DNA of 64,000 nt from Nitrosopumilus sp. (lineage in GTDB: Archaea > Thermoproteota > Nitrososphaeria > Nitrososphaerales > Nitrosopumilaceae). This document shows, piece by piece, positions 1 to 64,000 of this stretch (position 1 is the first letter of the stretch; the number at the start of each line of letters is the position of its first letter). The notes under the pieces are model-generated. The model was given only the letters and a program-made list of their open reading frames with translations, made no database searches and was not told the origin of the DNA. The stretch covers positions 672,001 to 736,000 of the forward strand of contig OZ242186.1 of the NCBI GenBank assembly GCA_965205675.1, in the 5' to 3' direction. The translations under genes and the position numbers were made by a program.

Positions 1-140
1 GCGGTACTGAAACTTATGAAAAATGGGAAATGAAAATGCATAGAAGAATAATCAATATCAACGCAGATGATAAAGCAATCAGACAACTAATGAGATTAAA
101 AATACCTGATGATGTATACATTGAGTTGTCCTTGACATAA
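1..140 (+). CDS. rps10: 30S ribosomal protein S10 (uS10), 3' part
   Basis: Frame from nt 3 reads GTETYEKWEMKMHRRIININADDKAIRQLMRLKIPDDVYIELSLT*, the archaeal S10 C-terminus. Confidence 0.9.
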   Translation, partial: GTETYEKWEMKMHRRIININADDKAIRQLMRLKIPDDVYIELSLT

Positions 141-179
141 TCTGGTTAGCCTTAAATTATAGAAATTTTGATGATAAAC

Positions 180-374
180 ATGGTTGAAGAAGAAATTGAT
201 AAAGTAGAAGAAACTCTTGTTGAGACTTTTGAGGTAAATTATTCTTGCTTGAGATGTGGAACTACTGTTTCTAATACTGAGCTATCTAGATTGCCTGAAA
301 TCAAATGTATTTGTGGTTTTAGAGTATTTACCAAAACAAGACCTCCTATAGTTAAAACAGTAAAAGCAATTTAA
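180..374 (+). CDS. rpo12: DNA-directed RNA polymerase subunit P (Rpo12)
   Basis: YSCLRCG...IKCICGFRVFTKTRP zinc ribbon; ATG at 180. Confidence 0.9.
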   Translation: MVEEEIDKVEETLVETFEVNYSCLRCGTTVSNTELSRLPEIKCICGFRVFTKTRPPIVKTVKAI

Positions 375-572
375 TTATCTGTCTTTTTTATAACTGTGTT
401 CTCTCTGTAAATGAGTTCTCATATCTTGCATATTTGTGAAATATTTCTTACATCCTTTACAATCATACCTTAGGTCTTTTCCGTGAATGATCTGTTTATG
501 ATTCATCAATTCTTCCTCTTTAGAAAATCCCTTATCACAACTTTCACATTTTATTTTTTTAAAAAATCCCAC
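375..572 (-). CDS. C2H2 zinc-finger protein
   Basis: Two CxxC...HxxxxH fingers. Confidence 0.85.
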   Translation of the reverse strand: MGFFKKIKCESCDKGFSKEEELMNHKQIIHGKDLRYDCKGCKKYFTNMQDMRTHLQREHSYKKDR

Positions 573-574
573 TT

Positions 575-985
575 TTATCCAAACTCTGATTTTTTCTCAT
601 CCCAACATTTTCTACAAAGCTGGCCTTCAATCTTCCAATGCCTTTTTGCATTATATCTGATTAATCCCATTTTACCACTACATAGTGAACAAAAGTTTTT
701 CTTTTTACTATGGTCTTCTTCTTTTTCATCAAAACAAGTCTTACAAAGTAATCCTTCCATGTCCCATTGCCATCTTGGTTCCCATAAATCTGTAATTTTT
801 TGCGTGGCTTTGCACACGACACATGGCTGTCTGACTTTGCCTTCATAGTATTCTTTTGATTTATCAAAATGACAGTCTCCACAAAGTGAGCCTTTGATAT
901 TCCATTCTCTTTTTGGTTTGTGTTTATGAGTCAGTTCTTTGCTACAGACACTACAAAATGATGGCTTTTTATTAAATAATCCCAT
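575..985 (-). CDS. Cys-rich zinc-binding hypothetical protein
   Basis: Three CxxC...W..G.LCxxC repeats; likely start MGLFNKK at 985. Confidence 0.75.
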   Translation of the reverse strand: MGLFNKKPSFCSVCSKELTHKHKPKREWNIKGSLCGDCHFDKSKEYYEGKVRQPCVVCKATQKITDLWEPRWQWDMEGLLCKTCFDEKEEDHSKKKNFCSLCSGKMGLIRYNAKRHWKIEGQLCRKCWDEKKSEFG

Positions 986-1045
986 TTCCTTAGATCTACA
1001 AAATACGATATATTCTATAAATGTAAATAAAAATAGCAAAGATGC

Positions 1046-1168
1046 TTATTCGCTTAAGATTTTTTCAAGAGCTTGACTTGCATTAAGCATTCCGTTTCTC
1101 TTGGCAAATTCTTCGATCATTTTGTATTGTTTTTCAGTGAAACATACTGGCATTGAACGATTTTCCAT
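1046..1168 (-). CDS. 40-aa small protein, ribbon-helix-helix-like
   Basis: MENRSMPVCFTEKQYKMIEEFAKRNGMLNASQALEKILSE*; below the ORF-track cutoff. Confidence 0.6.
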   Translation of the reverse strand: MENRSMPVCFTEKQYKMIEEFAKRNGMLNASQALEKILSE

Positions 1169-1242
1169 GTATGATATCTGTATTTTTTATTAATATCTTT
1201 TTCTTTTGGAAAGATATTTCAATCCATTTTCTTAATTTCATA

Positions 1243-1380
1243 TGTGAGAAAGACACGCCAAATTCTGGTTAATTGGAAATAACACTAGTGGTTGTACTTC
1301 TAAACATGAAAAAATTGCATGTGATATTGGTTTTGAAATTGCAAAATCTGACTCTGTCTTGATTAATGGAGGGAGGGGTG
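1243..1380 (+). pseudogene. Remnant of LOG/TIGR00725-family nucleotide-binding protein
   Basis: Frameshifted fragment ...IGNNTSGCTSKHEKIACDIGFEIAKSDSVLINGG, truncated at the glycine-rich motif. Confidence 0.5.
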
Positions 1381-1501
1381 TACGGTTACATGAATGGTTC
1401 TTTCCACCTAGTTTCCAAAGTAGCATCATTCCATTTCCTTTTTATTGCATCTTGTAAAGTTGTGATGTTGTATGATCTGACTTTGACATAAATTCTACTG
1501 T

Positions 1502-2641
1502 TCATTGCATGGACACTAACAACGGATCTGGTCTGTAAAACTCACCATGTTTATCAGCTAATTTGTTTAACTCATCTACAATATTTTTAATTCCAATTTC
1601 TTTTGCAGTTTCAAATAGTGGTTTTTTTAATCCCAAGCCTAATTGAGCTGCTTTTTCTATTTCTTCAATATCACTAGCTCCGTTTGTAATTAGCCATGCT
1701 GCGTTGTTTAGGATATTTGCAACAAGTTGTATTGGATTACATTTTTCTGCCAATTCTCCTGAAAGTACCACTCGTTCGTATTTGTCATCAGAATATTTGT
1801 AATAACCTTCTCCTGACTTTTGTCCTAATTTTTTATCATCAAACATTTTTTCAACAAGTGAGTGTGGATTGATGACTTTTTTATCTCGTAAATGCATTTC
1901 TACAGTTGCTTTGTGAATTACATCCATTCCTGTAAAATCAGCTAATTCAAAAATTCCCATTGGGAATCCTAACTTGAATTTTACTGCTGAATCAATCTCT
2001 TCAAGTGTGGCATTTGTTCTCTCTTTTAGAAAACATGCTTCATGAACCATTGGTATGAATAATCTATTGATGATAAATCCTGGAACATCTTTTCTGCATA
2101 ATATTGCTTGCTTGTTAATTGATTTTACATATTCTTGCGTTAATTCTGTAATCTCGTGTGATGTTTTCTCCCCTGGAATGATTTCTACTAGTTTCATTAG
2201 TTGTGGAGGATTGAAAAAATGAATTCCAATAAATTTCTCAGGACGTGATGTCGTATTTGCTATTTCTGTAATTGGTAAGGTGCTTGTATTTGATGCAAAT
2301 ACTACTTCAGGTTTTGCTGCTTTATCTAATTCTGCATAAACTGATTTTTTTAGATCCATTATTTCTGGAACCACTTCAATTACAAGTTCTGTATTTTTTA
2401 CTGCATCATTCAAATCTACTATTGGTGTAATTCTTGAAAATATTTCATCTCTTTTTTCTTTAGATATTTTTTCTTTTGATACTAGTTTGTCCAAACTCCA
2501 TTTTATTTTCTCCATAGCTTTGTCTAAAAATTCTTGTTTGATATCTCGTAAAACTACATTATATCCTGCTGTTGCTGAGACCTGAGCAATACCGTGCCCC
2601 ATAACTCCTGAACCTAACACTGTGATATTTTTGATTGTCAT
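1502..2641 (-). CDS. 3-hydroxyacyl-CoA / (S)-3-hydroxybutyryl-CoA dehydrogenase (likely HP/HB cycle)
   Basis: GSGVMGHG Rossmann motif, ASNTSTLPI, GIHFFNP, PGFIINR, GFPMGIFEL. Confidence 0.92.
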   Translation of the reverse strand: MTIKNITVLGSGVMGHGIAQVSATAGYNVVLRDIKQEFLDKAMEKIKWSLDKLVSKEKISKEKRDEIFSRITPIVDLNDAVKNTELVIEVVPEIMDLKKSVYAELDKAAKPEVVFASNTSTLPITEIANTTSRPEKFIGIHFFNPPQLMKLVEIIPGEKTSHEITELTQEYVKSINKQAILCRKDVPGFIINRLFIPMVHEACFLKERTNATLEEIDSAVKFKLGFPMGIFELADFTGMDVIHKATVEMHLRDKKVINPHSLVEKMFDDKKLGQKSGEGYYKYSDDKYERVVLSGELAEKCNPIQLVANILNNAAWLITNGASDIEEIEKAAQLGLGLKKPLFETAKEIGIKNIVDELNKLADKHGEFYRPDPLLVSMQ

Positions 2642-2729
2642 ATTTTTTTAAAATGTTGTATCCTTTTTAATGTATTTCAAACCATAAAGAATATCATTTA
2701 TAATTTCTATGCTCTTATAATTTAGAATA

Positions 2730-2930
2730 ATGAAACAGCGATCTATTTTATTATTTGAATCTGCAATAAAACCAAAATTCTCTAGAAAATCACCCTTGTT
2801 TTTACTTTATCTTTTAACTTTGATCAAAAACTATCTTGCTCAATACATCCTGCCTGATTTTTGATCTAGAACCTTGGAAGATTACTTTGCAATACTAAAA
2901 ATTAAAAAGTATATTTCGGATAACTTTTAA
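2730..2930 (+). pseudogene. Possible decayed integrase N-terminus
   Basis: Starts MKQRSILLFESAIK, resembling N-termini of thaumarchaeal integrase-like proteins, then degenerates. Confidence 0.3.
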
Positions 2931-2954
2931 TGTATTTCAAATTTTTACTAAATA

Positions 2955-3122
2955 ATGGGCTTATTCAAACGTAAAAAAGACGATGAAACTAAAACTAAAT
3001 GTAATGTTTGCGGAACCGACTTGCATGATCCTGAACGACTAAAAAAACACATGAAAAAAGCACATGGAAATGTACCTGCTAAGAAACTAGATCCTAATGC
3101 AGGTGATGGTGGAACCTGGTAA
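2955..3122 (+). CDS. Small C2H2 zinc-finger protein (55 aa)
   Basis: MGLFKRKK...CNVCGTDLHDPERLKKHMKKAHG...W*; abuts the next ATG. Confidence 0.75.
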   Translation: MGLFKRKKDDETKTKCNVCGTDLHDPERLKKHMKKAHGNVPAKKLDPNAGDGGTW

Positions 3123-3401
3123 ATGGAATTTACATCCAGTCAAAAAACCAGTCTTGTATTTGTAGGTGCTTTTCTTACTGCTGGTATTGTTTTATCTACT
3201 TTGGTGTTTCCTTTTTGGAATCTAATTCGTGAAGATGTATATGAAGAAGTAACAATTTTGTCAAATGATGAAGGTATTTGTTATGTTGAAACTAGTGACA
3301 CTATTCCAAAAATAATTGAAGATTGTACTTTGCAATCTGGCGACGTTACTACTATCAAATTTGGAGAGGGGCTTGCCTGGGCAACTATTGTTGAACCTTA
3401 A
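3123..3401 (+). CDS. Hypothetical membrane-anchored protein
   Basis: N-terminal TM helix, clean ORF. Confidence 0.7.
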   Translation: MEFTSSQKTSLVFVGAFLTAGIVLSTLVFPFWNLIREDVYEEVTILSNDEGICYVETSDTIPKIIEDCTLQSGDVTTIKFGEGLAWATIVEP

Positions 3402-3439
3402 TCGATGATTTAATATTTTGATAAATTCCCTGAACCATT

Positions 3440-3847
3440 ATGGATTGTATTTTCTGTAAAATTATTTCTGGTCATATTCAATCAAAATTTCTCAAAGAAA
3501 CTCTCCACTCTGTGTCCTTTTTAGATGCATTTCCTCTCGCAAAGGGGCATGTTCTAGTTATTCCAAAAAATCACCATCAAAAAATTCAAGATATGTCTAG
3601 TGAAGAAAACACTGATTTGTTTTCCCTTGTTTCTAAGATGACTTTGCGTGTTGATACAATTACTGGTTCTACTTTAATTGCAATACATAATGGAAAAGAA
3701 TCTGGCCAAGAAATTCCACATGTACATGTTCATTTAATTCCAAGAAGTTCATCTGATTCTGCAGGCCCTGTACATAGTATGTTTGATTCTCCCCCAAATC
3801 TGTCTGAATCTGAAATGAATGATCTTTACAATAAATTAAAAATCTAA
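3440..3847 (+). CDS. hit: HIT family protein
   Basis: DCIFCKI start and HVHVHLIPR histidine triad. Confidence 0.95.
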   Translation: MDCIFCKIISGHIQSKFLKETLHSVSFLDAFPLAKGHVLVIPKNHHQKIQDMSSEENTDLFSLVSKMTLRVDTITGSTLIAIHNGKESGQEIPHVHVHLIPRSSSDSAGPVHSMFDSPPNLSESEMNDLYNKLKI

Positions 3848-4557
3848 TAAGGGAATAGTCTTTCTTTTGTTTTTAAATTTTCTACATTAATTGCTTTTGT
3901 GGGACATGTTTCTGCGGCATTCATTATTTTGTTAATGCCTGCCCCTTTTTGATTAATCACTGCCGATTTTGGATTTGATCTACTCTCTTTATTGATGGAA
4001 AATACATCTGGTGCAATCATTTCACAACTACAACAACCTATGCATAAGCTTTCATCTACATTTACAAAAAGTTCGGGCTGTTCTCTGGGTTCTTGGGCTT
4101 TCTCAAATTCGCCATTTCTTCCATCAGCATGTACTCGTGCATTGTAATCCTCCCAGAATTTTTTTTCATACTCTTTCCAAAAATCTGGATCTCCTTCTTC
4201 AAATTCACGCGTGTATTTGCCCCAATCTTGTTCTGGTATGCTTCCATTCTCCGGAGCCCCCCATTGTGGTTTTCTTTTAAAATCACTTTTTGGTTTATTT
4301 TGAGTTGTATCTTGATGAGGCGAATCAGTTCTTTGATTGTGGTTTTTCTTTAGATGATTATATGCTTCAGTAATCTTCTTAAATTCTGCATCTTCGGCTT
4401 TATCTTGATTTTTGTCTGGATGTAATTCTAATGCTAATTTTCTATATGCTGCTTTAATATCGTTTTGTGATGAACTAGAATCTACATTTAGTATTCTGAG
4501 TGCTTGGTATGTATTCACTAGCAATACAGATTTGTCATGTGTTAAAAATAATTGCAT
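3844..4557 (-). CDS. DnaJ-ferredoxin fusion protein (DnaJ-Fer)
   Basis: J-domain with HPD motif plus C-terminal CIGCCSC...CP ferredoxin. Confidence 0.9.
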   Translation of the reverse strand: MQLFLTHDKSVLLVNTYQALRILNVDSSSSQNDIKAAYRKLALELHPDKNQDKAEDAEFKKITEAYNHLKKNHNQRTDSPHQDTTQNKPKSDFKRKPQWGAPENGSIPEQDWGKYTREFEEGDPDFWKEYEKKFWEDYNARVHADGRNGEFEKAQEPREQPELFVNVDESLCIGCCSCEMIAPDVFSINKESRSNPKSAVINQKGAGINKIMNAAETCPTKAINVENLKTKERLFPY

Positions 4558-4579
4558 AATATTTGCAGTTTATTTTGCT

Positions 4580-4940
4580 TATTCTAAGAACACCTCATCA
4601 TCTGTTTTCCAAGTCCAACAATACACAAAAATTTTAATTCATTAGATCCCGAATTCTCAATGAATTGTCTGGAATTTGACGGTACGCTGAATCATCTTTT
4701 TCTAAATGATACATCTCTTCACCTGTGTGTAAAATCTCTGTACTTTCTAAAATATAGTATATTTCAGATGATGTTATTTTGTGCTGTCTTGATTTTTTCC
4801 CTGTTTTTGGAGAAAATTGGGCCAAACTATAGTTTATTCTATTTAGTGTATATCGTGTGGATGAAAGTACTCTTTGATTTTAGTTCCTTCGTTTCCTTTA
4901 ATTGTGTCTATTTCAGAACTCTTACGTAATGATATTTCAT
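4580..4940 (-). pseudogene. Cupin-domain pseudogene
   Basis: Frameshifted pieces: GNEGTKIKEYFHP / SLAQF...HKITSSEIYYILE / FIENSGSNELKFLCIV. Confidence 0.65.
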
Positions 4941-5399
4941 TTAGATGATAATTTTTGAAACATTGGTTTTAAAATCTGATTCATACCATTTCGTTTTGTA
5001 TGTTGCATTTTTCTTTGGAAGGATGTTAATAGCAATATGGGAAAATTCTTCTTTCTTATCTATAGAACCATGTGTATGAAGTGTTTTTGCAGGAATGTGT
5101 ACAGTGTCTCCTTCATTGAGGTTGATTTTTTCTATTTTTTTAATTCTAAAATTTGTTTTTCTAGTTCCATATTTTCTAAAAATCTCCAAGCTACCTTTTC
5201 CCTTTACTCCAATTAACACTTGATTTCCATTATGTTGATGAAGTTTGGTTCTTGATCCTTTTTGAAAATGAACATGATAGATGTCTTGATCTTTTGTTTT
5301 AATTTTTTCTGAAAGAACTTTCATCCATGTCTTATTTGTAAACCAGTCTGGGTTTACATCTCTTTTATCCCCTGTCCCATGTATGTTTATTTTTTCCAT
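4941..5399 (-). CDS. Cupin-domain protein
   Basis: LHQHNGNQVL and GDTVHIPAKTLHTHG cupin motifs. Confidence 0.85.
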   Translation of the reverse strand: MEKINIHGTGDKRDVNPDWFTNKTWMKVLSEKIKTKDQDIYHVHFQKGSRTKLHQHNGNQVLIGVKGKGSLEIFRKYGTRKTNFRIKKIEKINLNEGDTVHIPAKTLHTHGSIDKKEEFSHIAINILPKKNATYKTKWYESDFKTNVSKIII

Positions 5400-5400
5400 T

Positions 5401-5778
5401 CTATATTCTATCCAATATTTTTTTCTTTTTAGCTTGAAATTCTTTTTCTGTAATTACATCTGCTTTTCTTAGTTTTCCTAATTTTTTTAGTGTCTCTAAA
5501 TCATCATGAGTGTTTGCTGTAACTTTTTTTGCAGTAGATAACCCTTTGTTGATTTTCTTGATTCCTTTTCTCTGCAATGATTCTTTCTCTTTTAGTGCCT
5601 GTCTGTGTAGTTCTTTGCTTGTTTTGGAAGCTTGTTTTGCAGTCATTGAGCCTATCTCGACTGCTTCTTCTAATACTTTGTCTGCTTTTCTGACTCCTTC
5701 TTGAATTGCCTTGTCTGCTTTTTTCAAAAACTTGTCAATATAGCCTCTTCCTCCTTTTTTCTCTGTCATACTTTGCAA
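5401..5778 (-). CDS. Hypothetical protein with C-terminal SHOCT domain
   Basis: LKKLGKLRKADVITEKEFQAKKKKIL. Confidence 0.75.
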   Translation of the reverse strand: MQSMTEKKGGRGYIDKFLKKADKAIQEGVRKADKVLEEAVEIGSMTAKQASKTSKELHRQALKEKESLQRKGIKKINKGLSTAKKVTANTHDDLETLKKLGKLRKADVITEKEFQAKKKKILDRI

Positions 5779-6603
5779 ATAATCTTAAATGTATTATCTC
5801 TTTCTTATTTGGGCTTTAGTTAGTCTTTTGGTTGTTTTTATCGCTGTTGAGTGTAAGTTGAGGGGTGATTGTGAGGAGATTTGATATGGTCTCAAGTGGC
5901 ATCATTAAGATCAAATCATGCATATGCCTCATTTCCCATTTTAGATGAGAGTCTTTACAAGACAGTCATCATAAATCCCATTGATATCTTTTAGATCCAT
6001 GCTACATAATGATTCCTTAAATTCCTCATCTATGAAATTGCTATTTACAGAGTTGAGAGTTTACAATATTGGATATTCTGTTTAACCTTTTCTAGTTTTG
6101 ACTTTAATTCCTTGTTTTCTTTTGCTAGTTTTTGTACATCATCTGCAAGATCGAGTCTGTCTTTTCTTGCTTATGATCACTTAATCTTGATTGTAATGAT
6201 ATACTGTAGGCATCAAATAACTAACACAACAACAGACAAATATTTTGTTTGAAATCAAAGTTTGAGGGTATTGGCGAAAGAACATGAAATTATCACGTAT
6301 TTCCCTATCTAGCCTACATGATATGTATTAACCTGTAAATTATTTATGCATTTATCCTGTTATGATTAATGATGTGGATTCAATTACATTCCAAATAGTT
6401 CATTGTTGCAATAAAATAGTTCATTGTTGTTGTAGGTAAATGATGATGCTATCAATTCTGTCTCCAAACTCTGAATTACAGATATTTGATGGTGACTGGC
6501 CCATTAATTAAGAATCAATACGAAGAAAATAATCCAAGATACGCCAGTATATCTCCTTTATCTGAATTGATTTAATAGATAGAATTGTATACTTTGTATA
6601 GTT

Positions 6604-7311
6604 TTGGCAAAATCCACTCATGATGTAAAGATTGTTGTTTTACGAAAAAATATTGATGAAACTGAAGCAATGGGTATAGTTGAAGGAAAAAAAACTGCCC
6701 CTTTCAAATCATTATTATCTAGACCTAAAAAAGATGATGTTCATATTCATTCTTTGAAATTATACCACGAATGTATCCTTATGATCTCAGGAAAATACGT
6801 TGCAGATTATCTTAGAAAAGCAAATCATGTTATTTCTGTAGATTCCAATGTCCATGAAATATCTCTAGGTGATGGTGTTTTTCCTATACGATCAAAATCT
6901 GGTATTACCAAAGCTTTTGTTGGTAAACGTGGCAAGAACAAAATTGACTTGAAATTAGAAGAACATGTATTTGTTGAAGAAGAAGGCGAACTATCTTTTG
7001 ATCATCATGGTCGTGAAATCAAATTCCCATTTAAAATCAATTCAAAAACTATAGAGAATTATCCTAAAAAATTATTAGAACAAAACTTTTCTAATGTTAA
7101 AAAATCTGAAATCACTTATGATGCTGCAATCAAAAAACTTCAGTTAGAGCTAAAAAAACCATTAGAAACTGATGTTAGGAACCTGAATGAAGAATTTATC
7201 TTGCGTGAAATTGTAGAAGTTTATGCCCCTGTTTTTGAGGCTAGATTAACTGGACCTAAAAAGAAAGTCGGAATAATTAGAATTGATGCAGTACGGAAAA
7301 AAATTCTATAA
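6604..7311 (+). CDS. Hypothetical protein
   Basis: 235-aa clean ORF. Confidence 0.75.
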   Translation: MAKSTHDVKIVVLRKNIDETEAMGIVEGKKTAPFKSLLSRPKKDDVHIHSLKLYHECILMISGKYVADYLRKANHVISVDSNVHEISLGDGVFPIRSKSGITKAFVGKRGKNKIDLKLEEHVFVEEEGELSFDHHGREIKFPFKINSKTIENYPKKLLEQNFSNVKKSEITYDAAIKKLQLELKKPLETDVRNLNEEFILREIVEVYAPVFEARLTGPKKKVGIIRIDAVRKKIL

Positions 7312-8127
7312 TTTTACCAATTTTCTAAATTGATCATTAGTGTGCAATTTTATAAATATTGGTTCTTCTTTTGCCCACACTCGTATGATTTTGGGGTTTT
7401 TAGAAACTGCCTGTTTTAGTAATTCTAATGACTCTGGATATTTTTCTAGTGCTGCCTTGCTACGTGATTTTGCGTAAATGACATTTACATTGTCTTTGAA
7501 TTTTTTGAGAATACCATCAAAGACTACAAGTGCTTTCTCATGTTCTCCCAGTTCTGCTAATTGTACTCCTTTTTGAAAAAATGCATCTTGATTATTTGGG
7601 TATTTTTTACAAATGTTTTGAAAACAATTCAGAGCTTCTTCATGTCTTTTCATTTTGCCTAGAATAATTCCTTTGTACATCACCACATTTGGTTTTCTTG
7701 AGTCAATTGATATGGCTTTATCCAAAACAACTAGAGCTTCTTCTCTTTCTTGTAGTTTGTCTAACAGTACTCCTTTGTTAAAATATGCTGATGCATTTTT
7801 TGGATCTGTTTTTATTGCTTTGTCATAACATTCTGCTGCTGCTTGTATGTTGCCGTTTTCAGCCATTGCAATTCCTTTGTTGTTATATGCCTGAGAGTCT
7901 TGAGGATTAATCTCTAGCAAAACATCAAAGCATGTTATTGCATCACTGTATTTCTTTATCTGGTTTAATGCCAGACCCTTGTTGAATAACGCTGATGCAT
8001 TTTTTGGTTCTTGTTTTAGTATTTTGTTAAATAGTGAAATGGCCCCTTTTGCTTGGTTCTGCTTCATTAGAGACATTGCATTATACAGCAAATCTTCTAC
8101 GTCTACTTTTGAACCAAACAGTCCCAT
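7306..8127 (-). CDS. Tetratricopeptide repeat protein
   Basis: Repeated A[LY][FN]NKG TPR units. Confidence 0.9.
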   Translation of the reverse strand: MGLFGSKVDVEDLLYNAMSLMKQNQAKGAISLFNKILKQEPKNASALFNKGLALNQIKKYSDAITCFDVLLEINPQDSQAYNNKGIAMAENGNIQAAAECYDKAIKTDPKNASAYFNKGVLLDKLQEREEALVVLDKAISIDSRKPNVVMYKGIILGKMKRHEEALNCFQNICKKYPNNQDAFFQKGVQLAELGEHEKALVVFDGILKKFKDNVNVIYAKSRSKAALEKYPESLELLKQAVSKNPKIIRVWAKEEPIFIKLHTNDQFRKLVKL

Positions 8128-8164
8128 AATTTCCCAAAAATGATATTGCTAATGAAAGTTTGGC

Positions 8165-8287
8165 TTAGCTTAATGATTTGAATTTCTTTATTGCTTCTTT
8201 TGCCATGTTTTCTTGCTCTTTTGCAGATGTGTCTGTAGGATCATCTGTTGCATATGCTACCTCTTTGTTCTCTTTTTTCTTTTCCAT
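8165..8287 (-). CDS. 40-aa small protein
   Basis: MEKKKENKEVAYATDDPTDTSAKEQENMAKEAIKKFKSLS*. Confidence 0.5.
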   Translation of the reverse strand: MEKKKENKEVAYATDDPTDTSAKEQENMAKEAIKKFKSLS

Positions 8288-8962
8288 GTTATATTTTGAT
8301 TAGACTATTTTATAAAAATCTGTCATTTCCTTAAATCTTGGAATTTATACAAATATGCCAAATAGATTCTTTATGCATTTTGTTTTTTTCAAGATTTCTA
8401 AGTCATTGGGTATATACTGGCTAAAAATGAATTAGGTGCTTATCAATCATTTATCCCCAACATATAGTCAAGCAATAATAAGAAAGTATATTCTCAGATT
8501 TTCTCTACTCATAAGATAATATTTTCCAGAATCGTACTTTAGATAACATATGGAATTTGTACTGTTGAATCTTTTACAGAAAAATTCCAACGAAGATGGT
8601 TTGTATGAAATTATTTTGGATATCTCGATAATATTGATTATTTTTCCCAATAATTTCACAAAATTAGTTGCGGGCAATGGGTTTGCAATCCCCAAAATTT
8701 ATTTAATTATTTTAATTACGCCATTTATTTTTGTATAATTCTTTTTTTTAATTAAAAATCCTGATGCTTTAATAAAGTCTTGATAGGCGATTTTATTCTC
8801 TGTCTAAAATCTAGCTGCATCCTTTACCTGTGATAAAATAAAATCCTTGATATGTGCAAAATTTATCTTAATAATTATGAGAATTATTATTGAGAATGCT
8901 ATTGTTTTCTGTATTCTAAAACTAGATTTTTAATTTTAAAATAAGAATAATCATCAAAGTAT

Positions 8963-9916
8963 CTAGGATTTTTTATTTAATTTTGAAAGTAACGCAGCAT
9001 AAATGAAAGGCAAAATTGTTGTAACTTCTGCATGAAGTGTGGTTTGTTTTGCTTCTCGTGTAACTTTTCCCCATGAAATTGCCTCTTTAACTAATGCACC
9101 ACTCAAACTTCCATCAAATTCCTGTGCAGTCGTAATGTAAAATGCATAATCTAATCCATCTCTGTATTGATTCCACCATAATGTGTGATGTTTTGAAATT
9201 CCTCCGCCAATCATAAATGCCCCTGATTTTTCAGCTTTGAAAATCAATTCTGATATTAAATTAGCATCACCTATCAAATCCAATGTGAAATCACTATGTG
9301 ATTGTGAAAACATCCAAATTTGACTTCCAACTGAACCATCCATAATTCCAGGAACAATTACCTTGACATCATTTTTGTAAGCCCAATATAGATAAGAGTC
9401 CTCTCCAAGATGCTTTCCGATCATCTTGCAAATATCAGCAGTAGTCATTTTTCTAACACCTGCTTGATATTCTTCTTCTAGGAATAACTGCATTTTTTCT
9501 TCAATAAGTGGACCATAACTATCCATAGGTACCAAGATGTTTCCTAATCTGTGAATGTTTTGCTTTGCTAATTCTCCATCCTCCATGGTAAATGATCCTT
9601 CGTTATAATGTGAAAAATGTCTTGCAATATCATGATCTAATGAACCGCAGGTTACCATTGCAACATCAAACCATTTATTCTTAATCATGTCTTTGATTAT
9701 GCCCCTTAATCCTGTGGATATTACAGCAGCTACAAATGAAACAAATTTGAGACATTTTTCATCTGAAATCATTTCAGTTAAAATTTTTAATCCATCTGAT
9801 AGATTAACTGATTCAAATCCTCCAGATTGGGATAATTCTTGAAATATTTTTTCAATGGATGTGTTAGAATCTATTTCTATGTCTTTTACTGGACGACCTA
9901 CATTAATCATCATCAA
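8963..9916 (-). CDS. dys: Deoxyhypusine synthase
   Basis: HRLGNILVP, IGGGISKHH, DGSLSGA...EAISWGK. Confidence 0.95.
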   Translation of the reverse strand: MMMINVGRPVKDIEIDSNTSIEKIFQELSQSGGFESVNLSDGLKILTEMISDEKCLKFVSFVAAVISTGLRGIIKDMIKNKWFDVAMVTCGSLDHDIARHFSHYNEGSFTMEDGELAKQNIHRLGNILVPMDSYGPLIEEKMQLFLEEEYQAGVRKMTTADICKMIGKHLGEDSYLYWAYKNDVKVIVPGIMDGSVGSQIWMFSQSHSDFTLDLIGDANLISELIFKAEKSGAFMIGGGISKHHTLWWNQYRDGLDYAFYITTAQEFDGSLSGALVKEAISWGKVTREAKQTTLHAEVTTILPFIYAALLSKLNKKS

Positions 9917-9992
9917 ATTTTCATTATGTTATCTATAAATCTATTGTAAAGTAATACCAAAAATTTGAATCCATAACATTCTTGATTACAAG

Positions 9993-10232
9993 TCATGTAT
10001 GTTGTTCTGATTTTTTAATTCCAATGATTATTCCATAATAATCATTATACGATATGTCTGTAATCTTCATGTTAAATTTTTGTAACATACTTTCTACGAA
10101 TGTAAAATGTATTGAAATTTGATTTGTTTTAATCTGAATTTGTTCACCTGTAATTATTTTTTCCCAACTGGATACAGTTTGTTCAAGATAATTAAAAAAA
10201 CTATCATATTTTTTTATTTCATTATCATTCAA
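9993..10232 (-). CDS. Hypothetical protein
   Basis: 79-aa ORF, co-oriented with neighbours. Confidence 0.5.
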   Translation of the reverse strand: MNDNEIKKYDSFFNYLEQTVSSWEKIITGEQIQIKTNQISIHFTFVESMLQKFNMKITDISYNDYYGIIIGIKKSEQHT

Positions 10233-10322
10233 AACTATTTTTCACTTGTACTTTTGATATTAAATCTTTCAAGAATATTTTTCATATAAATATAAATAAA
10301 AAGAAGTAATTAATACTAAAAT

Positions 10323-10535
10323 ATGCCCGCACATAAAGCAACTTCTGAAAAAACATTATCAATTAAAACCAAATTAATCATTATTGCAATTATGTTTGTC
10401 ATTATAAATTTAATATTTTACATTGGATTTGATTCATCAAATGACTCTGAAGAATCTATTGAATTAGAAAATAATCTTCAGTCAAATATTAAAAACCAAA
10501 CATCTGCAGAAATAATAACTTCAACAATACCCTAA
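10323..10535 (+). CDS. Small membrane protein
   Basis: Single TM helix. Confidence 0.5.
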   Translation: MPAHKATSEKTLSIKTKLIIIAIMFVIINLIFYIGFDSSNDSEESIELENNLQSNIKNQTSAEIITSTIP

Positions 10536-10577
10536 GTTACTTGTGTTAATTTAATCAGAATTTAGAATATTTTAAAT

Positions 10578-12269
10578 CTAATAATATTGATGCATTTGTC
10601 GTTGTTCTAATCCTTCTTGCTCAAAATGATTATGTGCTTTTCCACCATCATGATGAGCATGAACATGACCATCAATATGACAATGAGTGTTATCAATTTG
10701 ATTTTTCATAAAGACATCGTCAATATTTAAGATCATATTGGTTGCCTCTACGGCTGTATTGAAAATCTGTTGTTTAACAGCTGCTGTTTCAATAATTTTT
10801 GATAAGGTCATATCTGATATTTTTCTAAAACTATAATCTACTCCATACCATTTAATTTTATTGGTAGAATTTGCAAATTTTGCCCGTAATTGGGTTTTTG
10901 TGTCAATCACATTCATTCCAACATTTCGAGCTAATGTCAATGGAATTTCTTCCACTGAATTTGCAAATCGTTCTAACACAATCTGTTCTTTATTTTCAAT
11001 AGTAGAGGCATGAATTCTGATTTTCTCTGCAATGATTCCTTCAATAGAGCCGGCACCAAATACAATAAATGGACTTTCAATAAAATTTTTCAATACTTTA
11101 AATCCGTTTAAAGCATTCCTATGAATCTCATCCAAATATCGCTTTGAATTGGCTCGCAATAACATGGTGACTGATTTTGGATTAACGCCTTCGACAAATA
11201 TCATTGTGTCTCCACCAATAGTTTTTTTATAAATTTTTTTGGCATGTCCTATTTCGTCAGTAGCTATTTTTTGCATATCCTTACAAGTTTTAGCACCTGT
11301 TGCTTTTTCTAACCACCATAAATCATTGTATTTCACTCTTCGAATCGTAATAATTCCTTTTTGTGCAAGAGCTTCTTGAACAAAGTCATTTATTCCCTTT
11401 CTAGATATTACAACGTTAACATTAGCATCTACAATTTTTTTTACAAGTGCTTCTAAATCCGTATTTTCTTGAATTAAAAATTGACTCATTTGTTCTGGAG
11501 AAGTAATTTCAATTTCAGATTCAGATTTTGTTTTCATTGTCTCTAAGGATTCATTAATTAGTAAAATTTTTGGATTGTCTATACTTTTAGGCATTGCAGG
11601 ACTATCAATGGTTTTATCAAGTACCGTTCCTCTAACTAATTGCGTATCTGAAATATTTCCAATTTTTTCTTCAATTTTGATATCATCAATATTGATATAA
11701 TTATTTTTAAAATCTCTAATGCAAGAAACAGACTCGATTATCAAATCTAAAAGTTTTTCTTGTGAATCGTATAAATCAAAAAGCGTTTTACCATTCAAAC
11801 ATGTGTAAAGTAACTGTTTCATTATTTTTTGATCTAAATTATTTGAACTTATTTTTACATCATCTAATACCTCTAAGGCATAATCAAGGCTTCGTTCATA
11901 ACCTTTTATTATTACAGTGACGGGGATTCCAATGTTTAGCAAATCTTTGGCATTTTCAAGTAACGCGCCTATTAAAATAGCCGAAGATATGGTGCCGTCA
12001 CCCACATGAGTATCTACAGTATTTACTGCTTCTATAACTGATTTAGCTGCAGGATGATCAACATCGACTTTTCTTAAAAATGCGCCACCATGTTTTGTTA
12101 AAGTATCTTCATCCAGTATGTCGATGTATATTTTCGACATACCTCTTGGACCTAAAGATGTTTTAACCAGATCTGTAACAAGTTTTCCAGAAATTAAATT
12201 TAACATTTGTGATTCTTGAATACCGATACGAGAAACATCTTCATCAAGTAAGTCTGGATATTTCATCAC
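10578..12269 (-). CDS. Divergent group II chaperonin (thermosome-like) with His-rich C-terminal tail
   Basis: SLGPRG, VGDGTIS, GAGSIE, IPLTLARN motifs; tail HCHIDGHVHAHHDGGKAHNH. Confidence 0.9.
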   Translation of the reverse strand: MMKYPDLLDEDVSRIGIQESQMLNLISGKLVTDLVKTSLGPRGMSKIYIDILDEDTLTKHGGAFLRKVDVDHPAAKSVIEAVNTVDTHVGDGTISSAILIGALLENAKDLLNIGIPVTVIIKGYERSLDYALEVLDDVKISSNNLDQKIMKQLLYTCLNGKTLFDLYDSQEKLLDLIIESVSCIRDFKNNYINIDDIKIEEKIGNISDTQLVRGTVLDKTIDSPAMPKSIDNPKILLINESLETMKTKSESEIEITSPEQMSQFLIQENTDLEALVKKIVDANVNVVISRKGINDFVQEALAQKGIITIRRVKYNDLWWLEKATGAKTCKDMQKIATDEIGHAKKIYKKTIGGDTMIFVEGVNPKSVTMLLRANSKRYLDEIHRNALNGFKVLKNFIESPFIVFGAGSIEGIIAEKIRIHASTIENKEQIVLERFANSVEEIPLTLARNVGMNVIDTKTQLRAKFANSTNKIKWYGVDYSFRKISDMTLSKIIETAAVKQQIFNTAVEATNMILNIDDVFMKNQIDNTHCHIDGHVHAHHDGGKAHNHFEQEGLEQRQMHQYY

Positions 12270-12397
12270 ATTTCTTAGAATTCCTTGTTAAAAAATATTT
12301 TTGAAAAAATTAAATGTAATATAATTATTTTAAATTATCTTTTAATATTCATCAATTTGGATACGTGGTCGGATATGAAAGTGGAGAATGATAACAT

Positions 12398-12694
12398 ATG
12401 ATGCAAGTGCAAAAAAATGAGCTAAAAAGTGCCTACATACTTTTGAAGTGTGATAAAAAAGAACATAGTGATTGCAGAAAAATACGTGATGCATTATTGG
12501 ACAAATACCCCAATGTTAGACGTGCTCAAACTACTGATGCAAAAATTAATGGCGAACAATGGTGTGTTGCAGCAACTGCTTTAGTAAATTCTACAGATGC
12601 AGATAAAATTAAAGAGGATTTGTGGAAGTTACGTACAAATAACAAAAGATTTATTGGAATATCTAATGTTCACTTTGTTGTAGATCAACAATAA
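12398..12694 (+). CDS. Hypothetical protein, possibly Lrp/AsnC ligand-binding-like fold
   Basis: AYILLKC start resembles stand-alone AsnC domains; weak. Confidence 0.5.
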   Translation: MMQVQKNELKSAYILLKCDKKEHSDCRKIRDALLDKYPNVRRAQTTDAKINGEQWCVAATALVNSTDADKIKEDLWKLRTNNKRFIGISNVHFVVDQQ

Positions 12695-12699
12695 ACTTA

Positions 12700-13783
12700 T
12701 ACCTTGGAGCATAATTCTTTGCAATTTCTCAAAACAAATAGCAATACTTTTTGATCAGTAGTTAGAAATAATTTCATGGACATCACAAATGACGAGTTAC
12801 TCCAGGCCTACAAAAAAGAAAAAAATATTCACAAAAAAAAAACAAGATTACATGCAATGTGTATAATTAAGATCAACGAATCCACAATTGCTGAAACTGT
12901 CAACCAAATGTTTTGTACCTACAATTCTGTAAGGAATTAGCTTGATTCATTTGAAAAATACGGACTGGAGGATCTCCCTCGTTCTGGCCGTCCGCCATTA
13001 ATTTCACACAAAAAATTACAAAAAATAGAGCGTACATTTAAGAAAATTTCAGATGGAATGACTCCAAAGAAACTGATACAATTCATATTTTACAGAACAC
13101 GCATTACATATCATATCACTCACGTGCGTCGTTTGATGCATAAATGGAATCTAAAACCAAAGGTTCCACAAAAGGTACATGTGCGAGCAGCATCCAAGGA
13201 TACATGCCGCAAGTGGAAAAACCGCATCATTTCACGCATAGAAAAGGCAAAAAAGAAAGGTTTTACAGTATTTATCCAAGACGAGTCTGTATTTGTAGAC
13301 GATGTACGTCTTGGTAAAAAATACTGGACAGATACACATCAACGAATGATTGTACGTTGGAGAGGATCACATCAAAGATTTTTGGTTTATGGAAATGATG
13401 ATAATCAAAGTTTTTTTAGATCGTATGAAAAATTTAATTCAATTGCATTTATAGATTATTTGGAAGCAGCTCGTAGAAAATTTGGAAAAATATTTGTTAT
13501 CATCGATAGAGCGCCACAACACAAAGCTAATGATGTAAAAAAATATCTGCACAAAAACAAAGATGTCAAACTGGCATATCTTCCAAGAGGTTCTCCACAT
13601 TTGAGTATGATTGAAGAGATTTGGAAACAGTGCAAACATGTTAATGTTGAATCAGAATTTTATGAATCTATTCATGAAATGAGGCATATAGTTATGGAAT
13701 ATTTTAGAACGCACAAATTCAATTTGAATATGTATCAGTATTTTGCAAGAACAATAAATTGAAAAGACTTATGATCTGGGGTA
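12700..13783 (+). mobile_element. IS630-family element, inactivated copy
   Basis: TA-flanked; imperfect IRs TACCTTGGAGCATAA / TTATGATCTGGGGTA; DDE motifs QDES, IDRAPQH, SPHLSMIE; TGG>TAG stop and deletions relative to the copy at 29244. Confidence 0.9.
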
Positions 13784-13850
13784 TAATTGCGCAAGAGGCC
13801 TAATACAAATAATGTTGGTGTGGATTAGACTCAGTCAACAAAAAAATGTT

Positions 13851-14066
13851 TCAGATTTGTTGTAGAAACTCTTCTTTTGAGATTTCTGCTTGCTCCAGTA
13901 TTAACTTTAAGGTGGACTCTCTTATTGGAGAATGTCTTGGAACTGGAACAATATTGCCCTTGCTATTTTGTAAAATTATGTGGCTTCCTCTTTGTCTGTT
14001 TGTATGATACCCAAATTTATTTAATGCCTTTATGACATCACGCCAATTGTGGTTTCTCAGACTCAA
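13851..14066 (-). CDS. hicA: HicA-family toxin
   Basis: RQRGSHIIL...VPVPRH...TLKLILEQA. Confidence 0.9.
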   Translation of the reverse strand: MSLRNHNWRDVIKALNKFGYHTNRQRGSHIILQNSKGNIVPVPRHSPIRESTLKLILEQAEISKEEFLQQI

Positions 14067-14281
14067 TTTGGAATCTCTACAACTATCTTTTGATCTGGTT
14101 TTGTTTTTTCCTCAATGGATTCTAGAACTAATGAGATTACTTCTTTCATGTTTACTTCTAGTTGCTCCATTGTGTCTCCTTCACTGATTGCTGCAGGCAA
14201 TTCAAGGCATCGTCCGGTGTATCCACCTTCTGATGATTTGATTACCTGTATAGTGAATTTTCTTGTATTCATGCTTTTCAT
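14063..14281 (-). CDS. hicB: HicB-family antitoxin (short form)
   Basis: GGYTGRCLELPAAISEGDTMEQL; 4-bp overlap with hicA. Confidence 0.9.
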   Translation of the reverse strand: MKSMNTRKFTIQVIKSSEGGYTGRCLELPAAISEGDTMEQLEVNMKEVISLVLESIEEKTKPDQKIVVEIPN

Positions 14282-14532
14282 TTTCTTGTGTTGTTTCCTT
14301 TCTAAAAAAGATTAGGAATCAAGAATGCGGTTTAATTCTTGCCTTATCTTTTTGAGTGTCTTTTTGTGCTTTCTTTGACGTATTCTGTCTTGTGCTATTC
14401 CTAATTCAACTCGAGCATCTGAAATTATCTTAGATGGATGTCTCAGTTCAATCATCATATGACACGAGGCATTGCAGTGTCTAGTGTTTTTTGTTGCAAT
14501 GCCATGAATTCCATGAACTAAAAATTGATGTA

Positions 14533-14658
14533 TACTAAATAACAAAAATTTGTCACCCTATTCTGAACTCGATTTACGTACATTGTAGATTCAAGTTTAA
14601 ATTTCAGGAATTAGTATAATTTGGAAGATTTTGGTTCATGAATATTTGTTAGACAGTA
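14533..14658. mobile_element. 126-bp IS630-type MITE, copy 1
   Basis: TA-flanked, imperfect TIRs TACT..TAACAAA; near-identical inverted copy at 60897-61022. Confidence 0.85.
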
Positions 14659-15325
14659 TAGTTCAATGCTAAAAGCAGATGGTCCAGTATGGCACAAATC
14701 AGACATTGAACAAAACCGTCTGCCAATATCAGGAATTGACACTGTTGTTCAATGGGGATCTCTAAATCAAAGGGTTGGATATTTGGATACAAACTGCACA
14801 TGAGTTGCAGTACTGGCAAACTGGTTGTTCCTTTATCTGCTAATGTCTCAACTGCAAATGTTTCTGATGGTAAAATGTATTATACAATAATTGAACCGCT
14901 TTCAGGACTGGTTGAGAATATTTTATGTGATCCCGCATATGATGATAAATCATTATATCAGTTTAGCGATGAGAGACATTTGAGATTGATTTGTCCTATC
15001 AAAATATATCCATCAACGCCACCAGAGCGAATCAAACTTGCAGATTTTTATAATTCTGTACAAGGTCAAGAGTTATACTCACAAAGAAAAGTTTCAATTG
15101 AACCCCTCTTTGAGTATCTCAAAGATATTTTTAACATCAGGGTGATGCCAGTAAGAGGATTATACAATGTCAAATCATTTGTGTTGGTTTGTGTTCTTGT
15201 GTATCAGTTGACAGTGTATTACAACTGTATAATTGGGGCAGAGAATCCCAGATTTGTAAAGAGAATGCTTTACTGTTAGAAAATCCCTGAGAATTATTTT
15301 TGTAAATAATTATGCCCAAGTCTCA
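14659..15325 (+). mobile_element. Truncated DDE transposase (IS5/IS982-like), pseudogene
   Basis: GWIFGYKLH, DPAYD, RKVSIEPLF motifs; 5' part missing next to the MITE; frameshift near 14755. Confidence 0.8.
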
Positions 15326-15486
15326 ACTATTTTACTTTTGCTTTTTACTGCATGTTGGGTCTTGATACTTTACACGAAGATCCATAGTTGAGGTCTCATT
15401 ATTTCTGTCTGGTTACTGAAAAGGTAGAGATTAGGCGTAAAAGTCATAAACCTATGAAATAAAAAAAGCGAAACTCTGATATTAAA

Positions 15487-17085
15487 TTATTTTTTCATTG
15501 CATTGTGACTTGTGAGATCATCTCCTGATGTATCTAAAGTATTTGAATCATAACCATTTGGCATGGAATCATCAGCATTTCCAAAGTGTTTCAAATCTTC
15601 ACCTGATATGACATCCTCTTCTGGTGGAACATAATCTCGTACGTCATGTCGCGTTTTTCCAGGATGTGTGTTTTGTGTTGCATATGCAACAATTACAAAT
15701 AATATTGTTGCAATTACTGGAGGAATCATTGTATCTAATCCTGCCCACTCTTCAGGCATGGTAAAGAATAGAATCAATCTAATGGCAGAACCTACAATTA
15801 TTGCCGTTATAGCTGCTGGCATGTTTGCTTTTTTCCAGAATAATCCAAATGTAAGAGGTGCAAATGCGCCTGCAAAAACGATGTCAAAAGCCAAAATTAG
15901 ATAAATTCCAGGAGCTGGGATAAAGTAACCAATTGCAGTTCCAATCACTATCATAGGAATAATGGCAAGTCGTGTTACTTTGAGTAATTTGCTATCACTC
16001 CAATTAGATCTGCCCATCCAACGCCGTCGAATTATTCTTTGCATTAGATTTCTAGATATTACACTTGAAATAGCTAGTAATCCTCCACTAGCTGTAGACA
16101 TTGATGCGCCAATTACACCCATTAGAATTGCAGCCCCAATTGCAAATGGCATAAACTCAGTAGCTAGCACCGGTAATGCTAAATCAGGCATTATGTCAGC
16201 AGGTAAATAATAAAATGCTACAATTCCTAACATGCTGGTTGGGATGACTGTGAACATTGTTAATGCGCCCCCCATCAATGCCCCTCTTTGTGCAGTTTTG
16301 GGGTTCTTTGCTGCAAATACTCTTTCCATAAAGTCAAGTGCAACAATATCTCCCAATCCTAATGCAACAATAGCTCCCCAATTTATCAGTGCTCCATTTG
16401 CAATATCAAACAGCCCTGAAAGATCCATGAATTCAGGAGGCGCATTATTATAAATTACATCCCATGGGGTATCTGAGAATCCGCCAAAGAAGAAAAGGAA
16501 TGCTGCCCAAAATGCACCAATTGCAAGATACACCTGAAATAGATTTGTGTATGCGGATGCAAATAATCCTCCTGCAACTGTATAGATTACTACAACTAGA
16601 GCTGAAATTGCTATTCCGTAAAAATAATTTATTCCAAATACGACTTCTAAAATAAATCCACTAGCTGCTAAATTACCTGCAACAAGAATAAGGAAACTGA
16701 TTATCATTAATATTCCTGATAATCCTTCAGCTCCATTTCCAAATCTTCTAAAATAAAAATCAGGTAATGTAATCATAGACATTCTGTTTAGAGGCTTTGC
16801 ATAAAATGCAGAAACAATAAGCAGACAAGATCCCAAACCAATTGGAATTACTGCACCGGCCCAAAATCCAAATTCAAACGTGAGTGCAATATTTCCTAAT
16901 GTTGAATTTCCATCTACTGCTTGTGCTGCAAGCATTGTTCCTACCATAAAAAGCGGCAAACTTTTTCCAGCAACAATTAATCTTTTCCCACTATTTTTTA
17001 CTAATCTGCCAGCAAACACTCCCACTGCAAGTGTAATTACAATGAATATTGCAACTGCAATGCCAAAACCCTCCAATTCAACCAA
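15487..17085 (-). CDS. Sodium:solute symporter (SSS/SLC5, choline-transporter-like)
   Basis: About 13 TM helices; ITLPDFYFRRFG, YTVAGGL, GASMSTAS, FGLFWKKAN. Confidence 0.9.
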   Translation of the reverse strand: MVELEGFGIAVAIFIVITLAVGVFAGRLVKNSGKRLIVAGKSLPLFMVGTMLAAQAVDGNSTLGNIALTFEFGFWAGAVIPIGLGSCLLIVSAFYAKPLNRMSMITLPDFYFRRFGNGAEGLSGILMIISFLILVAGNLAASGFILEVVFGINYFYGIAISALVVVIYTVAGGLFASAYTNLFQVYLAIGAFWAAFLFFFGGFSDTPWDVIYNNAPPEFMDLSGLFDIANGALINWGAIVALGLGDIVALDFMERVFAAKNPKTAQRGALMGGALTMFTVIPTSMLGIVAFYYLPADIMPDLALPVLATEFMPFAIGAAILMGVIGASMSTASGGLLAISSVISRNLMQRIIRRRWMGRSNWSDSKLLKVTRLAIIPMIVIGTAIGYFIPAPGIYLILAFDIVFAGAFAPLTFGLFWKKANMPAAITAIIVGSAIRLILFFTMPEEWAGLDTMIPPVIATILFVIVAYATQNTHPGKTRHDVRDYVPPEEDVISGEDLKHFGNADDSMPNGYDSNTLDTSGDDLTSHNAMKK

Positions 17086-17112
17086 AACAGAAATTTTTAT
17101 AACAAAAAATTA

Positions 17113-17143
17113 TTTAAGTATTAAAAATTTCAAGTAAAGTACG
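17113..17143 (-). promoter_or_regulatory. Shared promoter/operator element upstream of the symporter
   Basis: Minus strand CGTACTTTACTTGAAATTTTTAATACTTAAA including a TATA-like TTTAATA; 27/31 identical to 23098-23128. Confidence 0.7.
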
Positions 17144-17475
17144 TTTTATGAATATAGTTTCATATGTATGATATCATTTGACATAAAATTTATAATTATT
17201 GTAGTAATTTATTGTAAAAAATAATAATTAAAGATAAAAACTACTATTGATTCAATAATGGAATATAATAAAACACACAATTTTTTTTTGATTTAATTCG
17301 TATAATACATTTATTTTAAAATTTTTAAAAAAAACTATCATTTTAAAAAAATAATTTGTAAAAAGAATATCTCATTGCATCTAATTATAAAATAATAACA
17401 TTCAACAGAAATTTTTAAAAAATTAGATTTCGAAAAAATATAAATTTAATTAGTTAACTGGTACGATTATTCCCT

Positions 17476-17637
17476 ATGGATAAACAATATGCGTTGGCAG
17501 TAATTTTAATTATATTGGGAGTTGGTTTAAGTCAATCTGGAACAACTAATGCTTTTTACAGTGGCCTTGGAATTGGAATTATAGGATTAGGAATATTTTG
17601 GGTAATAATTCGGTTAATTAAAGAATTAAAAAGATAG
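17476..17637 (+). CDS. Small two-TM membrane protein (53 aa)
   Basis: MDKQYALAVILIILGVGL...GLGIGIIGLGIFWVIIRLIKELKR*. Confidence 0.6.
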   Translation: MDKQYALAVILIILGVGLSQSGTTNAFYSGLGIGIIGLGIFWVIIRLIKELKR

Positions 17638-17699
17638 ATCGTTTTATTTTTAAAAATTAACATAATAAAATAATATAAGTATCACCTAGAATAAAAATT

Positions 17700-18218
17700 A
17701 TGCCTGCAAAAGGATATTCTACAATAGGAATGAAACCTGCAGTAATATCAGAATTACAAGACGTTACAGATAGAAATTATCTAGGAATGTTTCTACCTAG
17801 CACTCTAATCATCATGATGAATGAAATTAAAGCCGAACGATACTCGGTGCATTCCCACAAATTAAGATTAGATTTGACAGGGCGATACAATTCAATTACA
17901 ATAAGATCAGATGTAAAAGAATGGTTGCAGGATAATTATAAAATACTGAATCAAGAATACTTGGACAAATATAGAATTACTTGTTTTACAAAATTTGTTA
18001 GCTATTTTCTAGTTAATGTAATTGAATCAAAAAATGATTCTCAAAACAATACCTTAAATCTAAAAGAGGCAGATTTTAAATTTCTTCATAAAGAATACCA
18101 AAAACAAAAAAAGGCTTTAAAAAATGAAATGAAATTAAATTTTGAGCAATTTGTAGATAATTACATTAGTGAATTATTTGATAGAATAAAAATGGCAAAA
18201 AAAGCTTTAACTGTCTAA
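17700..18218 (+). CDS. Hypothetical protein
   Basis: 172-aa clean ORF. Confidence 0.7.
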   Translation: MPAKGYSTIGMKPAVISELQDVTDRNYLGMFLPSTLIIMMNEIKAERYSVHSHKLRLDLTGRYNSITIRSDVKEWLQDNYKILNQEYLDKYRITCFTKFVSYFLVNVIESKNDSQNNTLNLKEADFKFLHKEYQKQKKALKNEMKLNFEQFVDNYISELFDRIKMAKKALTV

Positions 18219-18228
18219 AAATAAAAAA

Positions 18229-18480
18229 TCAAAGAGGAGTCATAGTATCAATCAATCTTGCATTAACTATATGCCCATCTTTCTCCTGAATCTCAAGATC
18301 TACGGTGTATTTCAATGCATTTAACATGAAATTAACTTGTACATCCCAACCTCTTCTAGTTCCTTTTTCAGGAATTGCAAATGTTTCATTTATTTTGAAA
18401 TCATTTACATCACCATAAAGAGCAGTTATTGCTTTTTGAGATGCATTGTGAATTTCTTCAACAGTACTTACTTGTTGCAT
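18229..18480 (-). CDS. Hypothetical protein
   Basis: 83-aa clean ORF. Confidence 0.65.
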   Translation of the reverse strand: MQQVSTVEEIHNASQKAITALYGDVNDFKINETFAIPEKGTRRGWDVQVNFMLNALKYTVDLEIQEKDGHIVNARLIDTMTPL

Positions 18481-19342
18481 AAAAGTAAATAAAAAAACAA
18501 ATATAAAAATTTTTATTATTTTTTTAAAATTTATTGTATCCTAAAATTAGTTTGTCTTTTACTCTGTATGGTATTTTTCTCCTAGCTGCTTACAACAAAT
18601 GCGATTTTCTTCTTTGCCATCTTTTGCATGAATGCTTTAGCTAGCGTTTTAAGATGATTATTCTCATCAAATAGCATGTGTGATTTTGTGTAATTGTGCC
18701 AATCAGTTAATTCGTTTATCACATCAAACCATTTTTGCTTTCTCTGAATCTCACTGTAAAATTGTCTTAGCTTACTGTTTGTCTAAAGATGACTCAGCAT
18801 AGTAGCTAGAATGTGCTTAATTTTTAATGTTGTTCATTCTCGCTCAAACTCTGATGAATTTTTTTGTATTGTGATTTTTTTGCATAAAACTGAAAACTAT
18901 GATTAGTTGGAACTGATTCAGATTTATCGTGTTTTGTAATTGTTTTTTTGAGTATTATAATTGCATTATTTCAAGTTGCATTTGTAAGCACTTTGTAATT
19001 GATGATGAATTGTAATACTCTATTCTGATAACAAATTAGCCAATTATCTGAGAATTTACAATCAGTATGTTGCATAAAATTGGAATATGTCTTCTCATAT
19101 CTTCATGAAATCAACAACCGTTGTATTTCACATTCCATTTTTTTAAATACTCTGATTATCTGCAATACTTTGGTTGGATCTAGTTTTTGCACGACTAGAT
19201 GATTCCTGTCTCTCTGCCCTATGCGTATCTTGATTTTAGTCTAGATGCCATGAGTTAATTTCAGAACAATGGACTGGTGTATTTATTAATTAAAATATAA
19301 GAATCTAAGAAAGTATAATTTGTTAAAAATATACAGATATGC

Positions 19343-19828
19343 ATGCTGGAAATTCACGCACCAGACGGAAATATCTTTCTAGACCAAGAATTTGACAAAC
19401 TAAAAGATGAAAATTTTGAGAAACTAAAAATCTCACGAACTGATTTGGAAAAAAGAATTCTGAGAAGAAAGACAGATCGTGGAACAGATATTGGTTTGAA
19501 TTTAGACCCTGGAATAAAACTTTGCAATGGAGATATCATAAAAAACAACAATATGAAAATTATAATAGAGCAATTACCTGAAAAAGTAATTTTAATAAAA
19601 CTAAAAACCAAAAGTATTGTAGATGTGATGGTACTTTTAGGTCATATTATTGGAAACAGGCATAGGCCAATATCAATTCAGGAAGATGAGATAATGTTTC
19701 CAATTCAAACAGATTCAGAACAAGAAATATTTACAAAACTGTTTCATAATATTATAGATCATATTGAGATAAAAGTAGATGAGAGAATATTTCTTCCACA
19801 TTTGGGTGCTAACATACATGAACATTGA
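19343..19828 (+). CDS. ureE: Urease accessory protein UreE
   Basis: KRILRRKTDRGTDIG, LGHIIGNRHRP, C-terminal HEH. Confidence 0.92.
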   Translation: MLEIHAPDGNIFLDQEFDKLKDENFEKLKISRTDLEKRILRRKTDRGTDIGLNLDPGIKLCNGDIIKNNNMKIIIEQLPEKVILIKLKTKSIVDVMVLLGHIIGNRHRPISIQEDEIMFPIQTDSEQEIFTKLFHNIIDHIEIKVDERIFLPHLGANIHEH

Positions 19829-20519
19829 TGATGTGGAACAAGAGCTTGGAGCCATGCAGCTATCTGACTCTTTTTTTCCTATCGGTATTTTTACAACATC
19901 AAACGGAGTAGAGCTTCTTTTTACAGAAAAAAAGATTCAAGGAGTGTCTGACTTGATAAATTTGATTAGAGTTAACATTATTCAACAGATTGCTCCTACA
20001 GACTGCGTAATACTTGCAAATGCTTTTGAGGATGCCAAGAGCGGTGACCTTGATAAAGTAATTGAAATAGATAGTATTGGGTTTGCCACAAAATCTATAA
20101 AAGAGATACGCGATGCATCTGTAAGATCAGGCATTCAGTTAATCCGATGTGTATCAGAGTTTGTGCAGGATAATGAAATTCTAAACCAATACAAAAATAA
20201 ATTATCCGAAAAAAAAACACATGGTATATTTCCTGTTGCATTTGCCATCTGCTGTAATGCATTAAATATTAAAAAAGAAAAAAGCATGATGATGATGCTA
20301 TATGGTTTTACTGTGGGTATGGTCAGTGCTGCATTAAGACTGGGATTGATACAGCACTTTGAGGCTCAAAAAATTATTCATAGTACAAAACCTGTTATCA
20401 GTCAGAGTATCAAAGAGTGTTCAAACAAGTCCATTTTAGAGATATGGCAGTTTACCCCTCAAATGGACATAACTCAAATGTCTCATGAAAAAATGGATTC
20501 TAAAATGTTTATTACATGA
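19818..20519 (+). CDS. ureF: Urease accessory protein UreF
   Basis: QLSDSFFPIG..SNGVE start, AALRLG, C-terminal HEKMDSKMFIT. Confidence 0.92.
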   Translation: MNIDDVEQELGAMQLSDSFFPIGIFTTSNGVELLFTEKKIQGVSDLINLIRVNIIQQIAPTDCVILANAFEDAKSGDLDKVIEIDSIGFATKSIKEIRDASVRSGIQLIRCVSEFVQDNEILNQYKNKLSEKKTHGIFPVAFAICCNALNIKKEKSMMMMLYGFTVGMVSAALRLGLIQHFEAQKIIHSTKPVISQSIKECSNKSILEIWQFTPQMDITQMSHEKMDSKMFIT

Positions 20520-20536
20520 ATTTTGGTTTTTTCATT

Positions 20537-20578
20537 ATGAATCATATGCCAAAAATTGGAAATGTTGCAATTGGATGA
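20537..20578 (+). pseudogene. ureG: Probable truncated ureG N-terminus
   Basis: MNHMPKIG directly after ureF, breaking off where the GGPVGSGKT P-loop is expected. Confidence 0.45.
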
Positions 20579-20834
20579 TTCATTAGAATCATATCCTCTG
20601 GAAAAATATTTGTAGAAATTGATGAGGCATTTTGCGAACAATGTCTCTAGTTGTCTTTATATTTTTTATTGGATGATTATTTCTTTGCTTGTTTTATGAT
20701 AAAGTTTCAAATGGAATAATCTACTAGTCTTTACATCAATTATACTTTTGATATAATCTACAAAAATAAGCTAATTTTTTCATATTCTTTTAAAATATTT
20801 GATTTCACTTTTAGAACTGTTTCCTATCATAAAA

Positions 20835-21056
20835 TTTCATTTTACAACCACAAGATTGAAATCTTAGATTCATGCACTACGGAATTTACAACACTGCCAA
20901 GTAATTTCCATCTCATGCCGCCAAGTCCTTTTGAACCAATAATGATCATTGTTACACATGTAATTTTTACGTTATATGGTATGGCAAGTGAAGTTGCAGT
21001 ATCTGGTCTTTTTCTGATGTACCTGAAATATCTAATGCAACCAAAATATTTTTCAT
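20835..21056 (-). pseudogene. Universal stress protein pseudogene
   Basis: Fragments NILVALD..., MIIIGSKGLGG...LLGSVVNSVVHESKI with frameshifts and a deletion. Confidence 0.7.
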
Positions 21057-21116
21057 TTTTATCTTCTAGTTAATTAAATTGTTTCTATAATTCAGGTAAA
21101 GTACGAATTTATTTTT

Positions 21117-21875
21117 TTATAAAAATGTAATTAATTTAGCATTTAATAAAACTGTAAATATAATATTTAATCCGATAATAAAACTAATACCTGATACAAT
21201 ATATTTCAAATATTTTGTAGTTTGTTTGATTTTAGATACTAGTGCAAATGGTACGCCAATTATTCCACTAATGGTTATCATTCCAAAAGTACTTCCGATA
21301 CCAAATAAAATTAAAAAATAAAGCATTGTTTCAAAATTAATCATTGTGGAAGCAGTTAATGCTACAAAACTACCGCTTCCTGCAATGCCGTGAATACAAC
21401 CTATCCAGAATGTTTTGTGACTATGATCTTGACTATGATCTTCTTCATGATTGTGAAAATGTGTGTGTGAAATTCCATTTGAATGATTATGTGGATGAAT
21501 ATGCTTTTGTTTGAAAATCTTTTTGTTAGAAACTGTTAAAATCCCTAAAACAATTAACATGAATCCCACAATTAATTCTGCACCTAGAAAAAAATCACTA
21601 TGTATATTTAATGACAAACTTGCAATTACTAATCCAACTAATATGATACTTGACGTATGTCCAATTCCCCATACTGCCCCTCTCAATGAAGAAATCACAC
21701 TCAATTGTTTTAATGCTAATTTTTTTGAATTATTTCTATTCTTAATTAATAGTTGGGTTGAAACTGCACTGATATGGTCCGGTTCAAAGGCATGAATTAA
21801 TCCAATCATTAAACCTGCCATAATTACCAAAAAAGGATTGTTTAGTTGTAGTACTTCAATCAAGTTATCAATCAT
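21117..21875 (-). CDS. Nickel/cobalt permease (UreH/HoxN/NiCoT-like)
   Basis: HAFEPDH, WGIGHT, His-rich loop HIHPHNH...HTHFHNH, GCIHGIAGSG. Confidence 0.88.
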   Translation of the reverse strand: MIDNLIEVLQLNNPFLVIMAGLMIGLIHAFEPDHISAVSTQLLIKNRNNSKKLALKQLSVISSLRGAVWGIGHTSSIILVGLVIASLSLNIHSDFFLGAELIVGFMLIVLGILTVSNKKIFKQKHIHPHNHSNGISHTHFHNHEEDHSQDHSHKTFWIGCIHGIAGSGSFVALTASTMINFETMLYFLILFGIGSTFGMITISGIIGVPFALVSKIKQTTKYLKYIVSGISFIIGLNIIFTVLLNAKLITFL

Positions 21876-21958
21876 TTGTTTAACCTTTATCCAAACAATA
21901 GATTTTCATAAAATAATGATATCTCACCATGTTCTTTATCTGCAAACATTTTTTCCCA

Positions 21959-23074
21959 TCAATCTCTTTTTGGAATCTTAGCTTGTGGGTTTCCAAAATT
22001 ATATGTATTTCCAGTACCCTTGTAGTCTTTTGGTCTTACAGGGTCTCCTCCATCTAGCCCTCTTTTTGTTAATGACAATCCTGCTAGCAATTCAACTACT
22101 AATCTTTGACCTAATCCTGAGGTAATGCCTCCATTGTAGGAGCTATTATCACTAACATCATAAGCAGGAGCAATCTCTACTAAATCCATTGCAAATCTAT
22201 CTGGATCAAATGATTTGGATAATTGACGTATCATTCTAATTCCTTCTCTTGATGTAAGTCCGTTTGGTTCTGGTTCTCCAGTTCCAGGTGCATAAGAGGG
22301 ATCAAAAGAATCAATATCCCAACTAAGATAAACTGCATCTGTTCCATCATTGGCTCTATCAGCTATTTCTTTTGCAATATAATCAATTCCTAATTCTTCT
22401 ACATCCAACATTGTAAACCACTGGAAATCTTGATCAGACATCCATTTGTACAAATCCCGTCCTGGCCAATATCCTCTTGGACCGACTAGGGAATAATTTT
22501 TCCCCTTTAGACATCCCATCTCCATTATTCTTCTAATATGTGCCCCGTGATCATACTTGAATCCAGTTAATCCCTGTGGCGCACAATCAGCATGAGTATC
22601 AAAATGAATCATGCCTATATTTTTAAATTTCTTCTGAAAAGCTCTGACATTTGCATATGTTATAGAGTGATCTCCTCCAAGCATTACTGGAATTCCATCT
22701 GCCTCTAAAACTTCTTTGACCTTTAGGGTCATACTTTTGTGAGATCCAATTACATCTCCTGGTGAGACAACTACGTCTCCATAATCCACTGTTCGAAAAG
22801 TACCAAATGGATCAGCACCAGTTTCAATATTAAATCTCTCAAAAGGGGGAGATGGAATGGTAGAAGCCGCTCTAATTGCTCGTGGACCATATCTTGCTCC
22901 GGGGCGGATAGTGGTACCAAAATCAAATGGCTCTCCAATAATTGCAACATCTGGTTTTGCTTTTAGTAATTCTTTATGGTCTTTAATCCATGGCAAATGT
23001 AAAAATGTATTAATTCCTACAAATGGCGCAACATCTGGACCTTGAAAATCCTCACCATAAAATTCTGCACCCAT
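21959..23074 (-). CDS. Ureohydrolase (agmatinase/guanidinobutyrase-like, arginase family)
   Basis: RPGARYGPRAIR, GGDHS, HFDTHAD, SWDIDSFDP...PGTG metal-binding motifs. Confidence 0.93.
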   Translation of the reverse strand: MGAEFYGEDFQGPDVAPFVGINTFLHLPWIKDHKELLKAKPDVAIIGEPFDFGTTIRPGARYGPRAIRAASTIPSPPFERFNIETGADPFGTFRTVDYGDVVVSPGDVIGSHKSMTLKVKEVLEADGIPVMLGGDHSITYANVRAFQKKFKNIGMIHFDTHADCAPQGLTGFKYDHGAHIRRIMEMGCLKGKNYSLVGPRGYWPGRDLYKWMSDQDFQWFTMLDVEELGIDYIAKEIADRANDGTDAVYLSWDIDSFDPSYAPGTGEPEPNGLTSREGIRMIRQLSKSFDPDRFAMDLVEIAPAYDVSDNSSYNGGITSGLGQRLVVELLAGLSLTKRGLDGGDPVRPKDYKGTGNTYNFGNPQAKIPKRD

Positions 23075-23097
23075 AACAATCAGTTTTAATTACTAAT

Positions 23098-23128
23098 TTT
23101 AATTATTAAATATTTCAAGTAATATACG
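23098..23128 (-). promoter_or_regulatory. Shared promoter/operator element upstream of the ureohydrolase
   Basis: Minus strand CGTATATTACTTGAAATATTTAATAATTAAA; TATA-like box 30-36 nt before the ATG. Confidence 0.7.
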
Positions 23129-23232
23129 AATATTTTCTTTTAAAATATGCTCATAGTCACTCTATTTAAAATAAAATTATAGTAATATACAACTCAATTA
23201 AAGTATAAAAATTATATTGCCTGTAATGTTAT

Positions 23233-24471
23233 ATGTTATTAAAAAAATCAAAAAACGCTTGGTATTTTTTAAATCAGGGATTAATTGCCGTTCATTATAA
23301 TCAATTTAAAAAAGCAATTTCTTATTTTGATAAAGCTATTTTATTGGAACCTAAAAATATGGTTTTACAACTTCATAAAGGTCTTACCTTACATAAAATT
23401 AAAAATTTTCGAGATGCAATAGTTTGCTATGATGATATACTCTGCAATGATCCAAAAAATTTAGATGCTTTGTATAACAAGGGAATTGCATTTGAAGCTA
23501 TGGGGCAACCCCATGATGCAATTGATTGTTTTAAAAAATCCTTTGCGATTGACTCTACATTTTCTAATTCATTAATTTCATTAGGAATATGTTTTAGTAA
23601 ACTGGGTGATCATGAAAAAGCACTTGAACTGACAGACGATGCTCTTTCTAATAATCCAAATAATGCCGAAGCCCTTTATAATAAAAGCTTGATTTTGGGT
23701 AGATTGCACCGTAATTCCGAGTCATTGATATTTTTTAATAAGGCAATTGATGAGGACGCTTATCAATCTAATATCCTATTTGAAAAAGGACAGAAACTAA
23801 CAAAAGAAAAAAAACATGAAGAAGCAATAAGATACTATACTAGATCTTTGGAAGTAGATAAAAAAAATACAAAAGCATTGGTTGCTAAAGGGTGGATCCT
23901 TGATTTTGCAGGATTTTCTAACAAAGATATTTTTGCTTTTTATGATGAGGCCATTAAAATTGATCCAAAGTGTACTGATGCATTATTTAATAAAGGAATA
24001 GTGCTAAATAAAACTGGATTACACAAAAAAGCTATAGTTTGTTTTGATAAAATTTTAGAATATGATCCTGAAAATATTAGAGCTCTTTATAGTAAAGGCG
24101 TGGCCTACATGTCATTGAAAAATATTGGCAAGGCAAAATCTTATTGTGAATTTGCACTAAATATTGAACCCGATAATGTTGTTGCCTTGTGTACCATGGT
24201 TTGGTGTCTGGAACATTCCAAGAAATATAACGAAGCGCTTGTCTACTGTGATAGGGCACTTAAAATTGAGCCAAACTATGTTTATGCCATAAGTTACAAA
24301 GCTAAATTATTTCTATTATTAAAAAACTATAAAGAATCACTTAGTTGGTATGATAAAGCATTAAAAATTGAACCTAATAACCAACCAGCGATTTTTCATA
24401 GATATAAAGTTGTAGCAGAATTAGATAAAAGAAACAAAGAATCTTTTTTTAAAAAAATTATGAAATTATAA
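23233..24471 (+). CDS. Tetratricopeptide repeat protein
   Basis: About 11 TPR units (ALYNKG etc.). Confidence 0.9.
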   Translation: MLLKKSKNAWYFLNQGLIAVHYNQFKKAISYFDKAILLEPKNMVLQLHKGLTLHKIKNFRDAIVCYDDILCNDPKNLDALYNKGIAFEAMGQPHDAIDCFKKSFAIDSTFSNSLISLGICFSKLGDHEKALELTDDALSNNPNNAEALYNKSLILGRLHRNSESLIFFNKAIDEDAYQSNILFEKGQKLTKEKKHEEAIRYYTRSLEVDKKNTKALVAKGWILDFAGFSNKDIFAFYDEAIKIDPKCTDALFNKGIVLNKTGLHKKAIVCFDKILEYDPENIRALYSKGVAYMSLKNIGKAKSYCEFALNIEPDNVVALCTMVWCLEHSKKYNEALVYCDRALKIEPNYVYAISYKAKLFLLLKNYKESLSWYDKALKIEPNNQPAIFHRYKVVAELDKRNKESFFKKIMKL

Positions 24472-24473
24472 TC

Positions 24474-24908
24474 CAGTACTTGGGAAAGTAATCCAATTTA
24501 GATCATAAACTAACCATTATTTCATCAGTTAAACAACAAATTTGGATAGAACAATCTTGAAGGAGATGTGCTTCTCCATCAAATGTGAATCATAGCAATC
24601 TTGATTTTGCACACATTAGAAATTCAACAATTCAAGCATTTGCAAATATTGCTAAAATAATGTGCACAACGTTGTTGTTTTCATACCGAAAAACAACGCA
24701 CTATACAATTCAGAGGACATTCCTCATTTTATCATGGAATGTTGCCTTGGTGACTGTTATTCTGAATCAACTACAAAGAAATTGAAGATAAGGACTGAAT
24801 GTGTTATTCCATCAGGCTCTTGGATTAGAAAGCAGATCGTAAAAATATACCTCCTAACATAAGTTCGTCAACCATCTTCTCATTGCATATACTTGAGAAT
24901 GTCTAAAT
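24474..24908 (+). mobile_element. Degenerate left end of an ISH3-like element
   Basis: CAGTACTTGGGAAAGTAATCCAATTTAGATCA resembles the left end at 24910; no intact ORF. Confidence 0.6.
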
Positions 24909-24909
24909 T

Positions 24910-26228
24910 CAGTAGATGGGAAAGTAACTCAATTTAGATCAAAAACTATCAATCACTCAATCAATCTATTCAGATAGAAAAAGCTTGATGGAAGTATGTC
25001 ACTCCATCAAATATGCATTGTACTTCATTTGATACCATGACACACCAAGGCGTGATACTATCTAAAGCATTTGAGATTATCACTAAAATAATGTACAATA
25101 TCTTGTTGTTTCCATGCTCTAGTAAAAATAACTCACGGTTCCACAATGCAGATGCACATAATTCTGTCATGTCATTGTGTTTGGGAAATTCATATTCTGA
25201 ATCTGGATTAAAGAGACTGGCGATGGAATCAGATAATGCTTCTCCAACTGGTTTCATGGTTGAGAAAAATCATATCAAAAATATCACAAAAAACAATGCA
25301 AATTCAATTACATCGTTCACTGGATAGTACAGTATCAAAATTACAAGAACTGGGAGTATTGGAACAACCAGTTACTGTAGCAATTGACAAACATCTAATC
25401 CCAAGATATGACAAATTGCCAAACCATTCTTTAATAAAATCAAAATCTAAAAACAGTACTACTCATTTTGAGAGTTACTGCACCATGCAGTGCGTTGAAA
25501 AAAGAATCAGGGCTCAATTAGGTTGTTATCCTTTGTATGACAACAAATCAAATGCCGATTTTGTGCGTAAATTACTCTCTGATGGCATCAATAATGGAAT
25601 CAAGATTAAACTATTGCTAGTGGATAGGGAGTTTTTCACAGCTGGAACAATTTCAGAAATAAAACAAAAGAATCTGAAATTTCTAATGCCTGCATAAAAG
25701 AATTCTCGAATCAAAGATGCAATTGTACAATACGTTAATGGAGATAGAAAGTCAATCTCGCCATACACAATAAAATCATCATCAGGACATGTAGAATCAT
25801 TTACTCTAGTTATTCTGCCAAACAAAAATGCAAGAAAAAAATCAGATATTATTGATCAGTATGTTGTGTTTGCAACAAATATTTCACCAAAAGAAATATC
25901 ATATAACATACAAAACATTCCAACTGACTACAAGAAACGTTGGGGATTGAAACAGGCTATGCATGTGTGGGAAGGTTCAGACCAAAAACCACCAGTTCAA
26001 ACCAATCCATAAGATTGTTGTATTTTTACTATTCATTGATTTTGTACAATGCATGGATAATTGCTAATTTGATTATCTCAGAAGAAACTAATGTAAAAAA
26101 TCACAAACCAATAATATCAATTGAAATTCTCAAATATTTCTTTGTAAAGATAATTATTCATTATTTTAGAAATAACAAAAATAATTATTTTCTAGAATGT
26201 GTAACTTGAGTTACTTTCCCATCTACTG
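24910..26228 (+). mobile_element. ISH3-like (IS4 superfamily) element, transposase pseudogene
   Basis: Perfect TIRs CAGTAGATGGGAAAGTAACTCAA / TTGAGTTACTTTCCCATCTACTG; VAIDKH, LVDREF, YKKRWGIETGY motifs; frameshift and internal TAA at 25695. Confidence 0.88.
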
Positions 26229-26253
26229 ACACTACAGATCTTTTCACTGATTA

Positions 26254-27002
26254 ATTTCAATCCTATAATAGTTCGATTCAAACCAAAATCTCAGATGGTA
26301 ATGTTGCAGTGATCGCACTATTTCAATCCTATAATAATTCGATTCAAACATTAATAATTTCTGATATTCATTTGAATCATACAAAATTTCAATCCTATAA
26401 TAGTTCGATTCAAACTTGTGCCGAAACTACTAAACTTCTTATCAATTAAGAATTTCAATCCTATAATAGTTCGATTCAAACATGCAAATTGCGTTAACAC
26501 TCGTAATTATCGGATCATTTCAATCCTATAATAGTTCGATTCAAACGAAATAATCATGCGAAAAATCATAATGTCTGATGAATTTCAATCCTATAATAGT
26601 TCGATTCAAACTGGCAGTTCCTCATCATCCACTATTTCACCGTTTATTTCAATCCTATAATAGTTCGATTCAAACATATATAAAAGAACAACACAAGGTA
26701 CTGGTGATGAATTTCAATCCTATAATAGTTCGATTCAAACTCGCTGTAGTTGCTGTCTTACGTCAAATGCAGTTAATATTTCAATCCTATAATAGTTCGA
26801 TTCAAACTGGGCAGATTTAGTCAAGGCGGTAAATTCTATGAATTTCAATCCTATAATAGTTCGATTCAAACTTTCTGCAGTAGATGTATGATTTTTTTGG
26901 CACATAATTTCAATCCTATAATAGTTCGATTCAAACGCAATAGGGTATGATCATGGCACAATATCAAGAACAATTTCAATCCTATAATAGTTCGATTCAA
27001 AC
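26254..27002 (-). CRISPR. CRISPR array: 12 repeats of 30 bp, 11 spacers of 34-37 bp
   Basis: Repeat ATTTCAATCCTATAATAGTTCGATTCAAAC (minus strand ends ATTGAAAT, type I-B-like); one variant repeat at 26320; leader probably 27003-27157. Confidence 0.98.
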
Positions 27003-27157
27003 CCGCCAAATTTATGCCTAAATCAAGATATCAAACGTTTGTATTTTTATCTACCTATGATCGTGCTGATTCCTTATAAGGTCAGCAAAGACATCATTGC
27101 ATCTGTTATCATTTTAGAATAGTTTAAGATAAAAACCGTTCTGTTTGAGTAACAATA

Positions 27158-27649
27158 TTGAATGACACAACTGAATTGACGGGCACTCAGTTTAACTACT
27201 ATTTTGTGTGTAAAAGAAAACTATGGCTTCACTCCCGCAATATTTCCTTTGAATCAAGCTCAGAGATTGTAAAACTTGGGAGCCTCATACATAAGGACTC
27301 TTACAAAAGAAAGAAAAAAGAGATACGCATAGGCAGCATATCTATTGACTATATTGACAAGGGAAAGATACACGAAGTAAAAAAATCAGACAAGATGCAT
27401 GATGCACACACATATCAATTACTGTATTATATTCACTATCTGAGAAAGCTCGGCATTGATACAACTGGAGTACTGGACTATCCAAAACTCAAAAAGACAG
27501 TAAAGGTAACACTCACAAAACAAAAGCAGGATTTTATACATGAAACAATAAACCATGCATTGGAAATAATCTCTGCAAAAAAACCACTTGCTGCAGAATA
27601 CAAGCCAATATGTGACAAATGCGCATATGCAGAATACTGTTGGTCATGA
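27158..27649 (+). CDS. cas4: CRISPR-associated Cas4
   Basis: YYFVCKRKLW, HEVKKS, QLLYY, CDKCAYAEYC. Confidence 0.95.
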   Translation: MNDTTELTGTQFNYYFVCKRKLWLHSRNISFESSSEIVKLGSLIHKDSYKRKKKEIRIGSISIDYIDKGKIHEVKKSDKMHDAHTYQLLYYIHYLRKLGIDTTGVLDYPKLKKTVKVTLTKQKQDFIHETINHALEIISAKKPLAAEYKPICDKCAYAEYCWS

Positions 27650-28632
27650 AGGATTACTATATTTTTAGTGGTGGCAGAGTATCACGATCACAAAATACTA
27701 TCCAAATACTATCAAAAGACAATACAAAAAAATCAATTCCTGTGATGGATGTCAGCGCTTTGCACATATTTGGTCAGTGTGACTTTAACTCTGCACTGAT
27801 ATCATTCTTAAACACAAAAGGAATTACAGTACATTTTTACAATTATTATGGAAACTATGCCGGAAGCTATTATCCGCGTGAGAAACTTCTCTCAGGACTG
27901 GTTACAGTAAAGCAAGTGCAACATTATCTGGATAATCAAAAAAGACTATATCTTGCATCTGAATTCATCACATCAGCGACGCATAACATGCTTGCAAACC
28001 TGCGTTACTACAAATCAAAGAAAAAGGATGTGGTTGAGCATATGAATAAAATTCAGATTCTGCAGCAGCAAATACCGAGATACAAAAAAATTGAAGAGTT
28101 GATGGGAATCGAGGGAAATTGCCGAAATATTTACTATGACTCATTTGATAATTTTCTAAGGGATGGTTTTGAGATGGAAAAAAGATCAAGGATGCCTCCC
28201 AAAAATATGCTGAATTCTCTGATATCATTTGGCAATGGAATGATGTATAGCGATGTTCTCACTGAAATTTATCAATCACAGTTAAACACCACTGTAAGCT
28301 ATCTGCATGAACCAGGATACAGGCGCCATTCTCTCTCTTTGGATATCGCAGAAATATTCAAGCCAGTAGTTGTGGATAAGACCATCTTTAAGATGATAAA
28401 TAGTAAAATGATAAATGAAAAAAACTTTGATGACTCCCTAAATGGTTGCTATTTGGCAGAATCGGGAAGAAAGTCCTTTGTATCAGAGTACAATGAAAAG
28501 ATGGAAAGTACAATCTATGTATCTTCATTAAAGCGAAATGTAAGCTACAGGAGACTGATAAGGCTAGAATGTCACAAGATAGTAAAGCATATCGTAGAGG
28601 GTATACGGTATGAGGGATTCAGGCAAAAGTAA
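27646..28632 (+). CDS. cas1: CRISPR-associated Cas1, subtype I-B
   Basis: HFYNYYGNYAGSYYPRE, LMGIEG, NSLISFGN, SYLHEP, SLSLDIAEIFKP. Confidence 0.97.
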   Translation: MKDYYIFSGGRVSRSQNTIQILSKDNTKKSIPVMDVSALHIFGQCDFNSALISFLNTKGITVHFYNYYGNYAGSYYPREKLLSGLVTVKQVQHYLDNQKRLYLASEFITSATHNMLANLRYYKSKKKDVVEHMNKIQILQQQIPRYKKIEELMGIEGNCRNIYYDSFDNFLRDGFEMEKRSRMPPKNMLNSLISFGNGMMYSDVLTEIYQSQLNTTVSYLHEPGYRRHSLSLDIAEIFKPVVVDKTIFKMINSKMINEKNFDDSLNGCYLAESGRKSFVSEYNEKMESTIYVSSLKRNVSYRRLIRLECHKIVKHIVEGIRYEGFRQK

Positions 28633-28895
28633 TGTATGCCATATTGGTGTATGATATTTCCATAGATCGCATAGATGCTGTGCGAGTCACGACAAAGCAA
28701 TATCTCAACTGGATTCAAAACTCGGTGTTTGAAGGAGAGATAACAATGTCTGGACTTGCAGAACTAAAATCCAAAATATTTAGACTGATTGATGTGTCTA
28801 AAGATTCGGTGCTTATCTTTACTGTGAACAATCCAAAATGGATAGAGAAGACAATCATTGGAATCGATAAGAACGACACAGGCAACATCATCTAA
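28632..28895 (+). CDS. cas2: CRISPR-associated Cas2
   Basis: ILVYDI, WIQNSVFEGEIT. Confidence 0.97.
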   Translation: MYAILVYDISIDRIDAVRVTTKQYLNWIQNSVFEGEITMSGLAELKSKIFRLIDVSKDSVLIFTVNNPKWIEKTIIGIDKNDTGNII

Positions 28896-28909
28896 ATTTT
28901 GATTTGCCT

Positions 28910-30522
28910 TTGCAATGGCTGATGAGGCATTTTTTGTAAGAGATGCAAAGACAGGAAAAAATATTGGTCACCCGTTGCTAAGAGAATATTTCTTCCATAT
29001 ATGGGACGACCTGAAAGTTTGGCAATATATGGAACAATTACGGAAAATAACAGTCATCTGTTTAGAGTTATGATAAATTCAATGCTGTAACATTTGTAGA
29101 ATATCTAAAGGAGTTGCACTGGAAATACGGCAAGATTGCAATCATGCTGGATAGAGCATCAGTTCACAAATCAAAGAAGGTCAAGGAATATCTTGCAAAC
29201 AATAGAGATGTCAAACTAAATGGTTGCCAAAAGGTTCACCGTATACCCCAGATCATAAGTCTTTTCAATTTATTGTTCTTGCAAAATACTGATACATATT
29301 CAAATTGAATTTGTGCGTTCTAAAATATTCCATAACTGTATACCTCATTTCATGAATAGATTCATAAAATTCTGATTCAACATTAACATGTTTGCACTGT
29401 CTCCAAACCTCTTCAATCATACTCAAATGCGGGGAGACTCTCAGAAGATATGCCAGTTTGACATCTTTGTTTTTACGCAGATATTTTTTTACATCATTAG
29501 CTTTGTGTTGCGGTGCCCTATCGACGATAACAAATATTTTTCCAAATTTTCTACGAGCTGCTTCCAAATAATCCATAAATGCAATTGAATTAAATTTTTC
29601 ATACGATCTAAAAAAACTTTGATTATCATCAGTCATCATTCCATAAACCAAAAATCTTTGATGTGATCCTCTCCAACGTACAATCATTCGTTGATGTGTA
29701 TCTGTCCAGTATTTTTTACCAAGACGCACATCGTCTACAAATACTGATTCGTCTTGGATAAATACTGTAAAACCTTTCTTTTTTGCCTTTTCTATGCGTG
29801 AAATGATGCGGTTTTTCCACTTGCGGCATGCATCCTTGGATGCGGCACGTACATGTACCTTTTGTGGAACCTTTGGTTTTAGATTCCATTTATGCATCAA
29901 ACGACGCACATGAGTGATATGATATGTAATGCGTGTTCTGTAAAATATGAATTGTATCAGTTTCTTTGGAGTCATGCCGTCTGAAATTTTCTTAAATGCA
30001 CGCTCTATTTTTTGTAATTTTTTGTGTGAAATTAATGGCGGACGGCCAGAACGAGGGAGATCCTCCAGACCCTCCAATCCATATTTTTCAAATGAATCAA
30101 GCCAATTCCTTACAGAATTATATGTACAAAACATTTGGTTGGCAGTTTCAGCAATTGTGGATTCGTTGATCTTAATTATACACATTGCATGTAATCTTGT
30201 TTTTTTGTGAATATTTTTTTCTTTTTTGTAGGCCTGGAGTAACTCGTCATTTGTGATGTCCATGAAATTATTTCTAACTACTGATCAAAAAGTATTGCTA
30301 TTTGTTTTGAAAAATTGCAAAGAATTATGCTCCGAGGTATACTTGAACATGATAGAACAATGCTGGAAGATAAGCAAGTATGCGTTGTTGGTATCAGAAT
30401 ATTATGCAATGTTTACGATGATGAATGATGCAGTGTCAAAATATTTTAGAATAACAAGATTCAAGCTTGATGTTGCAAATTATATCTTTAGAAATCCTGC
30501 AAAGATGTTCACGAACTTTTGA
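28910..30522 (+). mobile_element. Older IS630-family transposase remnant, split by a second IS630
   Basis: DEAFF...LDRASVHKS...LPKGSP|YLNMIEQCW resumes at 30340 once the insert is removed. Confidence 0.85.
29244..30339 (-). mobile_element. IS630-family element with full-length transposase ORF (29265-30263)
   Basis: TA duplication at 29242-43 and 30340-41; imperfect 15-bp IRs; HTH plus DDE (QDES, DRAPQH, MIE). Confidence 0.93.
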
Positions 30523-30549
30523 TCGTCGCTATAATTAAACAACTGTAAT

Positions 30550-33156
30550 TTAAGATGGAGTCTGAAAAGAATTAGAGTTTAAATGTTCACGGTCTATGCC
30601 TTGCTCATCTGAATAATACTCTTTTTTTAGTAAGGGTATTCCTTTACTTGAATCTATGATATTTGAGAGATTCTGTGAAGTATTATCTAGACTTACCATA
30701 AATTTAGAAAGTACACTGCTCCATTTTTTGGTATCGATTTTTCGTTCGATATGTCCTCCTTTAAAATTTTCAATGAATTCATTATACTTTCCCCAAACAT
30801 ACTCGCCAGACACAGTATTGTCATCACGATTGGTATATTTGATAAATTCTTTTTCTTCTTTTGAAAACTCATTTACTGGAATGTTAGTGTCAACAAATAA
30901 AGATATCGAGTTTTGGTTTATGACATTTATTGTGTTTAGATCTTCAAAATCTAAATGTCTTATCCCTTTTCGAACAAAAGAAGATGATCCTTCTCTAATA
31001 AAATCATCATCTCTATCTTTTATGCGTTTTAGAACTTTGTTGTAATAAGAATCTAAATCTCTTTTTTCTAGAAAGCTTTGTACCTGTGTAGATGAAACAA
31101 GATAATCCTTACTAATTGTTTGCCAGCGATGTGATTCACCATAAATGAAACTCGCTATCTGTTTGTCATTTTCCTTTAAATTAGTTACAATCAATTTGGC
31201 AGTATTTTGATATGACTTTGCATTTCGATTTATTCTACCTGCAATCTGTTCAATAGAGTCAAAGAGGGCAAAATCCCGAATTCCAAAATCGCAGTCAATA
31301 TCCACACCGGCTTCTACGCTTTGTGTTGAGATTAAAATTATCTTATCGTTATTTTTCATTTTTTTAATAATCTCCCTTCGTTTATGTGGCAGAATTGTGG
31401 AATTTAAGAGATATGTCTGGAAACCCATACCCTGTATTTTTTTATCTGAATATACTTTTGCATATAGTTCTAAAGATGTCTTGATAGTGTTTACAACAAG
31501 CAATATTTTATTCATACTTTCATGAATCTCATTGTTTAGCACAGTCTGTAACTGTTCCAGATTGTTTACATCATGTCTAAATGTTATTGTAACTCGATTC
31601 TGAAACAAGCCATGGTTGTGATAGTTAGAATTAATCAAATTCAAAATACCTGATCCATCTAATAATGTAGCAAGTTTTGGAAGTGTTGCACTCATGATAA
31701 TAAAGTAAATGTTGAGATATTTGGAGCTAAACATTATAAGATCATTGAAAAGAGTCCAATCTTTGTCATTTAAACTCTGAATTTCATCTATGATCACAAT
31801 AGAGTTGGCCAAATTGACGAGACGGTAATTACTTGTCTTTCCAGATTTTATAAACGCATTAAAGAAATTTACATTACTCATGACAACAAACGGATGATTT
31901 AGAAATTCATTATCAATAACATGCTGAAATCCCTCTGTCTTGTTTGATTCAATATTCCAAGATGATGAAGAATATACAGAAGATAATTCTTGCTCATTTA
32001 ATCCCAGTGTATCTTTTATTACTTCACGATTTTGCTCAATCAGATTGATGAAAGGAAATACGTAGAATATTCGTTTAATGTTGTTATTTGATTTTAGTAG
32101 AGTAAGAGCAAGTTTCATGGAGGTATTTGTCTTGCCGCCGCCTGTGGGAACCTTTAGGTAAAATACTCTTTGTTGAGGACTATTAGAAATAGATTTCTTA
32201 AGATTAGAATCCGATTCTAAGAGTATTTTTGTTCTTAATTCATTTAGATCATTAATATCAGGAAGATTTAAATTTTGGATCTTTTTGTAACAAGAAGCAT
32301 CGTTTAGTAGATACCCATCAAATTCATATTGGTAAAAATTCTTCTCGCATCTTTCTGCCAAAGAGGGGTTTATTGTAGAGATCTTATCCAAGTAAGATAC
32401 ATCCTGCATAAAATCAAGAGTAGCGTAATAGTCACTTGTAATCAAAAGAGAGTAGATTGTCTTGTATAAATAAAACAAAGCCTCTTTTTGCTCGTCTTTT
32501 TTGAAAATATAACGTATGTCTTTTTGTTTATAACCATCATTTTTGAAATTATACGCATTAGGCCATTTCTTCGTAGTTAGCAGGATTTTTTTCTGGCCAG
32601 TAAAAAAAAGATCAGAAATTGTGTCTAAATCATTTAATTCCTGTTCAATTGTAGTATTGTTACGCATTTTTTTATAAAGAAAATTAATGTCTTGTAATTG
32701 TGTATGATGTCTATCTATTGTCTGAGATAATAGGAGGAAAAGAATTTGATATTTCGATTCACAAAATTTGCTGTAAAAATCGTCAAAAAACAGATGATCA
32801 AATAATATTTTACCATAAAAGGAATGATCTGAATTTAGACTCTCAGTAGAAACACACAAATCATTTTTCATCTTCTCTTTCTGAAATACAGGGTTAACCT
32901 TGCCAAGATCATGATAATATATTATGGATCGAATCAATTCAATGAAATCGGGTGTTTGATGAGCTGGTACCAACGGAGATAAAATGCAATTTAAATTTTC
33001 TTTTAAAGATAGCTTGTTAATTAGGCAATCACAGTATTTCAGTGTCTTTTGTGAATGTGCGATTAATGTCTCAGAGTTTTTATCCCATGATGATGATGTA
33101 TGAGCCAAAATTTTATCATGATATTCTGGTTTTAATATTTGATCAAGAGTTTTCAT
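30550..33156 (-). CDS. cas3: Cas3 HD nuclease-helicase
   Basis: YHDLGK HD motif, PTGGGKT, IIDEIQ, MSAT, STQSVEAGVDID, QIAGRINR. Confidence 0.96.
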   Translation of the reverse strand: MKTLDQILKPEYHDKILAHTSSSWDKNSETLIAHSQKTLKYCDCLINKLSLKENLNCILSPLVPAHQTPDFIELIRSIIYYHDLGKVNPVFQKEKMKNDLCVSTESLNSDHSFYGKILFDHLFFDDFYSKFCESKYQILFLLLSQTIDRHHTQLQDINFLYKKMRNNTTIEQELNDLDTISDLFFTGQKKILLTTKKWPNAYNFKNDGYKQKDIRYIFKKDEQKEALFYLYKTIYSLLITSDYYATLDFMQDVSYLDKISTINPSLAERCEKNFYQYEFDGYLLNDASCYKKIQNLNLPDINDLNELRTKILLESDSNLKKSISNSPQQRVFYLKVPTGGGKTNTSMKLALTLLKSNNNIKRIFYVFPFINLIEQNREVIKDTLGLNEQELSSVYSSSSWNIESNKTEGFQHVIDNEFLNHPFVVMSNVNFFNAFIKSGKTSNYRLVNLANSIVIIDEIQSLNDKDWTLFNDLIMFSSKYLNIYFIIMSATLPKLATLLDGSGILNLINSNYHNHGLFQNRVTITFRHDVNNLEQLQTVLNNEIHESMNKILLVVNTIKTSLELYAKVYSDKKIQGMGFQTYLLNSTILPHKRREIIKKMKNNDKIILISTQSVEAGVDIDCDFGIRDFALFDSIEQIAGRINRNAKSYQNTAKLIVTNLKENDKQIASFIYGESHRWQTISKDYLVSSTQVQSFLEKRDLDSYYNKVLKRIKDRDDDFIREGSSSFVRKGIRHLDFEDLNTINVINQNSISLFVDTNIPVNEFSKEEKEFIKYTNRDDNTVSGEYVWGKYNEFIENFKGGHIERKIDTKKWSSVLSKFMVSLDNTSQNLSNIIDSSKGIPLLKKEYYSDEQGIDREHLNSNSFQTPS

Positions 33157-33163
33157 TATCAAA

Positions 33164-34003
33164 TCAGAATAGATATATTGTTTCTCCATCGATCTCAAAC
33201 AGATTTCCTTTTCCTAAATCTACTGAAGAGGTATCGGATCTTTTTGCAAGTTGTGCTACTTGAAGATGATAGTGCATGTTTTCAGAATAGCCTATAGGAT
33301 AATTTTCAACAAATCTAAATCCTCCCGGAAGACCCGATACTGTATGGCCATCATTAGATTCAAATCTACTTGCTGTATCGTTGCCATTGATATGGGTATT
33401 TTCATTATTTGTAAGAAATACAGATGATATGCATTCAGCGTTTTTCTTCTTCTGTTTTACATCTCCTGTGTTTATCTTGTCAAAACATGCAATGAATTCA
33501 TTTTTTCCAAGGTAGGGCATGAAAACAGGCTTGTTGTTTTTTAAGCGATCTGTTAATTCAACAATTGAATCCTTTTCTGCCTGATCGTAAACATAAATTC
33601 TGTATTTGGGTCTTATCAAAAGCTGTTCATGAATAAGTACATTTTCACTTGCTAGTCCTGCTTTGACGTTAACATTGGTATAAAAATAGCTATTTCTGCT
33701 GTTGTATGTGTTTATTATTTTGTTAAATGGAAAATCACCAATTGGTTTTATACCGATCTTGAGATCTTTGAGTCTTTCATAGAATTCAGGAAATTGATTT
33801 AAATCTAAATTATTTTTTTCATTGAATTGTGATGATATCGTTTCATATTGTCTGTCAAATCCACCCATGCCCAAGATACTGCCTATCATTCCCAAAATTG
33901 CAGGTTTTGGAGGGAGATTATATGTTAGACTTGTTTTGTTGATATCTGGCTTCTTAAAGAAACCAAAATCTGAACACATATCAAAATATACAAGATTTAC
34001 CAC
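33164..34003 (-). CDS. cas5: Cas5 (type I-B, Cas5h-like)
   Basis: FGFFKKPD...LTYNLPPKPAILGMIGSILG, PYLGKNEF. Confidence 0.93.
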   Translation of the reverse strand: MVNLVYFDMCSDFGFFKKPDINKTSLTYNLPPKPAILGMIGSILGMGGFDRQYETISSQFNEKNNLDLNQFPEFYERLKDLKIGIKPIGDFPFNKIINTYNSRNSYFYTNVNVKAGLASENVLIHEQLLIRPKYRIYVYDQAEKDSIVELTDRLKNNKPVFMPYLGKNEFIACFDKINTGDVKQKKKNAECISSVFLTNNENTHINGNDTASRFESNDGHTVSGLPGGFRFVENYPIGYSENMHYHLQVAQLAKRSDTSSVDLGKGNLFEIDGETIYLF

Positions 34004-34020
34004 AAAAATCCCCCAGCGGT

Positions 34021-34983
34021 TTACTTGTCACGTATTTCTTCCAAGGTTACAATGTGTCTCTTTTTGACAGGAAACTCGTTTATTCCAATCAAATCAATTT
34101 CATTATCATCATAGTATAGTTCTATGCTGGAGATGTATTTTTTATAATTACTCTTGAATTGGGAAAAAAGGTTTGACAAGTCTATGATGTTTTTATTCTC
34201 GCCTCTCTTTATCATAACATGATCTTTCATCATTGGTAATATGTGAGATTCTATTCTACCGTCTTTTTCATCAGCATTCATTTCAATAAACAAAAACAAC
34301 TCTGCATCAGATCCGATTTTAGATGCAGATGTAGTATGGCTTATGCCACGACACATGGCTTCTTTGAATAGTTCTATATCAGATTCTAATAAAAGTGATT
34401 TTTCATCTTGTCCCATACCCAATTCTAAAGAGTTGATCAGATTATTGGGGTTGATTACAAAGTCATATACATAATGAGACTCTAATGCCTTTGTTTCATT
34501 ACCAAGAGTTTGCTGTTTTTTATCCTTATCTGATGCATAAGGTGAAAGTATTTGATTGTTGTAAAATAGATTTTCATCAAACCTGTCTATGCCATAAGAA
34601 ATCTGAGTTGTTCCAGTAAGTGAAACCTTTTTGCCTTCTTCTGGATATGTGGCTCCAAATAAACGAACGTCTATCGTAGAAGTTAATTTAGCAATAACAT
34701 CTTTTTTTGTTTTAGCTTCTTTCCCAAAGACTTGACTATAATTTTCATTAATTTCACAAGGATTGCCATCTTTTTTATATCGTCTCCAAACAAATACTTT
34801 TTCGCCTTTATTGTGCAGATACTTTCTGACACAATATTTCAATGCTTTATCTGTAGCATAAATTGTTCCATTTTCATCAGGTAACCGCCTTGGAAGACCA
34901 GAAAAATCGCTGTTAAAAGAACTATTCTTTGCTTTAACAATCAACAGACCCTGAGCAAATTTCTTGAAATGTTTCGGTGTCAT
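34021..34983 (-). CDS. cas7: Cas7/Csh2 (type I-B)
   Basis: NSDFSGLPR, ATDKALKYCVRKY, DVRLFGAT, SLTGTTQI. Confidence 0.93.
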   Translation of the reverse strand: MTPKHFKKFAQGLLIVKAKNSSFNSDFSGLPRRLPDENGTIYATDKALKYCVRKYLHNKGEKVFVWRRYKKDGNPCEINENYSQVFGKEAKTKKDVIAKLTSTIDVRLFGATYPEEGKKVSLTGTTQISYGIDRFDENLFYNNQILSPYASDKDKKQQTLGNETKALESHYVYDFVINPNNLINSLELGMGQDEKSLLLESDIELFKEAMCRGISHTTSASKIGSDAELFLFIEMNADEKDGRIESHILPMMKDHVMIKRGENKNIIDLSNLFSQFKSNYKKYISSIELYYDDNEIDLIGINEFPVKKRHIVTLEEIRDK

Positions 34984-35007
34984 TTACACATAGCCTTCTT
35001 TCTTGCA

Positions 35008-36696
35008 TTAAATAACATTATCGTCTAGTGCTCCAACATAAAATGGAATTTTTAATTCTGTAAAAGACATACTTGGCTCATATGAAAAAACACATGTTGT
35101 AATTTTTTTAAAACGCTTGTTATCAAGTTTAATTTCATGTTTGTATTGTGCAATAAGTTGTTCGATGGTTTTCTTGACCAATTTTGTTGTGGATTTGTTG
35201 GTAAATGGTTCAAGAAGGCCATAAGTGAGCTTTTTTGATTTGGACAAACTTATCAGATAGTATGCTATTTGGCCTGCAAAGTATGCCCATCTCTCATCAC
35301 TATCAATCTCAATTTTCTCATTGTTGTCAGATAGAATTTTGTCTTTTATAGATTTAACATCATCTAAAATACATTTAGGTTTACTTTCATTTGACAACAG
35401 CAAGTGTCTGTTAAAGAACAAATTAAAAGTTTCTTTATCTGGTTTTTCCTTATTTCTTATACTTTTTTCGATTCGGAATAAAATTATATTTTGCAGATCC
35501 TTGAAAGTAAGTGTCTTTTTATTCCTATAAACAAAATCAAATATCTTTTGCCTCAATGAATAGATCAAAGTCGTTTCTTGGTTATCCTTTCCTTTTATCG
35601 GACCAAAATATTTGATAAATGATTTTTTACCATGTAGTGCTTCAGCTAGTTTTCCTTCAAGTTCATAACGTTTGATTGGTTTTGGTTTTTTATCATTTCT
35701 GAAATAGTCAGTAAAACAACCAATTTCCCACGTATAACCCGATACATAATCAAAGAATAGATATTCTTTAGATATAATAACAAGATAAAAATCAAAAACA
35801 TTTCTGTCGCGTTTGTAAAGTTGATTGAATATGAAATTAAATCTGTTTTCATCTCTTTCTAATTTATGATTTAACAATTTAATTTCTCCATTTACTTTAT
35901 CAGATTCAACAAATAAAGGAAAAATTTTGATTTTTTGTTCGTCAAGAATTTTAAGGAATTGATTCAAACTTACTGAACAACTTCTACATACTCTAAGTGG
36001 TATGCCTCCCTGACTAACCCTAGTAATATGTTTTAAAAAAAATTTCTTCCCATCATAATTAGTTAAAAAACTAGGATTTGAAATTTCTAGATTGGATTTT
36101 CGGCATACAAAACATTCTCCTTTAACTACAGATGTTTTTTTACCTATACTAGTTCTTTCTGTAATAAATTCAGAAGCAATTTTATCCCATTTGATAAATC
36201 TTTTTTCATCAGTATGGATCAAAACATGAAAATCCAAATAATTAAAAGTATTATCCTTGTTTTTTGTTAAATCAGGTAAAGCATCATTCAGAATTTCATG
36301 AATGTTTTCAATTAATATGCTATGATTCTTTTTTAGGAATTTTGTTTTGGATATTTTTTTCTTTAAGTCATCAAGGTTTTTTTGAGAGAGTTTAAAGGCA
36401 AAAAAAGTGAATGTTATCAATCCAGACGTACTTCCTAATGCCTTGTTTGGTTCACCAGGTAAAACATAATCTCTAAAACTATCAATTATTTTTTCATAGT
36501 GTTTGTTTTTATCAATCCACCCATTAACTTTGGAATCGTCATCCAGTATTTCAAGTCCATTATACATGAGAGAGTCATCATTCTTATTTTCTTTTGTTTT
36601 AATTATGATAATTTGTTTACCTGACCTAGGTTCTTTATGCTGTGTGGGTGATTCTTTATTGTACATATCAACAAACGTAATTATTTCTTTTAGCAT
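35008..36696 (-). CDS. cas8b: Cas8b/Csh1 large subunit
   Basis: Position between cas6 and cas7; CFVC...CRSC zinc pair; YFAGQIAYYLISLSKS C-terminal motif. Confidence 0.82.
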   Translation of the reverse strand: MLKEIITFVDMYNKESPTQHKEPRSGKQIIIIKTKENKNDDSLMYNGLEILDDDSKVNGWIDKNKHYEKIIDSFRDYVLPGEPNKALGSTSGLITFTFFAFKLSQKNLDDLKKKISKTKFLKKNHSILIENIHEILNDALPDLTKNKDNTFNYLDFHVLIHTDEKRFIKWDKIASEFITERTSIGKKTSVVKGECFVCRKSNLEISNPSFLTNYDGKKFFLKHITRVSQGGIPLRVCRSCSVSLNQFLKILDEQKIKIFPLFVESDKVNGEIKLLNHKLERDENRFNFIFNQLYKRDRNVFDFYLVIISKEYLFFDYVSGYTWEIGCFTDYFRNDKKPKPIKRYELEGKLAEALHGKKSFIKYFGPIKGKDNQETTLIYSLRQKIFDFVYRNKKTLTFKDLQNIILFRIEKSIRNKEKPDKETFNLFFNRHLLLSNESKPKCILDDVKSIKDKILSDNNEKIEIDSDERWAYFAGQIAYYLISLSKSKKLTYGLLEPFTNKSTTKLVKKTIEQLIAQYKHEIKLDNKRFKKITTCVFSYEPSMSFTELKIPFYVGALDDNVI

Positions 36697-36742
36697 CTAT
36701 AATATCACACAGTTAAATTGAAATTCTAAATTATATATTCTT

Positions 36743-37486
36743 CTAAACTGTCTTTTTCATGACAGGATTTACAAAACCAAACCCCAACGAGTTGCGTTCT
36801 CCTAGCCCACAGTCAAGGGCAAATTTTTGGATATCGGGGGAAATTCCAGCAGAAAACTTTATCTCCCACAAAGAGCCAATTACCGGAATCTTTGACAAAT
36901 CCTGTTCAATCTTGGTGGAGACTTGTTTTTTAAATTCATAATGCTCAAAAATTCGTTTGTTAATTTGTAAACCCGTAAACTCTTCATATTTTTTTCGCAT
37001 ATTGGCTTCAAGTGCATCGATGAATAGATCGATAGGATGATCTGATCTCCATAAAACTGACTTGTACGGGGCAGTATGTATTGTTTTTCCAGAATATTTT
37101 TCAATCGGTATGCGTATAATTATTGGAGACTGGGTGATTATTTTCAGTGGAAATGTCAAATTTCTTTCAGGTACTTTGATCGCCTTGACTATCTTAAATA
37201 AACTCCCGATTGATATTAACACACAGTTGTCAATAATTTTGATCAATTGTTCATGAATCTGATTTACAAGTTCTTTGTTGGGTGATGATATGATCAGATG
37301 GTAATGATCCGACTTTGTAGATTTGAATATGTTTGAAAAACAGAAAAATTTGTATCCTTTTTTATCGTGCAATTGATCAAAATCACTATTTCTAAGAAAA
37401 GAATAGATGAATCCCTGGATTTTTGCATGATATTCAAAGTTGATTTGATAATTTTGTAATGATTTTATAAAAAGCAATATGCGCAT
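36743..37486 (-). CDS. cas6: Cas6 endoribonuclease
   Basis: LHDKKGYKFFCFS and glycine-rich GLGERNSLGFG. Confidence 0.96.
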   Translation of the reverse strand: MRILLFIKSLQNYQINFEYHAKIQGFIYSFLRNSDFDQLHDKKGYKFFCFSNIFKSTKSDHYHLIISSPNKELVNQIHEQLIKIIDNCVLISIGSLFKIVKAIKVPERNLTFPLKIITQSPIIIRIPIEKYSGKTIHTAPYKSVLWRSDHPIDLFIDALEANMRKKYEEFTGLQINKRIFEHYEFKKQVSTKIEQDLSKIPVIGSLWEIKFSAGISPDIQKFALDCGLGERNSLGFGFVNPVMKKTV

Positions 37487-37599
37487 ATTGTGACTAATAT
37501 TGTTTCATATTTCATCTTTTAGGTAAGAGACTAATTTGCTCCTAGTATAGTTTTGGTATTTTTTCTTTAATCTTTGTTATCTTTTTCTGCCATGTGATA

Positions 37600-37930
37600 G
37601 TTAAGGCATTAAATATCTGAACACTTTAACAACTCGAAACACTTCATTATCCAATCTCGTCTGCATGTGTTTTCTCATTTCAGAACCATTGACGAAGAAT
37701 TGGTTTGCAGTTTCCCTTTTTCTCTTCTCTGTATCTTAATTGGGTTTAATTCTGGAGTGTATGCAGGAAAAACATCTAATGTTCGCTTTACTTTTTGATG
37801 CTTTGAGAAATTCTTTTACTATGACACTTTTGTGGCATGATGCATTATCTGCAAACAATAACAGTTTCTTACGAAATTGTTTTTGTAATGATTCTAAAAA
37901 ATCAAGAAATGAATCCTGAATCTGATGCAA
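37600..37930 (-). mobile_element. IS630-family transposase remnant
   Basis: LLLFADNASCHKS fragment; related to the remnant at 45968. Confidence 0.6.
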
Positions 37931-38334
37931 TCCTACTTAGGATAACGCTTAATTCCAATCAAAAATTATCTGATATGTTGCCTAGTTTTGAGTTAAACTA
38001 TTTTGCAGACAAAGTACACATTCATCGATGGCCCCAAAACTCACCTATCTGGGATGATTCTACAAAAAAACAATTTGTTGAATCAATCAACTCCAATCCA
38101 GGCAAAAAACAGATCATAATTAAAGACAATTACTTGAAAATAGGGGATTTTGAATTTACTTCATTGAAAAAAATTGGGGTTTCTGTACCTTTTTTTAAAA
38201 AGGAATGCACCATGATCTTGGAGGCCCAATATGGGAAATTCTTTGCACATGTGCACATTACAACAAAATCTGAGGACTATCTTGAGATTTTTAACAAATT
38301 AATTTCCTGGACCAAATCTTTTTCAAGGACTTAG
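37909..38334 (+). CDS. Hypothetical protein
   Basis: ORF from MNPESDAILL; its 5' end overlaps the IS remnant. Confidence 0.65.
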   Translation: MNPESDAILLRITLNSNQKLSDMLPSFELNYFADKVHIHRWPQNSPIWDDSTKKQFVESINSNPGKKQIIIKDNYLKIGDFEFTSLKKIGVSVPFFKKECTMILEAQYGKFFAHVHITTKSEDYLEIFNKLISWTKSFSRT

Positions 38335-38341
38335 AAGATAC

Positions 38342-39616
38342 TCATCTTATCATTTTTCTGATATCTGCCTTTGTGTGCGCATTTGATATGGCACCTAGTT
38401 TTCCTGGCAAAAAGAAAATTCCGTCATGTGCTATCATTTTAAAATGATATTCATGCAGGGCCTTGATATCACACATTGCTGCTTGGCAAGCATTGGTAAT
38501 CTCTGAAATCCCGTCTTTAACAAAATGAGTCATAAACAAAGACCCCTTGCCTGTAACTATGACTTTGCCATCAAATGACTTTGTTAGTTCTTGTCTTGCA
38601 TATTGCCCCAAATCGTTAATCTTAGAATACACTGAACTGTTGTTTTTTAACACCAATAGAGTAGCATACCCTGATGTCATAGAAGCTGGATTTGCAGAAA
38701 ACGTACCTCCCCCCACATAACTTCGCTTTGACTTTTTCTTATCTGTGGTATCTGCATGCTTCATGATTTCTTTTTTTCCACACATCACTCCAATTGCCAT
38801 TCCGCCTCCTACAATCTTACCTAATGTAACAATGTCTGGATCTAACTTCATTGTAGGGTATAGACATCCGTATCTGAATCTAAATCCTGTAACAATTTCA
38901 TCTAAAATAAACAATGACTTGTTTTTATGAACAAACTCTTGAACCCCTTTGAGATATTCTGGAGTAGCTGGAATACATCCTGCACCTCCCAACACTGGCT
39001 CTATGATTACTCCTGCTAAATCCTTTGCGTGTTTCCTAAGAATTTTTAGCGAACCTTCTAAATCATTGTAAGGTATGGAAATAATCTTCTCTTCATTTAC
39101 TATTCCGCTACTTTCTGATTCACTAAACGGCCAGTTTACACTTTTGAGCAAATCTGATGTGTATCCGTGCCATCCTCCATCAATCTTTGCAATAATTTTT
39201 TTCCTAGTTACTGAACGTGCCAGTCTTACTGCATACATTGTAGCTTCAGTTCCTGATGTGACATAGCGAATTTTTTCAGCAACTGGAACTGCCTTTGAAA
39301 TTAATTCTGATAATTTTATTGTCTGTTCATTTACAGTTCCATACATCCAACTTTTTTCAATTTGTTTTCTCAGAGAATCCTTGACATCTTTTGGAGCGTG
39401 TCCTAAAATTAAACTCCAATGTCCCATCCAATAATCTGTATACTTGTTCTCATCTACATCTACAAGATTTTTTCCAGAAGATGATTTTACTACAAATGGA
39501 TATGGTTCATAATATCGTATATTGTGAGAAACACCATTTACATGAAGTCTCAATGACTTTGCAAATATTTTTGCAGAATTTTTTGTCTTTTTTTTATACT
39601 CTGTAATGTAACTCAA
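38342..39616 (-). CDS. hemL: Glutamate-1-semialdehyde 2,1-aminomutase
   Basis: [43 protein letters not shown]. Confidence 0.9.
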
Positions 39617-40001
39617 AAGTAATTTTTAAAATAAAATCTGTCATTTTAACTATCAAAATAACCATCTCTGGTCAGTCTCTAAAAGTAAGGCATGTTTGAG
39701 TGGATGATATGGAGAATAAAATGTGTAATTTTTACAATTTTTTGACCCGATCAGGCATAATTTCACGTATGGTTTATATGGATTCTGGTTTTATTGGCTT
39801 CTGCATACGTAACGCAATAGGCGGCGCCCGTGATGAAGTATGGCAAGATGCCACTTTGTGATTTATGGGCCTCCAGTTACGCATACAAAAATGAGGATTT
39901 GATTGCAAGATCAATATCTGAGATGTGAAGATTATGTGCATCCGTCAATTCCAATTAAAGTACAAATGTACTTCAATAATCAAAACAAAAAAATAATTCA
40001 G

Positions 40002-41472
<1,471 letters not shown>

Positions 41473-41624
41473 TAGACAAGGAAAGTGTACGGGTGTACAT
41501 AATCTTCATATCAAATCATCGATGCAATGCATCACCAAAAGTGATGTATGAAGGATGTAGTATGTCCCTGCCAGGGGACTTGCAATGATCGTCGTGCATA
41601 GTCGTGTAATATGTGGCTGAATAT

Positions 41625-44616
<2,992 letters not shown>

Positions 44617-44700
44617 TCAGCCACTTACATAGAGACTATGCGCGATGATTTCATTCATATCATCAAGTGGATAACATATACACGACTTGTACGATGATTT

Positions 44701-44775
44701 TATTTTTTAATCATACATAGCGTAAGCTATGTGTTTTTATTTTTTAATCATACATAGCGTAAGCTATGTGTTTTT
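44701..44775 (+). terminator. Tandemly duplicated 37-bp hairpin plus T-tract after the rRNA operon
   Basis: ACATAGC-GTAA-GCTATGT followed by GTTTTT, present twice. Confidence 0.6.
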
Positions 44776-44958
44776 AGCTCTTTGATATTTTTTACATCGA
44801 TTAATTTTTTTACAAATGAGTTTAATTTGCAACAAATATTTTGTTTTGATGCTTGTAAAATCTATTATTTCAAGAAAATAATATTTGTTTAATGGTTTCC
44901 CACATGTTGATCATGTTCAATACATTTCATGTTGAAAATCCCAGAACATCATGGGAGT

Positions 44959-45870
44959 TTAGGACTTGCTCTTGGTGGGAATAGTTCTATCTTTGTGCTC
45001 TACAAGAACTAATTCCTTTTTCCATTTTAGAAATCGTGAGTCAGGAGGATACTCTATGTCCTCATTTATCTTGATTTCAGATAAAATGGATGTAAGCCAT
45101 CTTCTTACTGTAATTGTTCTGTTATCTCTTAAATTTTCTGATATTTTTATTCCTAGATCTTTTTCTACAATAACATCGCCTCTCTCAAAGGCCGTATCAC
45201 ATAATCTGCAAAACAACAACCCATTAGTTGGATTCATAGAGTTTTTAGGCTCTTCTTTTTTCATAATGTTATATGGCACAATATGTGCGCCTATCATGTA
45301 CTCTGGAATTTTAAATCCACATAGAACACATTTGTGGTACTGATTTTGTAAAATATTTTTAAATGCAGTCTGTTTTGTTCGAGCATAAATAGTTTGTATA
45401 GAACCATCAGAATGGAAATTCTTTTGTTTAATTTCTTGTTTAACATATTTGATAGCATATTCTTCTAACAAGGAATGATGATTTATTTTGGAACCTGCCA
45501 ATCTCCATATCCCCATACCTCGTCCACTTTTTGTACGCTTCCAATCTACTAAAATATTCTTTAGACGTAATCTCCGAATTTCTCCTGCTATCTCTTTGTA
45601 CAATTTGTTCCCATTTTCGTTAGTATAATCATCAAGGTTAAGACCTAAGCGTAATACTACAAATTTATCCAGTTCAGTTTTATTGTGCCATATGCACTTG
45701 CGTTCATCTGTTTTGGAATATGATTTACCATCATTTTGTATCATAAAGATTGGTTTACCTGGTTGAGTAAGATATTCCCATACATATTTTTGAAGACCGG
45801 TAAATTCCGGATATTTCTTGAACTGTCTCAATAATATGAATAAGAATTTATCATAATTAAATGAAGACAT
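44959..45870 (-). CDS. HNH endonuclease (restriction-type) with N-terminal winged-helix-like domain
   Basis: CVLCG...GAHIVPY...NPTNGLLFCRLCDTAFERG. Confidence 0.85.
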   Translation of the reverse strand: MSSFNYDKFLFILLRQFKKYPEFTGLQKYVWEYLTQPGKPIFMIQNDGKSYSKTDERKCIWHNKTELDKFVVLRLGLNLDDYTNENGNKLYKEIAGEIRRLRLKNILVDWKRTKSGRGMGIWRLAGSKINHHSLLEEYAIKYVKQEIKQKNFHSDGSIQTIYARTKQTAFKNILQNQYHKCVLCGFKIPEYMIGAHIVPYNIMKKEEPKNSMNPTNGLLFCRLCDTAFERGDVIVEKDLGIKISENLRDNRTITVRRWLTSILSEIKINEDIEYPPDSRFLKWKKELVLVEHKDRTIPTKSKS

Positions 45871-45967
45871 TAGAATTAGAGCAAATATTTGTATGAGAAT
45901 CAGTCAACTCAAAAATTAATGATAAATGTGGAATCATGAAATGGGACAAATTATTTGTTAATGATAT

Positions 45968-46400
45968 TTGTTGAAATCTAGATTTACAATTAAAATGATG
46001 ACGCTAGTGAATCAGTTTAAATCTAAAATATTAAAATCATTACAGAAACAATCTGCTAAGGGATTGTTATTATCTGCAGATAACGCATCATACCACAAAA
46101 CTAGTAGGGTAAAAAAGTTTTTCAAAAAATCAAAAAGAAATGTAATCATCAGATATTTTTCTGCATGCATGTCAGAATTAGACTAAATTGGAATTCATGG
46201 GGAGAAGAGAAAAAGAAGAACTGCAATTTAACACAGTTGAAAAAATATCAAAACAAGGAAAATACAAACTGCTAGTCTCACAGCATCAACTATCTCTGAG
46301 GAATTTGAAAAATAACATCTCCAAATATTATGGGACAAAAAGATTCAATTTGAATATTCTAAAGTTTATGCAGCCAAAAGATGAACTCATCTTCGAAAGT
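45968..46400 (+). mobile_element. IS630-family transposase remnant
   Basis: LLSADNASYHKTSRVKKF...ELD fragment with stops. Confidence 0.6.
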
Positions 46401-46583
46401 ATACGTTTGCAATCCCATTGCCATTTAGTTGAATTCTTCTAATTCAATGTCATTTTGAAGTTCTTTTGGCAGTCCTAGCCACCATTCTTTAGTATTTTTA
46501 GATATATTTACACAAATCTAAAGTTGCTAATAGATCTGTTGGTTAATTCTTCAAAGTAACTATTAAAGAAAATATGACAAAAT

Positions 46584-47051
46584 CTAATCTTTAATGTATT
46601 TGGTATTTTCCTCTGATTCTTTAATTTTAATTATTACTGTATCTCCTAATCTGTTAAATATTCGCTGACGTTTTTCATTAGTCAATATTAATCCAATAAT
46701 CACATCTATGGGTAATAGAAATGATTTACCAAAACTACTGATTAAAATATTCTTTAAACTTGGATTTGAGTTATCAATATTCTTAATTTTCAAATTCAAA
46801 ATTTTTTTCCCTATGCTTTGCCCTGTTTTGTATTCTAAAATTGTCCAATATGCAAAAAATAAGATGCTAGTTGGAATGTATTGGATGTTTTCTCCAAAAA
46901 AGCCATCATCATTAAATTCATAATCTATAGTCCCAAAGGATAAAAAAATAATTGCTGTAGAAATTATAGAAATGATGATAAAATCAATTAACCATGCAAG
47001 AAATCTGTCTGTCCATTTAGCTAAAACTATGTTTGACTCTGATTCACTCAT
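46584..47051 (-). CDS. RDD family membrane protein
   Basis: RFLAWLID, GQSIGKKIL, QRIFNRLGDT. Confidence 0.9.
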   Translation of the reverse strand: MSESESNIVLAKWTDRFLAWLIDFIIISIISTAIIFLSFGTIDYEFNDDGFFGENIQYIPTSILFFAYWTILEYKTGQSIGKKILNLKIKNIDNSNPSLKNILISSFGKSFLLPIDVIIGLILTNEKRQRIFNRLGDTVIIKIKESEENTKYIKD

Positions 47052-47322
47052 AAGTTGATCTATTGTATCGAATTAATAAAATGTGTTAATCTTTAGCTAA
47101 TGTCAATTGCGACCCAGTAACTTTATTCTAGGTTGTCTAAAGTTCTGCATGAACGCAAAATTTACAATATCTTGTGTTTCTTGTGATGATAAAATTCAAC
47201 CCCGAAAAGAGATCTCAAAAAATAAAGATGAAAGTTGGATTCACAAACATTGTGTTGAAGATTCTGAGGGCCTGCCTTAGAAATTAAATAGTCTGTTCTT
47301 TTCAATACTTTTAGAATTCTTT

Positions 47323-48156
47323 TTGACATCGATAAATCCTCTTGATCTATTTTTATGGACATTTCGTAGAAATGAAAAAGATGTGGTTAATCTCTATACC
47401 TCCCTTTCCCCTGTCATGCAATTAGCTACTGGCGGTACCATGCTAAACTTTGGTTTTTGGTCAAAAGATCACTCTGATCCAATTTCTGCTCAAAATAATT
47501 TGTGTACAGTTTTTGCTGATATGGCAGAGTTGTCTTCTGCAAAATATGTAGTTGATGTTGGTAGTGGGTTATCTGCACCATCAAAATTCTGGCGTGATTC
47601 ATATCCTCACATTCAACTGTATGACGTTAATGTTAATTTTAAGCAACTAGTTTATTCTATACCTGAAAAAAACATTGAATTTCTAAATTGTACTTCTACA
47701 AAATTGCCTTTCTCTGATAATTCTGTAGATCGTGTTTTGGCATTAGAATCTGCACAGCATTTTAAACCTCTATCTGATTTTATTTCTGAATCCAAAAGAA
47801 TTTTAAAAAAATCTGGGTTGTTTGTTTTGGCAGTTCCTGTAACTGTAGATAATCCATCCTTTAGCAAATTGGGTCTTTTAAAATTTACATGGTCTTCTGA
47901 ACATTACGCTATTGACTATCTTAGAGAATTGATTGCATCTTATGGATTTTCTATTATGGATGAAAAATTAATTGGTTCTAATGTTTATGAACCTCTATCT
48001 GATTATTATCTAAAAAATAGAGAACAATTACGAGCGTCTATTTTGAAAAATTATCCATCATATGTGGAAAAAATACTATTCAAATCTTTGAAAAAAATGA
48101 AAAAAGCATCTGAAGAAAAAATTATTGATTATGTTTTATTGAAATATCATTTATGA
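47323..48156 (+). CDS. Class I SAM-dependent methyltransferase
   Basis: MLNFGFW, VVDVGSGL, LPFSDNSVDRVLALESAQH. Confidence 0.9.
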   Translation: MTSINPLDLFLWTFRRNEKDVVNLYTSLSPVMQLATGGTMLNFGFWSKDHSDPISAQNNLCTVFADMAELSSAKYVVDVGSGLSAPSKFWRDSYPHIQLYDVNVNFKQLVYSIPEKNIEFLNCTSTKLPFSDNSVDRVLALESAQHFKPLSDFISESKRILKKSGLFVLAVPVTVDNPSFSKLGLLKFTWSSEHYAIDYLRELIASYGFSIMDEKLIGSNVYEPLSDYYLKNREQLRASILKNYPSYVEKILFKSLKKMKKASEEKIIDYVLLKYHL

Positions 48157-48787
48157 TTAAATTCTGATTATATCTGTGGAAATTAAACTCTTAATGGTTT
48201 GCAAATATTTTGATTTTCAAATCTTTTTCTCTAGTATCCGACTAGTTGCAATTTTTCACCATTCTGGTATTTCTATTTCATGTATGCTCATATCATACTC
48301 TGTATCAAAAAAGCCTGCGTCTGTGATTTTAGTTTCTTTTTCTATTCTCAAAACTTTTTGTTTCATGAAACCAAAACTAAATTTCTTTCTTCATGAATAC
48401 CATCTCATGTTATATGATTGTAGGGCATTACCTATCTTGAGATTTGGATAGTCTGCATGCCTGTTGTGTTGATGTACCTGTCCCCAAAAGTTGATATTCT
48501 TTATAAAAAAACTCACAAAGTTTTAAAATATCCTTTGTTGTGTTTATTTCAAAATCTGGAAATGATGTGTATGTGAATTTTCAGTGAGAACACTTACAAT
48601 TGCTAATATCGTCATTGATTGTTAAAACCAATGATCTTAATAATACCCTGTCAAGTTTTTGCTTCTAGTTCCATGTAAAAATCTCTTACACTTGTGGTGA
48701 TAATATGACATTATTATTCTGAATTTGATTCCATCTTTTTTTGACTATTGACTAGGTTTTTATTTTTGATGTATGCTATGAATTGTA

Positions 48788-49168
48788 ATGTCAAGTGGTG
48801 CAGGTCTTGAATTATATGATAAAAAATGTGATCAATTACTTGCCGAATCAGAGATTCGATTTGCTGGTATTGTTGATAAAGATGGTCAATTGATTGCTGG
48901 TGGATTCAAAAAAGGCCTAATTCCTCATGAAGGTGATGAGACTAGATTACAATCTTTTCTAGAATTTGTTTCAAAAGCCTCTATCAGAAAAGAATATGAT
49001 GAGAGCTTGGGGCCGATTAATTATCTTGCTGCTAGGAGAGATAAGGCAGTTTTAGTAAGTTTCCCATTTCCTATAACTCAAATTTTACTGTTAATTTCAG
49101 CTGAGCCTTCTGCCAACATCGAAAATTTGGCTAAAAAGGTTGTAGAAATTTTCACTGATGTGAATTGA
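48788..49168 (+). CDS. Thaumarchaeal roadblock/longin-like protein
   Basis: IRFAGIVDKDGQLIAGG...EYDESLG; paralog of 54899. Confidence 0.75.
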   Translation: MSSGAGLELYDKKCDQLLAESEIRFAGIVDKDGQLIAGGFKKGLIPHEGDETRLQSFLEFVSKASIRKEYDESLGPINYLAARRDKAVLVSFPFPITQILLLISAEPSANIENLAKKVVEIFTDVN

Positions 49169-49223
49169 TATACTTGACTAATAGAACGAATTCTTTAATT
49201 ATCCTAAGCGTTAATTTTTAAAA

Positions 49224-50312
49224 ATGACTCGTATAATTTTTGTATTTTTTCTATTTTTGTTGATTCCTGGCAGTTTTGTATCTGCGTTTGGAATGGTAAA
49301 TGATCTTTCTACTAACAAATCATTTTATTATGACGGCGATCAATTAATTGTCTCTGGAGATGTTTCTTATGATCCTTCAATTCCTTTTGTAACTGTACAA
49401 ATTTTTACTCCTGGAAAATCAAATTTTGCTGATTTTGATACAGTTCCTGCAAATGCTGATGGTAGTTTCTCAGCTGCCTTTAATGTTGGAGGTCCTACTT
49501 GGTCTTCTTATGGGATCTATCCAATAAAAATAACATATGGTGGAAATAAAGAAATATCTATCGAGTATAGAGAATCTCTAGAAATTCCCTCTTCTGAAAC
49601 CTCTACGCCTCAAACCTCTACGCCTCAAACCTCTACGCCTCAAACCTCTACGCCTCAAACCTCTACGCCTCAAACCTCTACGCCTCAAACCTCAATTCCT
49701 GAAAATGTCTCAGAACCACTTCCTTTAGAACCTGTTTCCACGTTCAGTATGCTGAAACTACAAGTTCCAAATTTTCCTGCTCTTGATAAATCTCCCCAAT
49801 ACTATATTGATAGATACAATGGTGAATCAAGTTACAAGTCTTGGTTTGATTCACAATTTCCCAATTATTCTATTAATGATGTTGTAGGTTACAAATCAAC
49901 CCAAGTTCCAAATTTTCCTGCTCTTGATAAATCTCCCCAATACTATATTGATAGATACAATGGTGAATCAAGTTACAAGTCTTGGTTTGATTCACAATTC
50001 CCAAACTCTTCAATTTACAATGTTTTGGGATATGCTGACCCTATTTCTGTGCCTGATTGGATTCGTAATAATGCTGAATGGTGGGCAATTGGAGAAATTG
50101 ATGATTCTACATTTGTATCTGGAATTGAATTTATGTTGGAAAATGACATCATTATGGTCTCATCTGTTTCATCTGGAAATTCCTCTGATGAAGAAATACC
50201 TGCATGGATTCGTAATAATGCTCATTGGTGGTCACAAGATTTAATTTCTGAAAATGAGTTTATCTCTTCTCTGGAATATCTTATCCGTGAAGGTATTATC
50301 ACCATAAATTAA
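49224..50312 (+). CDS. Secreted/surface protein with TSTPQ linker and PxWIRNNAxWW repeats
   Basis: Signal peptide, Ser/Thr/Pro linker, duplicated 47-aa module, two thaumarchaeal WIRNNA repeats. Confidence 0.8.
   Translation: MTRIIFVFFLFLLIPGSFVSAFGMVNDLSTNKSFYYDGDQLIVSGDVSYDPSIPFVTVQIFTPGKSNFADFDTVPANADGSFSAAFNVGGPTWSSYGIYPIKITYGGNKEISIEYRESLEIPSSETSTPQTSTPQTSTPQTSTPQTSTPQTSTPQTSIPENVSEPLPLEPVSTFSMLKLQVPNFPALDKSPQYYIDRYNGESSYKSWFDSQFPNYSINDVVGYKSTQVPNFPALDKSPQYYIDRYNGESSYKSWFDSQFPNSSIYNVLGYADPISVPDWIRNNAEWWAIGEIDDSTFVSGIEFMLENDIIMVSSVSSGNSSDEEIPAWIRNNAHWWSQDLISENEFISSLEYLIREGIITIN
49597..49693 (+). repeat. 15-bp tandem repeat (AAACCTCTACGCCTC) x6.5
   Basis: Perfect units encoding TSTPQ. Confidence 0.95.
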
Positions 50313-50360
50313 ATTCTAATTTTACATAGTTTTAATCTAGTGTGTTTGTTGTGTATTGTA

Positions 50361-50816
50361 TTGAAAGCAACATTTGGTGCAGGATGTTTTTGGCATGTTG
50401 AGGACTTGCTCAATAAAACAAAGGGTGTAAAATCAACTGCGGTAGGATACATTGGAGGACAACTTTCTAATCCTACATATGAAGAAGTTTGCACTGACAA
50501 AACCGGACATGCAGAAGCTGTAGAAGTTGATTATGATCCTGACGAGATCTCTTTTGAAGAATTGTTGAATGTATTTTGGTCTAACCACAATCCTACCACA
50601 CTTAACCGCCAAGGCCCTGATGTTGGTATCCAATATCGCTCTGCAATTTTTTATCATAATGAAAAACAAAAAGAAACTGCTGAAAATTCAAAACAATCTC
50701 TAGAAAAATCTGGAAAATATGATGATCCCATCGTAACTGAAATTCTCCCTGCTCCGACATTTTACAAAGCAGAAGAATACCATCAAAAATATTTCAAAAA
50801 ACACGGACTCTCTTAG
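50361..50816 (+). CDS. msrA: Peptide methionine sulfoxide reductase A
   Basis: [25 protein letters not shown]. Confidence 0.96.
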
Positions 50817-50817
50817 A

Positions 50818-51249
50818 TTATTTTACTACTAGTACTGGAATCTTTGATGTGTGGATTACATAGTTTGAGACACTTCCAAAGAACATCTCTTTGGTGGAAC
50901 TTCTTCCTCTTGAACCAATCACGATCAAATCAAATTTGTTTTTTCCTTGTGCTGCTTTGACAATGTTGTATCCTATTTCTCCTCTGGCTATTTTTTCTTT
51001 AAATCCTATTCCATTTTTAGATGCTAGTATTTTTGCTTCATTCATGAATTTTTTGACCTGTGTGTTTAGGGCTTTTTCCACTGATCCTATGCCTCTAAAT
51101 TCTGAATGTGGTGGGGCATAAATTGCATAAAATCCTGTAATTGTGGCTCCGCAACTTTTAGCTAATGTGATTGCAGTTTCTAGACCTCTGATCGAATTCT
51201 TAGATCCGTCTAACGGAACTAGTATTTTTGAAATTTTCTTTTTTATCAC
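50818..51249 (-). CDS. Universal stress protein
   Basis: KILVPLDGS, DLIVIGSRG...FGSVS...PVLVVK. Confidence 0.93.
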   Translation of the reverse strand: MIKKKISKILVPLDGSKNSIRGLETAITLAKSCGATITGFYAIYAPPHSEFRGIGSVEKALNTQVKKFMNEAKILASKNGIGFKEKIARGEIGYNIVKAAQGKNKFDLIVIGSRGRSSTKEMFFGSVSNYVIHTSKIPVLVVK

Positions 51250-51381
51250 AATGATTACTTATTTTTGATATTAAAAAACATACTTGCTATCTTCAAATTA
51301 TTGAAAATCGTTTTGATCTGGATATTTTTGATCGCAGGATTCACCAAAACTTATCTAGTAATAATAATTGTTGCTAAAACA

Positions 51382-52173
51382 GTGGAAGAAAAATTTCTAG
51401 AAATCGATGGACATAAAATTCGATATCTAAAATCTGGTAATTCTAAAAATATTCTTGTATTAATTCATGGTTTGGGCGCATCTGCTGAAAGGTGGAATCC
51501 CGTAATTCCTTTATTTGCAGAACATTTTTCTGTTATTGTTCCTGATTTAATTGGATTTGGATACAGTGATAAACCTACAGTAGATTATACTCCTGATTTC
51601 TTTTCTGAATTCCTTGAAAAGTTTTTTTCTGCTACAAATATTGTAAGACCTAGTATTATTGGTTCTTCTTTGGGTGGACAAATTTCTGCAGAATATGCTG
51701 CATCTAATTCTGATGATATTGAAAAATTAATTCTTGTATCTCCTGCCGGAATAATGAAAAAATCTACTCCTGCACTTGATGCATATATTATGGCTGCATT
51801 ATATCCAAATACTCTAAATGCCAGAAATGCATTTGAAATGATGGATGGTTCTGGAAAAGACATCGAAGAAAATATTGTAAATGGATTTGTGCAAAGAATG
51901 CGATTACCAAATGCCAAACTCGCATTCATGTCAACTATTTTGGGACTAAAGAATTCTGTTTCTATTACATCCAAACTCCAATCTATTGTTGTGCCTACTT
52001 TGATTATTTGGGGTGCAAAAGATCTTGTAATTCCAATTAACTATGCTGATGATTTTGTTTCTTCAATACCTGATTGTAGCTTTTTTAAAATGAATGAATG
52101 CAGTCATACTCCATATGTTCAAGACCCTCCAGCTTTTGCCTCTAAGGTTATAGAATTTCTCAGCAGTAATTAG
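51382..52173 (+). CDS. Alpha/beta hydrolase
   Basis: HGLG, PDLIGFG, GSSLGG nucleophile elbow, WGAKD, C-terminal His; start uncertain. Confidence 0.88.
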   Translation: MEEKFLEIDGHKIRYLKSGNSKNILVLIHGLGASAERWNPVIPLFAEHFSVIVPDLIGFGYSDKPTVDYTPDFFSEFLEKFFSATNIVRPSIIGSSLGGQISAEYAASNSDDIEKLILVSPAGIMKKSTPALDAYIMAALYPNTLNARNAFEMMDGSGKDIEENIVNGFVQRMRLPNAKLAFMSTILGLKNSVSITSKLQSIVVPTLIIWGAKDLVIPINYADDFVSSIPDCSFFKMNECSHTPYVQDPPAFASKVIEFLSSN

Positions 52174-52208
52174 ATCCATTTAAATATCAAATATTCACAC
52201 TGTTACCT

Positions 52209-52634
52209 ATGAGTGGTAATCAAAACCCATATGATCCATCCGAGATGTTTAAATCTTGGATTCAAAAAAGTGGACGTGCTCAGGCAGAATTTATGAAAAA
52301 TTTTGGCTCTCTGATGATAAACCAATCTGGTAAAACTTTCAATCCTTTGGAAACCTTGAAAGGTGTTTCTGATAGTGCACGAAAAACTCAATCTAATATG
52401 ATGGATAACATGTCTGCCATACAAAACAAAAGTATGGATGCTATGTTTAGCATCGGCCAAATGCTTCCTTCTTTTATGAATTGGGGTGCTTACAAAACTA
52501 CTATCAGCAGTAATGGAAGAATCTCTATTCCTGAAGCCGAACGTAATGCACTTGGTTTAGGAGATGGTGATTTAGTCCAAGTCATTATCTTGCCAATGGG
52601 AAAAAAATCTAAAACCAAGGAGGTGAAACAATGA
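52209..52634 (+). CDS. AbrB-domain protein (PhaR-like)
   Basis: ISSNGRISIPEAERNALGLGDGDLV AbrB motif; located in the PHA cluster. Confidence 0.8.
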   Translation: MSGNQNPYDPSEMFKSWIQKSGRAQAEFMKNFGSLMINQSGKTFNPLETLKGVSDSARKTQSNMMDNMSAIQNKSMDAMFSIGQMLPSFMNWGAYKTTISSNGRISIPEAERNALGLGDGDLVQVIILPMGKKSKTKEVKQ

Positions 52635-52780
52635 GTGAAAACAAAACAACAAGTAAGAACGAAACAAGTGATGAGTGAAAACAAAACAATGAGTGAAAAC
52701 AAAACAACAAGTAAGAACGAAACAATGAGTGAAAACAAAACAACGAGTGAAAACAAAACAACAAGTAAGAACGAAACAAC
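52631..52780 (+). repeat. Tandem repeats of ATGAGTGAAAACAAAACA / ACAAGTAAGAACGAAACA
   Basis: Repeated 18-bp units at the phasin start. Confidence 0.9.
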
Positions 52781-53186
52781 TAAGAACACAAAAGATGTAT
52801 TTTCTGTATGTCAAGCAAATGTTGATAAACTTTTCAACAGCATTAGACAATCTGTACCGCAATATCACCAATCAATTACTAACGTACAACAAGAATATCT
52901 ACAAGCATATGAAAATATTGTAGATTCAACTATTGCACTACAAAAAGAATATGTCCAGAAACTAGGTGTCGCCGCAAATATTCCTGAAGCAACATTAAAA
53001 GTAATCAATGATACTTCTGAAGAATTTGTAAAAGCATCATCTATACAAAATCAAATAACTCTTGCAACTATAGATGCAACACAACAAAATATCAAAACAT
53101 TCAACGATAATGCAAAATCTTTTGCTGACCTGAATAGAAATATTCTACAATCTTGGATTTTTGCATTAAGTGCTAAAACTAACTAG
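52671..53186 (+). CDS. Putative phasin (PHA granule-associated protein)
   Basis: Helical Gln/Asn-rich protein downstream of the AbrB gene and next to phaC; repetitive N-terminus. Confidence 0.6.
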   Translation: MSENKTMSENKTTSKNETMSENKTTSENKTTSKNETTKNTKDVFSVCQANVDKLFNSIRQSVPQYHQSITNVQQEYLQAYENIVDSTIALQKEYVQKLGVAANIPEATLKVINDTSEEFVKASSIQNQITLATIDATQQNIKTFNDNAKSFADLNRNILQSWIFALSAKTN

Positions 53187-53212
53187 TAAAAAACTATTTT
53201 TTTTAATTTTTT

Positions 53213-54277
53213 TTATGATCTTTCAACTAGCCATTTCCCTAGCTCTGGCAAAACTTTTTTTTGTGATAATGAACTAGCTATCATTCCTACGTGTCCTGTA
53301 GGATACATTCTCAGGGTCTTGTCTTCACTTCCTATTGCATAATGCAACGGCATACTGCATTCTGGAGAAACTAAATGATCTCCTACTGCAATTTGTGTAA
53401 ATGTCGGCATATCTATTTTCTTTAAATCAATATGTTCTCCACCCACATGCATTTTATTTTGAATTAACAAGTTATCTTGATAGATGTCTTTAATCCATTG
53501 TTTGAATAGTTCTCCTGGGATTGGTGGAGTGTCTCCTAGCCATTTTTCTACTCTAAGGAAGCTATCTACAAATTTTTTATTATCAATATTTTTGAAAAAT
53601 TTCACATATTTTTCAATTCCTTGCTCAAATGGTTTTAGAACTGAGAAACAATAGTACATGAATTCTGGTGGCATATTTCCTATGGTGTCTACCATTTTAT
53701 CTACATCCATATGTTTGGCCAAATTACTAATTACAGTAGTGTCTCGCCATCCGTCAATTACTGGTGCAGTTGCAATGTAATTTTTCACACTCTCTGGATG
53801 CAATGCTGTGTATGCCGTTGCAATTGTCCCTCCTGTACAATATCCTTGCAATGTAATTTTTTCAACAGATGATTCATTTTTGATATATTCTACTGCAGAA
53901 TCTAAATACACGTTTACATAATCATCAAAATCCAAATATTTGTCCATGCTTGTTGGAGTTCCCCAATCTAACATGTATACATCAAATCCTTGTTGAAGTA
54001 GGTTTCTGACCCAACTTTTCTCTGGTTGAATATCTAGTATGTGATATCTATTAATCAATGCATATGAAATCAATAACGGTGTCCTGTGTTGTTTTCTTGT
54101 AAGTGGTTTGTAATGTAACAGTCTAGTTTTATCTAGTTCGTGAACTGTGTCGTGAGGTGTTACTTCTAAATTAATTTCATCTGGAGCTGATACTAATTTT
54201 GGAGCTTCAATAACGTTTTTACTAAATTTTAAAACTTCTTCAATTATTTTTGGATCTATTTTTGATTCACTGTTCAT
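53213..54277 (-). CDS. phaC: Class III PHA synthase subunit PhaC
   Basis: YALINRYHILD, GYCTGG catalytic Cys, DHLV, TGHVG. Confidence 0.96.
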   Translation of the reverse strand: MNSESKIDPKIIEEVLKFSKNVIEAPKLVSAPDEINLEVTPHDTVHELDKTRLLHYKPLTRKQHRTPLLISYALINRYHILDIQPEKSWVRNLLQQGFDVYMLDWGTPTSMDKYLDFDDYVNVYLDSAVEYIKNESSVEKITLQGYCTGGTIATAYTALHPESVKNYIATAPVIDGWRDTTVISNLAKHMDVDKMVDTIGNMPPEFMYYCFSVLKPFEQGIEKYVKFFKNIDNKKFVDSFLRVEKWLGDTPPIPGELFKQWIKDIYQDNLLIQNKMHVGGEHIDLKKIDMPTFTQIAVGDHLVSPECSMPLHYAIGSEDKTLRMYPTGHVGMIASSLSQKKVLPELGKWLVERS

Positions 54278-54845
54278 TTTTAGACTTTCCTTTTTTCTTT
54301 GATTCTAATTCTAATTTACTCATTCTTTTTTTAAGCGAATGTATCTCCTTGTAAACTTCATCAATTTCTTCTTTACTTGGAAGATTAACTGATTGTAATA
54401 CTATGTTTGTAATGTTATTCCAGTGTTTGGTTAATTCTAATTCTTTTGAGACCAGTTTCCCGTAATTCTCTCCGAATTTTTTAGAGTCAAATAATTCTGT
54501 AAAATCATTATCAAAAATATCTATCCATATTCTTTTGAATGCTTCAATTTGCTCTACATCTTGTGGTATATCAGGAGCTTTCAGATTTACTTTCTTTTGA
54601 GCAGTTTCCCATGCGTTTGTCAATTGTTTATAATATTCTGTAAGATGCTTGTTGAATCCCATCAAATCTTCATTAATTTCTATTAGTTCTGTAGTGACTT
54701 TTTTTGAATTTGCTGCAAATGCCCTCATTGGACCTATTGATGCTAGTGCTTGTGGTTTACTTGACATTAGATGTATGATGTCTGTCCAAAATAATGACAA
54801 ATGCTTGTAATAGTCGGTAATGTCTTTTGAGGAATCTGTTTGCAC
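54267..54845 (-). CDS. phaE: PHA synthase subunit PhaE
   Basis: Overlaps phaC; NLPSKEEIDEVYKEIHSLKKR C-terminal motif. Confidence 0.88.
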   Translation of the reverse strand: MQTDSSKDITDYYKHLSLFWTDIIHLMSSKPQALASIGPMRAFAANSKKVTTELIEINEDLMGFNKHLTEYYKQLTNAWETAQKKVNLKAPDIPQDVEQIEAFKRIWIDIFDNDFTELFDSKKFGENYGKLVSKELELTKHWNNITNIVLQSVNLPSKEEIDEVYKEIHSLKKRMSKLELESKKKGKSKNEQ

Positions 54846-54898
54846 AGATATCTATTATTACAGATCGCAATAAATAGTTCTATTACTACATTAGACTG

Positions 54899-55291
54899 AT
54901 GGAAAATCTTGAAGATCTTGAAAGAATCTGTCAGACTATTATCAAATTAGACCCTAAGATGCGCTCTGCTCGACTAATCAATAGTCGGGGCCATCTCACT
55001 GCTGGTGGCATGAAGGAAGGATTGCTCTCACTTGAAGATCAAAAACAAGATGAAATGATGTTCATGGAACTTGCATTACGAGTTAGAATGAGACATGAAT
55101 TTGATGCTGAATTTGGAGAAGTGCATTTTTCAATGTCTTATCGTGATAAAGTCATAGTAATGAGTTTTCCATTAAACAATGATGATGTATTGCTATTATC
55201 TTGTGAAAAAGATATTGATTTTGGAAAACTGCCTTTCAAAGTTTTAGAAATTATCTACACTCTCAAAAAATCCCCCCTCAAAACTTTCTAG
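54899..55291 (+). CDS. Thaumarchaeal roadblock/longin-like protein
   Basis: MRSARLINSRGHLTAGG...EFDAEFG. Confidence 0.75.
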   Translation: MENLEDLERICQTIIKLDPKMRSARLINSRGHLTAGGMKEGLLSLEDQKQDEMMFMELALRVRMRHEFDAEFGEVHFSMSYRDKVIVMSFPLNNDDVLLLSCEKDIDFGKLPFKVLEIIYTLKKSPLKTF

Positions 55292-55728
55292 TCACAACAA
55301 CTTGATTCTTTTTTTTAATTCTTAATCCTGTATGAAGAACAGTATGTTAATTGGAGCCAAATTGATTCTAGTAAATGTACTTTTAGATATTCTTTTAAAA
55401 TACAATTAAAAATTTTCAATTATTACTATGTCAAGTAGAGGTGGATTAATTTCTTTTTGATTCTTGGCAGTTCGTTTAGGCGTTGAAATAATTTTTATTG
55501 ATAAAAAAATAATTTTCTCTGATTCTTTATTTGTTGATAATATTTATGACTCTGGTAAAAATTCTGAAAAAACCATTTCCAAAGTCGATGATCTTTTAAA
55601 ATTACTCTATATTTGCAAGATGTGGGAAAGAATATTCTTTACAGTTAATTTATGATAAACAGAGCATTAATGATGGATATGTTGTTTCTTCTTGGAATAA
55701 ATTTGCAATCTCTGAAAAGTATATCTGT

Positions 55729-56643
55729 TTATTCTTCTTTTAGCATTTGTTTTAATCCTGCACATCTATTTCTGATAGTTACTTCGGTAACTCCTGATGC
55801 AATTGAAATATCTTTTTGAGATTTGGTTTCCCCTGTACTAATACATGCAAGGTATAGTGCAGCAGCAGCGATTCCCATAGGATCTTTTCCTGCAGCCATC
55901 CCTTTCTCTTTTGCTTGATTTAGAATCGTGATTGCTTTGCGTTTGCTTTTTTCACTTAGCTCTGCAACACTTGCAATTCTAGATATTCCTTTTACTGGAT
56001 CAACTACTGGCATTTTTAACTCAAGCTCTCTGAAAATTAATCTATAACATCTTGCAACATCTTTCCTTCTGATGTTTATTCCCTTTGCAATATCGTCCAA
56101 AGTTCTTGGTGTCTCTGTATTTCTACATGATGCATAAAGACATGCTGCCACTAATCCTTGAATTGAACGACCTCTGACTAGTTTTTTCTCCATGGCCTTT
56201 CTGTAAATGTAAGCTGCTTTTTCGATTACTGCATCAGTTAAAGCCAATTTGTCTTTTAGTTTATCCATCTCGTTTAGTGCTTGTCTCAAATTCCTATCTG
56301 CAGAAGAATGCGCTTGACTTCTACTATCCCATGTTCTTAGTCTTTCAATAGAACTTTTTACACTTGCAGCCAATGGTTTTCCTGTGGCATCTTTGTTTGC
56401 AGCACCAATGACTGTTGATAATCCCATATCGTGCATGGTCAAAGATGTACCTGCACCGGTTCGAGCTTTGGTTCCTTCATCATTTGAAAAAGAACGCCAT
56501 TCGGCACCTGTATCTGCAATTTTGTCTGTAACTACTAATCCACATTTACTGCAGAATAATTCCCCTGTATTTTGATCTGTAACCATTTTCTTGTCTCCAC
56601 AAGATGGACATTTTGGACCGTTCATCATTGGATTTTTAAGCAT
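55729..56643 (-). CDS. tfb: Transcription initiation factor IIB
   Basis: CPSCG zinc ribbon, EWRSF, two cyclin repeats, GVTEVTIRNR. Confidence 0.96.
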   Translation of the reverse strand: MLKNPMMNGPKCPSCGDKKMVTDQNTGELFCSKCGLVVTDKIADTGAEWRSFSNDEGTKARTGAGTSLTMHDMGLSTVIGAANKDATGKPLAASVKSSIERLRTWDSRSQAHSSADRNLRQALNEMDKLKDKLALTDAVIEKAAYIYRKAMEKKLVRGRSIQGLVAACLYASCRNTETPRTLDDIAKGINIRRKDVARCYRLIFRELELKMPVVDPVKGISRIASVAELSEKSKRKAITILNQAKEKGMAAGKDPMGIAAAALYLACISTGETKSQKDISIASGVTEVTIRNRCAGLKQMLKEE

Positions 56644-56761
56644 ACTATTTGATTATGATCAAGTGCCTTATTATTCATTTTACCAAATATCTGCAGGTTA
56701 GTTGTATGTAGGTTAAGCTAACCTTTATTCTATTTTTCTAGAATGTCTTAATTTTCTAAAT

Positions 56762-58282
56762 TTAACTTAGTAAACAATATGCATATGATGGATTAAATGA
56801 TGGGTACATGATGTTGTCTTTTTCATTCACATGTTGCAGTCCTATTGAATGACCTAGTTCATGTGTCATGATTGTTTCAACACTTTTTACGTCATACAAT
56901 TGAAAACTTCCATCACAATTATAATCCCCCAAAGTAACTTCTACTACTCCTTTTCCAATATGTGCATGTCCTAAAATTTGATCTGGCTTACATGGTTCTT
57001 TCCCGTCTTTTACTTGGTCTTTCTGTCTGTCTTCAGAGCATAATTCTCTTACAACCCATGTTACCCAAACATTGGCATTAAATTTTTTATTTGTAATCTC
57101 AAATTTTATTTTCGCATTTTGTTCTCCTATTTTTAATTCTTGTTTCTCCCAAAACGAAAAAGAATTCTTCAACGTACTTACATGATCTAGTGGAAGTCCT
57201 GTTGGCTGATCATTGATGAATACTTTGTAATTGATAATATATGATCCTTCATCAATTTCATATGTTGGGTCTGGAAATTTACTTGATGCTTGCTTTACTT
57301 CTTGCTCAAAATTCCATTTTACATAATCTCTGAGGAATTTTTTTATGACGTCTTGACTTGGATTGGGATACTCTATGTATCTTTTTTCTTTGGATATGTT
57401 CTTTGAAATGTCTCGGAGGTATCTCTCAAATAAGTAAAATTCTTCATCTAATTCTTTCTGAGATTTTTGTGGTTTATCTTCTACATTAACAACAATTATT
57501 CCATTCTCAATCAAATGTTGAATCCCTGATACAAATGCTTCATTCTCTATTTGTTTATCTGCCCACCCTTCTGCATTATTTTTTATCCATTCTGGAATGT
57601 TTTTGTCTGGTTGGTTTAGTACTTTTACTGGTGGAATTTTGATAATTTTATTTTCTATCAAATACATTAATACTGAATTAAATTCTGAATCTTGCATACT
57701 TCCATCTGACCACCATTTGGCAATTGGTCTTACCCATTCTGGAATTGTAGTTATCTCTACTTGGCTTGAATTCTCTGGTTTTTCAGTTGCTATGTAGGGG
57801 TATTTTGAAATTATATTCTTGATGAAATTTTTATAATTATTTATCACCACACTATCTGGTTTTTCATCTGATGCTTTTTCAAAATATGATATTGATTCTT
57901 GATATTCTCCCAAATTCCCAAACCCTATACCCATACCTGTCAAAGATATGACGTCATCTGGTTCGTATTGCAATACTTTGAAAAATTGTTTTAGAGAGTT
58001 ATTATGATCATTGAGATTATTTTCAACAATACCTTTCATTTTTAGAGTCGCAATGTTATTTGGAGCGCTTTCTAGTATGTCGTCATAAAGTGTTATTGCC
58101 TCTTTGTATTCCCCCTGAATGAAATGTTCCCTAGCTAAATTGAATTTGAATTCAAGCTCTTCTTCTGTTTGCGCAAATGATGTACCCTCAAGAGCTGTTA
58201 AACTAAACAACAATATTATTAAGAAATAAAATACATTCATTCTATTTTTCATATCTTCATTTTGTTTATACTTTATTTTCAA
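56762..58282 (-). CDS. Secreted TPR plus matrixin-like (metzincin) metalloprotease
   Basis: Signal peptide, TPRs, IPEW repeats, HELGHSIGLQH and Met-turn IMYP. Confidence 0.85.
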   Translation of the reverse strand: MKIKYKQNEDMKNRMNVFYFLIILLFSLTALEGTSFAQTEEELEFKFNLAREHFIQGEYKEAITLYDDILESAPNNIATLKMKGIVENNLNDHNNSLKQFFKVLQYEPDDVISLTGMGIGFGNLGEYQESISYFEKASDEKPDSVVINNYKNFIKNIISKYPYIATEKPENSSQVEITTIPEWVRPIAKWWSDGSMQDSEFNSVLMYLIENKIIKIPPVKVLNQPDKNIPEWIKNNAEGWADKQIENEAFVSGIQHLIENGIIVVNVEDKPQKSQKELDEEFYLFERYLRDISKNISKEKRYIEYPNPSQDVIKKFLRDYVKWNFEQEVKQASSKFPDPTYEIDEGSYIINYKVFINDQPTGLPLDHVSTLKNSFSFWEKQELKIGEQNAKIKFEITNKKFNANVWVTWVVRELCSEDRQKDQVKDGKEPCKPDQILGHAHIGKGVVEVTLGDYNCDGSFQLYDVKSVETIMTHELGHSIGLQHVNEKDNIMYPSFNPSYAYCLLS

Positions 58283-58374
58283 TTTCTACTTTATTCAAGC
58301 CTATTTTTATTTGAATTTGTGATTAGTTTACCTTATTTCGAAAATCTTTAATTCACTAATAACCTCATAATTCC

Positions 58375-58713
58375 ATGTTGACAAACATTGGAGCTGGTGG
58401 AATCATTTATGATCTACGTAAAAAAATCCAAGAAATTCAAGCAGATTTGGCTCAATTAGACCATCCTGTATCTGAAATTCCTGAAATGATTGAATCTTCA
58501 AACTTACTGCGTTCTAATCGATATCTTTCACAGGCAAATGATAAGAAAACTGAGCTATTATCTGCATACGAACAATATTCTGTGGCCCTTGAGGAATTAC
58601 TTGCATCTGTTTTTGAGATACAAAAGGATCTTAAAGAAATTCTCAAAGAACAATCGTCGTTAATTTCAACTCCTAGAAAAAAACCCTCAAAACCAAAATC
58701 TAAGAAAAAATGA
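58375..58713 (+). CDS. Hypothetical coiled-coil protein
   Basis: 112-aa helical ORF. Confidence 0.7.
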   Translation: MLTNIGAGGIIYDLRKKIQEIQADLAQLDHPVSEIPEMIESSNLLRSNRYLSQANDKKTELLSAYEQYSVALEELLASVFEIQKDLKEILKEQSSLISTPRKKPSKPKSKKK

Positions 58714-58715
58714 TT

Positions 58716-59723
58716 CTATTTTGATAAATGCGTAATGTCCCCTGCAACCACTTTGTGACTTTTGCTATTGTGTAAAACTATCAATGAACCATCATCATCA
58801 ATTTTGATTGCTTTTCCTTTTATGTTGGAATCTGTTGTGTTTAATTCAACTTGTTTGCCTATTGTTGATGATCTTAGAGTCCACTCTGAAATTATCTTTT
58901 TAGTTTGCTTTGCATTAAGAGAATCGTAAATTTTTTCTAATTCCATCAAAAAAGTCTGAACTAAATGAATTGGTCTGTTGCTGTGTTTTTGATTATTAAG
59001 AGAAGCTACTCCATAGAAATTTGGTGTATTTTTGAGTAGTTTTTCAATTTGTTTTACATTTATATCGAAATTTATGCCGACTCCTAAAACTAAACTTTCA
59101 ATTTTATTTGATTCTAATGATGCATCTACTAATATTCCTGCTACTTTTTTACCTTTGATTGTCACATCATTTGGCCATTTTAATTCTGGTTTAATTGAAA
59201 ATATTTTTTCAATTGCAATTGATAGCGCTAATGATGCTGCAATTGGAAATAATGTTGTAACGAAGATGTCAAATTTTGGACGTAGTATAATTGAAATCCC
59301 TATTCCTCCTTTTGGTGAAATCCATTTTCTTCCAGATCTTCCATGACTGTCTGTCTGTTTTTCTGCTACTATCACTGTTCCATCATTTGTGCCTTTTTCT
59401 AAGATTTTCAGTGCTTGATTTTGTGTAGAATCAATTGAATCAAAATAATATGCGTGCTTTCCGATGATTTTTGTTTTTAAATTTGCTGTTATTTCCCAAG
59501 GAAGTAATAATTCTGAATTTGATACTAGTTTATACCCTAATTTTTGTTTTGATTCTACACCATATCCTAACTCTTGAATCTTTTTGATATGCTTCCAAAC
59601 TGCCACTCTGCTAATTTTCAACACATCACTCAAATCTTGCCCTGACAAGTATTCTGTATTATGAGTTTGTAAAAATGTCAGTACTTTAACTAATCCTGGG
59701 TTATCAAATGAATTATACATCAA
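58716..59723 (-). CDS. birA: Biotin-protein ligase with N-terminal HTH
   Basis: SRVAVWKHI, DSTQN, GRSGRKW, KWPND, KVAGIL. Confidence 0.95.
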   Translation of the reverse strand: MMYNSFDNPGLVKVLTFLQTHNTEYLSGQDLSDVLKISRVAVWKHIKKIQELGYGVESKQKLGYKLVSNSELLLPWEITANLKTKIIGKHAYYFDSIDSTQNQALKILEKGTNDGTVIVAEKQTDSHGRSGRKWISPKGGIGISIILRPKFDIFVTTLFPIAASLALSIAIEKIFSIKPELKWPNDVTIKGKKVAGILVDASLESNKIESLVLGVGINFDINVKQIEKLLKNTPNFYGVASLNNQKHSNRPIHLVQTFLMELEKIYDSLNAKQTKKIISEWTLRSSTIGKQVELNTTDSNIKGKAIKIDDDGSLIVLHNSKSHKVVAGDITHLSK

Positions 59724-59937
59724 TTAGTTTTTTATTTTATTCTCAAGTATTAAACACAAACGATTGTTCTGATTTAGTAAAGGTGTTTTGCTATTCCTGA
59801 ATATCTACGTCTTGTATGGTTATTTTCTCTTTAACCTTATCATTGGAGGCTAGGCAACAAATATCTATTTAATTTTAAAGTTATCTGATCTCGTTAATTT
59901 ACTAGTTCCGTCAGATTGTATAAATTATTAGGAATGA

Positions 59938-60225
59938 TTATTCCCTACCGTACAAGTTCTTATGGTCATCTAAATCTACAAGATAAACAATGCGCCCTGC
60001 ATAATTTATTGCATAAAGTAAACTGATTGATTTTGTCATGTGCCTACCAAAACAATCTTTGTATTTACCCTGTTTTCTGTCACCAATCTCAGCAGAATCA
60101 TCTACAAATTCTAATTCTTGAATGAAACATTTGTAATTTTTGATCAAGTTCAAATTAGATTTGAATAGTTTTCTCAATTTTCGATCTATTGTATCATCAA
60201 TTGGTTATATGCCCCAAGGATTCAA
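59938..60225 (-). pseudogene. RelE/ParE-like toxin with a nonsense codon at position 7
   Basis: TTG start overlaps the upstream stop; MNPWGI*PIDD...SLLYAINY...LDDHKNLYG. Confidence 0.55.
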
Positions 60226-60633
60226 TCTTTCAAAATCTGATCAATATGTTGTAAATATTCAGAAGAAGTGTATTTTTTACCTTTAACGTTACCCGATTGA
60301 ATCAAATCTAGTTTATCTTCAATTTCTGAATTAATCTTCTTTCTTTCTAAATTAGATTCAGAATTAAACTCAGGGGCACTATTCAACACTATGTCTTTGA
60401 TTCCGCTATTTACAGTATATTTAGGATGCGCTTCATAGATATCTTTCAGAATTGAACTCATGGATTTTTTATTTAATTCGGTGAATTTTTCATGTAAAAT
60501 TTTAATCATTTTATCATGATTTTCCACAAGGTTGCGCAGTACTGCACGGCCTTTAATTTTTAAAGTATAATTATGTATTAATCGATTATTGAAAGTTTGT
60601 TCAACTTGCTCATCAATCAAATTTTGTTTAATA

Positions 60634-60771
60634 GACGTCTTGCGTAATTATTTCTAGGCGTGAATTTTGCTGCAGGATTTTTCAAATTGGTTGAGAAATT
60701 TGAATTTTCAGGTATGAATTCTGTTAAAATACAAAATTTGAGAAAAAATCTCTATAATTACGCAAGAGGTC
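60634..60771. mobile_element. 138-bp MITE
   Basis: TIRs GACGTCTTGCGTAATTAT / ATAATTACGCAAGAGGTC flanked by TAATA duplication; excision restores the host frame. Confidence 0.85.
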
Positions 60772-60896
60772 TAATACACATACTTAGATCTTGAGCTAGC
60801 TGCTGACTATTAGGACCAAATCTATACTTCTCAACGGTGAAGGGCTTGGCAGCTCCCTCGGTGTGAGATAGCTGCTGACTATTAGGACCAAATCTA

Positions 60897-61022
60897 TACT
60901 GTCTAACAAATATTCATGACCCAAAATCTTCCAAATTATGCTAATTCCTGAAATTTAAACTTGAATCTACAATGTACGTAAATCGAGTTCAAAATAGGGT
61001 GACGAATTTTTGTTATTGAGTA
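60897..61022. mobile_element. 126-bp IS630-type MITE, copy 2
   Basis: TA duplication; inverted near-identical copy of 14533-14658. Confidence 0.85.
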
Positions 61023-61423
61023 TATAGGGAACCCAATCATCATAGAAATTCAAACTAGTAGTTCTTTTGAATATAGTTGAGATGTCAAAAAACCATATTT
61101 TTGCATACGAGTGGATCCTTTAATGGTCATATCATTTACTAATAAAACAACACGATCTAAACCGGTCAATTACTATACATACATTTTTGTCATATTTGAA
61201 CTAAGTGTATGTTTTGTAGGATGTCTAATAACGCCCATCACACTTTAGTTGAACAATCTATTGAAAATTACTTCCATCTTCATATGTCACATAAAAAACA
61301 ATGAAGATATCGCACTTCTTATCGATAACAGTATCAAGATTTGTAGCGATGCCTGGTTAACTTACCAGTTCCCTAATCTCATGACTTTTCATTTAACAAA
61401 TTTATGACTTTTATGCCTAGTCA

Positions 61424-62230
61424 CTATCTTCTCTTCAGATAACCAGACAATATGCTATCTGCCATCTCAGTAACTTCCATATCTTTTCTCATAGCCAAAC
61501 TATGCAGTTTTCTGGCATTTGTCTTGCTCAATAATATGCTGACTCGCTGTTGTAGTAATCCTTTTTTTGCTTTTTTTAGTAGCTTGATATGAGATGACTT
61601 TGGAGAACGATTCAATGTTTTTAGATACTCTTTTCTTAATTTCTGATCCAATAAAGTGATTTTTTCTGCAATCTTTATTGCTTTTGAAACATTTGGGACT
61701 GCACGATACAGTTTCACACAATCATCACGAGACAATTCCTTTGGGACAAATTGTCTTAGTTTTTCTGGAACTGCTGCAAATCCAAGGTATTTCCTCAACG
61801 TTTGAGAAGAAATTCCCAATGATTTTGCAGCCTTGCTTTTCCCTACAGACTCACTCAAAAACACACAAGCCGCTGTGGTATCTCTTGTGTTCATTTTATT
61901 TCTGTGCAGGTTCTCTACAACTGATGCTGCCTTTGCATTTTCCAAATCATACTTGGTATTATTTGTAAGTAATAGTACGGGTATCTTTTTTGCACCTAAT
62001 CTTTTCAGTGCCGCCAACCTTCTCTGGCCTGACATTAACAAGTATGAATTTTTTGATTCCTTTTGTACCATTGGCGGATTCTGCAATCCCTCGTTTTTTA
62101 TCGAACGTGCCAGTTCTGCAATTCCTTGACGATCAAGTTTTCTTGCCTGTGCGTCACGCCATACCTTGATGTACTTTATTGGAATCTCTTTTAATCGATA
62201 AGTAATTGGAGAATTGTATCTTTTAGCCAT
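61424..62230 (-). CDS. ParB/Srx N-terminal domain protein
   Basis: ELARSIKNEGLQNP, SGQRRLAA, ENLHR followed by an HTH. Confidence 0.88.
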   Translation of the reverse strand: MAKRYNSPITYRLKEIPIKYIKVWRDAQARKLDRQGIAELARSIKNEGLQNPPMVQKESKNSYLLMSGQRRLAALKRLGAKKIPVLLLTNNTKYDLENAKAASVVENLHRNKMNTRDTTAACVFLSESVGKSKAAKSLGISSQTLRKYLGFAAVPEKLRQFVPKELSRDDCVKLYRAVPNVSKAIKIAEKITLLDQKLRKEYLKTLNRSPKSSHIKLLKKAKKGLLQQRVSILLSKTNARKLHSLAMRKDMEVTEMADSILSGYLKRR

Positions 62231-62488
62231 GATTCTATCAATATGTGACTTTTGTTAAGAGATACAGTTATTGGTAATTGACTAAAAATGAAAAAAATAT
62301 TAATGGATTTTTTGCATATGGCAAGAAACACAAGTTTGTGAGTTGTTTCTCAGGCGTTTTATTTGTTTATTCGTACTTATCTTAAGATAAAATCAGCTGT
62401 TTTCCAGTTTTTGGACTCCTTTAATTCATAAATCTTGTCTTTTGACTATGCAAAATTAACGAGTCCAGATTATACACTATTTAAACCA

Positions 62489-62673
62489 AAAAGAGGGTAT
62501 GTATCAAGCCTCATGCCTAGAATTTGTTTTTAGTTTCCATTTTTGTTCCTGATGGGGTAGATGACCTTGATTCATACAAAAGAGGGTATGTATCAAGCCT
62601 CATGCCTAGAATTTGTTTTTAGTTTCCATTTTTGTTCCTGATGGGGTAGATGACCTTGATTCATACAAAAGAG
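62489..62673. repeat. 89-bp perfect tandem duplication
   Basis: AGAGGGTATGTATCAAG...GATTCATACAAA at 62492 and 62581. Confidence 0.92.
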
Positions 62674-62915
62674 ATTGAAAATATCATCGTGCCTCAGAAG
62701 AAAAAGTCGTTTCTTGACCAAGTTGTTTGGCAAAAAAATAACTGAATTACAAATCTTTCTAGTTTTAACCAAAGTACATTATTTAGCTTGTATCTCAATT
62801 CAAAGATGGATAATCTAGACAATTATCCCCCAGATCGTAGGGGTGAACACTTGGATGATGCATAGATTAGTATTATTGGAAAACCTTAATTTGTATACGA
62901 GTCCAATAAAACAGA

Positions 62916-63056
62916 TTGGTTTGTTTTAGATGTGATGGAAAAGGTCAATACAAGAATCAATTCGGGATTATGGAAAAATGTGAATCATGTCAAAAAAAAG
63001 ATATGTCTTTTGAAAAAGTAAACACTGAATCTGATTCTGATGAAGAACGATATTAA
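62916..63056 (+). CDS. Small zinc-finger protein (46 aa)
   Basis: MVCFRCDGKG...CESCQ; TTG start. Confidence 0.5.
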   Translation: MVCFRCDGKGQYKNQFGIMEKCESCQKKDMSFEKVNTESDSDEERY

Positions 63057-63148
63057 GAGATTCTTATTATCCTTAGTTGTTTCTATAAAATTCTAATTTT
63101 GATCTGTATTTTCATTGAGTTTAAATTGTAATTATTTTTAATATTTCT

Positions 63149-63349
63149 ATGGAACAAAAAGCACTAGAATGTCCAGTATGTAAAAGTAGCAAAGCTGAGA
63201 TTGCGGGAGAAGATGTTAAGCTAAGTGGACGTTTTAACAATAAAGAATTCCTTACCACAGAACTAACTGTTCTAAGATGTTCAATGTGTGGATATTATAT
63301 GATGTTTGACAAAAATGCATCATCATTTACAACTAACGATAAACCTTAA
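63149..63349 (+). CDS. Zinc-ribbon small protein
   Basis: CPVCK...CSMCGY. Confidence 0.7.
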   Translation: MEQKALECPVCKSSKAEIAGEDVKLSGRFNNKEFLTTELTVLRCSMCGYYMMFDKNASSFTTNDKP

Positions 63350-63351
63350 TC

Positions 63352-63948
63352 TTATTTGACTAGTTCTTGATTATCTAATTGCAACAGGTATGCTTCTATT
63401 TCTTCAGGTGTTTCAGCACCATATATGATCAATATTCTGTCATCTTCCATGATCTCATAATCTCGAATGTCTGATACCTGTTCTCTGTTGACGAAGAATT
63501 TTAATTTATAATCATCGTTTGAACAAAAAGATTTTCCATCTGGGAAAACATAGCATTGGTCATCTAGTCCTATGGATATTGTATCAAAGAGCCATCCTAA
63601 ATCTACCCCAGTCGCATGTTTGTGAATTGTGGAGCCATCGTTTCCTTCAAAATGAATCCAACTAGACTTGATTTGAAATGCTGGACTGGAAAATTCAAAG
63701 GTATCTCCAAAAATCTTCACTAATAATGCGGCATGTGAGTGCTCACTTCCTAATGCTCCTGCATCTGGTGGGCCCCCTGGTGCAGTCTCAGTTATGTTCA
63801 AAAATAGGTATGCTGCATATCCTACTATTACTGCAATTACAGATAAAACTGCGATTGCAATTAGTGTTTGTTTTCTTTTTTCTGCTGAATGCTTTGTAGC
63901 GTAATTTTCACGTTTCACTTCACGCTCTCGCCTTTCTTTTCGACCCAT
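63352..63948 (-). CDS. Membrane-anchored hypothetical protein
   Basis: Basic N-terminus, TM helix, EHSHA and IHKH motifs. Confidence 0.75.
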   Translation of the reverse strand: MGRKERREREVKRENYATKHSAEKRKQTLIAIAVLSVIAVIVGYAAYLFLNITETAPGGPPDAGALGSEHSHAALLVKIFGDTFEFSSPAFQIKSSWIHFEGNDGSTIHKHATGVDLGWLFDTISIGLDDQCYVFPDGKSFCSNDDYKLKFFVNREQVSDIRDYEIMEDDRILIIYGAETPEEIEAYLLQLDNQELVK

Positions 63949-64000
63949 AGGATGATTTCATTCTAAAATTTACCCTAATTAACCATTCGTCATCTGTATC

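Follow-up and report, generated by a model that had tools for sequence, protein, structure and literature searches.

Within a 64,000-nt stretch of a Nitrosopumilus sp. genome (the window), genes for an SSS-family symporter, a ureohydrolase, urease maturation factors and a putative Ni/Co permease lie close together. The question raised by this locus is which compound the transporter and the enzyme handle, and which of the neighboring genes serve them. The initial annotation had proposed a guanidino-compound utilization system with agmatine, guanidinobutyrate, glycocyamine or taurocyamine as example substrates. The transporter/hydrolase pair stood up in the present analysis; the four named compounds are regarded as less likely than guanidine itself because of the riboswitches and operons, described below, with which the transporters are associated.

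Gene content of the locus

All of the genes named earlier (symporter, ureE, ureF, His-rich membrane protein and ureohydrolase) were recovered at their claimed positions in an ORF check of the window. A His/Cys-tailed chaperonin, a TPR gene, two small conserved genes, a universal stress protein (USP) pseudogene and the remnant of a repeated element were added. The features are as follows:

10578..12269, minus strand: third group II chaperonin subunit, C-terminal tail rich in His/Cys (PF00118)
15487..17085, minus strand: SSS-family symporter (PF00474, E 5.8e-29)
17476..17637, plus strand: 53-aa hydrophobic small protein, kept beside the SSS gene in some relatives
17700..18218, plus strand: conserved protein of 172 aa, in divergent orientation to the SSS gene (42/49 full-length loci)
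18229..18480, minus strand: 83-aa conserved module protein, matching no known family (46/49 full-length loci)
18531..19102, minus strand: decayed copy of a repeated element (genome repeats and blastx to repeated ORFs)
19343..19828, plus strand: ureE (PF02814)
19779..20519, plus strand: ureF, true start likely near 19815 (PF01730)
20537..20578, plus strand: ureG stub (DNA aligned with the ureF-ureG junction of the main cluster, and translation)
20840..21056, minus strand: USP gene remnant, frameshifted (blastx E 1e-12)
21117..21875, minus strand: 252-aa His-loop membrane protein, putative Ni/Co permease (NF007454, E 1.9e-4)
21959..23074, minus strand: ureohydrolase, 371 aa (PF00491, E 2.8e-79)
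23233..24471, plus strand: TPR-repeat protein, divergent from the hydrolase gene (Pfam TPR)

The organism was also sequenced from a second sample; three overlapping contigs of that run span positions 15421-22097 and support the assembly over this region.

As had been claimed, no ureABC genes were found inside the window; ureA, ureB, ureC, ureG and ureD, with two DUR3-type transporter genes, are located at 1.484-1.494 Mb of the same genome, 790 kb from the module. Apart from the window ureE, no intact copy of this gene was found in the genome (the one in the main urease cluster carries a frameshift), and the window ureF is the only copy found by PF01730; the main-cluster ureF copy is 67% identical to it and carries many indels and stops. 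The ureG stub is real, although it comprises only about 8 ureG-like codons (20537-20560) and ends with a stop at 20578; its DNA matches the main-cluster ureF-ureG junction, then breaks off into unrelated sequence. The repeated element has about 10 further copies in the genome at 65-74% and is probably an insertion sequence; its position is occupied by ureA-B-C in some relatives (gene maps of L065 and L088). The window ureE and ureF are the remains of a broken urease operon, and they serve urease rather than the hydrolase. The earlier suggestion that UreE donates Ni to the hydrolase was therefore abandoned, because these genes are operon leftovers and sole intact copies that lie near the hydrolase in only a minority of relatives (ureE in 19/49 and ureF in 18/49 full-length loci).

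The actual unit comprises the SSS symporter, the ureohydrolase, which belongs to a separate clade, and the His/Cys-tailed third chaperonin. These three occurred in an identical set of 11 genomes among 60 of the same genus, every one urease-positive; urease was present in 26 of the 60, and the module in none of the 34 urease-negative genomes. The co-occurrence of symporter and hydrolase, set beforehand as a test, was thus exact (11/11), and the symporter tracked the hydrolase, not urease. In other families, urease accompanied the module in 4/4 cases. Sixty-nine of 201 Nitrosopumilaceae genomes, about a third of species, score like this hydrolase clade, which is also carried by many soil ammonia-oxidizing archaea (AOA), haloarchaea and a few bacteria. 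Canonical GdmH guanidinase was absent from the 201 genomes, which leaves the guanidinase slot free. No genes of amine or carbon catabolism were found among the conserved neighbors of the module.

The TPR gene was present in 47/49 full-length loci (the TPR cluster is loose). The 53-aa protein was clustered in 18/80 loci, an undercount caused by the 60-aa ORF cut-off. For the 172-aa protein, the nearest named Atlas clusters were RHH/Arc/ParG, whose scores of 0.83-0.86 fall short of the reliable range; a ribbon-helix-helix regulator is possible as a lead only. The Atlas matches of the 83-aa protein (0.82-0.83) gave PepSY/NTF2-like, likewise as a lead only. By blastx, the USP remnant aligns with USP genes that occupy the same place in relatives.

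The ureohydrolase and its relatives

The enzyme belongs to the ureohydrolase (arginase) superfamily by profile (PF00491, 266.9 bits vs. a cut-off of 22), alpha/beta fold, metal ligands and catalytic residues. The motifs reported initially are intact: GGDH (133-136), D159-x-H161-x-D163, D253-x-D255 and the GPRGYWP segment (198-204). The metal ligands H136, D159, H161, D163, D253 and D255 and the catalytic H176 were found in 221/221 clade sequences, and the catalytic E300 in 219/221, with gaps in the other two.

The best PDB match was a guanidinase, both by sequence and by Foldseek. The structure model (pLDDT 92.8) superposed on 9FEK with Z 43.3 and rmsd 1.9 over 315 aligned residues; Z-scores were close (43.5-41.5) across MefH, GdmH, PAH, GpuA and SpeB, with MefH-alpha tying with GdmH as the top match. 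By sequence, GdmH (E 2e-49) and the guanidinobutyrase 3NIO (E 8e-49) scored about equally, and 3NIO and 3NIP ranked second and fourth among PDB matches. The six metal ligands and the catalytic His and Glu are shared with GdmH, as is the specificity Thr: T55 corresponds to T97 of the Synechocystis enzyme and T105 of that from N. inopinata (mapped with a numbering offset of 2 between the paper and the PDB chain), and Thr was present in 220/221 clade sequences. A Thr at this site also occurs in GpuA and is not unique to GdmH.

Unlike GdmH, to which it is about 32% identical, the hydrolase has two clade-specific inserts and Glu267 at the site of the specificity Trp (W305/W313), with Glu in 218/221 clade sequences. 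In quick trees it formed its own clade (SH-aLRT 99-100), apart from Rubrobacter and Nonomuraea homologs that were used as proxies for the characterized GdmH enzymes; a sister relation to GdmH was not rejected (p-AU 0.351). Assignment as GdmH was rejected on Glu267 and on the tree position outside the GdmH clade.

SpeB (E. coli 7LOL; in this genome, the housekeeping AOA copy at 823 kb) shares the fold, the metal ligands and the usual annotation. The phylogeny called for in the initial annotation separated the hydrolase from this housekeeping agmatinase (28% identity, a separate long branch). Assignment as SpeB is disfavored: the scores were below cut-off (152.3 vs. 174.3 bits for TIGR01230; 203.3 vs. 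302 for NF002564), position 267 is Glu where SpeB, GbuA, GpuA and PAH have Thr, and the distribution is patchy and tied to transporter and urease. GbuA, GpuA, proclavaminate amidinohydrolase (PAH) and human GDAH are 30-34% identical and have a similar N-terminal arm; in contrast to them, no invariant Arg was found at the acid-binding loop. The region matching the loop of GbuA-R72 carries a four-residue insert that makes the alignment ambiguous, with E79 in 189/221 sequences and His (134) or Arg (86, including the window hydrolase) at position 80.

MefH/MfmAB and DmgH (8RYI, 8SNF) are ureohydrolases that act on small guanidines and, like the present enzyme with its putative permease, have a nickel-transporter gene downstream. 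Position 160 is Thr in 128/221 and Cys in 93/221 clade sequences; MefH-alpha has Cys at this site, and GdmH has Arg. This type was also rejected: MefH and DmgH are heteromers from tandem alpha/beta genes, without the catalytic His and dependent on HypAB, whereas here a single gene (27-28% identical) retains H176 and all ligands.

Transporter context and metal supply

The best solved relatives of the window SSS protein are choline transporters (SLC5A7, E 4e-24). Membership in the DUR3 urea transporter clade was rejected, as the protein is only 23-24% identical to the genome's two DUR3-type proteins and groups with SSS proteins from Rubrobacter, Acaryochloris and Nonomuraea that are linked to riboswitches or GdmH (37-39% identity; one clade, SH-aLRT 99, with the window protein on a sister branch). 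This subfamily had 8 records in the plasmid collection, three bacterial and five haloarchaeal. Each of the three bacterial records has a guanidine-I riboswitch upstream or a GdmH-type guanidinase gene next to it. The Rubrobacter indicoceani plasmid has the riboswitch, a GdmH-clade hydrolase (E 1.9e-160 vs. 9FEK), the SSS gene, formamidase and ureABCF; in Acaryochloris marina, the riboswitch precedes the SSS start by 92 bases; in Nonomuraea, a GdmH-type gene is divergent from the SSS gene. All five haloarchaeal plasmids carry the present hydrolase clade (adjacency was read directly for three).

A second line of context came from a bacterial contig (L127), on which a hydrolase of this clade precedes genes for an SsuA/TauA-type ABC importer; next come ureG, ureD and ureF, ureE. 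The three best plasmid relatives of its binding protein (41-49%; Cupriavidus, Paenibacillus and Enterococcus) head operons with urea-carboxylase-associated (UAAP-type) genes of the guanidine-carboxylase pathway (those of Paenibacillus named by reading ORFs), two with a guanidine-I riboswitch upstream. A match in a fourth genus, Chondrocystis (38%), was without guanidine context. The riboswitch evidence thus comprises two SSS and two ABC records; no guanidine riboswitch was found in the present genome (RF00442) or at L119-L121, L125-L127 and L207, and an Rfam scan of 12200-24600 gave no match to E 1. From this gene context, SSS proteins of this subfamily are proposed as candidate guanidine importers; such a subfamily was not described in the papers searched.

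The tailed chaperonin is 40% identical to the genome's two housekeeping subunits, and its His/Cys tail is strongly conserved across AOA loci. Among the 60 genomes it was present in all 11 with the hydrolase and in no other, and it was near the hydrolase in 46/49 full-length loci; it is proposed to help the hydrolase to fold and to acquire its metal. In three genomes without it, the hydrolase itself bears a tail with 10-11 His residues. AOA loci L193 and L199 have neither, and haloarchaeal loci lack the permease and, for the most part, the His-tailed chaperonin. The 252-aa permease, which we take to be UreH/SodT-like, has a His-rich loop, a weak NCBIfam Ni/Co transporter match, no Pfam match and no pairwise likeness to HupE of the metformin operon. 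It was present in 24/60 same-genus genomes, including all 11 with the hydrolase; in G024, G060 and G009, a second copy accompanies the hydrolase, apart from the urease copy. The permease and the tailed chaperonin are better candidates for metal supply than UreE. No HypA above cut-off was found in this genome, and a ureG model search of it matched only ureG. Ni is probably the metal and would be delivered through the permease and the His/Cys tail in place of HypA/HypB.

The route shares the importer/ureohydrolase/urease logic of known guanidinase systems. GdmH of Synechocystis (7ESR/7OI1) works with HypA/HypB and an ABC importer. According to the available text of Palatinszky et al. 2024 (PMC11410670), the N. 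inopinata guanidinase (9FEK) has an APC permease and feeds urease, and comammox organisms also lack the HypA/HypB chaperones. The present system differs from both in its SSS importer (of a subfamily that also partners GdmH in Rubrobacter and Nonomuraea), and from GdmH loci in having the tailed chaperonin and permease instead of HypA and a riboswitch.

Substrate and significance

It is very likely that some guanidino compound is imported and turned into urea for urease; the strict co-occurrence with urease points to urea as the product. With modest confidence, guanidine is held to be the likeliest substrate, and the module a guanidinase route with a non-GdmH enzyme. Counted in favor of guanidine were the two transporter contexts, the strict tie to urease, the lack of amine and carbon catabolism genes around the module, T55 and the guanidinase as best PDB match, the vacant GdmH slot, and hints on metal supply from the second permease copies and the His-tailed hydrolases. 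Guanidinium would enter through the SSS protein, and the hydrolase would split it into urea and ammonia, with Glu267 perhaps closing the channel, the role of Trp313 in GdmH, and binding the third amino group. Urease, encoded elsewhere and presumably matured with the window ureE and ureF, would release two more ammonia. All three N atoms could thus pass to ammonia oxidation and assimilation; the route would cost no ATP and leave no carbon residue behind. Counted against guanidine were the missing specificity Trp and the position outside the GdmH clade, the equal 3NIO score and close Z-scores, the distance of the SSS protein from its riboswitch-linked relatives, the small number of records behind the riboswitch evidence, the lack of a riboswitch and HypA in the genome, the haloarchaeal loci without permease and the AOA loci (L193, L199) with neither tail nor chaperonin, the Chondrocystis match, and a PotD-like ABC transporter beside the hydrolase at haloarchaeal loci L128, L135 and L148 (two also with a second ureohydrolase), which suits a polyamine-like substrate.

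An unlikely alternative is that the same route serves methylguanidine, dimethylguanidine or another small substituted guanidine, yielding urea and an excreted amine. The channel position holds Glu, a smaller residue than Trp, in a three-residue stretch that helps to set DmgH/MefH specificity (available text of PMC11399263); the residues at 160 and the structural tie with MefH-alpha agree with this reading, and methylguanidine genes are also reported in guanidine riboswitch operons (PMC12508155, in part). Against it are the single-gene make-up, the retained H176 and the transporters, which point to guanidine-pathway operons. Less likely is the published interpretation, in which an extra agmatinase and a low-affinity urea (or agmatine) SSS tune urea supply. 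An SSS gene clustered with "agmatinase (SpeB)" is conserved and expressed in NS-delta soil AOA (available text of PMC11131427), the PotD-like transporters fit, and the GLRGYWP-type sister clade includes an enzyme that adjoins aminotransferase and aminobutyraldehyde dehydrogenase genes, an apparent agmatine/putrescine catabolic cluster. This reading must contend with the sub-cut-off scores, the Thr-to-Glu change at 267, the genome's own agmatinase and two DUR3 transporters, and a symporter that follows the hydrolase and not urease.

Still less likely is an amidine or other non-guanidine C-N substrate (e.g., formamidine or a formimino compound, yielding formamide). The family includes formiminoglutamases, and in Haloarcula marismortui a formamidase gene is located close to the hydrolase, an arrangement partly found in three haloarchaeal contigs; formamidase is, however, not a conserved neighbor in AOA, the urease co-occurrence points to urea, and its presence beside the true GdmH operon of Rubrobacter suggests that it marks nitrogen scavenging in general. 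A guanidino acid (guanidinobutyrate, guanidinopropionate, guanidinoacetate or taurocyamine) is the least likely substrate. The ranks of 3NIO and 3NIP and the sulfonate/taurine superfamily of the L127 binding protein favor it, but the GbuA site is capped by Arg72 of the adjacent subunit, which binds the acid group (available text of PMC9772407), and the matching loop here has the insert and no invariant Arg; moreover, the cyanobacterial guanidine-binding Sll1080 is likewise annotated as sulfonate-binding (bioRxiv 2025.03.14.643060, in part).

A widely conserved transporter/enzyme pair in this marine-type AOA probably takes up guanidine and converts it to ammonia and urea. The SSS-"agmatinase" pair was already known from soil AOA, where it was read as urea transport plus agmatinase (PMC11131427, in part). 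In the available text of Palatinszky et al. 2024 (PMC11410670), a screen of ammonia oxidizers found no guanidine-degradation genes in any AOA, guanidine tests covered five AOB and N. inopinata and no AOA, and only urea and cyanate are given as confirmed alternative ammonia sources. The fuller proposal, a second kind of guanidinase (Glu for Trp) with an SSS importer and chaperonin-based Ni loading on which AOA could grow with guanidine, is tentative. The module points to a candidate family of guanidine importers and to a possible route of metal loading by a chaperonin. If the proposal is true, the most abundant nitrifiers would have an overlooked substrate, missed by GdmH-based homology screens, and archaeal nitrification in oceans, fresh waters and soils would draw on guanidine as well.

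Composition and distribution of the module

Coordinates are window positions; "SSS" denotes the symporter, "permease" the His-loop membrane protein, "Glu clade" the clade of the hydrolase, and "module" the SSS, the hydrolase and the His-tailed chaperonin.

10578–12269 (−), His-tailed chaperonin (third group II subunit)
15487–17085 (−), SSS
17700–18218 (+), 172-aa gene
18229–18480 (−), 83-aa gene
19343–19828 (+), ureE
19779–20519 (+), ureF
20537–20578 (+), ureG stub
21117–21875 (−), permease
21959–23074 (−), hydrolase, 371 aa
23233–24471 (+), TPR gene
27158–28895, cas4-, cas1- and cas2-like ORFs (names read from translations)
40002–44619, 16S and 23S rRNA genes (Rfam)

Every gene named in the initial annotation was present and open. 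The ureG stub was real, but only about 8 codons long. The genome carrying the window (G000, with the window at 672001–736000; 2.01 Mb, 99.9% complete, archaeal) contains many repeated elements; its hydrolase was 94–96% identical to Nitrosopumilus sp. proteins, and the organism appears from its sequence to be a Nitrosopumilus-like ammonia oxidiser. A CRISPR-like repeat region (window about 26200–37500), to which the cas-like ORFs belong, was interrupted by IS630-like transposase genes, and more large ORFs were located at 30550–37486.

Neighbors were clustered for the best 80 of 253 relatives in species-representative genomes. Among 49 full-length loci, the TPR gene was near the hydrolase in 47, the His-tailed chaperonin and the 83-aa gene in 46 each, the SSS, the 172-aa gene and the permease in 42 each, a UreA-like gene in 36, and ureC and ureE in 19 each; these counts derive from simple ORF calling, which missed some genes at high-GC loci. 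The hydrolase, the SSS and the chaperonin tail occurred in an identical set of 11 of 60 same-genus genomes (related genomes are not independent, and no p-value is given for any co-occurrence count), and the supposed co-occurrence of symporter and hydrolase was thus borne out. ureC was present in 26 of the 60, including all 11 module-bearing genomes; none of the 34 ureC-less genomes had the module. The permease was distributed more widely (24/60: the 11 module genomes, 9 other urease-positive and 4 urease-negative ones). Of 40 genomes from other genera, only the eight with a hydrolase match were examined further. Four carried the Glu clade (71–78% identity), all with SSS and ureC; the remaining four had other ureohydrolase clades (33–37%) and neither SSS nor ureC. 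In a family-wide search with GdmH, the known guanidinase, 69 of 201 genomes scored like G000 (34–39%) and were assigned to the Glu clade by score and length, not one by one; true GdmH was found in none of the 201. One genome (G586) gave two matches in this search, and in one assembled genome (record VHBM01) the hydrolase module occurred twice, on separate contigs (L114, L117).

Contigs ca. 90% alike to the SSS and the hydrolase were present in three marine metatranscriptome runs from three studies; this signal is weak, as the contigs belong to relatives, the hydrolase region itself served to select the runs, and carried-over DNA may be present.

The UreA (urease gamma)-like gene (125–135 aa; weak PF00547 match; e.g. 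L050:9116-9511) was directly 3' of the hydrolase in most relatives and was missing from the window at 21875–21959. A 122-aa ORF after ureD (G000:C1:1486603-1486971), with a very weak UreA-like match (E 0.018), may be a diverged member. For the haloarchaeal hydrolase, a PhoU/AbrB-type regulator gene was a constant upstream neighbor at 19 loci (e.g. L119:13782-14798, L120, L121).

Urease genes and possible metal supply

The initial annotation was correct that ureABC is absent from the window; ureA, ureB, ureC, ureG and ureD were located elsewhere in the genome, at 1.484–1.494 Mb, together with two DUR3-type transporters. One of these (G000:C1:1484295-1486622, 775 aa) has a seeming C-terminal USP-like domain in its translation. 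The maturation set is split: intact ureG and ureD occur in this main cluster alone, and intact ureE and ureF in the window alone (19343–20578). The main-cluster ureE and ureF (G000:C1:1488600-1489760) are pseudogenes in the assembled sequence, broken by frameshifts and stops; aligned with their window counterparts, they were 67% identical in DNA, with gaps at 44 of 868 positions. The window copy was the sole match to the UreF model in G000. Because relatives (e.g. loci L065 and L088) carry a whole urease operon 3' of the permease, and because the main-cluster copies are broken, the ureE-ureF-stub segment is best read as the remainder of a urease operon that complements the main cluster. UreE and UreF were rejected on this account as members of the hydrolase system; they serve urease and are no evidence regarding the hydrolase. 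The earlier proposal that UreE may give nickel to the hydrolase likewise finds no support, ureE being near the hydrolase at only 19 of the 49 loci.

Nickel is the metal of the guanidine, metformin and dimethylguanidine hydrolases described so far (PMC11410670, PMC11399263). No HypA scored above cut-off in G000. The third chaperonin has a highly conserved His/Cys tail and follows the distribution of the hydrolase, not that of urease. In three genomes of one family lacking it, eight of nine chaperonin matches were read and all eight had Gly-Met-rich tails; in the same genomes, the hydrolase bore a C-terminal tail of 59 residues with 10–11 His. His-tailed hydrolases lacking a His-tailed chaperonin were observed in one family of ammonia-oxidising archaea (AOA; L034, L035, L036, L185, L189, L197). 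Common descent of the two tails was considered but not borne out: a profile of 62 chaperonin tails scored the hydrolases no higher than unrelated His-rich permease loops. When 500 shuffles of each tail were scored, no more than 5 equalled or exceeded the real tail in nine of 12 cases, and 1 did so in a tenth case, which had a low score. Only the complementary distribution of the tails is retained as a hint of metal involvement. In three genomes the permease occurred twice, once beside the hydrolase and once, as an intact or broken copy, beside urease. The chaperonin tail, the hydrolase tail and the duplicated permease hint at metal delivery to the hydrolase. The permease showed no likeness to HupE of the metformin operon. 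Because the haloarchaeal loci have no permease and the chaperonin adjoining the Haloarcula hydrolase is only 25% identical, nickel use by the hydrolase is judged only somewhat more likely than not.

Clade, active site and fold of the hydrolase

Identity within the hydrolase clade was 70–96% for AOA, 51–56% for a few bacteria and 47–51% for haloarchaea, followed by a gap to 43%. In two quick trees (all trees in this study were of this kind), the Glu clade had SH-aLRT values of 99–100 and stood apart from GdmH proxies and the housekeeping agmatinase; the hydrolase therefore lies outside the vertically inherited agmatinase, the placement that the initial annotation had left to phylogeny. The clade leaned to the GLRGYWP-segment group (support of 94 in one tree, no resolution in the second), which may include catabolic agmatinases. 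A tree constrained to make the Glu clade and GdmH sisters was also allowed (p-AU 0.351).

The alignment revealed a full ureohydrolase active site. Thr55, the specificity Thr of GdmH, was present in 220 of 221 unique Glu-clade sequences and Glu267 in 218 of 221; the latter site is Trp in GdmH and Thr in SpeB, GbuA, GpuA and PAH. Two near-invariant inserts occupied residues 75–80 and 312–316. With the predicted model (pLDDT 92.8), the Foldseek list was headed by guanidinases, and MefH-alpha and guanidinases tied in Z-score (43.0–43.5), with others 1–2 units below; this structural ranking did not separate the candidate substrates. From the Glu267/Thr55 pattern and the tied fold scores, sequence and predicted fold appear to mark a new specificity class without naming its substrate. 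The hydrolase, although no member of GdmH, probably works like it.

Transporters and the substrate

The transporters name the substrate better than sequence or fold does. The window SSS was only 23–24% identical to the DUR3 proteins of its genome and grouped (SH-aLRT 99, in a tree with long branches joining at its base) with a subfamily of haloarchaea, Rubrobacteria, other actinomycetes and cyanobacteria, of which eight records were found in the plasmid collection. In Rubrobacter indicoceani, a guanidine-I riboswitch is followed by a GdmH-clade hydrolase (E 1.9e-160 to 9FEK; Trp present), the SSS, formamidase and urease. In Acaryochloris marina, the SSS is immediately preceded by a guanidine-I riboswitch (79.6 bits, cut-off 63); in Nonomuraea, the SSS and a GdmH-type gene are divergent, with no riboswitch at that locus. 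Five haloarchaeal plasmid records have the Glu clade in the stead of GdmH, with an SSS 57% identical to that of Rubrobacter; no true GdmH was found on haloarchaeal plasmids of the collection. In Natronorubrum, the urease operon adjoins the hydrolase and the SSS is a fragment. Formamidase adjoins both the Rubrobacter GdmH operon (L205:10559-11803) and the Haloarcula Glu-clade locus (L119:5881-7152), which suggests shared nitrogen-scavenging islands.

Independently, two bacterial loci pair the Glu-clade gene with a transporter: in L126 it precedes a window-type SSS, and in L127 an ABC importer of the SsuA/TauA type and genes for urease accessory proteins. At both loci (L126:1282-5288, L127:7962-17055), the stretch behind the hydrolase also encodes a possible outer-membrane protein with no NCBIfam match, and L127 has in addition ureG, ureD, ureF, ureE and a gene for an activator of the sigma-54 type. 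For the binding protein of L127, the closest relatives in three genera stand at the start of operons that contain UAAP1/2-type genes (which we take to encode carboxyguanidine deiminase) and, where annotated, urea carboxylase, as in the guanidine carboxylase pathway; two of these operons have a guanidine-I riboswitch. The layout of that pathway is given in PMC12186494, and importers of the same annotation class serve guanidine uptake in Synechocystis (bioRxiv 2025.03.14.643060). Given the SSS subfamily contexts and the relatives of the L127 importer, two unrelated guanidine-tied transporter families each appear to be paired with the Glu clade, in the slot of GdmH or the carboxylase.

Against guanidine as the substrate, the SSS of the window sits on a branch sister to the riboswitch-linked SSS (37–39% identity), the association comes from few records, and the GLRGYWP group toward which the hydrolase clade leans may contain catabolic agmatinases. 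No riboswitch was detected at any Glu-clade locus scanned, nor in the search of the archaeal loci, L125–L127 and L207. A search of 401 genomes from a single bacterial phylum yielded SSS homologs in six, all distant (30–33%), and those loci (ca. 4 kb each) had no Rfam match; the Rubrobacter SSS matched no viral contigs, and the window SSS as query gave, among the matches listed, only sequences at least 75% identical, with no informative context. Beside the hydrolase, three haloarchaeal contigs encode an ABC system of PotD-like type, and two of the three also a second ureohydrolase; this neighborhood may reflect a two-step route releasing guanidine, or else a polyamine-like substrate.

In published work, guanidine-degradation genes were not found in AOA (PMC11410670) or, by blastp, in floodplain nitrifier genomes (PMC12625717), and the two to three speB copies of AOA are ascribed to polyamine synthesis (PMC10753782). 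An SSS clustered with an "agmatinase", conserved and expressed in NS-delta soil AOA, is interpreted in PMC11131427 as urea transport plus agmatinase; the gene pair has thus probably been seen in print already, under another reading. No further information on the module came from PMC4084955, PMC6790972, PMC12998224 or PMC12686405. In the open literature searched, no guanidine use was assigned to AOA or haloarchaea and the Glu clade was not described; nor did the guanidine reading of the pair turn up within that literature. The SSS, the hydrolase and the His-tailed chaperonin, for which guanidine import and hydrolysis is proposed, constitute a real, conserved, urease-dependent import-and-hydrolysis module.
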